The notes under the pieces are model-generated. The model was not told the origin of the DNA and ran no database searches. It saw only the letters and a program-made list of their open reading frames with translations. This document shows, piece by piece, positions 1 to 64,000 of a stretch of 64,000 bases of DNA. The DNA is taken from the NCBI GenBank assembly GCA_964593285.1, contig CAZQHZ010000003.1:1-64000 (forward strand). Direction: 5' to 3'. The DNA comes from an uncultured Methanosarcinales archaeon. Its GTDB lineage: Archaea > Nanobdellota > Nanobdellia > Woesearchaeales > DSVV01. A program made the position numbers and the translations under genes. The first letter of the stretch is position 1, and every line of letters starts with the position of its first letter.

Positions 1-277
1 TATTTTAATTAATTGATAAGAAATTAAACCTAAAATAAATGGGTATAATATAAATAAAAAAAGAATTGAAAAAATGTTTAATTGTTTTAGTGTATTTAAA
101 AAACCTTTATTGCTTATGTTTTTTAAAAATTGATACCATGTTATAATATTTAATTTATTTGCTATTATGTTTAAAATAATTGCATTAATTAATATCACAT
201 ATCCTAAAAAAATAATTTTTAATAATTCCATAAATTTAGATTAATTTTATTTAATAAAAATTTTTTTTGAAAAAAAA

Positions 278-826
278 TTAAATTTTATTTATTATTCTAC
301 ATATTTCTATAGGGTTGTATTCTTCTTTTTGAAATTTTTTTTCTTCTCTAAATTGATATTTTATCTTTCCAATTAAATTAAATGGGATTCTACCTGAAAT
401 TATAGTTTTTCTAAATTTATCCTCTAAGTTTGCACTTTTATTAATATATGAACTTGCTATATCTATAAATTCACTTACTGTTTTCTCATTTGGTTTTATT
501 GTTTCATTTAGATAATTTATTGTTTGTTTTTCTAGTTCGTTGTATTTTTTTATATCTTTTTTTATTTCATTTGGTAATTCCTTGTTTTCTAATGCAACAT
601 AATCTTTTTTTAAACCGTATGGATTAATTATTGGTTTTGATGTTGCAATTTGTGTTCTTATTAATCCTTTATTCATTTCACTCATATTATTTGTTATTAT
701 TTCTTCTTCTTTTAGATATTTTGTAATTATTTCATTATACTTACTTTCTTCTAAATAATTTTCTTTTAAATCATTAACAATTTTTGCTTTAATATTTCTT
801 AATTTATCTTCTAGTTTTTCTTCCAT
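278..826 (-). CDS. Hypothetical protein, tandem paralog 4 of 4
   Basis: 182 aa. Shares LEDKLxNxK, KPIxxxYGLKKDY.xLENxEL, KYxFKEEK and terminal INKI with its neighbours. Confidence 0.8.
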   Translation of the reverse strand: MEEKLEDKLRNIKAKIVNDLKENYLEESKYNEIITKYLKEEEIITNNMSEMNKGLIRTQIATSKPIINPYGLKKDYVALENKELPNEIKKDIKKYNELEKQTINYLNETIKPNEKTVSEFIDIASSYINKSANLEDKFRKTIISGRIPFNLIGKIKYQFREEKKFQKEEYNPIEICRIINKI

Positions 827-854
827 TTTTTATACCTTTTTTTATTTTTTTAAT

Positions 855-1454
855 TTAAATCTTATTTATTGCATCGTATATTTGTTCAAATGAAAATTCG
901 TTATCTAATTTTTCTTCTTTTTTTGAATTATATATTTCTTTAAAAGAAAATTGTTTGCTTTCTTTTTCTTCTTTAAATTTATATTTTGAATTTAAAATTA
1001 TATTAATTGAAATTCTATTTGAAAGTGTAGTTTTTCTAAATTTATCTATATCATTTGTTTTTGTATCAATATATGATTTTACAAAATCCATAAATTTATC
1101 TGCTGTAAATTCATTTGATTTTATTGTTTCATCTACGTAATTCATTGTTTGTTTTTCTAATTCATTATATTTTTCTATATCTTCTTTTACTTCATTTGGT
1201 AATTTATTGTTTTCTAATGTAATATAGTCTTTTTTAAAACCATTTTTATTAATTATTGGTTTTGATTTTGCTATTTGTGTTGTAATTACTGCTAAATCAA
1301 AATAACTTATTTTATCGGTTTTTATTTGTTCATCTTCTAAGTATTTATTGATTATTTTATCATAATTTTCTTCTTCTAAATAATCTTTTTTTAAATCCTT
1401 GATTAATTTAGTTTTTACATTTTTTAATTTTTTTTCTAAATTTTCGTTTTTCAT
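855..1454 (-). CDS. Hypothetical protein, tandem paralog 3 of 4
   Basis: 199 aa. Closest to 278..826 (TQIAxSKPIIN, KYNELEKQT, DKFRKT). Confidence 0.8.
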   Translation of the reverse strand: MKNENLEKKLKNVKTKLIKDLKKDYLEEENYDKIINKYLEDEQIKTDKISYFDLAVITTQIAKSKPIINKNGFKKDYITLENNKLPNEVKEDIEKYNELEKQTMNYVDETIKSNEFTADKFMDFVKSYIDTKTNDIDKFRKTTLSNRISINIILNSKYKFKEEKESKQFSFKEIYNSKKEEKLDNEFSFEQIYDAINKI

Positions 1455-1456
1455 TT

Positions 1457-2020
1457 TTATAGTCTTTTAATTATGTTATATAATTTTTCTTTATATTGGC
1501 TTACTTTATCTTCTGTTTTAAATTTTGCATCATGTGGTATAATACAATTGTAAATACTTAAACAAATTAGATATTTTCTTTCATCTTTAATATCTTTTAA
1601 AATTGGCTCTGATTTCATATGAGTTAAATAATTATTTACAAATTCTTCCTTAGTATATTTTTTTGTATTTTTATTTTTTAAGTATTGTAATGCAATATTT
1701 TCAACATTTTTAAAATTTTTAATATCTTCTTTTATTTCTTTTGATTTGATTTCATTATTTTCAAGACATATATAATTATCTTTTAATCCATATTCTATTT
1801 TTATTGGCCTAATTACTCTAAACATTGATCCAATAAAAGTTGATTTTTCTAAATCACTACAAGTATTATTGTTTTCCTCGTTATCAATAAAAATTTCTTC
1901 ATTTTTAGTTAAGTTGTACATTTCACAAAAATATTCTTTTTCGTTTAATTCATTATTTTCTAATATGCTAACTATATTTTTTTTAACATTTCTTAATTTA
2001 TCTTCTAGTGTTCTTTCCAT
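1457..2020 (-). CDS. Hypothetical protein, tandem paralog 2 of 4
   Basis: Start moved to ATG at 2020 (MERTLEDKLRNVK), which follows a GAGAGG SD-like motif. Same family motifs. Confidence 0.75.
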   Translation of the reverse strand: MERTLEDKLRNVKKNIVSILENNELNEKEYFCEMYNLTKNEEIFIDNEENNNTCSDLEKSTFIGSMFRVIRPIKIEYGLKDNYICLENNEIKSKEIKEDIKNFKNVENIALQYLKNKNTKKYTKEEFVNNYLTHMKSEPILKDIKDERKYLICLSIYNCIIPHDAKFKTEDKVSQYKEKLYNIIKRL

Positions 2021-2067
2021 TTTTTTATAACCTCTCAATTATATTATATAATAAATCTTTATTTGAT

Positions 2068-2604
2068 TTAAATTTTATTTAGTATTTTATTTATTTCATT
2101 TTGTTTATGTGTTTCTTTTTCTTTTTTAAATTTATAATCTGAATCTATTAATTTTGCAATTCCATAGCAATTTATTAATTGTTTTATTACAGTTAATTTT
2201 TTCATTTCAGGTTTATTTATTAAATAATCCCTAAGTAATTGATTATATTCATGTTTTGTAATTTTTGTTGTATCAATATTAGTAGTATATTCTTTTGCAA
2301 GATTAATTAGTTTTTCAAAATTTTCAATGTCTTTTTTGTATTTATCGTTTTTTAGTTCATTATTTTTAATAGTTACATATATATCATTTTTTAATCCAAA
2401 TTTAATATCTATTGGATCTTTAAATAGTAAATCTTTAGAAGTATCATTTGCTGTTTTATAATCTTTTTCATCTATTATGTTGTTTTTTTTTAATAAGTTA
2501 TAGCAGTAACTTTCATATTCATTAATAGTTAATTCTGTTTTATTAAGTGTTTCAATAAGTTCTTTTTTAAAATATTTTAATTTTTCTTCAAGAGTTTTTG
2601 TCAT
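2068..2604 (-). CDS. Hypothetical protein, tandem paralog 1 of 4
   Basis: 178 aa. MTKTLEEKLK, PIDIKFGLKND, YKFKKEK, ILNKI. Confidence 0.75.
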   Translation of the reverse strand: MTKTLEEKLKYFKKELIETLNKTELTINEYESYCYNLLKKNNIIDEKDYKTANDTSKDLLFKDPIDIKFGLKNDIYVTIKNNELKNDKYKKDIENFEKLINLAKEYTTNIDTTKITKHEYNQLLRDYLINKPEMKKLTVIKQLINCYGIAKLIDSDYKFKKEKETHKQNEINKILNKI

Positions 2605-2669
2605 TTTAGATAGTATTTTTAAGTGGTAAAATTGTTAATTATTTAAACTTTTTTATCGAAAGTGAAAAA

Positions 2670-2758
2670 CGAAACATTTATATATAAGTTTACATAAAAG
2701 TATACTAAATTACATAATTACGCTAAAGATGTAAATAAAACGCGTGAAAATGAGGTGA
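2670..2758 (+). promoter_or_regulatory. BRE/TATA promoter and Shine-Dalgarno of the 214-aa secreted protein
   Basis: CGAAACATTTATATATAAG at 2670-2688; GAGGTGA at 2752-2758. Confidence 0.65.
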
Positions 2759-2767
2759 ATTGAAAAA

Positions 2768-3412
2768 ATGAAAAAAATGTTAGTATTGGTGCTTGTAATG
2801 GCATTATTTTGCGCAAGCTTTGTAATGGCAGATGCAAGAGAAGCTGAAACAACTGTTGGTACAAGTGGAACACTTGATGAAACAGATACTGCAGGAGATG
2901 CAGAAGCAGAAGGTGGAAATGTTACAAATGTGGATCTTGATGGAACCTACAGTACACAAAGATGGCAAGGTTTCTATGGTGATGTTAGTGCAACATTACA
3001 ATTAGGTCTTGCAACAGATGTATTTTATGACTTTGGAACTGTTGGTGTTGAGGCAGTTTATGCAACACAAAATCAAGCTTTTAATTTTGCAGGTGCTACA
3101 AATGTTGACGATGTTACTGGATTAGATACTGCATGGGGATATACTGATGGAGATGATCAAATTGTAGATGTATATACTGAAACAATTTCAAACGATGGAT
3201 ATACAGATGCATTAGGTGTTAATCCAAGAACTAGTGATTTTAATTCATATGCAATTGGTACTGCTGCAAATCCAGCTTCAAAAGACGATGTTGCTTTTGG
3301 TGCAACTGTAGAGAATGCAGGAGCTACTGGTTTTGATGGTGGTACATATAATTATGAATTAATGCTTCCAGCAGATGGTATAGAAACATATTACTTTTAT
3401 ATGAGTATATAA
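2768..3412 (+). CDS. Secreted acidic beta-rich protein, candidate major filament subunit
   Basis: Sec signal peptide (…FVMA-DA), no TM, Gly/Thr/Asp rich, strong promoter and SD. Motifs AEGGNVT, WQGFYG, YELMLP, YYFY. Confidence 0.8.
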   Translation: MKKMLVLVLVMALFCASFVMADAREAETTVGTSGTLDETDTAGDAEAEGGNVTNVDLDGTYSTQRWQGFYGDVSATLQLGLATDVFYDFGTVGVEAVYATQNQAFNFAGATNVDDVTGLDTAWGYTDGDDQIVDVYTETISNDGYTDALGVNPRTSDFNSYAIGTAANPASKDDVAFGATVENAGATGFDGGTYNYELMLPADGIETYYFYMSI

Positions 3413-3419
3413 GTAATAT

Positions 3420-3445
3420 ATTTTTTTCTTTTTTTTTCTTTTTCT
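3420..3445 (+). terminator. Oligo-T archaeal terminator
   Basis: Long T tracts immediately after the stop at 3412. Confidence 0.45.
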
Positions 3446-3648
3446 TAAATAATTCTTAAATATCTACTAAGTTTATCGTCATTTATTATGTTGCTTTTTA
3501 TCTTAAGACTTAAGTTACTGCAAGTTTTTTTTGAAAAATAAATTGATTTTTTTAGTTTAATTTTTTTTAAATTATTTTTAGTTATAAAAAATTAAATTAG
3601 AAATATTTAAATATCAATAAATATTTAATCTTTTTAATTAATAAATGG

Positions 3649-5361
3649 GTGTGTTATTTGAGATATAAATTAATTTTATTATTGTTTTTAATTATTTTAT
3701 CTAGTTATGTATTTGCATTACCTGATCAAATTATTGTTAATTCTAGAAACTGGGAGGATGTATATTCTGTAATGATTTATTCAAATCTTTTAGAAGTTAC
3801 AGCAAATTATCCTATTGAAGAAACACAAGCAACATTATTAATTCAAACTTTAAATAAAGACAAAGAAAATGTTTTATTGTTTGAATCAAATTCTATGCCG
3901 TATGTTAGAAATTTTAATGTACAATTAAATTCAGCAGGTTTTAACACAGATGTTTTTTCTTATCAAGATAATATGAATTTAGAAATATTATTAAATTCAG
4001 AAATTGATATTGAAAATTTTATTGTAATTGATTCAAGATATAGTTATAATTCAGTTTCAATTGCTCCTTATGCTATACTTACCAATTCTTATGTTATTTT
4101 TGCAAATAGTAATAATATTGATTTAATTGAAGATTATTTTTTAGAAAATACTCCTGATAATATTCTTATTTATGGTTATGTTGATAGAGATGTTACAAAT
4201 GCTTTAAATCAATTTAGTCCTGAAATTATAAATAAAGGAAGCAAATATGAAAATAATTTAGAGATTGTAAAAAAATTTAAAGAAATAAACAAGCCAACTC
4301 AATATATTTTAACAAATGGTCTATTTATAGAACCTGGATTTTTTTCAAAACAAAGTCCAGTTATTTTAATTGGAAGAAATAATATTCCAGATATTGTTTT
4401 TAATTATTTAAAACAAAGCGATATAAAAAATGCAATTTTAATTGGAAACGATTTAAATGATTTAGCAGTATCACTTCGAGATAATGCTGATATGAAAATT
4501 TTTATAAAATTTGCAAAAGGAATAAATCAAGTTCAATATACACTAGATATTATAGAACTTCCAAAATTAGATTATGACTTGACAATTAGTGATGTTATGT
4601 ATAATTTAGTTAATTCTAAATTGTATGTAACTATTGAAAATTTAGGTAATGCTCCAACTATGTTTAGAGCATCCTTTACAATTGAAAATGATGAAGAAAC
4701 TATCGATAATGTTGGTGATGATGAAATTAGTTTTATCTCTCCAGGTAATAGTATAACAAGAGTTTATGATATTGATTTAGAAGAATTTTCAAATGAAGAT
4801 TTAATTGTAAAATCAAATATTTTATATGGTGAAGATTCAAGGTCGTTAGATTCTGCATTGTTACTTGATAAGGTAGTAGATTTTATTAGATTTACTGATA
4901 ATTCAAATATTAGAGTTATTGAATTTTATTTTGATAAATCAATTAATCGTTTTTTTGTTATTGTTGAAAATATAGGTAATGAAACTGTTTTTGTTAATAC
5001 ATATCTTGAAGATTTTATCTTTAATAATAGACCTGAAAATTTGTATAGTAAAGAAATTGTTAGAATTGAACCTAAACAAAAAGAAAAGATCAATATTAGA
5101 GCAAGACTTAGTAATGAAGATATTTTAGATAATAATTTTGTAAATATTAATTTGTGGTATGGTTCACAGAGAAATTTATTATTTAATTTTGAAAATACAG
5201 AATTGGAATTAAAAGTTAAATCTAATTTAATTTATTATGTAATTGTTGGTGTTATTGTTTGTTTATTATTGGTGTTTTTTGTTTTACGAAAAAGAAATTC
5301 AAATAAAGAAAATTTGAATAAATTTATGCCACCACCACCACCAACATATAGAAACTTTTAA
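3649..5361 (+). CDS. Membrane-anchored surface protein (cell-wall-binding-repeat-2-like alpha/beta region plus CARDB/Ig-like domains)
   Basis: Signal peptide; repeated alpha/beta units (SIAPYA…VIF, PVILIG); xENxGN Ig motifs; C-terminal TM, RKR and a PPPPP tail. Confidence 0.65.
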   Translation: MCYLRYKLILLLFLIILSSYVFALPDQIIVNSRNWEDVYSVMIYSNLLEVTANYPIEETQATLLIQTLNKDKENVLLFESNSMPYVRNFNVQLNSAGFNTDVFSYQDNMNLEILLNSEIDIENFIVIDSRYSYNSVSIAPYAILTNSYVIFANSNNIDLIEDYFLENTPDNILIYGYVDRDVTNALNQFSPEIINKGSKYENNLEIVKKFKEINKPTQYILTNGLFIEPGFFSKQSPVILIGRNNIPDIVFNYLKQSDIKNAILIGNDLNDLAVSLRDNADMKIFIKFAKGINQVQYTLDIIELPKLDYDLTISDVMYNLVNSKLYVTIENLGNAPTMFRASFTIENDEETIDNVGDDEISFISPGNSITRVYDIDLEEFSNEDLIVKSNILYGEDSRSLDSALLLDKVVDFIRFTDNSNIRVIEFYFDKSINRFFVIVENIGNETVFVNTYLEDFIFNNRPENLYSKEIVRIEPKQKEKINIRARLSNEDILDNNFVNINLWYGSQRNLLFNFENTELELKVKSNLIYYVIVGVIVCLLLVFFVLRKRNSNKENLNKFMPPPPPTYRNF

Positions 5362-5729
5362 TTTTCTTTTTAGTATTTTATTGTTATTAAAATTTTTATG
5401 TAAGTTATTATTATTATTATTGATTAAATCTAAAAAAATTAATGTAAAAAAAAATTTTCGATAATTATTATTAGTTTTTATTGTTTTTTATTTGTATTTT
5501 AGTTTTAATTTATTTTAAGATATATAATTCTGAGAATACACTTATTAGCATGGTAGAAAATAGAGAAAAATGTTAAAAATTATTTTCATATGATTTAAAT
5601 TTTTTAAATCTTTATGTTAGTTTACAAAATGGGCAAGCTACATGTAGTTGTAAATATGTAAATTGTATTATTAAAAAAAAATATTAGAATAATTTGTTTT
5701 AATTTTTTATTGATTATTTTTTGTTTTTA

Positions 5730-8700
5730 TTAATAAATTTCTTTATAAAATACAATGTTATTATTACTTTTAGAATAATTTCCAAGAGTATATGGAATTT
5801 TTATTTCATAGCCATATATACCATATTTACCTTGTTTTTCTTCATTGTATTTTGTAATAAATACAATATTTTGTTTTTCATTAATATCAAATTCTTCACT
5901 TATTGTATTGTATGAATCCCATAATATTCCAGTTATAAAGTTTGAATTATTTGTGCTATTAATTATTGGAACATTTTCAACAACTCTACCATAAATATTA
6001 AAAGTGTCAGTTTGTTTTGGAGTTGAATTGTCTGTTGCAAATAAATTTTTAATACTATCACTTCTGTTAGTTAAATTTAATAAAACATCTAATTTATAAA
6101 AGTCATTTGATGCAGGATTATTATGTATGTTTCTTCCAATTGGAATTAAGTGGTCATAATTTATATTTGAATCAATATCTATAGCATATATATTTTTTAT
6201 TGTTGGTTTGTTGTATTCGTAAAATATATTGTTATCAAATCCAAGCATTAAATTTGCAGTGGCATTTCCATAAAATATGTTGTATGGGTATTTATCAATA
6301 TTAAATGTTATTGCTTCTGTATTATTTATATTATTGAATGTATCATTTGCAAAAAATTCAATTGAATATTCTCCAACATAATTTGTATTTGTAAATGTAT
6401 TTGTATAAATTGTGCTAAATATATTTTCTTTTTGTAATTGTATTATCTCATAGTTATTATCCCATGAAACATTTGCATAAACAGTAATTACATCTGTTTG
6501 ATCTGTAACATTTGCTTTAATTTCAATTGTATCATTTATTGTATAAATAATATTTAATGGAGATAATATTTCAAGCTTTGGTGGATTTTTTTCTCTTGGT
6601 TTTAATACTAAAAATTCTAGGTCATCATTATCATCATATTCACCAGTACCACATGTAGATTCAGTGCTTCCTTGATATTGAATGCTTCCTCTAAATGCAT
6701 GAATTCCTGTTTTGTTATCAAGAACAAATGTTCTTGTTATTGTGTTAAAACCTACTGCTGGACATGGGTTTATAAAATCCATAACTTTCCAATTTAAATT
6801 TTCTGAATCATTACCATAGATAAAATTAACATTATCACTTGTTCCATCATAGCAATATGCAGTAATATTTACTTCAATTGTATCAAGTGCTCTAAATTCA
6901 CTGCCATTTAAACTTTTAACTGAAATATGATCAATAGATTCATCACTCATATATGTTCCTGAAGTTCCATCAGTACAATCATCAATAGTGTTTGGCTGAT
7001 TTGGTTCTTGTGTGCCTCCAATATTATCTCTAGATATAATTAATGATTCATCTGCAATACATGGGGAATTTTCACAATATATTGCACCTTGCGATACAAA
7101 ATTTAACATAACCCATGTGTCTTCTGTATTATTTATGTTTCCTGATGTATCGGTTGCAATTATTTGAATTGAATAATTTCCAATTTGCCTAGTATCTGTA
7201 AATTCATTGCTATATATATCGGTATCTAAATGATTTAATTGTATTTCACTAATATCTAAATTTGGATGAATTATTTTTGCAGTAACATTTTGAATTTTTG
7301 TATCATCTGTTGCATTAATAGTAATGTTAATTCTATCTGATGTGTTAAATTCAGTTCCTTTTAGTGGAGTGATTATTTTTACACTTGGATTAATATATTC
7401 TCTTGCAAAAAATGTTGTTTCATCTTCTCTTGAAATTGAATTTGTGTTATTAGCCCACCAGTTCACTAGATAATTTCCAACTAGACTTGTATTATTAAGT
7501 TCAAAATAATATAATGTTTCATTTGTTATGTTTTGTATTGGATTAATATTTTTTATTGTGCCATTTGGCATTGTTACATTAACTAATACATTACTTATAT
7601 TTACATTTTCATCATTAACATATCCATGGCAAGTAGTTGTATCATTTAATTCAATAATTGATGGAATACAGCCACGTTGCTTTACAATTAAAGTTCCTGT
7701 ATCATTAACCATAAACCAAATTTCTTCTGTGTTATTTATATTATCAAATTCATCTGTTGCATATATCTTTAAACTATAGTTTCCAATAAACTTAGTATTT
7801 GTAAATTCTCCAATAAAAATATCATCTAAGTTATAATCATATAAATCAACTCTCCATTCTTTTGTTCCTTTTTTAATTGTTGCATAAACTTCTGTTATAT
7901 CGCTTTTATCAGTTACATTTACTTGTATTGGAATAATATCATTGTAAAAATAGGTTTTTTTGTTTTCAGGTATTATTACTTCAACTGTAGGTGGATTTTC
8001 TTCTCTTGGTTTTAGTACTAAAAATTCTAAATCATCATTATCATCATATGAACCACTGCCACATGTAGTTGTAGTTGTTCCTTGGTATTGTATGCTTCCT
8101 CTAAATGCATGAATTCCAGTTGTGTTATCAAGAATAAATGTTCTTGTTATTGTGTTAAAACCTACTGCTGGACATGGGTTTATAAAATCCATAACTTTCC
8201 AATTTAAATTTTCTGAATCATTACCATAGATAAAATTAACATTATCACTTGTTCCATCATAGCAATATGCAGTAATATTTACTTCAATTGTATCAAGTGC
8301 TCTAAATTCACTGCCATTTAAACTTTTAACTGAAATATGATCAATAGATTCATCACTCATATATGTTCCTGAAGTTCCATCAGTACAATCATCAATAGTG
8401 TTTGGCTGATTTGGTTCTTGTGTGCCTCCAATTGAGTCTCTTGAAATAATTAATGATTCATTTGCAATGCATGGAGAATTTTCACAATAAATTGCAGCTC
8501 CTGTATCATAACTTATATTAAACCAAGTAGTTTTTGTATCATTTAAATTATTTGATAAATCTCTTGCAAGGATTGTTATATTATTTCGCCCAAGATATAA
8601 TGGATTGTATGTTGCATTATATATTCCATCATCATTATTATCATATAATGTTATAAATTCTTCACCACCAGAATGCTCTATTTTTGCTCTAACAATCATT

Positions 8701-11700
8701 ATTTCATCATTGTCTGTAACATTTGCTATTATTTCAAATTTTTGATTTGCAAGATAATTTGCACCTTCTGTTGGGTCTAATATGAAAACACTAGGATTTA
8801 TTGTATCAATTATGTTAATTGTTCTATTTTCTGCATAATTTAGTTGACTATTATTATCATAACAATAAATATTCCAAATAAATTTATTTCGTTTTAAATT
8901 TGTTAGATTATATTCTAATTCTTCATATGAAAAATAATTATTATAATTAAAAATTGTTGTTTTATTTTCATGCCAAATCCCTGTATAATTATGCCACAGT
9001 GAGCAATTATTTAATCCATAATCATCTGTAACTGTAGCATTAAATGTAATATTTATTGATAAATTAACTTCAGTAATATAATTATCTTCAGGTGTTATTA
9101 GTGTAATTTTTGGTAATTTATCATCTATTAGTAATTTATTTGAAAATAATGTTTCACTTTTATCTTTATCTGAAAATGCTGTAACACTGCATTGTAATTC
9201 ATCATTTATTTTTGTTTCATTATTAGCTATAATGTTTTCTTTATTTTCATGTAATAGTTTAATTTGTTCATACGATAATGAATCGTTATAAATTCTAACA
9301 TTAGAAATTCTTCCTTGCCATGAATCACCATAATTTGCATCTAAGATTCCAATGTATATATCTGCAGGTGTTACTGGAATTTGTGTGTTTGTTGATGAGC
9401 TTACTCCTGCAGGTTCTCCATTTATATAAAATTTTTTTCTTTGAGAGCTTTCAACTGTTCCATCAAATACAATTGCAACATGATTCCATGTATTTGCATT
9501 AATTGATGTAGTGCTTGAATGTCTATCACTTCCAACATCAAAATATATATTTCTTCCAGTCCATAGAAATAATGAAAATGCTCTATTTGATGATGCAGAA
9601 TCTCTTTTTGAAATAATACCTCGTGGTTGTGTGTCAGATGCAGTGTCATATATCCATGCTTCAATAGTCATTTTATCTAATGCTTGTGAAAATGTTTCTG
9701 AATGATTTACTCTTATCCAATCATTTGTTCCATCAAGTACAATATTACCATTATTATTTAATCCATTACCATAATTCCAATGTGAATTTCCAAAATATTC
9801 TCCATTATTATTGTTTGTTGAATAATCAATTAATGCATTAGTAGAATTTCCTTCAAACGGCATATTTAATAAAGATATACTTTTATTATTTTTAAACCAA
9901 TTTATAGCACTTATAGTAGAACTACCTGCAATTTCATAACTACATGTTAGATTATCTGTTGTATGATTTAATTTAGAATCTGATTCTAATATTAAATTTC
10001 TAATTGCAATTTCTCCTTCATTTATTGTTAATGTATTTGTTTTATTTAATATATCATATTCTAAAATACTTCCATTACAAAGAATTGTGTAATTATATTC
10101 TCCTACTTCATCAAATGATCTATTATATTCATATAACTTAGTTGTTTCATTAAATTCCATTAATGAATCTTTATCTGTAAAATTAATATTACAATTAACA
10201 TTTGTTCCATTAATAAAACTACCATCAGTAATATTTGTATAGTTTGCATAAAAATTAATTGATTCATTTGCAAACATCATCTGTCCACCCTTTGTAATAT
10301 CTGTATCATCCCAAATTTCAAGTCGTGAATTTGGAATTATAAAATTTACAAATCTAGTTTCTGTTTTTTCAAAATAACTATCATTATTTTCAAAAGAAGC
10401 ATAATAACTATATTGTTTTTCTTTTAAATTTTCTATTTTTGAATAAAATTGCCAATTAGTATTATTTATTTTATTTAAATTAGAATAATAATTCATTAAA
10501 ATTTCATCATCGGTTAATACCTTATCATATATTCTTATTTCATCAATTACACCATTTAAGCCATCACCTGTTCTTGTTCCAAAATCATAGTTTGGAGAAA
10601 TACTACTAAATTGTGTTTGTGAATCACTGCCATTGTAAATATTTACTCCATTTTTATAAATTTTTGTATCACCACTATCAAATACAAAAGTCCAATAATT
10701 CCATTCATTTGTATTTAATACATCAATTGCAGTATGGCTATTTCCCCAATCCCCTCCTAAATGCCATCTAATTCTTAAATTACTAGCACCAGGAACATTA
10801 TAACTATCTCCAAATTGAATTAAAACATTTCCTTCAGCCCATAAAAAATATTGATCTTCTGATATAGTATTTTGTTTAACCCATGCACTAATTGTTGCTG
10901 AATTTTTAGAATTTAAATCTTGAAATGATGGAACTCTAAGTCTTGCACTTCCCCCATTAAATAAAAGAGCATTTTCATGTTTACCATTTGTATATGTTGC
11001 ATCTGTAATTGATGCAGAATATTTATTGTTTGATATATCAATTGCAGTATTTGATGATTCACCTAAATTTGCATTATTATTCAAATTAAGCATTAATTTT
11101 AATGAATTATTGTAAATTGAATATTTTGTTTCATCAAAATTCCAGTTAAATATAGATAAATTTTCTTCTCTTAAATTAACCATAAATTCTTCTCTATCAT
11201 CATATATTGTTTGATAATTGTTTGGTGTTGGTGGAATGAAATAAATGTTATTATCAAAATTGATAATTAAAGAATCAATTAATGATATTGGTTCATATTC
11301 TTTTTCTTGTCCATTACAACTAATATTATAATAAAAAGTATTGTTTGTTTGAAAACTTCTATTATGTTCGTATAGTAAATGTGTATTATTAAAAGTCATA
11401 TTTACAGGTATTGACCATACGCCAGTATCATTAAAACTAATTTCACAAAAAATATTAGTTCCATTAATTGATTCTTTTGTTAAATAATCTGTGTAGTTTG
11501 CAAATATTTTAACTTGCTCGTCTATATATTTAATTAAATTTCCACCTTCAATATCTGTTTCATCCCATATTGTTAATTTTGTATTTTCTTTTGTTGTATA
11601 GCTTGTAAAATGTGATACATTAAATTGTAATGATTTAGTTTCAGAATTGTATGATGTTATTTGACATTCTAAATTATCACAATGTAAATTATTTTTAAAG

Positions 11701-14700
11701 ATATTTGGTGTTGTTTTATATGGTAGATTATTAAATGTTAGAATTGCAGATTTATTTAATCTATTGTCTAATGATGTGTTTATTGTAATGTTATTATATT
11801 CAATTTTAATTATATTATTAATATCAGCACCACCACTTAAATTTAAATTATCTGTAAAATTAATTCTTCCAATGTCTGTTTTTTCAACATAAAAATTTTC
11901 TATATTAGATGTATTTATTTGGCTCATGTTTGTTGTAATTCCATCATATTCTGATAAATCAATAACATCAAAATAACTAGTGTTTGATTTAATTGAATTT
12001 GTTTCATCTGAACAATTAATAAACCAGTAATTTCTTTTTATATCTAAATTATTAACATTAAGAGTATTTATTTGATTTAATAATATGGTATTAGAGGTAT
12101 TTTTTAATTCATCATCTATGTATATAGAACAATTATTTACTTGGTTGTTGTTTGTTACATTAAATTTAAAGCTTGCATTAATGTTAGTTGCACTATCAAT
12201 TATTGGACTAATTAAATCAATATTGAAATTATCTATTTTAACTGTAAATGTAACATTAGTGTGGTTGATACTTCCAAAAGTATTATTTGCCCATACATGT
12301 AAAGTATTTTGCCCTTCTGGAAATGTTATGTTTATTGGATTTATGTATGTTTCGTTTGTTCCTTCAAAATTATACCATGTGGAATTTAGATTTTCATCTT
12401 CAACAGATATATTAACCAAGATGTCTTGATTGTTATAAATCATGGCATTTATAGGAGAATGTATTGTTATGTTGGGTTTTGGTTTTTTAATTATATTAAA
12501 TTGCTTTGATTGTGTTTTTAAATTTAATGAACTTATATTTAGAGTGTATGTTCCTATTGTACTAATTGCTAAATCATCAAAAATTGTAGTTCCTGAATTA
12601 TTTGTGGTTTTTGTTGTTGTTCCTGAAAAAAAATTTCCAGTATTAAGTGTTATATCAATTTGTTTTCCAACTATTGGTTGAGCAAATTCATCAAGCAAAC
12701 TAACTTTTATTGGTGGATTAATAATTTGTTCACTGGTAGTGTTTGTTGGTTCGACAAGTATTGAGAGGTTTGTTGGTTTTTGATCTTGAAGTGTTATTGA
12801 ATTAAAACTTGGACTTGTTTTTTCGTTTTCTAAATTTGTTAATTTTATTAATATTTTAAAGTTTTCATGTTCGTTTTGCCATGAAATTGATTGCTCTGTT
12901 TGACCAATAATTTCGTATTTTTTTATTTCTTCATTAATTGTTTTTGGTGAGCCAATTACTGTAATATTAATTCCACCATTTTCAAGTGTATAATTGAGTT
13001 GTTTGATATTAGGTTTTATTGGTATATTTAGTGTTCTTGTATCTGTTTCTAACAAGCCTTTGGTTAATTTAATTTTTTTTTCTATTGGGACATTATCAAT
13101 CCATTTAGGATTATTAATAAATATTGCATCATAATTATTATTGCTAATATCAGAAGTAGTTGTTCCTTCTCCTTCTAACATTGGTAAATGTAGGGTTAAT
13201 CCCATTTTTATATCTTCTCCTGATGCAAGATTATTTACTTCTGTTTCTGTTAAAACTCTATCATATACACGTACATCATGTATGATTCCATCAAAAGTTT
13301 CTGTTTCTGGCCTATTTGTCCACCAACCGATTTTAAATGTTTCATCATCTACAGTATTTAGTGAAACTAGTTCATTTGCTATTTGTGTTCCATTAACATA
13401 AATAATAACTTCTGTTCCATCATAAGTTATTGTAAAATGTGTCCATTCATTAAATGATTGTATTCCTATATTTGTAGTATCAAAATTTATATCTTCTGAT
13501 CCCCAAAATTGTGCTCTCCAATTATTTTCTGAATTGAGTGTTCTTAGAGAAAAATCTTCTCCATTATTACCCGTTGTTCCTAATGAGAAAATTGCTCCTG
13601 CATCATCGAAGATTCTTGTATTTGCCCAAACACTCACTGTTCTTGGTTTTGCGCCATCAATATTAAGGTCGCTTGCAGTTGCTGTTGTTTCTAAATAATC
13701 TCCTAAACCTGATAAATTGAGTGCATATCTTTTATTTTTCAGAAATAATTCTGCATTATTATCTTCTCCTTTTATTGTTATATTTGTTTTTGCTTGCGCA
13801 TTATTCCAATCATCATAATTTTTCCATGTTAATGTTGGTCTAAATATACTAAATTTTTCTGATTCATTTGTTATATTTAAAAAACTATTAAGTGTTGCAT
13901 TAAGCGTATAATTTCCTTTTTGGTTTATGATTAAATTTTCAAACTCTGCTATTCCTTGATTGTTTGTAGTTTTTGTTGTTGTTCCTAAAAGAGTTTTACT
14001 TGAATCATTGAGTTTTATTGTTATTTGTTCATTTTGGACTCCATTTAAAAATTCATCAACTACTTTTAGAGTTGGAGGTCCTTGTATAAAATTATTTGTT
14101 ATAGTATTGCTTGGTTGTTGAATAAAAATTATTTTTTTTGGTATATTTGAAAATATTGAGAATTTATTTGATAAAGAAAATTCTTCACTAATGCTACTAT
14201 CTATTTGTAATTTGAAACTTCCTGCTGTTGTCATTATTAAATCATCATAAACAACCATTCCTGATTCATTTGTAGTTTTTGTTGTTGTTCCAAAAAAAAG
14301 ATTTGCCCCCATGACTGAAAGGTTGAGGTCAACACCAGCAATTGGATTACCTAAATTATCTTTATAAAGTGCAACAATTTCGTCGATTGTTTCTCCTGCA
14401 GTTGTATTTGTTGGTTGCTTAATAAAACTAATTCCTGATTCTATTATTGAAAAACTATTAGTTGTAGTTGAATTAATATCTGTTGCACTAAAAGTTATTT
14501 CATATAATCCTTTATTAGGTATTATCAAATTATTAAATACTGAAATTCCTGAAGAATTAGTATTAACTGTTGTTATACTTTCACTAGTAAAGCTTGAGTC
14601 ATTTATTGTTGCAGTTATGGTAATGTTTTCTTGTTTTACTGAATTGTTAAATTTATCAACTAATTGTATTGTTGGTGGACCTCTTATTGGTTCTTCTTGT

Positions 14701-17700
14701 AAAGAGTTTTGTGGTTCAACAATAACAGATAAGTTATTTGCAATATTTGATTGTATAGTAAATGAGTCAGATTCTATATTTTTTCCTGTTTCCTCATATA
14801 TAAAATTAAGTCTATATGTTCCTGCTTTGTTTATTATTAAATTATCAAAAACAGCAATTCCTGATGTATTTGTTGTTTTTGTTGTTGTTCCTAAACTAAA
14901 GTTTCCACCTATAAGTTCTACAGTGACATTTTTTCCAACTTTTGGTTCACCTTTTTTTGTCGTTATTTTTACACTTGGTGGGCCTTGAATTGTTTGTCCT
15001 GCTGTTGTGTTTTTTGGTTGTTTTATTGTAATATTTTGTTGTATATATTTTATAATAATTATCCCAGATCCTCCATTAGCTCCTGGAACATCGTTATTAC
15101 CTCCACCACCACCACCGCCTAGGCCATCGATTCCATTTGTTGGAACAATATTAGTGTTTCCACCAGTTCCACCTCCGCCAAGACCACCAACACCAGGGTC
15201 ATTTCTATTTTGAGCAGCACCACCTCCGCCCCCACCAGCATAATATGTTGGTATTCCTGTAATGTTTATTTCAAGTCCATCACCACCTTTAGTTCCAGGG
15301 TCATCACTATTACAAGATCCGTCTTCTCCAGCACTTTCTGCACCACCCCCTCCTGATGCAGGACCTCCTGCAGGACTATTTGGACAGTTTCCTCCTCTGT
15401 TACCAAATCCTTTAGAAATGCTTCCTGGTTGTAATGAAATTCCTCCTGGGTTTCCACGACTTCCACCGCCACTACCTCCTGAATTTCCTTGCATGTTTCC
15501 ACCAGCTCCACCACCTCCTCCAATTGCAGTTAAATTTGCAAAAGTACTATTTTCTCCATTTTCCCCTGGTGTATTTCCTAATATTGGAGCAATTCCTCCT
15601 TTGCCAACCTTTAGTTGAATAGGATTTGAAAATTGGCTTATATTAAAATCTTCAATATAAATAAGGCCTCCAGCACCACCACCACCAGCTCCCGCATTAC
15701 TATAACTAAGGCTTGATCCACCAGCTCCACCACCACCAACAATCAAAATATCAATTAAATCAATACCTTCTGGTTTTGTCCAGTTATGTGTACCTACTGT
15801 GTCAAATATTTCTACATTATATATTAATTCTGATGTGGGATCTATTATATGATCAAATTCTATTGAACCATTGATTATTTTTAAATCAAAAGAATTTTGT
15901 GTTTTAATTAAATTTGTTAAATATACTTTATTGTATTCATTTGATTTAATATTTTTAAATTCTGCTAACTTTTCATTTGAATCAATTTCATATATTTCAA
16001 TAATAGGATTACCAGAAACTATTTTTGGAAAAATTGTAATATCATTTTTATTTGTTAGATTTTTTTCAAATGTAACTCTTATGTATTCTTGGTTTTTAAT
16101 TACAGAGCTCCATATATCATCTAATTTAAAAACTTGTTCATAAATATCTTCTATGAATGTTTTATTAGAATCAAGGTGGTGTGCTGAAGTGATTTCAATT
16201 ATTATTTCAAATGTTTGTGTTGATAGATGAGGGACAATCCATTCAATATAGTCAATAAATCCATCGTTATTTGTATCATTTACTAAAAAATCAATAAATT
16301 TGTCCTCTTCAATCCAAAATAATTTTATTTTATCTTTTTCTTCTATTTTAATTTTTTGATCAATATTTGTATGTGAAATAATATTTTCATAACCATACTC
16401 TTCATCACTATAAACAATAACTTTTTTTCCTTTATTTGTTTTTTCTTCTATTTTTTGTGGTGCTGAGGTTTTATATTTAATTTCTAAATTATTTACTTCT
16501 TCTGCAATTTGTATTGATTTTTCTTCTAAATTAATGTTTCTATTTACTTTTTCTTTTAATAATTTATTTTTTGAAATTGTTTTTGTTTTTTTAATATCTT
16601 CTATTATTTTTGTTTTTGATTCAACTTCATTAATTAATGGTTCATGTTTTATTTTTTCATCTTTTTTTCTTTCATTAATTATTATTTCTTTTGCATTTTT
16701 TGGAATTAATAATTCAATTTTTTCTTTGTTTTTATTTTCAATATTAATAGTCCATGAAACATTTTTTCCAATCCTTATTTTTTCATTTTGGATATCTACA
16801 TATGTATTATTAGGGGTATATTTAATTTCAAAAAAATTACTTTCAATAGTATTTATATTGTTGGTTGCAACTATTGAAATATTAGTTTTTCCAAATAAAT
16901 TTTCTTTTGGTTTAATATGTAATTTATTTTCAATGATGTTTATATCAAATTCATTAGTAATTGGTACTAGAAATGTTAAATCTTCTGATGAATTAAAATA
17001 TTCATATAAATTAATAATATATTCTTCATTATCAAATAAAGTAATGTTTGGTATATTTTTTATTAATAAAATTTCATCATCTTTTTCTATAATTTTTGTT
17101 TTATTGTTTGTTTTATTTTCTTTTGTTTCATTAATTAAATAAAATGTAGTATTTTTTGATTTTATTTTTTTATCATCTAAATTTGCTGTTATTTGTATAT
17201 TATATTTTCCAAAATCTATTGCATTAAAAAAATCTGTTTCATAGATGTTGTTATTATTAAAATCAATCATTTTTTGTGTAATTTGTCCATTTTCCCATTT
17301 TATTTTTGCATTAATATCTTGTAAATTTATATCATCATTAATTTTTGCAACAATTTGAATAAATTCATCTTTAGTGAAATTAGAATTATTAATTGGTGAA
17401 ATAATTTCTATTATTTCTTCATCAATTTTTGTTTTATTTTCAATTTTTGTTTCGTTTGCTTTTTCATTTTTTATTTTTGATTCTTCTTTAGTTGAAACAT
17501 AAAAACTTTGATTTATAGTTGTTATCATTTTATTATCTATATTGTATGCATTAACTAAAATTTCATATTCACCTTCATTTATTAATGAGATAAAAATTGT
17601 TTCATGGAGATTTTCTTTTTTAGAAAAGACTAAATTCATTTCTGTTCCTTCATGAATTAATTTTCCATTTATTTTTTCAATTGTTTTATTTGTTGTTTTA

Positions 17701-18425
17701 TTTTCTTTTACTATTATTTGTATTGGATTTTGTGGTTTTATTATTTTATTATTTTCAGGCGTAATTATTTGTATTAAATTATTAGCTACATTTGTTGTTT
17801 TATTTTCTTCTTTTAGTTGTTCTTTTTCTTCTTCATTTAAATTGGTATAATCATTAATTATTTTTGTCTTATTTATTGTTGAATTTAATTTGTTGTTTAA
17901 ATCTAAGAATAATAATTTATTAGTGTCATTTATTGAAAATAAATTATAATTTATTTTTGTTTGATTTATTTTAGTATTATTTTCTAATTTTAAATTTTTA
18001 ATATGTTTTGTTATATTATTAGTTATATTTTTTTTAGTTATTATTATATTTGTTTGGTTTAAATTATTTGTATAATTATTGTTGTGATTTATTATGATTT
18101 TATTTGTAGTGTAATTTTGATTAATTGTTTCATTAAATATTTTTTCTGAATTGTTGTATGTATTGATTATTAATTTTAGATTAATTGTTTTATTATTTTT
18201 TATTGTAGTTTTATTTATTATTTCATCTATAAAAATAATAATTTCTTCTGTTAAATTATTATAATTTTTATTTTTGTAGATAAAATTATCAAAATTATTT
18301 TCAATTGTTGGTGTTTTTTTATCAATTGTATCATTATTTGCAATTATAAGATTTAGATTAATTAATGCAATCATGATTATTAAAAAGTAAATTTTTAAAT
18401 TTTTAGTTATTTTATTTTTGTTCAT
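5730..18425 (-). CDS. Giant surface adhesin, 4231 aa (Gly-rich domain, Ig/Big-like repeats, three LamG-like domains, duplicated Cys domain, C-terminal subunit-like domain)
   Basis: Uninterrupted ORF with N-terminal signal; LIVGGGGAGG…GGSGIIIIKY Gly-rich domain; five QP.NT…GTTTKTTN..G repeats; three LamG motifs (WTHFTITYDG, GVIDEIRIY, WNHVAIVFDG); many NxT/S sequons; no C-terminal TM. Confidence 0.85.
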   Translation of the reverse strand: MNKNKITKNLKIYFLIIMIALINLNLIIANNDTIDKKTPTIENNFDNFIYKNKNYNNLTEEIIIFIDEIINKTTIKNNKTINLKLIINTYNNSEKIFNETINQNYTTNKIIINHNNNYTNNLNQTNIIITKKNITNNITKHIKNLKLENNTKINQTKINYNLFSINDTNKLLFLDLNNKLNSTINKTKIINDYTNLNEEEKEQLKEENKTTNVANNLIQIITPENNKIIKPQNPIQIIVKENKTTNKTIEKINGKLIHEGTEMNLVFSKKENLHETIFISLINEGEYEILVNAYNIDNKMITTINQSFYVSTKEESKIKNEKANETKIENKTKIDEEIIEIISPINNSNFTKDEFIQIVAKINDDINLQDINAKIKWENGQITQKMIDFNNNNIYETDFFNAIDFGKYNIQITANLDDKKIKSKNTTFYLINETKENKTNNKTKIIEKDDEILLIKNIPNITLFDNEEYIINLYEYFNSSEDLTFLVPITNEFDINIIENKLHIKPKENLFGKTNISIVATNNINTIESNFFEIKYTPNNTYVDIQNEKIRIGKNVSWTINIENKNKEKIELLIPKNAKEIIINERKKDEKIKHEPLINEVESKTKIIEDIKKTKTISKNKLLKEKVNRNINLEEKSIQIAEEVNNLEIKYKTSAPQKIEEKTNKGKKVIVYSDEEYGYENIISHTNIDQKIKIEEKDKIKLFWIEEDKFIDFLVNDTNNDGFIDYIEWIVPHLSTQTFEIIIEITSAHHLDSNKTFIEDIYEQVFKLDDIWSSVIKNQEYIRVTFEKNLTNKNDITIFPKIVSGNPIIEIYEIDSNEKLAEFKNIKSNEYNKVYLTNLIKTQNSFDLKIINGSIEFDHIIDPTSELIYNVEIFDTVGTHNWTKPEGIDLIDILIVGGGGAGGSSLSYSNAGAGGGGAGGLIYIEDFNISQFSNPIQLKVGKGGIAPILGNTPGENGENSTFANLTAIGGGGGAGGNMQGNSGGSGGGSRGNPGGISLQPGSISKGFGNRGGNCPNSPAGGPASGGGGAESAGEDGSCNSDDPGTKGGDGLEINITGIPTYYAGGGGGGAAQNRNDPGVGGLGGGGTGGNTNIVPTNGIDGLGGGGGGGNNDVPGANGGSGIIIIKYIQQNITIKQPKNTTAGQTIQGPPSVKITTKKGEPKVGKNVTVELIGGNFSLGTTTKTTNTSGIAVFDNLIINKAGTYRLNFIYEETGKNIESDSFTIQSNIANNLSVIVEPQNSLQEEPIRGPPTIQLVDKFNNSVKQENITITATINDSSFTSESITTVNTNSSGISVFNNLIIPNKGLYEITFSATDINSTTTNSFSIIESGISFIKQPTNTTAGETIDEIVALYKDNLGNPIAGVDLNLSVMGANLFFGTTTKTTNESGMVVYDDLIMTTAGSFKLQIDSSISEEFSLSNKFSIFSNIPKKIIFIQQPSNTITNNFIQGPPTLKVVDEFLNGVQNEQITIKLNDSSKTLLGTTTKTTNNQGIAEFENLIINQKGNYTLNATLNSFLNITNESEKFSIFRPTLTWKNYDDWNNAQAKTNITIKGEDNNAELFLKNKRYALNLSGLGDYLETTATASDLNIDGAKPRTVSVWANTRIFDDAGAIFSLGTTGNNGEDFSLRTLNSENNWRAQFWGSEDINFDTTNIGIQSFNEWTHFTITYDGTEVIIYVNGTQIANELVSLNTVDDETFKIGWWTNRPETETFDGIIHDVRVYDRVLTETEVNNLASGEDIKMGLTLHLPMLEGEGTTTSDISNNNYDAIFINNPKWIDNVPIEKKIKLTKGLLETDTRTLNIPIKPNIKQLNYTLENGGINITVIGSPKTINEEIKKYEIIGQTEQSISWQNEHENFKILIKLTNLENEKTSPSFNSITLQDQKPTNLSILVEPTNTTSEQIINPPIKVSLLDEFAQPIVGKQIDITLNTGNFFSGTTTKTTNNSGTTIFDDLAISTIGTYTLNISSLNLKTQSKQFNIIKKPKPNITIHSPINAMIYNNQDILVNISVEDENLNSTWYNFEGTNETYINPINITFPEGQNTLHVWANNTFGSINHTNVTFTVKIDNFNIDLISPIIDSATNINASFKFNVTNNNQVNNCSIYIDDELKNTSNTILLNQINTLNVNNLDIKRNYWFINCSDETNSIKSNTSYFDVIDLSEYDGITTNMSQINTSNIENFYVEKTDIGRINFTDNLNLSGGADINNIIKIEYNNITINTSLDNRLNKSAILTFNNLPYKTTPNIFKNNLHCDNLECQITSYNSETKSLQFNVSHFTSYTTKENTKLTIWDETDIEGGNLIKYIDEQVKIFANYTDYLTKESINGTNIFCEISFNDTGVWSIPVNMTFNNTHLLYEHNRSFQTNNTFYYNISCNGQEKEYEPISLIDSLIINFDNNIYFIPPTPNNYQTIYDDREEFMVNLREENLSIFNWNFDETKYSIYNNSLKLMLNLNNNANLGESSNTAIDISNNKYSASITDATYTNGKHENALLFNGGSARLRVPSFQDLNSKNSATISAWVKQNTISEDQYFLWAEGNVLIQFGDSYNVPGASNLRIRWHLGGDWGNSHTAIDVLNTNEWNYWTFVFDSGDTKIYKNGVNIYNGSDSQTQFSSISPNYDFGTRTGDGLNGVIDEIRIYDKVLTDDEILMNYYSNLNKINNTNWQFYSKIENLKEKQYSYYASFENNDSYFEKTETRFVNFIIPNSRLEIWDDTDITKGGQMMFANESINFYANYTNITDGSFINGTNVNCNINFTDKDSLMEFNETTKLYEYNRSFDEVGEYNYTILCNGSILEYDILNKTNTLTINEGEIAIRNLILESDSKLNHTTDNLTCSYEIAGSSTISAINWFKNNKSISLLNMPFEGNSTNALIDYSTNNNNGEYFGNSHWNYGNGLNNNGNIVLDGTNDWIRVNHSETFSQALDKMTIEAWIYDTASDTQPRGIISKRDSASSNRAFSLFLWTGRNIYFDVGSDRHSSTTSINANTWNHVAIVFDGTVESSQRKKFYINGEPAGVSSSTNTQIPVTPADIYIGILDANYGDSWQGRISNVRIYNDSLSYEQIKLLHENKENIIANNETKINDELQCSVTAFSDKDKSETLFSNKLLIDDKLPKITLITPEDNYITEVNLSINITFNATVTDDYGLNNCSLWHNYTGIWHENKTTIFNYNNYFSYEELEYNLTNLKRNKFIWNIYCYDNNSQLNYAENRTINIIDTINPSVFILDPTEGANYLANQKFEIIANVTDNDEIMIVRAKIEHSGGEEFITLYDNNDDGIYNATYNPLYLGRNNITILARDLSNNLNDTKTTWFNISYDTGAAIYCENSPCIANESLIISRDSIGGTQEPNQPNTIDDCTDGTSGTYMSDESIDHISVKSLNGSEFRALDTIEVNITAYCYDGTSDNVNFIYGNDSENLNWKVMDFINPCPAVGFNTITRTFILDNTTGIHAFRGSIQYQGTTTTTCGSGSYDDNDDLEFLVLKPREENPPTVEVIIPENKKTYFYNDIIPIQVNVTDKSDITEVYATIKKGTKEWRVDLYDYNLDDIFIGEFTNTKFIGNYSLKIYATDEFDNINNTEEIWFMVNDTGTLIVKQRGCIPSIIELNDTTTCHGYVNDENVNISNVLVNVTMPNGTIKNINPIQNITNETLYYFELNNTSLVGNYLVNWWANNTNSISREDETTFFAREYINPSVKIITPLKGTEFNTSDRINITINATDDTKIQNVTAKIIHPNLDISEIQLNHLDTDIYSNEFTDTRQIGNYSIQIIATDTSGNINNTEDTWVMLNFVSQGAIYCENSPCIADESLIISRDNIGGTQEPNQPNTIDDCTDGTSGTYMSDESIDHISVKSLNGSEFRALDTIEVNITAYCYDGTSDNVNFIYGNDSENLNWKVMDFINPCPAVGFNTITRTFVLDNKTGIHAFRGSIQYQGSTESTCGTGEYDDNDDLEFLVLKPREKNPPKLEILSPLNIIYTINDTIEIKANVTDQTDVITVYANVSWDNNYEIIQLQKENIFSTIYTNTFTNTNYVGEYSIEFFANDTFNNINNTEAITFNIDKYPYNIFYGNATANLMLGFDNNIFYEYNKPTIKNIYAIDIDSNINYDHLIPIGRNIHNNPASNDFYKLDVLLNLTNRSDSIKNLFATDNSTPKQTDTFNIYGRVVENVPIINSTNNSNFITGILWDSYNTISEEFDINEKQNIVFITKYNEEKQGKYGIYGYEIKIPYTLGNYSKSNNNIVFYKEIY
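6592..8495. repeat. Intragenic direct repeat (about 490 bp, offset 1410 bp)
   Basis: Copies at about 6592-7085 and 8002-8495. Core 6726-7022 equals 8136-8432 base for base (297 bp). Confidence 0.9.
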
Positions 18426-18427
18426 TT

Positions 18428-19333
18428 TTAAATTTCAATAATTCCATGTGTGAATAAATCAATTCTTTTTAAGCCAATTTTATTTTTTATTTTTTCAATA
18501 TTTTCTCCATTAAGATAATTAGTAATAATGTAATTTTTTCGAAGACTATTACAAGTTATTTTTTGGTTTAATTTTTTAGATATTTCATTAAAAATTTGTT
18601 GTACTCTTCTTTTTGTTAATTTTTTATTTTTTTTGTTAGAAAATAAATATTCGTCATCTTTTTTATTTTTTGAATATTTTTTTATTAAATTTATTGTATT
18701 TTTATCTATGTTAAATTCTATTTTTGAATCTTTAAATCTGATAAATATTTTATTTTTAGTTATATCTTTTTTTTTAATTTCAGTAATTTGTGATGTTTTA
18801 CATCCTGTGTTTTTTATTATAGAATAAATTAAAAAATCTCTTTCATTAATTTTTAAATTGGTATAATTTATTGAATCTATTTTTTTAATATTATTTTGTT
18901 TTTTTATTTTTATGATTTTATTTTTTGAATTTAAAATTATTAATTGTGTTTTTAGTAGTTTTAATTTATGTGGAGTTATTTTTATTTTTGTTTTTATTGA
19001 TAATTCTTTAAAAATTTGTTCTATTCTTCTTTTTGATAATTTTTTATTTTGATTATTTTCAAATAAATAATCTTCATTGTTTTTATTAGTTATTAACTCT
19101 TTTAATATTGTTAGTAATTTCTTTTCAGTTATTTTTTCTTTATGTTTGTTAATTGTAATTTCATTTTTTATTATCTTAATATCTTTTTTTTTTAAATTGA
19201 TAATTTTAGAACTATTTTGATTGAATAAAAAAATTAGATTAAAAATTAGATAATCTCGTTTATTTTGAATATTTTCTTTTAAAATATTAAATTTAGTTTC
19301 AATTTCTTTTTGCTTTTTTAAGCAATTATTCAT
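18428..19333 (-). CDS. Degenerate tyrosine recombinase/integrase-like protein with two tandem catalytic-domain copies
   Basis: Twice RDxLI…KKxDI…YLFxN…KKLS/TKRRxxQIF…KIT(P/C). Catalytic residues altered (TGCK, HKLK, NSLR; no evident terminal Tyr). Confidence 0.7.
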   Translation of the reverse strand: MNNCLKKQKEIETKFNILKENIQNKRDYLIFNLIFLFNQNSSKIINLKKKDIKIIKNEITINKHKEKITEKKLLTILKELITNKNNEDYLFENNQNKKLSKRRIEQIFKELSIKTKIKITPHKLKLLKTQLIILNSKNKIIKIKKQNNIKKIDSINYTNLKINERDFLIYSIIKNTGCKTSQITEIKKKDITKNKIFIRFKDSKIEFNIDKNTINLIKKYSKNKKDDEYLFSNKKNKKLTKRRVQQIFNEISKKLNQKITCNSLRKNYIITNYLNGENIEKIKNKIGLKRIDLFTHGIIEI

Positions 19334-19387
19334 TTATTTTTTCACTTTTTTTTAATTTTTATTTCGTTTTTTTGTAAATAGCGAAAT

Positions 19388-19487
19388 NNNNNNNNNNNNN
19401 NNNNNNNNNNNNNNNNNNNNNNNNNNNNNNNNNNNNNNNNNNNNNNNNNNNNNNNNNNNNNNNNNNNNNNNNNNNNNNNNNNNNNNN
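19388..19487. other. Scaffold gap (100 N) with 13-bp duplicated flanks
   Basis: TAAATAGCGAAAT at 19375-19387 and 19488-19500. Confidence 0.85.
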
Positions 19488-19512
19488 TAAATAGCGAAAT
19501 ATTTTAGAAATA

Positions 19513-20403
19513 TTAATTATTTTTCTTGTTTGTTTTTTCGTAAATATTGTAGGTTAATAAAATTATTAATATGAAAATTAATACTAAAAATGTTAATTTA
19601 TTCCAATCTTCTTTATGATGGAAAATTTTAAGTTTGGCACTTATTGGTATTTCATCTGGTGTATCTATATGAGGGGTTGTATCTTCTATTTCATCTTCAT
19701 CTCTAATTATTTTTCCTGGTGTATCTTCTTTTTCAGCTATTGTTTCATTGCATCTTTTTAGATCAATTGGATCTAAAAAAAAATAATATTTTGTATCTTT
19801 ATTTTTTGGTTTTGGTATCATTATTTGATAATCTATTATTTTTCCATTAAATCCAATTCTGTTTAATTTAATTTTTGTTACATAAACTAAATCGTTATTT
19901 TGTTTTAATAATCCTTGAATAAATGATTCTTCTTTTGAATGTGTTTTGGCTGAATAAAGTAGATATGTCTGATTTATAATTTTAAAATTTTCTCTTAATT
20001 TATACACATTAGTTGCAGATTGTTTATCATTTTTATCTAAATTTAAAATGTTATTAATATCTTGTGGATGTGCTGGTTGTAATTTTTCCCATTCAATTTT
20101 ATTTGATGTTGTTATATAGATTTTTGAATTATCACATCTAATTAAGCTAGGATTAAATTCAATTAATGATTCATAGTAGTTATTTAGTTGAATGTGATTT
20201 TGTTTTGAAATTTCAGATAAAGAGCCATAAATTCCATACCAATATATTTCTTGTTTTGAATATTCAATATCAAGTGAGCTAACTTTCCCGCCTTCTGCAA
20301 TAATTTTGCTTGTAATTTCAGGATTATAAATAATAACTATGAATATTAAATATAGAAATGAGATTGCAAGTATTATTGTAATTAATTTTTCTTTTGTAAT
20401 CAT
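19513..20403 (-). CDS. Membrane-anchored paralog of the 214-aa secreted protein
   Basis: N-terminal hydrophobic segment; AEGGKV, WYGIYG, GFNG…YQIMIP…YYFF; acidic/Pro linker; C-terminal TM with basic tail. Confidence 0.75.
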   Translation of the reverse strand: MITKEKLITIILAISFLYLIFIVIIYNPEITSKIIAEGGKVSSLDIEYSKQEIYWYGIYGSLSEISKQNHIQLNNYYESLIEFNPSLIRCDNSKIYITTSNKIEWEKLQPAHPQDINNILNLDKNDKQSATNVYKLRENFKIINQTYLLYSAKTHSKEESFIQGLLKQNNDLVYVTKIKLNRIGFNGKIIDYQIMIPKPKNKDTKYYFFLDPIDLKRCNETIAEKEDTPGKIIRDEDEIEDTTPHIDTPDEIPISAKLKIFHHKEDWNKLTFLVLIFILIILLTYNIYEKTNKKNN

Positions 20404-20441
20404 TAGTTGTTTATTATTTTTATTTGTTTATATAAAATTTT

Positions 20442-21044
20442 CTAAATATCAATAATTTTTCCATCTCTTCCGACATTTATGACATTGGTATTTCCTATTT
20501 TTTCTTCAATCCCTTGTGCTTCATGAACATGGCTACATAGATGTAAATCGGGATTAAATGTTTCAATTGCTTTTCTAACACCACTGCTTCCTTTGAAAAG
20601 TGTGGTAAATTTTTCTATTTTAGAGTTAGATGGATGAACGTGCGTTACCATTATTTTTTTTGATAAATAATTTATTTGTTTGTGACTTTTTTGTAAGTGA
20701 TAAAAAAATTCATCTTCAGTTAATTTTTCGTTTCCAATATTTGCTTTTCCAGCACCAAAAATTCCAACATCATTATATTTTACACCATAACCATGTATGT
20801 TTTTTATATTGTATGTACTGGATAAAAAATTTGCTGTTGCAAAACTATCATGATTTCCTGGGACAAAAATTACTTTTAGTTCTTTTTCAACAAAATATTT
20901 TATGAGATTATCACTACTTTTATCAAAATGGGTAATATCTCCACAAAGAATTACTAAATCAACTTTTTCAGATTTAGCTTTATTAGCTAATCTTTTAGCT
21001 AAATTTATGTCTCCATGAATGTCTCCTGCTGCAAATATTTTCAT
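20442..21044 (-). CDS. Calcineurin-like metallophosphoesterase (Icc family)
   Basis: GDIHG, CGD, PGNHD, THVHP, SHVHE motifs. Confidence 0.9.
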   Translation of the reverse strand: MKIFAAGDIHGDINLAKRLANKAKSEKVDLVILCGDITHFDKSSDNLIKYFVEKELKVIFVPGNHDSFATANFLSSTYNIKNIHGYGVKYNDVGIFGAGKANIGNEKLTEDEFFYHLQKSHKQINYLSKKIMVTHVHPSNSKIEKFTTLFKGSSGVRKAIETFNPDLHLCSHVHEAQGIEEKIGNTNVINVGRDGKIIDI

Positions 21045-21088
21045 AATTTATTTAGGATGTTAATTTATTATAAAAATTTATTTGTTGT

Positions 21089-21664
21089 TTATTTTCGTTC
21101 TTTGATTGTTATTTCTTTTGATGTCAAATCAATAAGTGTTGATGGTTTTCCTTTTTTTTCTCCTTCATCTATACTAAAAGAACAATTTATTTTTATGTTT
21201 TCATCTAGTTGCTCTATGTTTGTTACAAAATTTTCACCAGTAATGTTTGCAGAAGTTGTAATTATTGGAATATTCGCTTTTTTTATAATTTCCATGAACC
21301 AATTATTTGGTATTCTAACACCAATTGTTTTATTTGATAAATTTACTTCTTGTGCTATTGCTTTATTATTTTTTAAATTTAAAATTAATGTGTATGGTCC
21401 TGGAAGTTTATCTATCCAAGTTTCAATTTTTGGATTAATTATACAATTATCATATATCCATTTTTTATTTGGTGCAATTATTGATAATGGTCTAGTATTT
21501 TGTCTTTTTGTATCTCTTAAATTTTTTACAGCAATATTATCTTTTGCATTACAACCTATTCCATAAATTGTATCTGTTGGATAAATGAATAAATTTCCTT
21601 TTAATATTTTTAAAATTATTTTTTCTTCATGCAATTTGGTTTCATCTTTTGTATAAATTTTCAT
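21089..21664 (-). CDS. tsaC: Threonylcarbamoyl-AMP synthase (YrdC/Sua5 family)
   Basis: YPTDTIYGIGC, KR…RPL, LPGPYT, IGVRIP, TTSANITG, PSTLID. Confidence 0.92.
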   Translation of the reverse strand: MKIYTKDETKLHEEKIILKILKGNLFIYPTDTIYGIGCNAKDNIAVKNLRDTKRQNTRPLSIIAPNKKWIYDNCIINPKIETWIDKLPGPYTLILNLKNNKAIAQEVNLSNKTIGVRIPNNWFMEIIKKANIPIITTSANITGENFVTNIEQLDENIKINCSFSIDEGEKKGKPSTLIDLTSKEITIKERK

Positions 21665-21806
21665 ATTTTGGTGAATGTTTTAATTATTTATATTATTTAT
21701 TGAGTTTTATTTTTTTTAATAAATTCTTTATATTTATTTTCTATATAGAAAATAAGTAGAATACATAAAAATATTTAAATAGTTATTACTTTGTAGTAGT
21801 TTTAGA

Positions 21807-22757
21807 ATGAAAAAAGACAATTATTATTTTAAAAATAATCATATTGAAAATGTTGTACTCAATTCTAAAAATATTAACATACTTGAAGAGGAAATAATTA
21901 AAACAATTGACGATTTGTTTATTGTTGAAAATGAATTTGAAAAGAAAAAATTGTCCTATACAAAAAAATTCAAAAAGCCAATAAATTTATTTAAAACTTT
22001 AAAAAAAGAAGTTGATGATTATTTTGGTGTTGATAAAATAAGTATGCCAATTTGCTATACTCCATCATTTTTTAATGAAATAAAATCAAAATCAGCAGAT
22101 ATTTCAAATTCTTTTTTGAGTTTAATATTTTGTAGTGGTGTATTCGCTTCGTTTTTTGAGCCAAGTTTATATAATGCAGGAGTAATTGGAAGTTCTGCTC
22201 TTTTATCTTATAAAGTATTTCCATATTCATTTTATAAAAAAACTAATTCAAGGAATCGTTTTTTTAGTGTTATAAATATAAATTCAGATAACCATGAATC
22301 TATGAAAACAACTTTTATTCATGAATATGTTCATGATATTCAAAGGAAAAAAGGTTTAAATAAACAAAATTTAAAAAATCATTCTTTTAAAAGTTTTATT
22401 AAACCAAATTATGAACATTCATATTTCATGGAAGGTCATGCAAGATTTGTTCAATGTGATTTTGCAAAAAAATATGCTAAACATGAAAAAAATGATCTTT
22501 ATTTAATATATCCTTATGTTGATAAAGGTCGAGATTTGTTAATGGCATATTCTGTTTTATGTGATTATTTTAATAAACCTATAAAAGAAGATTTGTTTAT
22601 TTTTGATCTTGATTATAATGAAAATTTAAAAAGTAATAGTAATTACAAAAAAAAGGTTGGTTTTTTTGAACCGCATGCTTTTGGAACAGCATATTTTAGT
22701 ATAATGCAAAAAAAAAGTCCAGATAATTTTTATGAAAATTTTGTAAAAATTTTTTAG
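21807..22757 (+). CDS. Putative zinc metallopeptidase (gluzincin-like)
   Basis: IHEYVHDIQ followed by FMEGHA; hydrophobic segment near residues 100-135. Confidence 0.6.
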   Translation: MKKDNYYFKNNHIENVVLNSKNINILEEEIIKTIDDLFIVENEFEKKKLSYTKKFKKPINLFKTLKKEVDDYFGVDKISMPICYTPSFFNEIKSKSADISNSFLSLIFCSGVFASFFEPSLYNAGVIGSSALLSYKVFPYSFYKKTNSRNRFFSVININSDNHESMKTTFIHEYVHDIQRKKGLNKQNLKNHSFKSFIKPNYEHSYFMEGHARFVQCDFAKKYAKHEKNDLYLIYPYVDKGRDLLMAYSVLCDYFNKPIKEDLFIFDLDYNENLKSNSNYKKKVGFFEPHAFGTAYFSIMQKKSPDNFYENFVKIF

Positions 22758-23848
22758 AATTCATTTAATTTTTTTGTTTTTTGAAAATTAACTATTGTTG
22801 TAGAACCATCATTTCCACCAAGAATTTTTTTAACTGATATAAATTTGTTATCTGCTAATTTTTTAATTTTTCGTTGAAATGTTTTATAAGTATTTTTACC
22901 ATTTTCATCTTTATAAATATTGAATAATTCACCAATTTTTTTTTGTGAATTTTTTTTAATAATTTCTAAAATGAATTTTTCTTCATCAGTTAATTCTTCT
23001 GGGTTTTTAATATTCATTTCTTCTATTTTTCCTAGGGCTTTATTTACATGTTCTATTTCAATAGTTCTGCTACTTTTAATTTCTGCATAGTTTGCAGATT
23101 CTTTCATCAAATGTAGTCCTGTTCTTATATCTTGTTCTTTTGTTGTTTTTTCTATTATTTTAAAAAAAGCATCATCGGTCCATACATTGGGATAAAATGC
23201 CCATTCTTTTCTTTGCTCTAATATGTCTTTGGTTTGTTTGTTGTTATATGGTAAGAATTCAATTATATCGGGCATTAATCTTGATTTTATTCTTTGATCT
23301 AAATTAATTATCCAATCTTTATAATTTGTAATTAAAATTATTGTTTTTCTATATATTTGTTCAAGTAATGTATATAAAAAATCATAATCTTCTAATTTAT
23401 CAACTTCATCAAAAACAAAAACTACTGATTTTTTATTTATTATTGAGGTTATTTTTTTTGCTAATTCCTCTGTTTTTTTATTTTGAATAAATTTGTAATT
23501 TAATTTTTCACAAATTTCAACAATTATTTTATAAGAAGTATTTTTTTGCCAGCAATTAATATATATGGTAAAAATATCATCATAATCTGCATCTTCTAAT
23601 TCTTCTTCTCCTTCTTCTATAACTTTTAGAACATGTTTTAAGGCAACAGTTTTTCCAACTCCAGGTTTTCCATGAATTAATAAATTTTTACCGTTTTTTT
23701 TATAAAATAATGGTTTTATTGCAAATGCAATTTCTCTTTGTTCATTTTCTCTGTGTTTTATTAATTTTGGTTGAAATGAAAAATCTAATGCAATTTCATC
23801 TTTAAATAAAGTTTCATCATTTTTTAAAATATTATTAAATAATCCCAT
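22754..23848 (-). CDS. cdc6: Orc1/Cdc6 replication initiator
   Basis: HRENE, Walker A GKPGVGKT, YINC, Walker B FVFDEVD, RIKSRL, C-terminal winged helix. Confidence 0.9.
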   Translation of the reverse strand: MGLFNNILKNDETLFKDEIALDFSFQPKLIKHRENEQREIAFAIKPLFYKKNGKNLLIHGKPGVGKTVALKHVLKVIEEGEEELEDADYDDIFTIYINCWQKNTSYKIIVEICEKLNYKFIQNKKTEELAKKITSIINKKSVVFVFDEVDKLEDYDFLYTLLEQIYRKTIILITNYKDWIINLDQRIKSRLMPDIIEFLPYNNKQTKDILEQRKEWAFYPNVWTDDAFFKIIEKTTKEQDIRTGLHLMKESANYAEIKSSRTIEIEHVNKALGKIEEMNIKNPEELTDEEKFILEIIKKNSQKKIGELFNIYKDENGKNTYKTFQRKIKKLADNKFISVKKILGGNDGSTTIVNFQKTKKLNEF

Positions 23849-23967
23849 TTTTAATGTTATATTTTATGCATTTTTATATATTTTATTAATTTTTTGTTTA
23901 TTTTGGGTTATTTTGTTAATTTAAATAGAAAAGCTTTTATATATAAAAATAAATAAATTTGTTTATA

Positions 23968-25680
23968 ATGAAAAAATTTTTTAAAAAATCTCAAACTGCA
24001 GGAACTGCAGCTTCTTTTATTGCAATAATTGCAGGTTTTTTATTATTATATTTGTTTTTGATACCACCAGATTTACGAAATGATTTATTAAATGATCAAC
24101 CAATAGATGATGATAACAATAAAAATAATAATAATGAAAATGATTTATTTTTTGATAAATTTAATAAAACTTTATTATCTGTTGTTCCTGGAAGAATTGA
24201 TTATTTGAAACAATCACAATTTGAGCATAACATTCCTTCAGTTTATTTATATACAACAACAAGTGCAAAGGAAGAATTGATTTCTAATGTTGTTTTTGTA
24301 AAAAATAGTATTTTTGATAGAGAAAATGAAGAAGTTACCTTTGATATACCTAGTTTAAATCAGGTAGATAATTTATATTTTATGTTTTCTTTAGGGTCTA
24401 ATGCAAATAATAAAGGTGTTCTTTCAATTTATTTAAATGATAATTTAATTTATAGTCAAAAAGTAAAAAGTGAAGGTTTAACTGAGCCATTATTATTACG
24501 GAAAAATTTTTTAAAAACAAATAATGTTTTAAGGTTTGAAGTTTCTAATGTTGGATATAAATTTTGGACAACTAACGAATATAGGCTTAATAATTTGCGT
24601 TTATTTTATGATTTTACTGATCTTACAAGTCAGGAGAGCAAATTAACATTTATGCTTGATGAATCTGAAAAGTTTAATTTACAATCAGCTATTTTTAGAT
24701 TTAATGCAGATTGTAATCCACATGAAGTTGGTGTTTTAGATGTTAGAATAAATAATCAAAATGTTTTTTCTTCAGTTCCAGATTGTGGAAGTATTAATCA
24801 AGTTACAATTTCACCTCATATTTTAGAAGCTGGACAAAATAATATTGTTTTTGAAGCACAAAAAGGACATTATTTAATTGATCAAATATTAATTAAAACA
24901 AATATGAAAAGTATGTCATATCCAACTTATAATTTTTATATAGATGAATCATTATTTAGAGTTAAAAAAGAAAGTACAAAAACTCCAATGTGTGGTGATG
25001 TTGATGGAATTTGTCCAAGTGATTGTGCTGAACATTTAGATGAGGATTGTTGTTTATTGGAAACTTCTAAGTATTGGTGTCCTATTTTAACTGAAAATAA
25101 TAATGATAGGTGTAGGATTGTTAGAAGTGCTGACGATTGTGAATTGTGTCCTGCAGGTTATGTTGATAAAGATGGTAATGTTCCAGAGTTGTGTGAAGGG
25201 ATGTGTGGAGATAATAATGATGGTGATTGTCCTTTAGATTGTAATAAAAATTATGATAAAAATTGTTGTTTTGAGGATTCACAAGAAAATTATTGGTGTA
25301 GTGTTGTTCCAAAATATGGTAGTGAACATAGATGTAAGCGTTCATTGCATGTGAGTCAATGTTTTATTTGTGAAGAAGGCGACTGGATTTCAAAAGAAGG
25401 TAAATTTGATTGTCCTAATGAAGAAGATGATTTTGAAGAAACACATTCTTTTAGAGAAGGATATGAAGCATGGCTTAAGATGGACTTTTTTGATGATGGA
25501 CAAAGAAAAGCTGCACGAATTTATGTTAATGGTTATCAAGTGTTTTTAGATATTACTGGAAGTGAATATGAACGAAATATTGCTAATTATTTAGAACCTG
25601 GTTCTAATTCAATTAAAATTGAACCACAAGTTTCTAATTTAGATATAAATAAATTAGAAATTGAAGTAAAACAAAAATAA
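23968..25680 (+). CDS. Class III signal peptide (prepilin-like) surface protein with two Cys-rich repeats
   Basis: MKKFFKKSQ then hydrophobic helix; repeated beta domains (L..G.N.I.F); 2x CGD..DG.CP.DC….D..CC……YWC. Confidence 0.65.
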   Translation: MKKFFKKSQTAGTAASFIAIIAGFLLLYLFLIPPDLRNDLLNDQPIDDDNNKNNNNENDLFFDKFNKTLLSVVPGRIDYLKQSQFEHNIPSVYLYTTTSAKEELISNVVFVKNSIFDRENEEVTFDIPSLNQVDNLYFMFSLGSNANNKGVLSIYLNDNLIYSQKVKSEGLTEPLLLRKNFLKTNNVLRFEVSNVGYKFWTTNEYRLNNLRLFYDFTDLTSQESKLTFMLDESEKFNLQSAIFRFNADCNPHEVGVLDVRINNQNVFSSVPDCGSINQVTISPHILEAGQNNIVFEAQKGHYLIDQILIKTNMKSMSYPTYNFYIDESLFRVKKESTKTPMCGDVDGICPSDCAEHLDEDCCLLETSKYWCPILTENNNDRCRIVRSADDCELCPAGYVDKDGNVPELCEGMCGDNNDGDCPLDCNKNYDKNCCFEDSQENYWCSVVPKYGSEHRCKRSLHVSQCFICEEGDWISKEGKFDCPNEEDDFEETHSFREGYEAWLKMDFFDDGQRKAARIYVNGYQVFLDITGSEYERNIANYLEPGSNSIKIEPQVSNLDINKLEIEVKQK

Positions 25681-25761
25681 TTTATTTCTTATATATTAAT
25701 ATAAATAGAAACAATTAAATATTATTTAATTAATGAAATGATTTAGATAGTTAGAAGAATA

Positions 25762-28700
25762 TTGAAATTNNNNNNNNNNNNNNNNNNNNNNNNNNNNNNN
25801 NNNNNNNNNNNNNNNNNNNNNNNNNNNNNNNNNNNNNNNNNNNNNNNNNNNNNNNNNNNNNNNNNNNNNAATCAACAATCAAATGGTCAAGCAGAAAATA
25901 AAAAACCATTTGTTGATAATTCAAAAAAGGCTTATAATGATGATTTAGAAAGAGATAAATTAAAACTAGAAATTGATGATTTAAAAGGGAAAAAAAAAGA
26001 TTCTAAAAGAGAAAATATTGGTAAAAATTTTGAATTTTATAAAGATAGGCATGGAGGTTTAATTTTTATAATTTTAGCATTATTTATACATCTTATAAAG
26101 TATGGTTTGAATTTTAATGTTGGTGCAACATGGATTTTTGATGTTTTATTTGCAATTATTGTTTATTTTTTTATTTTTACAAAAATTGATAGAGATAGCA
26201 AAGGTCTTAGAAGTATTTTTATTATTTTGTTTTTAGAAGTTTTTTTATTGATGATTTTAGGATATTTTGATTTTTTATATGAAAATAAATATGTTCAATA
26301 TTATTTATTTAATAGGTTACTTACACCTTGGTGGTTTTATTTTGCATTAATTTATGCAAATGGTGCAAATAAACCTAGCAAAATTATTCATTTTTTTAAT
26401 TTACTTGTTATAGCTTTTTGGATTGGTGTTATTTTATCAATTCCTGCTGTTAGTTTTGCAAATGTATCTTTTCCTGATTTTGCAAATCTTCCACAATCTG
26501 ATAAATTTTTTGATTTATATGAAAAATCTAAAAATTTTTGGTTTACACAAATTCCTAGTTTAATTTCTGATGGATTTAAAAATCTAGGAAATGAATGGCG
26601 AAGACAAATAAGTATTGCAACGGGTGGTTATTATGTTGGCACGGTTGATAAATATCAAGATGAACCACTTGGGGTTTATATTGATAGTTTAAGACCTACA
26701 GCTCCTGAATTTTCAACAGATAATCCTGTAAGTGTTAGTGCAAGACTTAGAGTATTAACACTTGATGATGGAATTAAAGTTAATGTAAGTTGTTATACTG
26801 ACACTTTAGTTAGAAATCAAAAACTTAAAGCAAGCAAAGTTTATCCAACAGAAGCAAGAACTTATTATAAACAAGAAAGTGAAAATATTGATTGTATTTT
26901 TGATGCGGGTAGATTTAATGATCGAGGAATTCATAAAATAACTGTTGCAGCTGATTTTAATTTTGAAACGTTGGGCTATAAAAAATCTTATTTTATGGAC
27001 AATGAAAGAATGAGGGCTTTGGTAAATGAAGGAAAAGATCCATTAAGAGAATTTGGAATAACTGATAGAAATCCAAAATCTATTTATACAAATGGTCCTG
27101 TAATGATTGGAATGAAAGTTGATGGTTTAATTGGTTTAGACGAATATCAAAGTAGGGATTATAGTTTTGGAATTACAATTGAGCCAAATACTGGTTGGAG
27201 TGGTTATATAAAAAAATTAAATGAATTATTGATAATGGTTCCAGAAGCTTTTGATTTAGATGTTCATTCATGTACGGCTGATTTTGATAAAATAGAAAAT
27301 AATGATTATCAAAATCAATGCGTTGAAGGTTATAAAAAATATCATTCAAGACAATTAAATGATTGTTTAGATGAAGCAGATATTTCAACAAATCATTTTG
27401 ATTATGAAGAGGGTGATTTTTATGATACAGCATTAGTTTCTGATAAAATAAGTGATTTTGAAAAATGTTTAATAAATTATTGTAAAGAAGAAACAGAAGG
27501 TTATAATATATATTCATTAAATGTTTCAAAAAATCCTTCTGAATTTGAGGATATAAAAGAATTTAAAACATTTAATTGTAGATTTCGTGAAAAAGATATT
27601 AATGAAACATTGGGAAATAATCCTCTTGCAACACACTATTTTTTATCAAAAGCTAGGTATGATTATGTTTTAGAAGATGATGTTAATGCTCAAATAAAAC
27701 AAGGAACAACTCCTCATAAGACATATGAACCGGGTTCTAGTAGTTGTAATTTAAAAGTTTCACAGTTTTATGAAGAAATTTCTGAAGTTGTAGAATTAAT
27801 TAATCAGAAATTAGAAGTTCCAGAAATAAATGATGAATCTTTATTAACTGAATGTATTATTGCTTCAATTATATTTCATGAATCTTGTGGTGATCCAAAT
27901 GCACGAAGTCGGGCAGGTGCAATAGGTTTAATGCAATTAATGCCTACAACCGCAGAGGAAATTGTTGATAAAATTTTAAGAGATAAAGATTTAAAAGAAC
28001 ATGCAGAAAGTATTGGTCTTAAAAGATACAATTTAGAAAATCCAAAACATAGTATTTTGCTTGGTACATATTATTTTGCTGAAAGATTAAATAGTGCTAG
28101 TAGTAAAATTTCAAAAGAAAGAAAAAATAGAGATGAGGAAATTTTAAATTATGCTCTTTCAGAATATAATGCAGGTCCTGGAAGTGGAACTAGTTCTTGT
28201 AGAGATGATAATGGGGAATATATTTTGTTTTCTGAATGTTTTAGTAGTAATTTAATACCAAAAGAAACACAAGAATATGTTAGTGAAAAAGTATTACCAT
28301 TAAATAGAAAATGTGAAAGCGGAGAAGTTACTTTTTTAGTAGAATTAAAACAAGAAGATAACGAGGAGTTTGGAGAATCTGAAAAAAAATTATATTTTTA
28401 TTACAAAAAGGAAGATTTGTCTAATTTTGCTGATAATATTAAGATAGATGAAGATCAACAAGATAATATAGCTGGGTTTAAATATCAAATTTTGGATTTA
28501 ATAAAAGGTAAGGAAGATTATATTAAAAAAGATGTAGTTGATGATTTTTTAATTGAAAAAAAAGAAGAAACATCACAAGTAAACTCTCCAACTCTTCCAA
28601 TGACTGATTTAGAAAATTTGCAAGAAGAAGTAATACGATTTACTGATTCAATTTCAAAACATGTTTATATCAAACCATTTGAAATTGAATTAGATGGAAC

Positions 28701-29573
28701 AAAATATAAATTGAATTTAAATGAACCTTTCAACTTATTAATTGATGAAGATTATGAAATAAAAGATATTAAATTGATTTATAATAATTTGTTAACTACT
28801 TCAATTGATGATATTTCAACAAACCCAAAAAGAAAAAAAGCAATTGATGATGGTTTTTATATTTTTGGTAATAATCCTTTTGTTTTGGTAAAATTAGAAA
28901 AAATTGAAAATGNNNNNNNNNNNNNNNNNNNNNNNNNNNNNNNNNNNNNNNNNNNNNNNNNNNNNNNNNNNNNNNNNNNNNNNNNNNNNNNNNNNNNNNN
29001 NNNNNNNNNNNNTATATTTTTGGTAATAATCCTTTTGTTTTGGTAAAATTAGAAAAAATTGAAAATGCTTTAAAATTATCTGTTAAATATCATAAAGGTT
29101 TTATTAAAAACACAAATAATTTTGATATAAGTGTTCAAAGAAACATACAATCCATTTCTCTTAATACTTTTAATTTACTATTAGAGCCATCAATGAATCA
29201 TGGTTTTTCGAAAACCAGTTTTAATTTAGATTTAAGTTTGAATGATTTAAATATTTGTAATTTAATTTTTGATGAAAATTTTATTGAAAAATATTGTAAA
29301 GTTGATTTTACTAATTATCAAATTATTGGTTTATTAATGAGAAATAAAGAATACAATCCAAATAATTATAAAGCCACTATTCAAGTAGAATATAACCCTA
29401 ATTTTGAACATAAATGTTGTAGTAATCCAAAAAGTTGTATAGATCATAAAGATGGGAATTACATGCTTGCAACTTGTGATTACAAAAAGGCAAAAGAGAA
29501 TGGATGTGAAATTAAAAAAGCAATTATTAGAAATAAAGATACTTTTTATTGTGATGATTATGAAACGAACTAA
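25762..29573 (+). CDS. Large multi-TM protein with lytic transglycosylase (SLT) domain; one gene split by a scaffold gap
   Basis: About 5 TM segments. SLT motifs HES, GAIGLMQLMPTTA, NPxxSIxxGxxY, YNAGPG, ETQEYV at about 27850-28295. A 55-bp duplication (28858-28912 = 29013-29067) joins ORFs 25762..29046 and 29040..29573 in frame. True start obscured by Ns at 25770-25869. Confidence 0.85.
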
Positions 29574-30507
29574 ATATTTAATCTTTGTATTTTTTGTGGT
29601 TTTGTTAGTTTTAACTGCATGTGAGCCACGAGATGATGATTTTTTAAAATTAGAAGATTTACGAAAAGGAAGTGATGGTATAAATGTTATTTACACTGAA
29701 AATTCACCACCAAGAGAAGTTACTCAAGAAACTAATTTTAATATAAATGCACAAATTCAAAACAAAGGTGCATATAATACTAATGGGTTTTTATTATTAA
29801 CTGTTGAAAATGATTTTGTTGAAAATGATGAAAACCCTAGAAAAGAAATTAATTTAGATGGAAAAAGTTTACATAATCCTGATGGTGATAAAAAAAATAT
29901 TTTATTTAATTTAAAATCAAAAACTCCTAGAGCTCAAAAGACAAAACATGAAACAACAGTTATTTTAACAACATGTTATAACTATTCAACTTTTTTTCAA
30001 GATGATATATGTATAGATCCAAAGGCTTATTCAACTACCACCCAATTTGATAAAGTGTGTGAATTTAAAGACGAAACTTATAGAAATCAAGGTGCACCGA
30101 TTGCTGTTAAAAAAATAGAATTGATTCCAGAAACAAATAGGGATGATAATATTAAATTAAGATTTAATATTCATGTTGAAAATGTTGGAAAAGGAAATGT
30201 TTTAGGTTATGAATTTATAGAAGATGCTTGTAGTTCAAAGTCTGTAGATAGAACTAAATTAGGTGTTGTTCATATTGATCAAATAATTATTGGTGGATAT
30301 GAATATAGTATGGAAGGTAATGAAAACACAATTGAATGTTTTGATGATGAGATTAAATTATCAAGAGAAAAAGGAATTTTTAGATGTGAAATAAAAAATC
30401 CATTAGATAGCTCATCACCAGAATATATGGCACAAATGGAAGTTAAATTAAAATATGGTTATACTCAAAGTTTTTCAAAATCTTTTTTTATTGAGAGGAG
30501 AATTTAA
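29560..30507 (+). CDS. Lipoprotein, paralog 1 of 4
   Basis: Start moved to MKRTKY; lipobox VLTAC; NKGAY, CYNYxT, QGAPIAV, ENVGKG. Confidence 0.8.
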   Translation: MKRTKYLIFVFFVVLLVLTACEPRDDDFLKLEDLRKGSDGINVIYTENSPPREVTQETNFNINAQIQNKGAYNTNGFLLLTVENDFVENDENPRKEINLDGKSLHNPDGDKKNILFNLKSKTPRAQKTKHETTVILTTCYNYSTFFQDDICIDPKAYSTTTQFDKVCEFKDETYRNQGAPIAVKKIELIPETNRDDNIKLRFNIHVENVGKGNVLGYEFIEDACSSKSVDRTKLGVVHIDQIIIGGYEYSMEGNENTIECFDDEIKLSREKGIFRCEIKNPLDSSSPEYMAQMEVKLKYGYTQSFSKSFFIERRI

Positions 30508-31461
30508 ATGAAAAAAATATATTTTTTAATAATTTGTATTTTTATTATTTCTTGTAGTAACCAGCAGCAAAATTTGGATTATGATAGTGGAACTACAGGG
30601 ATTGTTGCAAATTTTGAAGATAAATTAGATCATACAATTTATGAAGGGCAAGATCTTTCTCTTGTTGTTAATTTACAAAATAAAGGTTCGTATGATGAAG
30701 CTTATGGAAGAGTTATTTTGAGTGGTTTTGATAGGCATATTATGCCTTTTAGAGAATTAGTTGCATATGATAATTATGCAGTTCATTATCTACCTGAACT
30801 TGAATCAAGATCTCCTTATAATATTGATGGAGGTTTTGATACAGTTAGTTTTGAAATTCCAAAAAATAGTATATATTTATCTGATTTTGAAAAATATGAA
30901 CCAAATTTGATGCTTAGTCTTTGTTATTATTATGAAACTAAAGCTACACCAAATGTTTGTATTTCTTTGGATCCATTTAATTCAAAGTCAAAAATATGTG
31001 ATCCTTTTAAGCCAATTGTTATGCAAAATCAAGGTGCACCTGTTGCTGTAACCAGAGTTGAACAGGAAGTTATGGCTGATTTTACAACTTTTATTGTAAC
31101 TGTTGAAAATGTTGGAGAAGGAAATGTTATTACACCAACTCAAGAAAGTGCTGATGCATGTCCATTAAATTTAAAACATGATGATTTAAATGAGTTTGAA
31201 TTTGAAATGAAACTTTCAAATACTCAAAATCCAGAATGCACTCCAAATGGTCGAGCAAGATTGGTTAATGGAAAGGCGGTTATTTTTTGTAAATTTCAAT
31301 TAAGACCAGAATTTACAAAGAATCATAATGAAGAAATTGGAGCTGAAATGTATACAAAACAGTTAGAAATAAATATTAAATATTTTTATAATACAAATAC
31401 TTATAAAAAACTAAAATTGGCAAAACAGCCTGGAACTTATCAAAATACCAATATTGATTGA
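30508..31461 (+). CDS. Lipoprotein, paralog 2 of 4
   Basis: Lipobox IISC; NKGSY, CYYYET…VC, QGAPVAVT, ENVGEG. Confidence 0.8.
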   Translation: MKKIYFLIICIFIISCSNQQQNLDYDSGTTGIVANFEDKLDHTIYEGQDLSLVVNLQNKGSYDEAYGRVILSGFDRHIMPFRELVAYDNYAVHYLPELESRSPYNIDGGFDTVSFEIPKNSIYLSDFEKYEPNLMLSLCYYYETKATPNVCISLDPFNSKSKICDPFKPIVMQNQGAPVAVTRVEQEVMADFTTFIVTVENVGEGNVITPTQESADACPLNLKHDDLNEFEFEMKLSNTQNPECTPNGRARLVNGKAVIFCKFQLRPEFTKNHNEEIGAEMYTKQLEINIKYFYNTNTYKKLKLAKQPGTYQNTNID

Positions 31462-32414
31462 AAATGAATTATAAAAAATATATTTTAATTTTGTTGTTTA
31501 TTTTACTTTTATTTAGTTTAGTTTCTTGTGTTGTTCCAGATGAGGATGTTTTAGACTTAGATTATAGAACAGGAAATTTAGGTTTATTAGTTAATTTTAT
31601 GTCAGGGGCTGTTCCTGATAGTATTTATGAAAATCAAGATTTAGAAATTGTTGCAGAAATTAGAAATGTTGGTGCTTTTAATGAACCTTCTGGAAAAATA
31701 TATCTACATGGTTTTGATGCAACAGTTATTTCTTTTGATAGAAGAATTCAATCAAAAGATGGTGTTGAATTAAATTATTTATATCAAGAAATTCCAAAGA
31801 TTATGGGTAAAAGTGCTTATCAAGATGGAGGATATGATAGAGTATCTTTTGTTGCATCTAGTTCTGATATTAATTTAAAAAGTTCAAAAACTTATAATCC
31901 AAGATTTATTTTAAGTACATGTTTTAATTATAAAACTGTTCTTTCACCAACAGTTTGTATATTACCTGATAGTTCTGTTTTGAAAACTTCTAGTGTTTGC
32001 AAGCCATCAACAATAAGTTTGTCAAGCCAGGGTGCACCTGTTGCTGTAACAAAAGTTGAAACACAAGTTGTTGGTAATAACAATAAATTTTATATAACAA
32101 TTGAGAATGTTGGCAATGGAAGAGTTATTTTAAATAATGAAGAATCGTTTAGCAATTGTCCTTTAAAATTAGAAGATACTGATTTAGATATTGTTGAATT
32201 TGAAGTTAAGATAGATAATTTAGAAAAACCAGTATGTTATCCAGAAGGTAAAGTTAAGTTATTTAATGACAAAGCGAGGATTGAATGTGTTTTTTCAACA
32301 TTAAAAGATAATGAAAAAATTGTTTCATCACCTTATACTACCCCACTTCAAATTTCATTAGATTATAATTATTTAATTTCAACAAAAAAGGAAATAAAAA
32401 TAATTCCAACTTAA
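31458..32414 (+). CDS. Lipoprotein, paralog 3 of 4
   Basis: Lipobox LVSC; NVGAF, CFNYKT…VC, QGAPVAVT, ENVGNG. Confidence 0.8.
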   Translation: MKMNYKKYILILLFILLLFSLVSCVVPDEDVLDLDYRTGNLGLLVNFMSGAVPDSIYENQDLEIVAEIRNVGAFNEPSGKIYLHGFDATVISFDRRIQSKDGVELNYLYQEIPKIMGKSAYQDGGYDRVSFVASSSDINLKSSKTYNPRFILSTCFNYKTVLSPTVCILPDSSVLKTSSVCKPSTISLSSQGAPVAVTKVETQVVGNNNKFYITIENVGNGRVILNNEESFSNCPLKLEDTDLDIVEFEVKIDNLEKPVCYPEGKVKLFNDKARIECVFSTLKDNEKIVSSPYTTPLQISLDYNYLISTKKEIKIIPT

Positions 32415-32522
32415 TATTTATTTATAAATTAATATGTGAATAAACCAAAAATTATTTAAATATATTTTAAAATAATATAAATAATCTTGTTTATTTTATG
32501 AAAAAAGGAGGATTTAATAAAT

Positions 32523-33452
32523 ATGAAAAATTTCAAATTTTGCAATAAATTATTATTAATATTGGTGTTAGGATTGTCTGTTTTTATTTTTGGGTGTGAT
32601 CAAGAAGATAAAACAGGGTCGCCATGGCTTGGTGGGTATGAAGGATTGGTTGTGGAATTTGAAAAAATAGATCAGACAACTGATTTTACTGGTTCATTTA
32701 GCCAAGTTTGGGAAGATGAAACATTTCCTGTTTTTATTTATGTTAATAATAGAGGAGAGTATGAAGTGCCTGCAAATGATGTTTTTTTTGAAATTAAAGG
32801 TATTGCATCATCTGATTTTTCTGGGTTGAGTTTTACTAAAAGAAATTCAGAAACAATTGAAAGAGTTTCAGAATTTATGCCTAATGGTGGTGAAACTTAT
32901 GTTGATTTTGGAAGTGCTAAATATAATAGGTTAGTTGGAACTCATTATGATGCAGAAATTTTCATATATTATACATATCCTTACAAAACAACAGTTAATG
33001 TACAAGATGTATGTTATAAGTACGATCCAAAAGATACTACTATTTGTAAAGTTGATAGTGTGCGTTCTGCACATGCTTCAGGTGGCCCTATACAGATTGG
33101 TACAGTAACTCAAAGATATATTGGAAAAGGAAGTATTATTGTTGAAATTCCTATTAAAAATGTTGGTAAAGGAAAAGTTAAACCTGCTGAAAGTCATGAA
33201 TTTAATTCAGTTCATGATGAGATATATTTTGAAACTAATGATAGAGACTGGGAATGTCGTTCTAGAGGAAACCCAAGTATTGCGCGAATAACTCATCAAG
33301 ACGGTGTTAGAAGTAATACTGAAACAGTTATTTTATGTACTAATAGAAATGTTGAAGCTGGTGCAAATTATCAAAAAGCTGTAACTTTAGAATTAACATA
33401 CTATTATCAAGATTGGATTTCTCATAAAATTAGAATTAAAGAAAATCCATAA
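32523..33452 (+). CDS. Lipoprotein, paralog 4 of 4 (most divergent, own promoter and SD)
   Basis: Lipobox IFGC; NRGEY, YPYKT…VC, SGGPIQI, KNVGKG; AAGGAGG upstream. Confidence 0.8.
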   Translation: MKNFKFCNKLLLILVLGLSVFIFGCDQEDKTGSPWLGGYEGLVVEFEKIDQTTDFTGSFSQVWEDETFPVFIYVNNRGEYEVPANDVFFEIKGIASSDFSGLSFTKRNSETIERVSEFMPNGGETYVDFGSAKYNRLVGTHYDAEIFIYYTYPYKTTVNVQDVCYKYDPKDTTICKVDSVRSAHASGGPIQIGTVTQRYIGKGSIIVEIPIKNVGKGKVKPAESHEFNSVHDEIYFETNDRDWECRSRGNPSIARITHQDGVRSNTETVILCTNRNVEAGANYQKAVTLELTYYYQDWISHKIRIKENP

Positions 33453-33483
33453 AAAATATTTTTTATTTATTTATTTATTTATT

Positions 33484-34452
33484 TTATTCTTTGTTTATAG
33501 TAGTTAATGTAAAATTTGCAAGTAATGCTTCTAGTTGCAGATATTCATCAGATCCTTCAGTCATTCTAAATTCAATATCACCACATTTATCGACTAGAAA
33601 AACCTTATCTTTTTCTAAAATATTTAAATTCCAAATTTCTCGTTGTATTTGTTTAATTATATCAATTCCAGAAAGTCCATATTTTAGCATTGTTTTAAGT
33701 AATAATTTTCTTGATTCAATAAATTTTTTATTAATTGCAAGTTCTAATATTTGAACTATTTCTTTTGGTTTTGCAAATGATGCCATAGAAAAAATTTCTT
33801 CTTGTGTTATTGTTTTATTTAATGATGAACTACTTTGAAGAATATTTTCAGCACGCCTGCAATCCCCATTAGAAATTTGATATAAAGCTTCTTTTGCATC
33901 GTTATTAATATTTAATTCTTCATTTTTTGCAATATTATCAATAATTGTGAATATTTCCTCTTTTTTTAGTGGTTTAAATCTAAAAATAGTACATCTTGAT
34001 TGTATTGGGTCGATTATTTTTGATGAATAATTGCAACTTAAAATAAATCTAGTTGTTTGTGTATAATTTTCCATAGTTCTTCTTAGGGCTTGCTGCGCTT
34101 CTTTAGTTAATGCATCACATTCATCTAAATAAATTATTTTAAATGGAACGTTACCTATTGCTTTTGTTCTTGCAAAATCTTTAACTTTATTTCTAATTAT
34201 ATCAATCCCTCGCTCATCTGAAGCATTTAATTCCAGAGTATTTTGTCTATATTCATCTCCAAATAATTCACGAGCAATAACTAATGCAAGTGTTGTTTTA
34301 CCAATCCCAGCAGATCCTGCAAACATTAAATGTGGCATATTTTTTTGTTTAATAAAAGCTTTAACTTTAGAAACAATATCTTCTTGTCCTATAATATCTT
34401 TGAATTTTTTTGGTCTATACTTTTCAGTCCATATTGCATTTTTATCAATCAT
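33484..34452 (-). CDS. rfcS: Replication factor C small subunit
   Basis: WTEKYRP, GxAGIGKTT, LELNASDERG, LDECDAL, AQQALRRTME, IQSRC. Confidence 0.97.
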   Translation of the reverse strand: MIDKNAIWTEKYRPKKFKDIIGQEDIVSKVKAFIKQKNMPHLMFAGSAGIGKTTLALVIARELFGDEYRQNTLELNASDERGIDIIRNKVKDFARTKAIGNVPFKIIYLDECDALTKEAQQALRRTMENYTQTTRFILSCNYSSKIIDPIQSRCTIFRFKPLKKEEIFTIIDNIAKNEELNINNDAKEALYQISNGDCRRAENILQSSSSLNKTITQEEIFSMASFAKPKEIVQILELAINKKFIESRKLLLKTMLKYGLSGIDIIKQIQREIWNLNILEKDKVFLVDKCGDIEFRMTEGSDEYLQLEALLANFTLTTINKE

Positions 34453-34552
34453 TTTAAATATTTGAAATAGTTATTAATTTAAAAAATTATTGTTATTTAG
34501 ATGTTGTAATTATATTATAAATTTATAAAAAGTAGAAATAAAAATTTAAAAA

Positions 34553-34825
34553 TTAAATTATGTCTTCTTCTGCAATTACCATAAAATCGCCTATTGCAAT
34601 AACTGCACTAAAAGGAATTAATATATTATTTGATTTATCTTTTTCAAGTTCTAGTTTTTCTGTATAAGTTGTTGGGTTTTTTAATAACATATGTATTAAT
34701 TCACCAGATCTTGTTTCAAATATTATATCTCCAACTTCGCCAAATCTTTTTCCAGATTTGCTTACAACTGTTTTACCTATTAATTCTTTAGAAAATCTTT
34801 TATCATCTTCAGCCATTTTATTCAC
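34553..34825 (-). CDS. PRC-barrel protein (CdpB-like)
   Basis: LIGKTVVSKSGKRFGEVGDIIF…G…IPFSAVIAIGD. Confidence 0.85.
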   Translation of the reverse strand: MNKMAEDDKRFSKELIGKTVVSKSGKRFGEVGDIIFETRSGELIHMLLKNPTTYTEKLELEKDKSNNILIPFSAVIAIGDFMVIAEEDII

Positions 34826-35176
34826 TCATATCAATTTTTTATTTTAAAATTATTTGTATTAATTTAAACTATTCTTTATAATCATTAAGTTATATTTAAA
34901 GTTTTTGTAGTTTTTGTAGTTTTTATGGTTGTTTTTTTTGATTTAGTAATCTTGTAGTAACTATTTTATGTAAATAAAAAAATAGAAATATTTAAAAACT
35001 TAGCAATAATTGTAAAATTTAGATATAAATTATAATTATATATAGAAGTAAAATTTATATTTAACTATAATAAAAATGATTAAAAAAACGAAAAATTTAT
35101 AAATTCTAATTTATCTAATTAGAAAATATATTAATATACTTATAAATATATTATAACTTACAAAAAAGAGGAAAAA

Positions 35177-37300
35177 ATGTTTAAAAAATTATTGATACCA
35201 ATTCTTATACTTGTTGTTTTATCTACATTTGCATTTGCAGATTTGCCAAATAGGCTCAATATTACTATGTCTGAAATAGTATATAATAATATTACTTATG
35301 CTAAAGATTTTTATCTAGAAGAAGAAAATACATTTTGTGAAATTCATGGTACTTTAAATATAACTAATCCAAGTGAAGATACTGTAAATACAATTTATAT
35401 TGAATTTGTAAATTATGAACGAATGATTACTGATTTTGTTTTAGTTGATGGTAGGAATGCAACTAAATCTTCTGGAAGTTTAGCTACTGAACAAGAATAT
35501 GGTAGGATTGAAAGTGGAATTAATAATGTTGAATTAATTCAAGATTTAGATGATGATAATTTAATAGATTATATGTATGTTAATTCAACTCATTTAATAT
35601 TTAATTTAAGTTCTGAATCAAATTTACTTTCAATTCCGTTTGGTCAAGATATTTCTAATGCAGGTACCACTCCAGTTACCTTGAATTTAATTAATCAAAC
35701 TTTATCAGGAACAAAAGATTATGCAAATGTTACAATAATTGGTGAAACAGATGAAAATAATGTTTTAACTGAAAATATGGAAATTTTCATTAAAGAATTT
35801 ATGTATGGCCCTATTGTTTTATTTATTCCAGAACTTAGAAATAATAATTATACAACATTTATCTATAATATTACATGCGATGGAACTGAGCCACCTGTAA
35901 AAATTTCTACAAATTATTCTAATTTAGATCATCCTGATATAAACCGAAAAGTTCTTGCAGGACATAATTGGACAGTAACACAGTATGCAAAAAATAATTT
36001 ATATTTAGGACATGATGTTACAAATATAAATATTACAATGAATTCACAACCTGTTGTTTGGAATGAAACTGAATTTGATTTTTATTTGCGAAATTTATTT
36101 CCACTTGGAGATTATACCAATGTACATGGAAATGGAACATCAAATAAAACTTGGTGGTGGCAACCAAATGGTGGAATACTTAATGCTGATGAAGAAGTAA
36201 ATGTTAGTTATACTATTCAAGCACCAGAATCAGTTCCTTTTACTGCAACTTTTTTAGCATTAATTGAAAATATTTCATATGATGCACCATTTTTAATGTC
36301 AAATTTAACTATTAATGAAATTAATGCAACTGCAGAAATTAATAATAAAGCACAAAAACGAATTGTTCAACCTGCAGATGATGAAGAAAATAATAATGTT
36401 ACATGGGGTGCAAATGCAGAAGTTAGTGTTCCAATTAATATTAGTTATGAATTATTTAAAGTAAGTTTGTGGGTTACTAGTGTAGGTGGTGATCCTAATG
36501 AAGATACTGGATTGAATCGTACATATAATAATAGTATAAATGTTCCTTTAGTTGAATTAAATTTATCAGATAAATGGGAAGGTAGTGAATGGCTTTTTAA
36601 TTACACAGATTCCACAGATCCGCCAGTTGTTTGGATTACGCCTGAGTGGAGAATAAAAAATAAATATGGTCAAATACTTAATTTTTCAAGAACTGTTAGT
36701 GGAGAAGACTTATATATGAAATATATTTATGTTGTTCATGGATATTGGCTTGAAATTGAAAAAAATATTACAAGTATTGGCGAAGATCAATATCATGTTT
36801 TTACTTATGTTGAAAATATAGGTAATGGATGGACACCAAAAGATGAATTTGTTACTGTATATGATTTTGTTCCAATTGAATTTAGTGCGTGGAACTTTTC
36901 AATTGAGGATGATATGATTAATCAAACTGTGGGTGATCCTACTACAAATTATTATGGTATGTCATATAGGTGGAATATCCCGCCAAAGCCTTTGATGAAT
37001 TCATCACTTGGTCCAAAAAATGGTCCTGATAAAACAGGTCCTGGAAATTATTCATGGAATGTATCATACATAGTAAATGGTACTGGTGATTATCGGGCTT
37101 CAGAATTATATATTGTTGGTTTAGACCCACTGAAAGTTGATGGTGCATTTACATCACCTGTTATTTCAGTAATTTCGGGGCTACAAACTTATTCAAAAGA
37201 ATTAATTTATGTATCAATTTTTGGTTTACTAATAGTTATTAATATTGCAAATTTATTTATAACTAGTAATATTAACAAAAAACTTAAAAACCATAAATAA
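35177..37300 (+). CDS. Membrane-anchored surface glycoprotein (S-layer-like)
   Basis: Signal peptide, abundant NxT/S sequons, beta-rich, C-terminal TM and basic tail. Confidence 0.7.
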   Translation: MFKKLLIPILILVVLSTFAFADLPNRLNITMSEIVYNNITYAKDFYLEEENTFCEIHGTLNITNPSEDTVNTIYIEFVNYERMITDFVLVDGRNATKSSGSLATEQEYGRIESGINNVELIQDLDDDNLIDYMYVNSTHLIFNLSSESNLLSIPFGQDISNAGTTPVTLNLINQTLSGTKDYANVTIIGETDENNVLTENMEIFIKEFMYGPIVLFIPELRNNNYTTFIYNITCDGTEPPVKISTNYSNLDHPDINRKVLAGHNWTVTQYAKNNLYLGHDVTNINITMNSQPVVWNETEFDFYLRNLFPLGDYTNVHGNGTSNKTWWWQPNGGILNADEEVNVSYTIQAPESVPFTATFLALIENISYDAPFLMSNLTINEINATAEINNKAQKRIVQPADDEENNNVTWGANAEVSVPINISYELFKVSLWVTSVGGDPNEDTGLNRTYNNSINVPLVELNLSDKWEGSEWLFNYTDSTDPPVVWITPEWRIKNKYGQILNFSRTVSGEDLYMKYIYVVHGYWLEIEKNITSIGEDQYHVFTYVENIGNGWTPKDEFVTVYDFVPIEFSAWNFSIEDDMINQTVGDPTTNYYGMSYRWNIPPKPLMNSSLGPKNGPDKTGPGNYSWNVSYIVNGTGDYRASELYIVGLDPLKVDGAFTSPVISVISGLQTYSKELIYVSIFGLLIVINIANLFITSNINKKLKNHK

Positions 37301-37338
37301 ATAATTTTATTTTAAAAAAAAGAGGGGTTAGTGGTATT

Positions 37339-38061
37339 TTGATTTTATCAAATTTGAAAATAAACTTAAAATATTTAGTATATGTATTTATGTTTATTTT
37401 TGTAATAAATTTTTGTTTAGGAGAGATTGTTGTATTTAATAATTATGAAACTACAATTCATTTGCAAGATGGCAAATTACATGTAATTAAGGAATTAACT
37501 TTAGAAAATGTTGGTTCTGATCCTATAATTCCTGGTGAATTACATTTTAAAATTCATGAATTAAAAAAAGGTGAGAAAATTCCTTCCGAAATTTTAAATT
37601 TTAATACTATAAATGGTCGTGATCAAGAATTAGATTCTAGAGTTATTGAAGGTAATACTGAAACAGATTTGGTTGTAAGTGTTTGGGAGCCAATTTTACC
37701 TAAATTTAGTTATAAAATATTTTTAACTTATGATATTGTTTTTGAACCGAAAGGTTTTTTGTTTTATGAATTTAATGTTCCAACTGAAGATACTACAATT
37801 CCTATAAAAAAAAATCAAAATATTGTATTAATTCCTTCAAATTATAAAGTTACTTTTGCAAAAGATGCAAGTGTTAGCCAAGTTACTAAAGATGATAAAA
37901 AGTTTAGTGAAGTAAAATGGACAAATACTGGTAATATGGTTCTAGAATATTCTAAAATACCCTTGCCAAAAACAGGTGTTAAGGCTGTAAATTTATTTTG
38001 GAGCGTGATAATTATTTTAACAATTTTGGCAACATTTATTATTCATAAAAAATTAAGATAA
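37339..38061 (+). CDS. Membrane-anchored surface protein
   Basis: Signal peptide, beta domain, C-terminal TM with HKKLR. Confidence 0.7.
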   Translation: MILSNLKINLKYLVYVFMFIFVINFCLGEIVVFNNYETTIHLQDGKLHVIKELTLENVGSDPIIPGELHFKIHELKKGEKIPSEILNFNTINGRDQELDSRVIEGNTETDLVVSVWEPILPKFSYKIFLTYDIVFEPKGFLFYEFNVPTEDTTIPIKKNQNIVLIPSNYKVTFAKDASVSQVTKDDKKFSEVKWTNTGNMVLEYSKIPLPKTGVKAVNLFWSVIIILTILATFIIHKKLR

Positions 38062-38084
38062 TTATTTGGAGGAATTTTAAAAAA

Positions 38085-39941
38085 TTGAAATTTTATTTAT
38101 ATTTGTTAATTTTTTGTTTACTTAGTTTTTCTGTTTTTTCTAGTACTGAAGGTTTTTTTATGGATATTTTTGAAAAAGGGAAAGTTGTTAATTATTATGA
38201 TGAATATTATGTTGTTCAAATAAATGGAACAATTAATGTTACAAATAATTATAATTCTACAATGTTTAATATTGAAATACCATTTAATTTAGATACATTA
38301 AATATTTTTGAAGTAGATACAAATTTTATTGATCAAAATAAATTTAGTTTTTCAATGTTTGATCCTTTTGAAACAAAAACTTTTGATTATGAAATTCGTG
38401 GAATTACTGCATTTGATCCAATGAAACAAAATAAAAATGTTTTAGCTTCATCTATTTTAATTGATGAGGTTTCTTTGCATTCTTTAATTATTTCTAAGTT
38501 GAATAAAGCAGATATTGAAGCAGTTGATATAAATACAAGTGATGTAAAAAGTGTTGCAAAAAGAAGACTTATTACTGTTTCATTAGAAAATCCAACAAGT
38601 GCTGAATATAATGTAACTTCAATAACTGTTTTAAAAACTCCTGATTTAGATCCAAATAATATAGTTAATCAGTGGGATTTACTTGATGATGTTTTAATAT
38701 TAAAGGAAAATCAAAAATATGAAGAAGATATTGTGGATTTTGATGCTAAACCAAATGATGTTTATTGGCTTACAACAAAAACAGACACCCATTTTAATTT
38801 ATTTTTAAATTCAAACAATAGTATTTTAAGATATAGTCAAGATGATTTACTAAGTCCTGAAAATATAACTGTTTCAATTAATGGTACACAATTTAATGTA
38901 AGTGAATATTTAGAACATATGTTATATGTTAAAAAATCCTATTCAGATACACATATTTTTCCAGGGGACTTAATTGAAGTTGATATTAGGATTAACAATT
39001 TTGCTCCAATTAATAGAAATGTTACTGTTAAAGATTTTTTGCCACTTGGGTTTTTATTTGATTCAGGTAATGAACCAACAAATGCTGATGGTAGTGAATT
39101 AGTTTGGCAAATTAATATAAATCCTGAAAGTACTAAAAGACTTACGTATAATTTAAAATATGTTGATGAAGAAATGCTTGGTGTTGATTATTTTAAGCCT
39201 GCAGAAGTAATTTATGATGGTGGTGTTTTTTATACGAAAAGAACATCTTTTATTAGAAAGTATATCCCTGATAAAAAAATTTTTGTTCAAAAAAAAGTTA
39301 AAGAATCACTAAATGATGAATATGTTGTTGAAATTTTTGTGCATAATGTTGGAGAATATGGTATTGATAATTTAATAGTTAAAGAATTTTTAAATACAGA
39401 TGATGTTTTTCGGGAAATTACAATAATGCCTAAAGATAAGGGATTGTGGGATATTGAAAATTTAAAAAAGTCTGATGTTTGGAAAGTTTCTTATATTACA
39501 GATAAAAATGATGCATTATTTTCTTTACCTCAAATTATAGGAATTGATGAAAGCGTTGTTATGAAGACTTTAATTTTTGAACATGTTATTAGAAATGAAT
39601 GGAGCGAGAGTGCTGTTAAATTTATTGAAAAGTTTGGTTTATTTATTTTAATTTTTCTACCTTTATTGTTAATTATTTTAAACAGGATGCGTAGAACATA
39701 TAAAGAAAGAAGTTTTAAGAAAATGTCTAAACAAATTAATAAATTAAAAAATGATTCAACGCCTGATATTATAGATTCTATTGACTATTTGCGAAAAGAA
39801 GCTAATATAAAAACAGATTTTCCAGTTAGTGAAAAATTTAATGGAGATAATTATAAAAAACCTGTTAGTAAAAATGATTTTAAAGATGAAGTTAAGCATA
39901 ATATGGATGATTTAGAAAAACTAAAAAAGGATTTAAAATAA
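38085..39941 (+). CDS. Membrane-anchored surface protein with DUF11-like Ig domain
   Basis: VKKS…PGD.I.V.I.I.N…NVTVKDFLP.GF…LVW; TM followed by charged tail. Confidence 0.7.
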   Translation: MKFYLYLLIFCLLSFSVFSSTEGFFMDIFEKGKVVNYYDEYYVVQINGTINVTNNYNSTMFNIEIPFNLDTLNIFEVDTNFIDQNKFSFSMFDPFETKTFDYEIRGITAFDPMKQNKNVLASSILIDEVSLHSLIISKLNKADIEAVDINTSDVKSVAKRRLITVSLENPTSAEYNVTSITVLKTPDLDPNNIVNQWDLLDDVLILKENQKYEEDIVDFDAKPNDVYWLTTKTDTHFNLFLNSNNSILRYSQDDLLSPENITVSINGTQFNVSEYLEHMLYVKKSYSDTHIFPGDLIEVDIRINNFAPINRNVTVKDFLPLGFLFDSGNEPTNADGSELVWQININPESTKRLTYNLKYVDEEMLGVDYFKPAEVIYDGGVFYTKRTSFIRKYIPDKKIFVQKKVKESLNDEYVVEIFVHNVGEYGIDNLIVKEFLNTDDVFREITIMPKDKGLWDIENLKKSDVWKVSYITDKNDALFSLPQIIGIDESVVMKTLIFEHVIRNEWSESAVKFIEKFGLFILIFLPLLLIILNRMRRTYKERSFKKMSKQINKLKNDSTPDIIDSIDYLRKEANIKTDFPVSEKFNGDNYKKPVSKNDFKDEVKHNMDDLEKLKKDLK

Positions 39942-41018
39942 AATTTTTTTTGTAAATTTTAATAATCTTGGTTCTCTAAAAAGTAATGAAGTTATTAATT
40001 TGATTGAATTATCTCTGTTGTATTTTAAAAAAATATCTTCATTTTTAGAAGCCATCTTAATTAAATCTGTATTGTCTTTATTAGTAAATTTATTTAATAT
40101 TTTTCTAATATATAAATGCATTAGTAATTCTTTTCCAATTTTTTTTCGCCATTGTTTTTCATAATTTTTTTTATTTAAAATGCAGTCTGCTAGGATTTTA
40201 CTTGAAATTAATCCTTGAATTATTCCACCACCTGTTGTTGCTTTTACTTGAGCTGCACTATCTCCGACGAGATAAAAATTATCTTTTTGTGTTTTAATTT
40301 TTGGATTATATATTGGAATTAATCCTGCTTGTGTTGCAAGAATTTTATTTTTGTCTAATTTATTGTTTTTTAATAAATTTGATAAAATTAAGCTTGGATT
40401 ACTAATACTACAACTTCCAATCCTAGCTATGTTTTCATTTTCAGGAATTATCCAGCTAAAAAATTGTTGTTTTTTATCGCCTAAAAATACACTTATTGTA
40501 TCTTTTTTAAATTCTCCTTTTATTATGAATTGCTTTCCAAAATAATATTTTGGTTTAATATTATTAATATATTCTCTTCCTTTGCTATAAGCACCCTCTG
40601 CAGATATCACTGTTTTATGTTTAAATAAATCATTTTTCGTTTTTAAAAAATATAAATTATTTTTTTTATTTATATTAATTATTTTTTTATTATAAAAAAT
40701 TTTGGCACCAGCATTTAAAGCCATATCTTTTATTTGATTATCAAATTTAGTTCTATCTATAATATAGTCATTAATTTTTAATTTTGCGTTTAATTTATCA
40801 GAAATATTTGGAAATACTTTTACATAATTTATTCTATTTATAATTGTTTCTTTACTTATATTAATTGTTTTAAGAATGTCTTTTGTCACAATCCCACTAC
40901 ATTGTATTGGTTTACCGATAGTTTTGTGTTCTTCATAAATTGTTGTTTTTATTCCTTTTTTTGAAAGGTGATATGCACACATTAATCCAGCAGGGCCACC
41001 ACCAATAATTCCAACCAT
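39933..41018 (-). CDS. Geranylgeranyl reductase-family FAD oxidoreductase
   Basis: IIGGGPAG, PIQCSG, DRxKFD, WIIP, LVGDSAAQVKATTGGGI. Confidence 0.88.
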   Translation of the reverse strand: MVGIIGGGPAGLMCAYHLSKKGIKTTIYEEHKTIGKPIQCSGIVTKDILKTINISKETIINRINYVKVFPNISDKLNAKLKINDYIIDRTKFDNQIKDMALNAGAKIFYNKKIININKKNNLYFLKTKNDLFKHKTVISAEGAYSKGREYINNIKPKYYFGKQFIIKGEFKKDTISVFLGDKKQQFFSWIIPENENIARIGSCSISNPSLILSNLLKNNKLDKNKILATQAGLIPIYNPKIKTQKDNFYLVGDSAAQVKATTGGGIIQGLISSKILADCILNKKNYEKQWRKKIGKELLMHLYIRKILNKFTNKDNTDLIKMASKNEDIFLKYNRDNSIKLITSLLFREPRLLKFTKKILF

Positions 41019-41180
41019 TTTTAATAAAAAAATTTATTAAATTAAATAATTTTCTTTAATTTGTTCTTATTTGGAAGTGGTACTATTTCAAAACATTTAA
41101 ATATAACTTGTGTTTTTCACTATTTAATACTAATAAATTTTTGTTATGAATAAGTTATAATTGTTGGGGGTAATATTAAA

Positions 41181-43076
41181 ATGAAAAATGTTTATAATAG
41201 TCTATTAAATCAGGCAGAATTAGCTGGGAAAAAAAATGGTAAGCGATATGAATCTAAATTTAATCAAGTTTTTAATGATTCTATGAAATATGTTAGTTCA
41301 CTTTCAGATAATCAATTGTCTGAATTAAAAAATACGTATAATGGTGCTTTTGATAGTTATCTTAAAAATACTCAAGGGCGAAAAACTAAAACTCGAGAAA
41401 ATATTGAAAATAAAGTTAAAACTTTAGATTCTTTACTTAGTGATAAAAGTAATATTGATATTTGTAAAGAATTAAATAATGAGATGAAAAATTCTAGAAG
41501 ATATTCTGATAAATTTGAAAAAGCTTATGAATTAATAAGTACCAAAACAGATAATGGTTCTTTAAGTGATTCACAAGCAAAATTTGCAAAAGAATATGTA
41601 AATAATTTAGTTAATGATTATAAGACAAAAAATAAGGGAAAAGTTACAAAAAATTATTTAGATAAGATTAATACAAGTATGAATGGTATTAATAGTGTTT
41701 TAAATTCTTATATCAATAATCAACAAAGCAATTTAAAATCAGATGTTAGTGATAATTTAGGAGACAATCCTAGTAATTATAATACAAATGAAAGATTTTT
41801 TATTCCACATGATAATGGTATAATTTTACATGGTGTGACAATAATTCCGCCTATTAAATATGTAACTCAGCCTGCAAAAGATGCAGTAAGTTTTGCAGCT
41901 CAAGGAATAAAAAGTATTGGTGATTTAATTGGTTTAACTTATCATAATGTTAAGAATAATTTAAAAGATAAAAAATCAAAAATCGCTAATAAAATTAAAA
42001 ATATTTATTCTAAAAAATCAGATGTTGAAATTGAATTAGATCCAAATAAACCTGGAAGTGCAATGATGAATCCACTTCCAAAGCCAAATCAAGATTTAAA
42101 AAAAGAAAAAGATTATACAATTGATGGTGTTTTAAATGATGGTTCTGTTGAATCTAGAGAAGAAAACGTAAAAGAATCTTTGTTTTCAAAATTTAAAAAT
42201 TGGTATAATTCAAAAAAAGTAGATACAAAAAAATCTGATGTTAATGTAAAAGATGAAGAAAAACAAGCAACATATTTTTCAAAAATTAAAGGAAGACTTT
42301 TAAATTTTAAAGAAAAAAGTCCTATTTATAAATTATTTTCTGGGAAAAACAAAACAGATAAAAAAATAATTGGACAAGAAGAAAATACAAATGTTCAGAA
42401 TAAAAATTCTTGGAAGAGACAAGTTGCTTATACAACTTTAGGTGTTGCTTCACTAGCAGCATTATCTATCGGTGCATACGCAGCTTTTAATAAGGAAGCA
42501 GTAGATGAGACTAAAGAGGAAAAACCAGCATCTGTTTATGCAATTAATTCAAAAGATATAACTCCTTCTGTAATTGATGTAGATAAAAATTCTAAAGAAA
42601 ATACACTTGAAGGTGTTATTGAAAAAATAAATAATTTAACCTTTACTCAACCTAAGCAAGTTGATCCAAAATCCTCAGAATTTGATGAAAAATTAAAAAC
42701 ACAATGGTATGGTTTACATATTGAAAAAGATCAAGAGAATAAAACCTTTATTCCAACATTATCTAAAGATATAGATGATGATAATTTATCATTGATTGGT
42801 CAACTTAAGGATGGTGGTTTTAAAGTTTTAAATCCAGGTGATAGTTATTCATCTAATGAATTTTCTGCGGTTGGTTTTGCGAAAGTAAATAATAATGATG
42901 ATGTTAATTTTCGAAATTCAGTTAGATTGGATAAAGAATCAAAAAAATCAGAACAGGTTATGCCATTAGAAGAAAAAACAATTGAAGAAGATGAAAAAAA
43001 ATCAACAAATTCTTCAAATAATGATGAAGTAGTAGATTTTTTAAAAGGGCAATCTGATATTTTATTAAAGAATTAA
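41181..43076 (+). CDS. Hypothetical single-TM protein
   Basis: 631 aa, K/N-rich helical N-terminus, one TM (LGVASLAALSIGAYAAF). Confidence 0.7.
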   Translation: MKNVYNSLLNQAELAGKKNGKRYESKFNQVFNDSMKYVSSLSDNQLSELKNTYNGAFDSYLKNTQGRKTKTRENIENKVKTLDSLLSDKSNIDICKELNNEMKNSRRYSDKFEKAYELISTKTDNGSLSDSQAKFAKEYVNNLVNDYKTKNKGKVTKNYLDKINTSMNGINSVLNSYINNQQSNLKSDVSDNLGDNPSNYNTNERFFIPHDNGIILHGVTIIPPIKYVTQPAKDAVSFAAQGIKSIGDLIGLTYHNVKNNLKDKKSKIANKIKNIYSKKSDVEIELDPNKPGSAMMNPLPKPNQDLKKEKDYTIDGVLNDGSVESREENVKESLFSKFKNWYNSKKVDTKKSDVNVKDEEKQATYFSKIKGRLLNFKEKSPIYKLFSGKNKTDKKIIGQEENTNVQNKNSWKRQVAYTTLGVASLAALSIGAYAAFNKEAVDETKEEKPASVYAINSKDITPSVIDVDKNSKENTLEGVIEKINNLTFTQPKQVDPKSSEFDEKLKTQWYGLHIEKDQENKTFIPTLSKDIDDDNLSLIGQLKDGGFKVLNPGDSYSSNEFSAVGFAKVNNNDDVNFRNSVRLDKESKKSEQVMPLEEKTIEEDEKKSTNSSNNDEVVDFLKGQSDILLKN

Positions 43077-43089
43077 TTGGTGATTTAGA

Positions 43090-44835
43090 ATGTATAAAAA
43101 AATAAAAAATAATATAAAACAGAATTATAATGGCATTAAAACAAGTTTAAATGATGCATGTATTTATTTAGTTGAAAATGGAAAAGGATATGCAAGAAAT
43201 GGTGTTTTATCTTTATCAGTTTTAGCAACAGTTTTAGGAGGAAGTGTTGGATGTTCACCTGTAAAAACAAATCCACCTATGCATTATGAACAATCAGTTA
43301 GTGCAAATCAATTTATTGATCAACAAAAAGAACTACAAAAACAAAATGAAAATAATTATGTTAATGAAAAAAAAGATGAAACAGCAAAACAAAAGAAAGA
43401 TGATCAAAATATCGAACTTCAAAATTCTCTTGAAAATATTATTGTTAATAATTTTCAAAAACCAGAATATAATCCTAATGCATATAAAGAATTTTTAGAA
43501 AATTTAAATGATTTTTATAATTTAAATTTAAGTAGTAATCAATTAGAAAATGTTTCAACTTCTAAAAACTCAGAAGTTAATAATTTATTATTATCTTATG
43601 GTCCAAGCCTAGCATTACCTTCAGGGTTTAGTTTGTATGAAGAAAATGATGAATTAAAACCTGTAAATGTTGCTGATTTTATTAAAGATAATTTAACTAG
43701 TGATGAATTTAAAAAAATTGTTACACAAAACCAAAGTTATGATAGTAAAAATAAATTTGATGGTGGTTTTGTTTATATTGACCCAAAAACCGGTGAAACT
43801 ATTGGAATTCCTTCATCATATGGACCTGTAACTGATTTAACAAAAGAATCTGTAAAAAACTTTTTAGATGAGAAATTTGAAAATTTTGATTTTAATGAAA
43901 TTTTAACTTATAATGTTTTACAAAATAGTGGTTTAATTGGTAATATTAAAATGTATGTAGCTAATGCTAGAGATGAAAATAGCGGTATTGTCAGGCCATT
44001 TATTGATTTACAAAAAGATGGTTATGCTTTTTCGCCAATTCATATGGATAAAGAAACATTAGATGAAATTATAAAAAAATATTCACAGCAGGAACATATT
44101 AAAGATAATATGCAAATAAGTCATTTGTTAGATGATAATGCAAAACAGAGATTTTTAGCAGATATTGCAAGTTTTGCTATATTATATCAATATACAACTC
44201 CTTTGGTTGCAGGTTTTACAGCAATACCTAATTTAATGGATAGTTTAAATTATTCAAAAGTTTTAAATTTTGTAAAAAATAATCAAATTAATTTAGATGT
44301 TAAATTTTCAGAAGATAATATTGCAAATTTACTTGATTCTGTAAATTTGAATGTTTTACGACCAATTTATGATAAAGATGATAAATTAGTTGGTTTATCA
44401 GTAGCAGAATATTTTGGTTCAATTGGAAGAAAAGAAAATAATGATTTAGTTTTACTTGGTAAAAATGGTACTTATATCAGTGAAGGTGGAGCAATTATAG
44501 GTAATGAAAAGGTAAAAGGTAGTAAAATGATTGATAAGTATGCAATTACTGCTTGGAATACTGCTCTTGCGTACATAATGTATCAAATACATCTTGGTTT
44601 AAATGAAGAGAAGGAACAAAAGAAAGAAAAAGATGATCCAGAACCAACACCAGAGCCAACACCAGAGCCAACCTCACCACCAGAACCAACACCAGCACCT
44701 ACACCAGCACCTACACCAGCGCCAACACCAGCACCAACACCAGCGCCAACACCAGCACCAACACCAGCACCAACAGCACCACCACAGCCAACACCAGTAC
44801 CAACACCAGCACCAACAGCACCACCAGGTTTTTAA
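43090..44835 (+). CDS. Hypothetical exported/lipoprotein with Pro-Thr-rich C-terminal tail
   Basis: VLSLSVLATVLGGSVGC hydrophobic segment; (PTPA)n tail ending PPGF. Confidence 0.7.
   Translation: MYKKIKNNIKQNYNGIKTSLNDACIYLVENGKGYARNGVLSLSVLATVLGGSVGCSPVKTNPPMHYEQSVSANQFIDQQKELQKQNENNYVNEKKDETAKQKKDDQNIELQNSLENIIVNNFQKPEYNPNAYKEFLENLNDFYNLNLSSNQLENVSTSKNSEVNNLLLSYGPSLALPSGFSLYEENDELKPVNVADFIKDNLTSDEFKKIVTQNQSYDSKNKFDGGFVYIDPKTGETIGIPSSYGPVTDLTKESVKNFLDEKFENFDFNEILTYNVLQNSGLIGNIKMYVANARDENSGIVRPFIDLQKDGYAFSPIHMDKETLDEIIKKYSQQEHIKDNMQISHLLDDNAKQRFLADIASFAILYQYTTPLVAGFTAIPNLMDSLNYSKVLNFVKNNQINLDVKFSEDNIANLLDSVNLNVLRPIYDKDDKLVGLSVAEYFGSIGRKENNDLVLLGKNGTYISEGGAIIGNEKVKGSKMIDKYAITAWNTALAYIMYQIHLGLNEEKEQKKEKDDPEPTPEPTPEPTSPPEPTPAPTPAPTPAPTPAPTPAPTPAPTPAPTAPPQPTPVPTPAPTAPPGF
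44638..44826 (+). repeat. Coding 12-bp tandem repeat (CCAACACCAGCA-like)
   Basis: Directly visible; encodes PTPE/PTPA. Confidence 0.9.
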
Positions 44836-44897
44836 ATTTAATAAAATATATTCATAATCATTTTTAATATAAATAAATTTTAGGGGGTTTTAGAAAA

Positions 44898-47207
44898 ATG
44901 AAAAATAAATTTAAAATAATGTTAATAATAGCATTATCATTTGTATTAATGTTAAATATAGCATATGCAAGTTCCGGAATAACACATACTCATTATTTTT
45001 TTGATGAACAAACTAATTCACAAATACATAATGTAGATGGTTTTTTATATGATTGTATAGATGATGATTGTACAAATTTGGGATCTGAAGTGTTTCATCA
45101 TAATTCAGATGCAACTAATGTAATTAGTTTTGAATACCCAAGTGTTCCTTCATCAACTTATGAAAATCCAGTTTATTATTATAGGTTCTTTTTGAAGGAA
45201 TGTTATTTACCAATGGGTGCACCATCAGGTGGGATTTATGATGTTGAAGATGAATATGAATTTGAACAAGATGTAAATTTTAAAAAAGCTTCATCTTGTC
45301 ATTCACCAATTGAATCATTTAATGTAACTAATGATAATTATGTAAATGAGCCTTTGGTTGTGAATGTTAGTTCAACTCTTGAAGCTGTTGCATATAGTTA
45401 TTTTTTAGAATTAGGTTATGATAAAATTCCACCTGGATATGAAGAGCATTTTTCAGTTCAAACTACAGTTACTCTTGAAATTTTAAAAGATGGAGATGTT
45501 GTTCATACAGATTCAGAAGATTTTTATATTTTTGCAGGAGATTATGAAAATGTAACATTTTCATGGACTCCAGCAGAAGAAGGAGATTATGTTGCTAGAG
45601 TTAAAACAGATATTTTAGATTGTCAATGTGATAGTTCATTTGAAAGGTCTTCAAGTAAAGATTTTAATGTATTTGAAGAAAGGCCAAATAATGAATGTTA
45701 TACATTACTTCAAAATTTAGAAGCTACACCATTATATCCAACCGCTGGATCTACAATAAATGTTAGTTTTGATAAAATTAGTAATTATGCAGATTCAAGT
45801 TTTGTTAAAACACCTGTTGATACATTAATAAATTATCAAATTACTGATAGTAGTAATAATGTTGTTGAGAATGGTGATTTTGTGTTGTCTGCAAATCAAG
45901 ATGGATTAAATTATGAAAATCATTTATTTAATTGGGTTTCAACACAAGGTGGTGATTATAATATAAGAATTGAGGGTGTTGCTCAAAGTTCATTGTGTGA
46001 TGGTTTAAATAATTCAAATGATGTAATATCTTTGGGTTATCATATAATGGATGTTGAAAAATATTATGTTGATTTTACTGTTGTTGATTCAGTTACAAAT
46101 AATTCAATAGAAAATGCATTAGTTTCACTTGGTAGTGAGTCTGGCAATACAAATTCAAATGGTTTTGTTAATTTTTATGTAAATCCAGAAAATTATAGTT
46201 ATGATGTTACTGCATCAGAATATAATTCAAGTTCAGGGACAGTTAGTGTTGATGATAATGTAAGTATTTTAGTTGAATTAGTTAGTACTGAAGGTTATTA
46301 TACTGTTCAATTTAATGTAGTTGATGCATCAACTAATTTTCCAATTACAGATGCAGTTGTTGATTTAAATGGAACTACAATAAATACAAATTCAAATGGG
46401 GTTGCAATTTTTGATAATGTGTTACCTGGAAATTATGAATGGTCAATTTCAGCAAATAATTATTATGATTCACTTGGTAGTGTAATGGTTAATGATTCTG
46501 ATGTAACTTTAGATGTTACACTTCAGCGAAGACCATTTTTGGATACAATAATTGTTGATTTATTATATCCTGAGGGTGGAGAAGTTTTACAAGATACTGT
46601 TGAAGTTTTATGGGATGCAGAAAGCATGGACAATTCAGATTTATTAATAGATTTAGTTTATACTATTGATGAAGGTGAAACATGGAATTTTATTGCTGAA
46701 GATTTAGAAAATACAGGAAATTATTCGTGGAATACAAATAATTATCCAGATGTAGCAAATTATATTTTAAAGGTTGTAGCAAAAAATCCTGTTACTAATC
46801 TTTCAGCATATGATGAAAGTGATTTTTTTACTATTAATAATGTAGTAGTAGTTGAAGATGATGATGACAGTGAAGAATATTTAAGAGATGCTTTAAGTAT
46901 TGTTGGTATTGATTTTATAAATCCATACGGTGATGTTGTTAGTGCAGGTGATAGTTTAGTAATTAATATGGTTGTAAAAAATACCGGTGATACACGACTA
47001 AATGACTTGAAAATAGCGGCAGTTATGAATGATATTGCAGTAAGAGATTCAATAGGACCGTTTAATCTAAATAACGACTACGATACTATGAGGGCATTAT
47101 ACCTAGATATTCCAGAATATGTAGATCCTGGTGTTTATCCACTAAGAATTACAATATCTGGCGAAGACATTAGACGGGTAGTTTATAGGGATGTGATAGT
47201 AATTTAG
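44898..47207 (+). CDS. Secreted multi-Ig surface protein (carboxypeptidase-regulatory-like and CARDB-like domains)
   Basis: Signal peptide; 2x F.V.D..TN..I..A.V.L….TNSNG; YPEGGE…WNT; C-terminal KNTG…PGVY domain; no TM. Confidence 0.75.
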   Translation: MKNKFKIMLIIALSFVLMLNIAYASSGITHTHYFFDEQTNSQIHNVDGFLYDCIDDDCTNLGSEVFHHNSDATNVISFEYPSVPSSTYENPVYYYRFFLKECYLPMGAPSGGIYDVEDEYEFEQDVNFKKASSCHSPIESFNVTNDNYVNEPLVVNVSSTLEAVAYSYFLELGYDKIPPGYEEHFSVQTTVTLEILKDGDVVHTDSEDFYIFAGDYENVTFSWTPAEEGDYVARVKTDILDCQCDSSFERSSSKDFNVFEERPNNECYTLLQNLEATPLYPTAGSTINVSFDKISNYADSSFVKTPVDTLINYQITDSSNNVVENGDFVLSANQDGLNYENHLFNWVSTQGGDYNIRIEGVAQSSLCDGLNNSNDVISLGYHIMDVEKYYVDFTVVDSVTNNSIENALVSLGSESGNTNSNGFVNFYVNPENYSYDVTASEYNSSSGTVSVDDNVSILVELVSTEGYYTVQFNVVDASTNFPITDAVVDLNGTTINTNSNGVAIFDNVLPGNYEWSISANNYYDSLGSVMVNDSDVTLDVTLQRRPFLDTIIVDLLYPEGGEVLQDTVEVLWDAESMDNSDLLIDLVYTIDEGETWNFIAEDLENTGNYSWNTNNYPDVANYILKVVAKNPVTNLSAYDESDFFTINNVVVVEDDDDSEEYLRDALSIVGIDFINPYGDVVSAGDSLVINMVVKNTGDTRLNDLKIAAVMNDIAVRDSIGPFNLNNDYDTMRALYLDIPEYVDPGVYPLRITISGEDIRRVVYRDVIVI

Positions 47208-47215
47208 AGTAAAAC

Positions 47216-47276
47216 ACTACTGTAGAAGGAGTAAATGTTTCGAAACATTTAAATAATAGTACCACACTACAGTTGT
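47216..47276 (+). promoter_or_regulatory. Promoter embedded in a perfect 20-bp palindrome with flanking inverted repeats
   Basis: TAAATGTTTCGAAACATTTA at 47232-47251 overlaps BRE/TATA; ACTGTAG and CTACAGT lie on either side. Confidence 0.6.
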
Positions 47277-47326
47277 AAATTTGTCTAATCTCATAATGAA
47301 ATTAGAATAATAGGGGGTTAATAAAA

Positions 47327-48613
47327 ATGAAGATGAGAAACATTTTGAGTATTTTTTTGTTTTTGTTAGTAGGTTTAGTTGCAATGAATGTTGCATCAGC
47401 TGTTCCTGCAACAATAGATTGGGTTAAAGTTAATGGAGACACACTTGATCCATCAAATACTAATTCCATATATGCTATGGATAGAAATAATGAACTTGAC
47501 ATAACTGTTCAAGTTACTGCAACAGCAGATGTAAAAAACGTACAAATTGAAGGCGTTCTTAGAGGGTATGATTTTGATGATCAAATTCAAGATTTAACAC
47601 GTGTTAGAGACATGACTGAAAATAGAACATATAGAGAATCATTAAAATTAGATTTACCAACAAGGATGGATAAAGATTTGTATAAATTGAGAATTAGAGT
47701 AGAAGATAGATATGGAGATACAACACAATTAACATATGATTTAGAAATTGAAAATCAAAGACATGATGTACAAATTTTAGATGTTGTATTTAGTCCTTCA
47801 AATGAAGTTATTTCAGGAAGAGCTCTTTTATCTTTAATGAGAATTAAAAACTATGGTATGATTAAGCAGACAGATGGTGTAAAAGTTTCTGTTAATATTC
47901 CAGATCTTGGAGTTACTGCTGCTGGTTATGTTGATAGTTTAAGAGAAGATCAAGCTGTTACAACCGAAGAACTTTATTTAAGAATTCCAAAATGCACTCC
48001 TGCAGGAGTATATGATGCTGTTTTTACTTTAGAGTATCATGCATTTACTGAAAAAGAAACAGTAACAAAACAGATTAAAGTTATTGAAGATGAAACTTGT
48101 GTTACTGATGAAGAGGAAGAATCTGATAAAACAGTAATTGCAGTTGGTCCAACTAATCAAGATGTAGTAATTGGAGATGCTGGAGTTATTTATCCTTTAA
48201 CAATTACTAACACAGGAAAAACATCAAAAACATATGTTGTTACTGCAGAAGGCTATGAGAATTTTGGAACTGTTGAAGTAAGTCCAGAAAACATTGTTGT
48301 TTTAGATGCTGGTGAAGCAAAAGCATTATATGTTTATGTTTCAGCTAAAGAAGATGCAACAGTTGGAGAACAAATGTTTAGTTTAACTATACAGTCTGGT
48401 TCAGAAAAATTAAAGGAAATGACATTAAAAGCTAATGTAGTTGAAGGAGAATCTGATCAAAAATTAGATTTGAGAAACCTTTTATTAATTGGTTTGTTAA
48501 TCCTTGTAATTTTGCTTGTTATCTTAGGACTTATTATTGGTTTTAGTAAATTAAAAAACAATGATAGAGAATTTGATGATGATGAGTCTGAATCAAAGGA
48601 GACATATTATTAA
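47327..48613 (+). CDS. Putative S-layer protein (three Ig/CARDB-like domains, C-terminal TM)
   Basis: Signal peptide (VASA-V), Ig motifs KNYG and TNTG, TM, acidic tail ending TYY, own promoter. Confidence 0.7.
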   Translation: MKMRNILSIFLFLLVGLVAMNVASAVPATIDWVKVNGDTLDPSNTNSIYAMDRNNELDITVQVTATADVKNVQIEGVLRGYDFDDQIQDLTRVRDMTENRTYRESLKLDLPTRMDKDLYKLRIRVEDRYGDTTQLTYDLEIENQRHDVQILDVVFSPSNEVISGRALLSLMRIKNYGMIKQTDGVKVSVNIPDLGVTAAGYVDSLREDQAVTTEELYLRIPKCTPAGVYDAVFTLEYHAFTEKETVTKQIKVIEDETCVTDEEEESDKTVIAVGPTNQDVVIGDAGVIYPLTITNTGKTSKTYVVTAEGYENFGTVEVSPENIVVLDAGEAKALYVYVSAKEDATVGEQMFSLTIQSGSEKLKEMTLKANVVEGESDQKLDLRNLLLIGLLILVILLVILGLIIGFSKLKNNDREFDDDESESKETYY

Positions 48614-48736
48614 TTTTTTTATTTTTATTTTTTTATGTTCTTTTTCATATTGGTATATCAATAAAATAATATTAGAGGGATTAAAATAAAATTTTTAAAA
48701 AATTATTCAAAATTAATTGTTTTTTTAAGTATATTC

Positions 48737-50950
48737 TTGTTATTATTATCTTTTAGTTCTGCTAATGATTTTTTAGTTTTTACCGATAAAACTGATTTTG
48801 AAATGTGTAAAGGTGAAATTTATACAAATAAAATACTTATTAAAAGTAATATAGATGTTATTTCTTTTATTGATATTGAAAAAGGAATAAATAATGTTTT
48901 TGATTGGTCTTCTTTTTCTTTGACAAATACAATTATTGAACCACATCAAGAATTAGAAATATTTCAATTTTTTAATCCATCTTTTGATTTAAAGGATGGT
49001 TTATATGAAAATAATTTTTTTGTTAAAACAAATTCTGAAACATTTAATGTTAAACAAAATATAAATCTTAGGACTTGTAATAATGTTGGTGTTAGTGTTT
49101 ATCAAAATAGTTATTCAAATTGTGCATGTAAACCAACTTTATATTATGTAAATATTACAAATACTGCTGATAATTATGCGGATGTTTTTTCTATTTATAC
49201 AGATTTACCAGATGAATACTATAGTGTTTTAAATTCAGACATTTTGGTTGCACCAAAAGATACGAAAACTTTTGTTTTATCAGTAATATTGCCTTGTGAT
49301 AAAACAGATAGTTATGAATTTAATTTATTTGTAGAATCAAAATCAACAGATTATATTGCTAAAACACCTTTATTTTTAGATATTAGAGATGATTGTTATG
49401 ATTTTGATTTTAATTTAGGTTTACCTTCAATTATTTATGAAAATCAAACAGAATTTGAAGAATTTTCATATTATGAACATAATTATTTTGAATTTTGTAA
49501 AAATAATACTTATATGGTTCCATTTCAAATAAAAAATGTTGGTGAAGTAAATAATTCTTATAATGTAGAATTTAAAGGAAATGATTTTTTTAATTTGTAT
49601 TTTAATTCATCTAATCAAATTGAGCCTAATTCTTCAGTTTATGGTTCAATTATTTTTGATGTTTTTGATTCAAATTTAGGTTATTATAAATCAAATATTG
49701 AAATTATAACTAATGTTGGTTTTTATTCAAAAAATTATGTTATTGAAAAAAATCTTTTCGATTGTGATTATGAAGAAAATGATGAAAGTAAAAAATCAAT
49801 TAATAAATATTTATTTTATTTATTGGCATTGTTATTTTTATTATTAATAGTTCTGTTTGTTATTTATTATTTTTTTGTTAGAAAAAAAGAAAGTCCAAAA
49901 GAAGTAGTTGTTCAATCAAAATTAGAAAAAGTTAAAGATAATAAAGTTTATAGTAAGAAAGAAGTAATTAAAAAATCTGTAAAAAAAGAAAAAAAAAGTT
50001 ATTTTTGGATTATTTTTTTTATTGTTTTTATAGTTTTATTATTTGGTAGTTTAATTATTTTATTGTTTTTATTTTATTTAATTCCATTTAGTTCTACTTA
50101 TTATGTTTTAGATGAAACAGCTTTAAATGATTCAGATTTAATTGAAAATGAAACAGCAATAGCGCCACCTCCAGAATTTTCATCAAATATTTCAGGTGAT
50201 AATGAATCACTATTAGATGTTAATATTACAGAAAATGCTAGTGCGTATGTTTTAGTTGATAAAATGGATGATATTTCAAAAAAATCAAGTAATGTTATTA
50301 AAAATTTTTTTGGTAATAATTTTTTACTTATCCTTATAGGAATTATTTTATTTATTTTATTAATATTTTTTATAATTTTTTTAATTAAATATGAAAATAA
50401 TTTAAGTGTTAGTTATAAATTATTATTAATTATTTTATTATTTGTCATTTTTATTTTAATTTTTTTAATTGTTTATTTTTCATATTATAGCTTAGATAAA
50501 TCAAAAGATATTAGTGATAGTGATCAGTTATTATTGGATGAAGAAATTCAAGATATAAAAGAAAATTCAACAAATTATGTATGGCATAAAAATACTGTTA
50601 AAAAAATTGATTTAACAAATTTTATAAATGATTCAAATAAAGATCAAATAAATCTTTCTTTAGCTGAACAAATAGATAATTTAACTGTTGAATTTAATAA
50701 TTTAGAAATTGTTATTACTCCTGATAAGGATTGGTATGGAGAGAGGAATTTAGAATTAGTTGCTGAGAATGTAAAAGGTTTAAAAACTTATAATGATGAC
50801 ATTAATTTAGTTGTTTTAAATAAAGAGAAAAAAAATTTATTTTATGAATTTATTGTAAATAATTTAGTTTTACTTTTATTTATTTTTTTAATTATTTTTA
50901 TTGTTATTTTTTTAGTTGTTTTTAATTTTTCTTTAACTAAAAAAAAATAA
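48737..50950 (+). CDS. Multi-TM surface protein with Ig-like and cadherin-like domains
   Basis: Cys-linked Ig repeats, about 5 TM, IDL..F..D…ITPDKDWYG. Start uncertain. Confidence 0.65.
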   Translation: MLLLSFSSANDFLVFTDKTDFEMCKGEIYTNKILIKSNIDVISFIDIEKGINNVFDWSSFSLTNTIIEPHQELEIFQFFNPSFDLKDGLYENNFFVKTNSETFNVKQNINLRTCNNVGVSVYQNSYSNCACKPTLYYVNITNTADNYADVFSIYTDLPDEYYSVLNSDILVAPKDTKTFVLSVILPCDKTDSYEFNLFVESKSTDYIAKTPLFLDIRDDCYDFDFNLGLPSIIYENQTEFEEFSYYEHNYFEFCKNNTYMVPFQIKNVGEVNNSYNVEFKGNDFFNLYFNSSNQIEPNSSVYGSIIFDVFDSNLGYYKSNIEIITNVGFYSKNYVIEKNLFDCDYEENDESKKSINKYLFYLLALLFLLLIVLFVIYYFFVRKKESPKEVVVQSKLEKVKDNKVYSKKEVIKKSVKKEKKSYFWIIFFIVFIVLLFGSLIILLFLFYLIPFSSTYYVLDETALNDSDLIENETAIAPPPEFSSNISGDNESLLDVNITENASAYVLVDKMDDISKKSSNVIKNFFGNNFLLILIGIILFILLIFFIIFLIKYENNLSVSYKLLLIILLFVIFILIFLIVYFSYYSLDKSKDISDSDQLLLDEEIQDIKENSTNYVWHKNTVKKIDLTNFINDSNKDQINLSLAEQIDNLTVEFNNLEIVITPDKDWYGERNLELVAENVKGLKTYNDDINLVVLNKEKKNLFYEFIVNNLVLLLFIFLIIFIVIFLVVFNFSLTKKK

Positions 50951-51562
50951 TTATTTTTTAGTTTTTCTTTGTTTTGGATTTAATTTAGTATATCCAATCC
51001 AAATTAATACAATTAAAACAATTCCAAGTAATATGAATCTTAAAAAATCACTTGCTAATTGCCAATATCTAATTGTTCCATATATCATTATAAGAATACT
51101 TCCACTCATAATTCCAGAGCCAACACTTTCAACTTTTAGTAAAATGACACCAATAATTAATGTTAATAAACCAATTATTGTGGTTATAATAAATATATTT
51201 CTATTATAATTTTCTCTTTTATTTTGATATTCTTGACTGCAATAATGATTTATATCACACCTTCCATCATTTTTTTTAAGTTCATTGAGGTTACAATTTA
51301 AAATGATATTTGTATTGTTTTCTTCAATTTTATTGCATGTTAATTGGTTATTTATTCTTGGTTTTTCCTCATCATATGAAGTCCATTTTCCATTATTTTT
51401 AATGCATTCCTCTTGTGTTTGATACGTTTTAAAATCAGTATTATTACAAAAATCAGAATAATTTGGTGCTTTATAGAATGTACTTATACCAAATCCTACA
51501 AAAAAAGCAAATATTAGTGCAATAGCAATTGATAATAAAACTTGTTTTATTTTTGAGACCAT
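50951..51562 (-). CDS. Membrane protein with Cys-containing external loop
   Basis: 4 TM; CxxxxGKW loop. Confidence 0.7.
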   Translation of the reverse strand: MVSKIKQVLLSIAIALIFAFFVGFGISTFYKAPNYSDFCNNTDFKTYQTQEECIKNNGKWTSYDEEKPRINNQLTCNKIEENNTNIILNCNLNELKKNDGRCDINHYCSQEYQNKRENYNRNIFIITTIIGLLTLIIGVILLKVESVGSGIMSGSILIMIYGTIRYWQLASDFLRFILLGIVLIVLIWIGYTKLNPKQRKTKK

Positions 51563-51689
51563 TTTTTTAGTAATATTGATAGGCTTTATAAAATTAATGT
51601 TTTTATTGTTTTTTTTAATGTAATTATTTTTAAAAATAGTGTGTAATATCTTTTATAAAATTAATTTATAATTTTTTTAACGTATATTA

Positions 51690-51998
51690 TTAACATACTT
51701 CTTTACATTTATTATCTTGACAAACTACAGTTTTACACAAAACACAACCATAAATGCAATTGGAATCATAAGATTCAATTAATTTTGAAATCTTTTCAAC
51801 TTCGTTTTTATTTACATACACATAACATCCAAAAGGACATTTCCCTCCTATATCAACACAATCAGAATCAATTTCACAATAATTTGCTTTTTTTATTTCT
51901 GATTTAATTTTTGATGCATCATTTTTTTGAAAAGTAAAAAACAAAGTTATAATAATTATTAATATTGTAAAAATAATAATTGTAATTTTTTTATTCAT
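51690..51998 (-). CDS. Small Cys-rich exported protein
   Basis: N-terminal TM; CEIDSDC…CPFGC…C..GC..C….C….C. Confidence 0.7.
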   Translation of the reverse strand: MNKKITIIIFTILIIIITLFFTFQKNDASKIKSEIKKANYCEIDSDCVDIGGKCPFGCYVYVNKNEVEKISKLIESYDSNCIYGCVLCKTVVCQDNKCKEVC

Positions 51999-52148
51999 TT
52001 TTTTATTTATTTTTAATTAATATATAAATATGTTTATTTTAATAAAAAATTGCTAATAAAAATATAGTTTTTTTTAAATTTCAATAAATTTTAAATATTT
52101 ATATTGTATTACATATAAATAAATTAAGAATTTAGGAGGTGTTTTAAA

Positions 52149-52364
52149 ATGAGAATTGTAAAAGGAATTGCAAATTTGTCTGTAACCATTATTGCATCTT
52201 TAATTTTAATATTTTTAGGTATAATTTATTTTATGGTTACAATTTGGATGATAAAAATTGGTGCAGGATGGGCTGGATTTAGTAATTTAGATGGAAACTG
52301 GGTTATTTTAACTACTGGAATAGTAACAGGTGCTGCATTAATAGGCTCAGCTCTACAACATTAA
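52149..52364 (+). CDS. Small 2-TM membrane protein
   Basis: 71 aa hydrophobic; GGAGGT SD upstream. Confidence 0.7.
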   Translation: MRIVKGIANLSVTIIASLILIFLGIIYFMVTIWMIKIGAGWAGFSNLDGNWVILTTGIVTGAALIGSALQH

Positions 52365-52430
52365 TTTTTTATTTCATTTTTTTAAAAGTAATATTTTTTA
52401 AATGATTGTTTTTTCTTATTTTTTTAATCA

Positions 52431-52503
52431 GGACCTGTGGTCTAGTGGCTATGACATCGCCTTGACTTGGCGAGGATCGTCGGTTCAAATCCGGCCAGGT
52501 CCA
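52431..52503 (+). tRNA. tRNA-Val(GAC)
   Basis: Acceptor GGACCTG/CAGGTCC, anticodon arm TCGCC-TTGACTT-GGCGA, T arm GTCGG-TTCAAAT-CCGGC, discriminator A; CCA not encoded. Confidence 0.92.
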
Positions 52504-52560
52504 TTTTTTAGTAATTATTCTTTTTATTTTTTTAATTTTATTTATAATATTTTTATTTAT

Positions 52561-52735
52561 GTAAGTATAAAGTCTATATTTGAAAAAAGGCAATATCATA
52601 AGGTTAAAACTTTATTATAACAAAAGATATAGTTCGCTTGTGAGGGGATGCTTCATGTGGGAACGCAGAACCTTTAATAAAATCATAGAAAGTCTTGAAG
52701 ATATTGCCTTTTTTTATACCTGACTTTATACTTAC
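52561..52735. mobile_element. MITE, probably IS66-derived (175 bp)
   Basis: Perfect 14-bp TIR GTAAGTATAAAGTC/GACTTTATACTTAC, inner 15-bp IR AAAAAAGGCAATATC, and 8-bp direct repeat TTATTTAT at 52553-52560 and 52736-52743. Confidence 0.65.
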
Positions 52736-53033
52736 TTATTTATTAATACATATCTTTAAATACTTAAATTAGTTTTTTTAATTTGGTGATAAATTGTAAA
52801 AAAATTATAATAATTATGCTTGTTTTAATAATTTTTCATAAGAGTATAAATTGCAATTTAGTTTTATAAACTAATTATAATAAAAGGATTTTTGTAGTTT
52901 TCGAAGTTTATTTACTTAAGGTATGAATTTATTTAATAATTTTCATAAAGTTGAAAATTTATTAGTAGAATTTGTAAAATTTACGAATAAATGGACAATA
53001 AATATTTAATTTATTTTAATTTAATAAAATAAT

Positions 53034-53495
53034 ATGTTTAAACTAAAAGAAGCAAAAGGAACTTATAAAGGTCTTATTGGTGAGTGCATGTTTAAACTTA
53101 CAAGAAAATATGCAATTTTAAACAAATATTGGAATAAAAGAAAATATTTTGAAATATTTGGTAAGTATTTAAATGATAAACAAATTAATTTTTTAAATAA
53201 ATACTGGCATTCTCTTGATGCCATTGAAATAGTTTTTATAAATAAAACAAAAAATGTTTTTCTTTATGAAATAAAAACAAAAAATATATACAATAAATCT
53301 TTGGGTTTTAAGCCAAAAATAACAAAATCTTCTGTCTTATTATATAAAAAAGCAATTGAATTAGATTTTAAAGTGAATCTTGCTTTTGTATGTTTTTATA
53401 ATGATTGGAATTATTCTGTAAAAATAGTTGACTTTTCTGAAAATAATTATTATATAGACAGCAAAAAACTCTATGATAAAAAAGAATTATATTAA
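53034..53495 (+). CDS. Orphan PD-(D/E)xK-family nuclease
   Basis: GLIGE helix, SLDAI, LYEIKTK pattern. Confidence 0.6.
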   Translation: MFKLKEAKGTYKGLIGECMFKLTRKYAILNKYWNKRKYFEIFGKYLNDKQINFLNKYWHSLDAIEIVFINKTKNVFLYEIKTKNIYNKSLGFKPKITKSSVLLYKKAIELDFKVNLAFVCFYNDWNYSVKIVDFSENNYYIDSKKLYDKKELY

Positions 53496-53569
53496 ATTTT
53501 ATGTAGAAGAAAAAATAAGAATTCTTTTATTATTTGGGCTATTTTTCATTTAAAGGAATTAAAGAAAAA

Positions 53570-53733
53570 TAGCCCCGCTCGGACTTTCGTAGTAAGTCTG
53601 AAACCGTGTATCTTTTGTTTCATTCAAAACATTTCGAACCGAGGTCCCAGGACGATTTCGATAAAGTCAAATTTTTTATAAATTGGCTTATATCTCCAAA
53701 ATCCTAGATGATTGGCCACTACACCACGGGGCT
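53570..53733 (-). tRNA. tRNA-Gln(TTG) with two introns (37/38 and 59/60)
   Basis: Removing 53654-53695 (42 nt) and 53584-53632 (49 nt) gives a 73-nt cloverleaf AGCCCCG…TAGGA-TTTTGGG-TCCTG…CTCGG-TTCGAAT-CCGAG-CGGGGCT-A. Both junctions form BHB-type motifs. Confidence 0.9.
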
Positions 53734-53806
53734 ATCTATTTGTATTGTTTTTACTTTATATTTTTAAATGTTTCTTTTTTAAATAAAGACTTTATCGAAA
53801 TCGTCC
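53650..53806. repeat. Perfect 19-bp inverted repeat
   Basis: GGACGATTTCGATAAAGTC at 53650-53668; GACTTTATCGAAATCGTCC at 53788-53806. Confidence 0.9.
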
Positions 53807-53884
53807 AAAAAAATAGTTAATTTATTATAGAAAATAAGTAATATATAAAATAATAATTTTTAATATAAATAAAAAAAATAATAT

Positions 53885-54679
53885 TTATGCAGTTATTGCA
53901 ATTGATGCTTCTTTATTTGCTTGTTCTTTTTTTTTAAAAACTTCATCATTTAAAATCATTGTAACAAGTTTTCCATAATCTTCAGCTCCTCTGCTATTTT
54001 TTGCATAATTGAAAATAGACATTCGTTTTTCTGGTGCTTCTTTTAATTTAGAATTAATTCTAATTGGATCACTTATTAAATCATAATAAATATTATTCAT
54101 TATTTCAAGTGTTTTTTTACAGATTTTATTTCTTTGATCATATAATGTTGGAACAATTTTAATAACTTTTAATTCATGATCATATTTTTTATTAATTTTT
54201 TCAATCATTTTTAATGTGTTGCTTGTACCTCTTAGACCTAATACATCTGTTGAAGAAGGAACAATTGCTTCTTTTGTTGATAATATTGCCACTTCATTTA
54301 AGAAACTAACAACTGGCGAGCAATCAAAAATAATATAATCATATCCTTTAATTGTTCTAAATTTATTAACAATATTTTTTAATGTTTTTTTTTCAGTTGT
54401 TAATTCTTGTTCAACTAAACTTAAATTTTCTTTAGTTCCAAGTATATCTAAATTTTTACCAAGTTTAGTTACACATTGTGAAAGTTCAATATTATCAATT
54501 AAATAATCATGTAAATCATTCATGCTTTTCCAATCTAAGCTAAAAGAACTATTTCCTTGTGGATCAAAATCAATAAGTAATACTTTTCTATTATTTCTAG
54601 ATAAACCTGCTGCTAAATTTATAGCAGTAGTTGTTTTTGCAACGCCACCTTTTTGGTTAATTATACTTATATATCTCAT
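53885..54679 (-). CDS. ParA/Soj-family ATPase
   Basis: NQKGGVAKTT, LIDFDPQGN, YDYIIFDCSP, LKEAP. Confidence 0.92.
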   Translation of the reverse strand: MRYISIINQKGGVAKTTTAINLAAGLSRNNRKVLLIDFDPQGNSSFSLDWKSMNDLHDYLIDNIELSQCVTKLGKNLDILGTKENLSLVEQELTTEKKTLKNIVNKFRTIKGYDYIIFDCSPVVSFLNEVAILSTKEAIVPSSTDVLGLRGTSNTLKMIEKINKKYDHELKVIKIVPTLYDQRNKICKKTLEIMNNIYYDLISDPIRINSKLKEAPEKRMSIFNYAKNSRGAEDYGKLVTMILNDEVFKKKEQANKEASIAITA

Positions 54680-54696
54680 TTTTTAGCACCTAATAA

Positions 54697-55095
54697 TTAT
54701 TTTTTTTTTTTAACTTTCATTTTTTTTGTAATTCCAATTTTTTCGTTACATTTTTCACATTTAAATACAAATGATGGAACACCCATGAATGTTTTTCTTT
54801 TATATTCTGTTGTTGCTTCTCCATTAAAACCACAATGTGGGCATGTATAAATTATTTCAACAGTTAATTTATCTTCATGTTCTTTTTTCTCTTCTATATA
54901 TCCACAAGAATGGCATTTATATTCTTTTGCTCTTATTTTAACTTTGCCTTTTTCAATTGGTTTTCCCATTTTTTCTTTTTTACATTTAGGACAATCAATT
55001 TTATAAGCCCACGCTTTTATTTTTCCATTATTATCTAATGTACGATTTGTAAAATATACAAGTTCTTCCATACTTTCTGGTTCTTTTAATGCCAT
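54697..55095 (-). CDS. Multi zinc-ribbon protein
   Basis: Four CxxC pairs (CPKC, CHSC, CPHC, CEKC). Confidence 0.75.
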   Translation of the reverse strand: MALKEPESMEELVYFTNRTLDNNGKIKAWAYKIDCPKCKKEKMGKPIEKGKVKIRAKEYKCHSCGYIEEKKEHEDKLTVEIIYTCPHCGFNGEATTEYKRKTFMGVPSFVFKCEKCNEKIGITKKMKVKKKK

Positions 55096-55338
55096 ATATA
55101 TACACCTTTTTTTAGTTTTTTGTAATTTGATAAAATGTTTAATAAAAATATGTTTTATTGTATAGTAGTTAAATAAACAAACTATAGGTATTATTAAAAG
55201 CTTTCGGAATTATCATTTTGTTAAGTTAAAAAAAATTAAGTTTTAAAATAAAACTAATTGGAATTTAATTTCATAAAATTTAAATATTATTAAATGTTTA
55301 AACTTTTAAGATTTATTAAAAGTTATAAAAATTAAAAA

Positions 55339-55851
55339 ATGTCAATTAAAAAACAAAATGGTTTGGAAACTGAATTTATTTCATTTTTAGAAACTGTATT
55401 TAAAAATTATGGACTTGATAATTTAAGTTGCAAAATAATGGCAGTATTATATATTGAGCCAACAGAAATTGCATTAGATGAAATTGCAAAAATTACTGGT
55501 TACAGCTTGGCATCTGTTTCATTAAAATTAAAATTTTTAGAAAAAATAGGATTAGTTGAAAGGATAAAAAAACCAGGGAGTAAAAAAGTATTTTATTATT
55601 TTCAAAAAGATATTGTAAAATTAACTGAAAATAAAATTAAAAAAGCATATGATGCAGAAATTAAACCTGTAAAAAAATTACTTCCAGAATTAATTAATAA
55701 ATATTCAAATTTAAAGTTATCAAAAGTTGAAGAAGAAAAATTGAAAATAATAAATAATTATTATAAGCAAGTTTTAATGACTGAAAAAGTTTACTTAAAA
55801 TTGGTTGATTTTTTAAAAGAAGAAAAAATAAAATTTCAAAAAAAGGAATAA
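55339..55851 (+). CDS. GbsR/MarR-family transcriptional regulator
   Basis: LDEIAKITGYSLASVS..LK.LE..GLVER…PGS.K.FY. Confidence 0.85.
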   Translation: MSIKKQNGLETEFISFLETVFKNYGLDNLSCKIMAVLYIEPTEIALDEIAKITGYSLASVSLKLKFLEKIGLVERIKKPGSKKVFYYFQKDIVKLTENKIKKAYDAEIKPVKKLLPELINKYSNLKLSKVEEEKLKIINNYYKQVLMTEKVYLKLVDFLKEEKIKFQKKE

Positions 55852-55896
55852 ATTTGAAAAAAACAAATAATTTTATTATAAAACGAGAAAATAAAA

Positions 55897-56619
55897 ATGG
55901 CTAGTGAATATATAATAGAACTTAAAGATGTTTGGAAAATTTATAAAATGGGAAAGGTTTTAGTTCCTGCATTAAAAGGATTAAATTTTAAAGTTAAACA
56001 AGGTGAATTTGTTTCAATTATAGGCCCATCTGGTTCTGGAAAATCTACTGCAATGAATATGGTTGGTGTTTTAGATTTTCCAACAAAAGGAAAAATATAT
56101 CTTGATGGAAAAGATATTACTTTGATGTATGAAAGTGATTTAGCTCAAATTAGGGGGCAAAAAATTGGTTTTATTTTTCAACAATTTAATTTAATTAATA
56201 CTTTAACTGCACTTGAAAATGTAATGCTTCCAATGACTTTTCAAGGTGTTAGTGAAGAAAAGAGAAAAAAAAGGGCAATAAAATTACTTGATTTAGTTGA
56301 TTTAAAAGAACGCTATAACCATCGTCCAACGGAATTATCCGGTGGACAGCAACAAAGAGTTGCAATAGCAAGATCGTTAGCAAACGATCCTGAAGTAATA
56401 CTTGCAGATGAACCTACTGGAAATTTAGATTCAAAAACTGGGGTTAATGTTTTAAATTTTTTAAAAAAATTAAACAAAGAACAAAATAAAACAATTGTTA
56501 TGGTAACTCATGATTTAAATTTAGCAAAAGAAGCTAAACGTGTTGAATATTTAAAAGATGGTGAAATAATTAAAGATTATCTAAAAAATAATAAAAAAAT
56601 AATTAATAATAAAAAATAA
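55897..56619 (+). CDS. ABC transporter ATP-binding protein (LolD/MacB type)
   Basis: GPSGSGKS, IGFIFQQFNL, LSGGQQQRVAIAR, ADEPTGNLD, VTHD. Confidence 0.95.
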   Translation: MASEYIIELKDVWKIYKMGKVLVPALKGLNFKVKQGEFVSIIGPSGSGKSTAMNMVGVLDFPTKGKIYLDGKDITLMYESDLAQIRGQKIGFIFQQFNLINTLTALENVMLPMTFQGVSEEKRKKRAIKLLDLVDLKERYNHRPTELSGGQQQRVAIARSLANDPEVILADEPTGNLDSKTGVNVLNFLKKLNKEQNKTIVMVTHDLNLAKEAKRVEYLKDGEIIKDYLKNNKKIINNKK

Positions 56620-56633
56620 AAAGGTGATTTTAT

Positions 56634-57899
56634 ATGAGAATAAAAAATTTTATAATAAATAAATTTTTGTTAGTATCTTTTTTAATGTTGATATTTTGTA
56701 TGGGTTTTGTATTTGCACAAATTTCAAATTCAGATGCACTTAGAATTAGTCTTGTAAATCAAGAGCCAGATCCGGCTGAACCTGGTAGATATGTGGATGT
56801 TAGATTTATGCTTGAAAATATTGGTTCTGAGGATTTAGATGATATAGAAGTTGAATTTTTAGAAACTTATCCTTTTACATTAGATCAAGATGATGCATTG
56901 AAAAAAATAGGTAAATTGGCATCTTTTCAAAAAGATCAAAATGCTTTAATTATTAAGTATAAAGTTAGAGTTGATAATAATGCAATAGAAGGTGAAAATA
57001 CTTTAAAATTACGTTTAAAAAAAGGGGATGGTGATTGGCTTACCTATAGTTTTGACATAAGAGTTAGGGTAAAAGATGCAACATTATCGCTTGAACAAGT
57101 AACAACCAATCCATCACCAATATTACCTGGAAGTGATTCAACTATATCTTTAAAAGTAAAAAATTTAGCAGAATCTCCTCTAAAAGATATTAGTGTTATT
57201 TTAGATTTAACACTTTTAAGTTTTGGAACTCAAAATATTGAAGCATTACCTTTTGCTCCAATGGATTCTGGAAAAGAAAAAAAAATTTGGAAGTTAAATT
57301 CAAAAGAAGAAGCTATATTTAATTTTAATATAAGAGCATATCCGAGTGCAGAATCAAGGGTTTATAAAATACCTGTAGTAATTAAATATTATGATCTTTT
57401 AGGAAATGAATTTGAAAAAAATGATTTAATTGGTGTTGTTGTAAATTCAGAATCGCAAGTCGGTGTTGTTTTAGATGATACAGATATAAAACGAGCTAAA
57501 ACTAAAGGAGATGTTTCTTTTAAATTTGTAAATAAGGGTCTTGGTGTAATTAAATTTTTGAATGTAGAGATTGAAAAATCAGAAGATTTTGAAATTTTAT
57601 CTTCAAATAATGTTTATTTAGGTAACATAGATTCAGATGATTTTGATTTTGCAGATTTTAATATTTATGTTAAGGAAGGTGTTGAAGAATTAATGATTCC
57701 TATAAAATATGAATTCTTTGATTCAAATAATAATAAATATGAAATGCGTGAAGAAATTAAAGTTAATTTATTTACAGAAGAAAGATTAAATGAATTAGGA
57801 TTTATTGAAGAAAAAAATAATTTACCAATAATTATTTTAGTAGTTGTTTTAATTTTAGGATTTGTAATTTATAGATTTTATAGGAGATGCAAAAAATAA
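56634..57899 (+). CDS. COG1361-like S-layer domain protein associated with the ABC transporter
   Basis: QEPDPAEPG…ENIG, three Ig domains, C-terminal TM; typical position in this cassette. Confidence 0.75.
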   Translation: MRIKNFIINKFLLVSFLMLIFCMGFVFAQISNSDALRISLVNQEPDPAEPGRYVDVRFMLENIGSEDLDDIEVEFLETYPFTLDQDDALKKIGKLASFQKDQNALIIKYKVRVDNNAIEGENTLKLRLKKGDGDWLTYSFDIRVRVKDATLSLEQVTTNPSPILPGSDSTISLKVKNLAESPLKDISVILDLTLLSFGTQNIEALPFAPMDSGKEKKIWKLNSKEEAIFNFNIRAYPSAESRVYKIPVVIKYYDLLGNEFEKNDLIGVVVNSESQVGVVLDDTDIKRAKTKGDVSFKFVNKGLGVIKFLNVEIEKSEDFEILSSNNVYLGNIDSDDFDFADFNIYVKEGVEELMIPIKYEFFDSNNNKYEMREEIKVNLFTEERLNELGFIEEKNNLPIIILVVVLILGFVIYRFYRRCKK

Positions 57900-57955
57900 T
57901 TTCTTTTTTTTATTTTTTTTAAATATTTTTATTAAAAAGAAAGTTGGTTTAAAAA

Positions 57956-59185
57956 ATGATTGTTGATTATTTTAAGTTTGCATTGAAAAATCTTTTGAGG
58001 CGAAAACTTCGAAGTTGGCTTACATTAATTGGGATTATTATTGGTATAACTTTTGTTGTTGCATTAATTGGTGTTGGCCAAGCTCTTCAGGTTGCTTTAG
58101 GTGGTATTTTTGGAACTCTTGGAACTGATGAAATTACTATTAGTGCAACGGGTGGTTTTGGTCCCCCTGGAAGTGGTGTTGTAAAACCACTTACTGTGTC
58201 TAATTTAAATAAAATTCAACGTGTGAGTAATGTTGATGTTGCATCTGGATCATTAGTTAAATCAGGTAAATTTGAATATAATAAAAAACTTAGTTTTGGT
58301 TATTCAATTAGTATGCCTGTTGATAAAAATGAACGAGTTATTGTTGAAAATGATTTAAAAAATGAAATTTATCAAGGTAGATTACTTAGAGCATCTGATA
58401 GTAGAAAGGTTTTAGTTGGATATAGTTTTAAAGATTTGACTGAATTTTTTGGAAGAGAAATAACTGTTGGTTCAAGAGTTTTAATTCAAGATAAACAATT
58501 TGAAGTTATTGGAATTATTGAAAAACAAGGAAATTTTATTTTTGATTCATCTGTTTATATGAATGAAGATGATTTACGAGATTTATTTAATGTTTCATCA
58601 GATGCATATGATATAATAACTGTTTTAATTAGAGATGAAAATAAAATTCAAGAAACTAAAAAAGATTTAGAAAGGCTTATGAGAAAAGAGCGAAATGTAG
58701 GAGAAGGTAATGAAGATTTTACAGTAAGTACTGCAAAAGATGTTGCAGATTCAGTTGGTTCAATTGTTGGTGGAGTTAATTTATTTGTTTATGCAATAGC
58801 TGCAATTTCAATTTTAGTTGGTGGGATTGGTATTATGAATACAATGTTTATGTCTGTTACTGAACGAACAAGAGATATTGGAATTATGAAATCGGTTGGT
58901 GCAAAAAATAGTACAATATTTGGTTTATTTTTTATTGAATCAGGTTTTCTTGGTTGTGTTGGAGGAATTGTTGGAGTAATACTTGGTTCAATATTTGCAA
59001 TTATTGGAACTTTTGCTCTTGAAGCATTTTTAGGTGGTGCAATACAGATAAAAGCTAATATTAATTTAATATTAATAGCATCGTCAGTTTTAGGTTCATT
59101 TGTGGTTGGAAGTATTTTTGGAATTATTCCTGCAATTAAAGCATCTAATTTACATCCAGTTGATGCATTAAGACATAAAAAATAG
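57956..59185 (+). CDS. ABC transporter permease (MacB/FtsX type)
   Basis: RSWLTLIGIIIG, GGIGIMNTM.MSV.ERT.DIGIMKSVGA, P.DALR. Confidence 0.93.
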   Translation: MIVDYFKFALKNLLRRKLRSWLTLIGIIIGITFVVALIGVGQALQVALGGIFGTLGTDEITISATGGFGPPGSGVVKPLTVSNLNKIQRVSNVDVASGSLVKSGKFEYNKKLSFGYSISMPVDKNERVIVENDLKNEIYQGRLLRASDSRKVLVGYSFKDLTEFFGREITVGSRVLIQDKQFEVIGIIEKQGNFIFDSSVYMNEDDLRDLFNVSSDAYDIITVLIRDENKIQETKKDLERLMRKERNVGEGNEDFTVSTAKDVADSVGSIVGGVNLFVYAIAAISILVGGIGIMNTMFMSVTERTRDIGIMKSVGAKNSTIFGLFFIESGFLGCVGGIVGVILGSIFAIIGTFALEAFLGGAIQIKANINLILIASSVLGSFVVGSIFGIIPAIKASNLHPVDALRHKK

Positions 59186-59194
59186 GTAATAAAA

Positions 59195-60415
59195 ATGATA
59201 AAAGATTTGATAAAATACGTTTCAAAAAACTTTTTTTTAAATTTTACAAGAAGTATTCTTAGTATTATTTCTATTACCTTTGGAATAATGGCTATTTTTG
59301 CGTTACTTAGTTTTGGTCAAGGTTTAACTAAATATGTAAATGATATGGCAGAAGATATGGGTGTTGATACTTTAACTGCTATGCCTAGAGGAGCTGGTGG
59401 TCCTGGTGCAACTGGAACTTATCTTACTAAATCTGATGTTGATTTTATAAATAGACAGCGTGGTGTTGATAATGCAGTTGGTTTTGTTTTTAATCAGGCA
59501 GAAATAAAGGTTAATCTAAAAGAAAGAGGCAAATGGTTTTATATTATTGGAATGCCAGTTGATTCACAAAATTACCATTTTGCAAGAGAAATGTTTAGTA
59601 TGTTTGATATTGTTGATGGAAGATATTTTAGCATTGGTGAAAAAGGGAAAGTGATTTTAGGTTATAATTATATGTTTGATGGAAAAATTTTTCAAAGGGC
59701 ATTAAAAACAGGAGATAGAATTTATATAAATGAAAAAAGATTTGAAATTATTGGTTTTTTTGATGAAGTTGGAAGTCCACAAGATGATGGTCAAATTTAT
59801 TTATCAACACAAGATGCGGAAGGTCTTTTTAATTTAAAAGATAAATATGGTATGATTTATATTAAGGCACAGCAAAATACAAACCCTAGTGATTTAGCAG
59901 AATATTTAACTGATAGATTACGGAGACATAAAAATCAAAAATTAGGTCAGGAAGATTTTAATATAGAAACTTTAGAATCACAAATTAAAATGTTTAATGA
60001 TTTAGTTAATTTATTAAATGGTATTTTGATTTTAATTGCATTAGTTTCAGTTTTGGTTGCAGGAGTTAATATTGCAAATACTATGTATACTACAGTTATG
60101 GAGAGAACAAAAGAGATTGGTATAATGAAAAGTATTGGTGCAAAGAATAATTATATTAGAAATATTTTTATGATAGAATCTGGATTTATTGGAATTTGTG
60201 GTGGAATCCTTGGTGTAATTTTAGGTTATATTGTTGCTTCAATTATAGGTTATATTGCAAATATTGCAGGTTTTGGAATGCTAACACCTTATTTTCCAAT
60301 GTGGCTTGTAATTGCATGCATTTTATTTGCAACATTAATTGGTTCTTTATCTGGATTTTTACCTGCAAATCAAGCATCTAAGTTAAAGCCAGTAGACGCT
60401 CTGCGAAGCGAATGA
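59195..60415 (+). CDS. ABC transporter permease (MacB/FtsX type)
   Basis: RSILSII, NIANTMYTTV.ERTKEIGIMKSIGA, PVDALR. Confidence 0.93.
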   Translation: MIKDLIKYVSKNFFLNFTRSILSIISITFGIMAIFALLSFGQGLTKYVNDMAEDMGVDTLTAMPRGAGGPGATGTYLTKSDVDFINRQRGVDNAVGFVFNQAEIKVNLKERGKWFYIIGMPVDSQNYHFAREMFSMFDIVDGRYFSIGEKGKVILGYNYMFDGKIFQRALKTGDRIYINEKRFEIIGFFDEVGSPQDDGQIYLSTQDAEGLFNLKDKYGMIYIKAQQNTNPSDLAEYLTDRLRRHKNQKLGQEDFNIETLESQIKMFNDLVNLLNGILILIALVSVLVAGVNIANTMYTTVMERTKEIGIMKSIGAKNNYIRNIFMIESGFIGICGGILGVILGYIVASIIGYIANIAGFGMLTPYFPMWLVIACILFATLIGSLSGFLPANQASKLKPVDALRSE

Positions 60416-60583
60416 TTTTATTAATTTTTTATAAGTTAAAAACTTTTTAATGAAATATTAGTGATTAAAAAATAAAAAGAGAAACAATCAAAACAAGGAA
60501 ATAAGATCTTTTTTAATTGATAAAAATAATTATGATTGATTGGCTTTTAGTTAAAAAAATTGAAACAGAGAAAGTAATTTAAA

Positions 60584-60805
60584 ATGGATAAAAAACAAAA
60601 AAAAGAATTCACTAAATATGTTGGATTTGGTTTGATATTAGGTGTTTGTATAGGATTTGGTTTTGGAATGATTATAATTGGGTCAATTTATGCACCTATT
60701 TTTGCTGGTGTTGGAGCCGGAATAGGTTTAGTGATGGGATCAATAATTGGACGTGCTAAAATAAAAATATGGAAAAATTATTTTTTTAAAAGAGTGAATT
60801 TTTAA
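60584..60805 (+). CDS. Small Gly-zipper membrane protein
   Basis: Two GxxxG-rich TM helices. Confidence 0.6.
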   Translation: MDKKQKKEFTKYVGFGLILGVCIGFGFGMIIIGSIYAPIFAGVGAGIGLVMGSIIGRAKIKIWKNYFFKRVNF

Positions 60806-60972
60806 TTTATAACAATATTATTTTTCANNNNNNNNNNNNNNNNNNNNNNNNNNNNNNNNNNNNNNNNNNNNNNNNNNNNNNNNNNNNNNNNNNNNNNNNN
60901 NNNNNNNNNNNNNNNNNNNNNNNNNNNAAAAATTATTTTTTTAAAAGAGTGAATTTTTAATTTATAACAATA

Positions 60973-61968
60973 TTATTTTTCAAATTTATTAATATACTGC
61001 ATTATTTTCTCTTTCATGTTTTTTTTTAATTCAGTATTAAAATCAAATTTTTCTAAATCTTTATCAATGTCAAATTTTGGTAATTTTGTTAAATTGCTAG
61101 TCATATTTCTATTAGCTTCTTTTATTTGATCTTCAATTAATTTAGTATCTTTTGTATTAAATTTTTTTAATACTGGAAACTTTGTTATTGCATTAGCTCC
61201 TGCTTTTAAGATTATTTTTGTGTATTCTGGGGTTTTTGGGGTTAGTCCTGCAATTATTTTTAATTTTGGAAAATTAATTCTAGTATTTGCAATCCACCAA
61301 GAATAATATTCAATTGAAGGACTTTTTGTGTAAGGAGTTTCTTTTATTGGTTTTAGTGCATAAAATGTAATTTGATCTAATTTGTGTTTTTTTATAAAAT
61401 CAAATAATAAATTAATATCTTCTTTTTTTTCATTTAATCCTATTACAATTGTGATGCTTTTTTTAAGTTTTAATGAATTAGCAATATCTAACATCTCTTC
61501 ATATGGTTTTATTGGTTTTTCTGGACATATTTTATTATGTAATTCTTCTTCAATTGTTTCAATTGATGCACAAATACCTTTAATATATGGCTTTAATTTA
61601 ATCATTTCCTCTTTTGATAAAACACCTAAATTAATCCAAATTTTTTCATTGTAAATTTCTGATACTTTTTTTGTAATATCAACTATTTCATCAAATTCAA
61701 ATATGCCATATCCTCCTGTTAAAAATTCTATTTTAAAACCTAATTTTTTCCCAAGATATGCATCTGTTAAAATAGATGCAACACTTCGTTTTGCATTTTT
61801 TGAATGTTTAATTTTATGTTTTATAGTTGATCTAAAACAAAAATCACAGCTACCTTTATCACAATACCAGCTGAGAAAAATGCATCTTCCAAAGTAAGTT
61901 TCATTATTAAAATTTTCATTATATACTTTATTTGCTTTAAAAATTAATTCTTGTAATTTATCATCCAT
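60973..61968 (-). CDS. Radical SAM protein, biotin-synthase-like superfamily
   Basis: CDKGSCDFC, FLTGG, SIET, IVIGLNE, LKPIKETP, AGAN. Confidence 0.8.
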   Translation of the reverse strand: MDDKLQELIFKANKVYNENFNNETYFGRCIFLSWYCDKGSCDFCFRSTIKHKIKHSKNAKRSVASILTDAYLGKKLGFKIEFLTGGYGIFEFDEIVDITKKVSEIYNEKIWINLGVLSKEEMIKLKPYIKGICASIETIEEELHNKICPEKPIKPYEEMLDIANSLKLKKSITIVIGLNEKKEDINLLFDFIKKHKLDQITFYALKPIKETPYTKSPSIEYYSWWIANTRINFPKLKIIAGLTPKTPEYTKIILKAGANAITKFPVLKKFNTKDTKLIEDQIKEANRNMTSNLTKLPKFDIDKDLEKFDFNTELKKNMKEKIMQYINKFEK

Positions 61969-62019
61969 TTTTTAGAAAATTAGTTATTTATTTAAAAATT
62001 TTATTTATTAATTGTTATT

Positions 62020-62658
62020 TTACACTAAACCATCAACTTCTTTATTTAATCTATCAAAGAATTCTTTCATGAATTTATCTCTTGATTTAGCAATTCTTTT
62101 TCCTTCTTTTGTTAACATTTTATTTTTTATTTTTTTTAATTTTACAAGATATTCTCTATATGCTGTATCTTCTTTTGTATATGATTTTGTATTTTTTATA
62201 TCTACATTTTTATCATGTAATTTTGCATTAACTTCTCCTGCAAACAAAAAAGCTCTCCCAATTCCAACTGCACCAATGGAATCTAATTTATCAGAATCAA
62301 ATAAAATTTTTGCTTCAAGGGTTTTTGGTTTGTTTTCTCCTCTAAATCTGTGTGATTTAATACAATGAATTACTTCATTTATTATTTTTTCATTGAAATT
62401 ATATTTTTTTAAAATTTTTTTTGCAAGTTTTGCTCCATATTCAGCATGACATATTTTTCCTTTTACTTTATCTTCCTTATTTCTTGCAATATCATGCATT
62501 AATGCTGCAATTTTTAAAACATTTAAATTTCCTTTTTCTATCTTTCCAATATGCATACAAAGATTATAAACTCTTTTTGTGTGTTCAAAATCATGGCTTC
62601 CTTTTGATTTTAAAAAACAATTTTTAATTTCTTCCAATAATTCTTTATTTACAACCAT
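62020..62658 (-). CDS. HD-domain phosphohydrolase
   Basis: SHDFEHTKRV, ALMHDI, HA, SHRF, DSDKLD.IGA.GI.R. Confidence 0.92.
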   Translation of the reverse strand: MVVNKELLEEIKNCFLKSKGSHDFEHTKRVYNLCMHIGKIEKGNLNVLKIAALMHDIARNKEDKVKGKICHAEYGAKLAKKILKKYNFNEKIINEVIHCIKSHRFRGENKPKTLEAKILFDSDKLDSIGAVGIGRAFLFAGEVNAKLHDKNVDIKNTKSYTKEDTAYREYLVKLKKIKNKMLTKEGKRIAKSRDKFMKEFFDRLNKEVDGLV

Positions 62659-62833
62659 TTTTATTTTTTATATATAATTCGTTTAAATTTTTTATATTAT
62701 GTTATAATTATTTGCATATTATTTTAATAACTTTGTTTGGATTACTTTGTTTTAGATTAGTTATTATTGCAAAAATATTTACATAATTTTATTGCTATTT
62801 TTATTTTATAAAAGTTACAATATGGATACTAAG

Positions 62834-63118
62834 CTAAAAACCATATTTTTTATGTGCAGATTCAATAGATAATATTTCAACAACTCGCACAATTTTTTCT
62901 TTCTCATTAATTATATAAAAAGCAGTATAAGATCTTCCTATATGTAATCTATATCTATCTTTTCCACCAATTATAATTCGTTCTTTGTCACCTGTTCCTC
63001 TTCCTGGATATGGGAAATAAAGTTTTTCAAGATTCTTTTTACATATTGATTTACTTTTTGAATTTAAGGAATGTAAAAAATTTAAAACATCATCAGATAA
63101 TAATATTTTATAAGGCAT
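62834..63118 (-). CDS. RelE/ParE-family toxin
   Basis: Y.I…V..FL..L, PYPG, YRLHIG..Y…Y.I…V.V; abuts the upstream small gene. Confidence 0.8.
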   Translation of the reverse strand: MPYKILLSDDVLNFLHSLNSKSKSICKKNLEKLYFPYPGRGTGDKERIIIGGKDRYRLHIGRSYTAFYIINEKEKIVRVVEILSIESAHKKYGF

Positions 63119-63316
63119 TTAAATATCCTCAAGATTAGTCCAGTTCCCTTTTCCTTTTTGTGCGGCATTCATTTTTGCTGAAAGTTCTTTTCTATTATAA
63201 GATCTCATTAATTCAAAAAGAAGTTCATCATATGTTTGACCAGCTTCCTTCATTTTTCCAAGTGTTTTCCACATTTCTTCTGAAACCGGAATCCTTTTAT
63301 TCATAGTTTGTACCAT
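63119..63316 (-). CDS. Putative antitoxin (RHH-like)
   Basis: KRIPVSEE.W..L..MK…TYDELL..L; stop adjacent to toxin start. Start moved to MVQTM. Confidence 0.7.
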   Translation of the reverse strand: MVQTMNKRIPVSEEMWKTLGKMKEAGQTYDELLFELMRSYNRKELSAKMNAAQKGKGNWTNLEDI

Positions 63317-63609
63317 TTTACAATATTGTAAATATTGATAATATTTAAAATTTATCATTTTAAGTTATTCTTCTTTATTAATTTGTTAGTAATCTTTTTT
63401 AGATATTTTTTATAATTTTTATTTGTCGTAAATGTATATTTTAAAGTCAATTTTTTTTGTATATTAATATGTTTCAATTTATAAGATGTTAATCAATTCA
63501 AAAACATAATTTTTTATAAACAACCATATTTTGAAAATGTTATGTATTTTTATTTATCACAAATTTTAAATATTTATTTAGTTATACAATAAAATCGGAG
63601 GGGTTTTTA

Positions 63610-63948
63610 ATGATTTATCCAAAGCACGATGTTTCATATAAATATACGGTTGAGCCTGCAAAAATTACTTGTGTTTATAAAAATTCAAGTAAAGATAATT
63701 TAAATTATACAATGCATTTAAAATTGGATAATTTAAATGTTAGAGATAATACAAATTATATTTTAAATTTAAACCATGATGATTTATTAAAATTATCTAA
63801 AGAATATGGTTTGAAAGATATTTTAGAATTAAATAAACAAAGTGTAATGACTATATTTAATGATAAGGGACTTTCTGGAATTGTTTCTAATGAATATGCA
63901 AAAAAAGCTACTGCAAAACAATTATTGAGAGATTATCATAAAAGATAA
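63610..63948 (+). CDS. Hypothetical protein
   Basis: 112-aa ORF with GGAGGG SD. Confidence 0.65.
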   Translation: MIYPKHDVSYKYTVEPAKITCVYKNSSKDNLNYTMHLKLDNLNVRDNTNYILNLNHDDLLKLSKEYGLKDILELNKQSVMTIFNDKGLSGIVSNEYAKKATAKQLLRDYHKR

Positions 63949-64000
63949 TTATTTTTTTAATTTTTACAAGAAAGTTCAAGAAATAATTAATAGAGATAAA

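Follow-up and report, generated by a model that had tools for sequence, protein, structure and literature searches.

The window, by which we mean the whole 64,000-nucleotide stretch of archaeal DNA analysed here, carries six co-oriented plus-strand genes, A to F, within 23968-33452 that represent one copy of an operon shared by several DPANN lineages, in which one position of a membrane protein repeatedly gains unrelated murein hydrolases, here a lytic transglycosylase (SLT) domain. What is new is the scaffold complex, for which we found no family, structure or paper; literature searches likewise returned nothing on the operon or its variable slot, while the SLT domain and the idea of a bacterial host were already known. 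With moderate confidence, we read the operon as an ancestral DPANN platform for contact with other cells, with a tip adapted to the wall of the partner, in this archaeon bacterial murein.

The operon consists of a pilin-like A, a multi-TM B and two to four paralogous lipoproteins (up to five at a few loci), in the same gene order across the fetched loci, and it occurs in Woesearchaeales, other Nanoarchaeia, Aenigmatarchaeota and archaeon-hosted Nanohaloarchaeota. We detected the B scaffold in 223 of 301 genomes of the order and the lipoproteins in 152 of 153 other genomes of the order, 37 of 47 other genomes of the class, 51 of 61 genomes of the phylum Aenigmatarchaeota and all nine named Nanohaloarchaeota. 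B varies in length from 440 to 1380 aa, and other orders hold a short, tail-less form (369-500 aa, 17 copies). Absence of the operon from archaeon-hosted DPANN, suggested by a narrow profile (A2), was overturned by a wider profile (A7), which recovered tandem lipoprotein arrays in 9/9 Nanohaloarchaeota and, in addition, gave unambiguous hits (E no higher than 5e-13) in five of the ten class genomes that A2 had missed. Two genomes of the Nanobdella order (G486 and G488) retain parts of the operon. Profile searches of the Nanobdella, Nanopusillus and YN1 genomes returned no convincing lipoprotein array, blanks that may reflect sensitivity; because these archaea attach to hosts, not every DPANN archaeon depends on the complex for attachment.

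Gene B (25870-29573, approximately 1320 aa in full) comprises a membrane anchor (26059-26457), a conserved scaffold of two beta-sandwich domains (26599-27705), the SLT domain of GH23 type in the variable slot (27850-28295) and a C-terminal region of no known family. Using simple hydropathy and K/R counts only, we identified four anchor helices above threshold and inferred a fifth from loop charges, which would place the C-terminal part of B, including the SLT domain, most likely outside the cell. At E<1e-3, the lipoprotein profile matches the B scaffold in 134 of 150 cases, and by this profile evidence the B ectodomain is a lipoprotein paralogue; a profile-to-profile match between A1 and A2 was weak, at a probability of 10%. 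The sequence-only reading had recognised the SLT domain from its motifs, and an HMM search bore this out, with Pfam PF01464 matching 27850-28185 at E 4.7e-16 and 58.8 bits against a cut-off of 21.3. All four motifs (HES, GLMQ, YNAG and ETQEYV) are present in the B translation; E-S, GLMQ and YNAG we take to be lytic transglycosylase motifs with the catalytic Glu in E-S, which is kept at 27880-27882, with GLMQ at 27925-27936. The domain falls below every whole-protein NCBIfam cut-off. Its model (pLDDT 91.9) adopts the expected lysozyme-like fold and resembles MltC (4C5F, Z 17.5, rmsd 2.7 Å over 174 residues), MltE (4HJY, Z 17.0) and 5O2N (Z 16.9). A second SLT lies elsewhere in this genome.

The slot sits behind the scaffold of B and could be assessed in 131 order-level copies. 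A murein-hydrolase domain above the Pfam cut-off occupies 43 of these, some of them related and not independent, and represents eight Pfam families: SLT in 34, and GH73, muramidase PF11860, 3D, Amidase_2, M23, M15_4 and NlpC/P60 together in nine. Forty copies have no tail and 44 have other tails, and the slot also holds Ig-like and fn3 repeats and Cys-rich modules. Most B copies thus lack a recognisable hydrolase, as do the Nanohaloarchaeota copies; among loci chosen by scaffold alone (n=100), 21 of 93 assessable copies carry one. None of 46 other N-anchored neighbours carries a murein hydrolase. Judged by the metal or catalytic motifs expected for each family, the amidases of L045 and L140, the M23 domains of L052 and L282, the M15 domain of L060 and the GH73 domain of L046 are intact, and catalytic residues are absent from the M23 domain of L089 and the NlpC/P60 domain of L097. 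Among 23 copies of the same family as the window, 21 bear an SLT or SLT-like tail, and the catalytic Glu is lost or shifted in 12. Sister scaffolds can carry different enzymes, M15 in L060 versus 3D in L144 (support 99), and the slot label requires at least eight changes on the starred branches of the scaffold tree, a FastTree phylogeny with long branches from which 7 of 140 loci with partial scaffolds were omitted. Since unrelated murein hydrolases replace SLT at the same position in relatives, the earlier proposal that murein is the target is strengthened. An SLT is also encoded elsewhere in 23 of the 40 genomes with a tail-less B and in 21 of 37 other-order genomes, suggesting that SLTs may be grafted on many surface proteins; none was found in 21/21 Nanobdella-order genomes or 5/5 Nanohaloarchaeota.

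Lipoproteins C (29560-30507), D (30508-31461), E (31458-32414) and F (32523-33452) follow B closely: the first 14 nt of C are shared with the end of B, D starts directly after C, D and E overlap or almost touch, and the spacer between E and F measures 108 nt, in agreement with the overlapping or abutting junctions first described from the sequence for B through E. All four are predicted lipoproteins with a signal peptide ending in a lipobox Cys, a pattern present in 316 of 345 homologues. C is the first paralogue and F the last, and D and E are a duplicated pair for which most relatives have one gene; 98 of 140 loci encode three lipoproteins and five encode four or five. The model of E consists of two beta-sandwich domains (pLDDT 93.6, pTM 0.89). 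Family and structure searches with the lipoproteins yielded only generic Ig-like and weak CARDB matches, with no family or solved relative; for the lipoprotein/scaffold family, the best solved-structure match was a macroglobulin-type Ig domain (Z 10.1, rmsd 2.0 Å, covering only 103 of 294 residues) and the Foldseek TM reached 0.28 at most. No murein-hydrolase domain was found in 54 of 55 long lipoproteins; at L158 the SLT is carried by lipoprotein C instead of B.

The multi-subunit complex envisaged in the sequence-only reading gained support from a predicted model of B, C and E, which passed its controls (ipSAE 0.75 versus 0.52 for the best control), with runs agreeing in at least 86% of contacts and a partner pLDDT of at least 83. 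In a benchmark whose counts apply only approximately to a three-chain job with custom alignments, 116 of 157 solved pairs and 2 of 215 mismatched ones attained this mark. B, C and E are predicted to bind one another as a head-to-tail chain, in which 22 of 30 interface columns of E coincide with interface columns of C; a PDB search found no similar complex.

Gene A (23968-25680, plus strand, 570 aa) encodes a KKSQ N-terminus of class III (prepilin) type, in which a short basic segment and [KR][GAS] followed by Q/E precede a single hydrophobic helix, along with a conserved ectodomain of approximately 390 aa and a lineage-specific Cys-rich insert. The motif [KR][GAS][QE], a loose pattern, is present in 92 of 112 homologues, and in 116 of 140 loci A precedes B on the same strand. 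Family profile and structure searches returned no family or solved relative for A. An A24 prepilin peptidase is found within the fetched locus at 13 of 20 other-order loci versus 0/140 loci of the order.

Under our preferred reading, an ancestral DPANN surface complex would serve contact with other cells. B would be embedded in the membrane and expose its lipoprotein-like scaffold to the exterior. Lipid-anchored C, D/E and F would line up on it head to tail, following the order of their genes, and so build a short chain, arc or ring, with A as a putative pilin-anchored accessory subunit. The end of B would provide a variable, outward-facing slot matched to the envelope of the partner, and the SLT in this slot may here attach to bacterial murein and cleave it locally where the two cells meet; an intact lytic transglycosylase at such a site would point to a bacterial host or prey. 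Counting against this reading are the many copies without a recognisable hydrolase or with a lost or shifted catalytic Glu, the frequency of SLTs elsewhere in these genomes, the blanks in host-attaching Nanobdella, Nanopusillus and YN1, and the chitinase and cellulase that share the GH23 fold; in addition, murein behind an outer membrane is out of reach of an unaided surface SLT. We also entertain, more tentatively, a stronger version in which cluster 2 DPANN archaea would all touch their hosts through this conserved apparatus, a membrane-anchored chain or ring of paralogous two-domain subunits whose exchangeable tip resembles a phage receptor-binding or tail-lysin module, such that repeated, independent loading with murein hydrolases might mark repeated switches from archaeal to bacterial hosts and the tip might predict, from genome sequence alone, the host domain of uncultivated DPANN.

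A somewhat doubtful alternative is that the core serves as a general-purpose envelope or housekeeping assembly (surface lattice, export or division-associated) and that hydrolases ride on it opportunistically, scavenging wall debris or deterring bacteria without specific host contact. This would account for its near-universal, single-copy presence in fixed order beside pelota and rfcS, for the hydrolase-free operon of archaeon-hosted Nanohaloarchaeota, for the SLTs on many other proteins and for a patchy gain and loss like that of weaponised hydrolases (PMC12352652). However, the slot also holds Ig-like, fn3 and Cys-rich modules typical of adhesins, and dead SLT folds are kept across a whole sub-clade, which fits binding better than scavenging. 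Single-protein S-layers are not known to be encoded as a defined set of three to four paralogues in fixed order. The sequence-only reading had instead placed the SLT at the centre, as a machine built around this enzyme whose dedicated task is to breach bacterial walls, in the manner of T3SS and T4SS transglycosylases. The SLT or SLT-like tails of the same-family copies and the B-C-E model agree with that proposal, which we nonetheless regard as very unlikely and, for the family as a whole, already contradicted: tail-less copies and other tails are common in the order, the short B of other orders has no tail, Glu is lost or shifted in about half of the same-family copies, no ATPase, channel or needle gene is present among the operon genes, and the operon occurs SLT-less in archaeon-hosted lineages such as Nanohaloarchaeota, whose cultivated members live on archaea.

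The loss or displacement of Glu in those same copies, the degenerate lysozyme-like tails of L043, L098 and L100, and the presence of a GH23-fold chitinase and a GH124 cellulase among the fold matches of the SLT model are consistent with a slot that is mainly lectin-like and mediates adhesion by recognising murein or a different GlcNAc polymer (chitin, archaeal glycans), with catalysis secondary or absent. We consider this improbable, given that the SLT of the window retains all motifs and that amidase, M15 and M23 enzymes act on the stem peptide, which is absent from chitin and S-layer glycans. That the SLT-bearing piece is bacterial or chimeric DNA carries a negligible likelihood. B is interrupted by two 100-N scaffold gaps, absent from the sequence-only description, of which 25770-25869 conceals its start and charged N-terminal segment and 28913-29012 is false, with a 55-nt duplication on either side; the piece between them (25870-28912) could for that reason be suspected, and NCBI assigns the label 'bacterium' to a protein with 98% identity. 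Yet scaffold and SLT share one gap-free frame, the architecture is repeated in many Woesearchaeota-labelled proteins and family genomes, and P0223, a 1322-aa protein from another NCBI contig, passes uninterrupted through the gap with 1014/1014 and 186/186 identity to the two window pieces of B. P0223 may stem from the same population and is thus evidence for continuity, not for independent occurrence; together with the 55-nt duplication, it rules out that the gaps hide a chimera or frameshift. The N-termini of two near-identical database proteins (140 aa versus 79 aa) are unrelated and join at the edge of gap 25770-25869, and the adjacency of A and B in this genome is based on assembly scaffolding and synteny.

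Among known systems, our preferred reading of a contact platform comes closest to the large murein-like lytic transglycosylases of Woesearchaeota and Pacearchaeota, which bear an extracellular GH23/SLT domain in the same archaeal groups, namely fam00969 (Castelle et al. 2021, PMC8204110; median 1947 aa, signal peptide in 79%, one TM) and GH23 proteins (Vigneron et al. 2022, PMC9723730), for which, in the accessible portions of these papers, the same inference from SLT to a bacterial host or prey is already published. Those portions describe no operon, complex or swappable slot. In contrast to fam00969 as described there, B has no signal peptide, a charged N-terminus, four to five TMs, a lipoprotein-like scaffold and approximately 1320 aa, so the two are probably different proteins, set apart by description and not by sequence. 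The fold and motifs of the domain are those of family 1 lytic transglycosylases (PF01464/GH23: MltC 4C5F, MltE 4HJY, Slt70 1QSA), but in B the SLT follows an archaeal membrane scaffold within one protein, and the cell itself lacks murein. Bacteria-killing archaeal peptidoglycan hydrolases (Strock et al. 2025, PMC12352652) are modular proteins, many of them secreted, that combine catalytic and wall-binding parts, whereas B is an integral membrane protein without a known wall-binding domain and would fall outside the definition of that screen. The type IV pilus/coiled-coil loci of cluster 2 DPANN (Hamm et al., bioRxiv 10.1101/2023.02.24.529834) share a similar taxonomic range, a proposed role in host interaction and, in A, a pilin-type N-terminus; however, they hold CpaF, TadC, pilins and coiled-coil proteins, none of which is among the six genes here, and lipoproteins are unmentioned there. 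The attachment organelles of YN1 (Nanobdellota) and Nanobdella aerobiophila, as presented in the accessible text of PMC11420986 and PMC11104419, are likewise DPANN host-contact structures, although profile searches found no convincing lipoprotein array or A in either genome. Unlike the settings of EtgA in T3SS and VirB1 in T4SS, no secretion-system family is found among the six genes.

Every cultivated DPANN archaeon was reported to have an archaeal host (bioRxiv 10.1101/2023.02.24.529834, 2023). A five-gene complex that is conserved in several DPANN phyla, and in which a single position gains unrelated murein hydrolases time and again, could provide a concrete candidate machine and a marker for cross-domain symbiosis, and the slot tip may reveal which cell type each DPANN archaeon lives on. 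The core of the complex occurs in co-culturable Nanohaloarchaeota, and the enzyme domains are expressible.

The view that these are resident archaeal genes holds: the GC of the cluster genes (0.22-0.30) is similar to that of the flanks, a tyrosine recombinase lies 4.6 kb upstream with none within the cluster, and the same architecture recurs in family genomes. A sigma-70 promoter scan, a model not suited to archaea, gave chance-level results. The cluster had been described as sitting between cdc6 and rfcS, and both flank it in the window, with rfcS (33484-34452, minus strand) a convergent neighbour outside the complex. In the order-level synteny survey only the second linkage proved conserved, as cdc6 lies beside the cluster in 0/140 loci, rfcS adjoins it in 97/140 and pelota in 98/140.

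The six co-oriented genes of the sequence-only reading are present on the + strand between cdc6 and rfcS (23968-33452): A, with a pilin-type N-terminus (23968-25680); B, a multi-TM anchor followed by a scaffold and an SLT domain (25870-29573); and the paralogous lipoproteins C (29560-30507), D (30508-31461), E (31458-32414) and F (32523-33452). The source genome is 1.18 Mb, 95.9% complete and low in GC, named homologues come from Candidatus Woesearchaeota or Nanoarchaeota, and the sequence was found in metagenome runs from microbial mats in two studies, one of which may be its source. B is interrupted by two 100-N gaps, the second of which is false because 55 nt are repeated on either side of it and P0223, a 1322-aa database protein, runs continuously and is identical to both B pieces. 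The same observations rule out a chimeric B, a concern raised with the earlier reading. P0223 (residues 1-140) and P0003 (1-79), a 98% identical copy labelled 'bacterium' at NCBI and probably from a mislabelled bin, begin with unrelated N-terminal segments whose junction with the shared part falls precisely on the edge of the first gap (25770-25869), the rest being 98-100% identical to B; this sequence pattern suggests that the end of B presumed to be cytoplasmic is a cassette varying between strains.

The SLT assignment also held, with 58.8 bits against a Pfam cut-off of 21.3 and the HES, GLMQ, YNAG and ETQEYV motifs kept. An AlphaFold2 model of the B ectodomain (598 aa, pLDDT 91.9) resembles MltC (Z 17.5; 174 residues superposed at 2.7 A rmsd) and MltE (Z 17.0), bearing out a lysozyme-like fold. 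Hydropathy and loop charges indicate a membrane anchor of four well-defined helices, probably with a fifth; this count, together with lipoprotein paralogy and conserved cysteines, would place the scaffold and SLT outside the cell.

We then surveyed synteny across DPANN genomes, and the operon frame recurs widely. A search with the B protein matched 44 of 61 genomes of relatives, and a profile of its conserved part matched 223/301 Woesearchaeales genomes, a tally that takes in ten unpublished genomes used for no other claim. We fetched 140 loci, 40 from the protein search (biased to the window's family) and 100 of the 150 listed profile matches. A lies on the same strand as B in 116/140, 129 of the 133 closed loci have a lipoprotein within the next 3 kb, and 98/140 carry three lipoproteins; the four in the window result from duplication of the second. 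The flanks noted earlier are true of the window, and rfcS is kept downstream in 97/140 loci, but cdc6 is the upstream neighbour in none of the 140, where pelota is usual (98/140). Next to rfcS, a PRC-barrel protein (34553-34825; 87-90 aa) is highly conserved in 77/140 loci; archaeal PRC-barrel proteins are described as cell-division factors. Lipoprotein profile matches extend to 152/153 further genomes of the order and 37/47 class genomes outside it. At 20 loci of these other orders the frame consists of A, a short, tail-less B (369-500 aa, 17 copies) and two lipoproteins, with a prepilin peptidase nearby in 13/20. The lipoproteins also occur in 51/61 genomes from the phylum to which a record named Aenigmatarchaeota belongs; of 20 loci fetched there, 7 have A and 10 have a multi-TM B. 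Six loci of this phylum (L275, L277, L282, L285, L286, L287) hold an opposite-strand DUF63 membrane-protein gene inside the operon, and an operon member at L276:8090-9349 has a C-terminal Hint-like domain below cut-off.

Downstream of the scaffold, B is variable. Among 131 assessable loci (9/140 were truncated and left without a call), this slot holds an SLT above cut-off in 34, a sub-threshold SLT in 4, another murein-hydrolase family in 9, other tails in 44 (13 of one Ig-repeat-like type; also fn3, Cys-rich and degenerate lysozyme-like) and no tail in 40. The nine comprise GH73 (L046, L069), Amidase_2 (L045), muramidase plus amidase (L140), M23 (L052, L089), M15_4 (L060), NlpC/P60 (L097) and 3D (L144). 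The later 100 loci, from which the 61 tails of at least 70 aa went into the domain scan, give a murein-hydrolase share of 21/93. Among database homologues there are also tails that combine an amidase with an SLT or with GH73, an Aenigmatarchaeota copy bears an intact M23, and at L158 the SLT sits on lipoprotein C. In a small control, 0/46 other N-anchored proteins of the same loci carried a murein-hydrolase domain. Where B is tail-less, C is often 100-570 aa longer with no known family (L129:2741-4843, L131:2294-4969, L120, L137, L146), as though the variable module had been relocated. On a FastTree phylogeny of 134 scaffolds the hydrolase label requires 19 changes, at least 8 of them forced by starred branches; the sister scaffolds L060 (M15) and L144 (3D) differ in enzyme, and L077 has no SLT while its near relatives L063 and L079 do. 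Since amidases, M15 and M23 enzymes act on the stem peptide, their apparent convergence on one position argues for a murein target more strongly than SLT alone.

The scaffold itself is paralogous to the lipoproteins: the wider of two lipoprotein profiles matches 134/150 B scaffolds (E<1e-3), and models of both show two beta-sandwich domains with long strands in common. The only counterpart found for the lipoprotein fold among solved structures is a single, generic Ig-like domain (Z 10.1, 103/294 residues). Modelling the lipoproteins with the SLT protein, as proposed from sequence, gave B scaffold, C and E an ipSAE of 0.75 (a mark reached by 116/157 solved and 2/215 mismatched pairs, counts only rough for this job) against 0.52 for the best control. 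That control retained C and E, so the C-E contact contributes to the score and B adds to it. Contacts agree by at least 86% between runs, with partner pLDDT of at least 83; the most confident predicted ones join B 151-154 and 341-347 to C 59-63, 113-117, 203-206 and 284-286. Interface columns of E coincide with those of C at 22/30, and we infer from these modelled chains a head-to-tail chain in gene order, the C residues facing E being our interpretation.

Lineages with archaeal hosts separate the core from its enzyme. The narrower lipoprotein profile found nothing in YN1, Nanopusillus acidilobi, Nanobdella aerobiophila, Nanobsidianus or MC-1, in all five of which rfcS was detected, and matched 2/21 Nanobdella-order genomes; the wider profile gave these five named Nanoarchaeota weak partial matches only (E 8.6e-5 or worse). 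It found tandem lipoproteins in 9/9 named Nanohaloarchaeota (best E 4.5e-22 to 2.4e-44), with A upstream in 5/5 and, at two loci read, a 956-976-aa multi-TM B in between. Neither of those two B copies has a Pfam domain, and searches of those 5 Nanohaloarchaeota and of the 21 Nanobdella-order genomes found no SLT. According to the Hamm preprint, haloarchaea host the cultivated nanohaloarchaea; the operon core is therefore independent of a bacterial partner. That preprint treats conserved DPANN loci other than this operon. In PMC8204110, Woese- and Pacearchaeota are described as having large SLT proteins and are proposed to have bacterial hosts, an inference repeated in PMC9723730 and PMC10936187 and thus already published. 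Neither the length nor the anchoring of fam00969 in PMC8204110 agrees with B, and the unannotated fam00214 of that paper (991 members, 370 aa, in 99% of Pace- and 91% of Woesearchaeota) might be the operon lipoproteins. PMC12352652 reports archaeal murein hydrolases with domain replacement; oligonucleotides and host names were taken from PMC3769629, PMC4935971 and PMC9040726. The real finding is this conserved complex, in which the murein-hydrolase slot is exchangeable; it is undescribed in the literature searched, which took in few subscription papers.

Genes and SLT of the sequence-only reading are thus real and its interpretation is partly right; given the tail-less B copies and the Nanohaloarchaeota, the SLT does not belong to the core and is an optional tip. 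The most likely account, which we hold with belief and doubt in about equal measure, is a DPANN contact platform of ancestral origin, with a tip that would be matched to the partner's envelope; in the window organism a predicted-intact transglycosylase would bind and nick bacterial murein at the contact site. A general envelope complex carrying opportunistic enzymes is a possible, clearly less probable, reading. SLTs are found on other proteins in 23/40 tail-less and 21/37 other-order genomes and, in the source genome, at L261:2752-3978 (G000:C10:20751-21977; a frame of 409 aa whose N-terminus has a hydrophobic segment), which makes B one among several display sites. The catalytic Glu is lost or shifted in 12/23 same-family copies, and catalytic residues are absent from the L089 M23 and L097 NlpC domains; these sequences speak against a purely lytic role. 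A machine dedicated to breaching walls is the least probable reading and quite improbable, and a tip for binding only, set beside the motifs kept in the window's own SLT, is unlikely, if slightly less so.

Elsewhere in the window, a 4231-aa surface protein with three LamG, Gly-rich and Ig domains (5730-18425) sits directly behind a two-domain tyrosine recombinase (18428-19333). Four similar tandem ORFs of 178-199 aa with alike N-termini occupy 281-2604 on the - strand, the two scanned having no Pfam family. Beyond rfcS and the PRC-barrel gene, as seen from the cluster, a second co-oriented trio (35177-39941) encodes surface or membrane proteins of 707, 240 and 618 aa for which no family was found.
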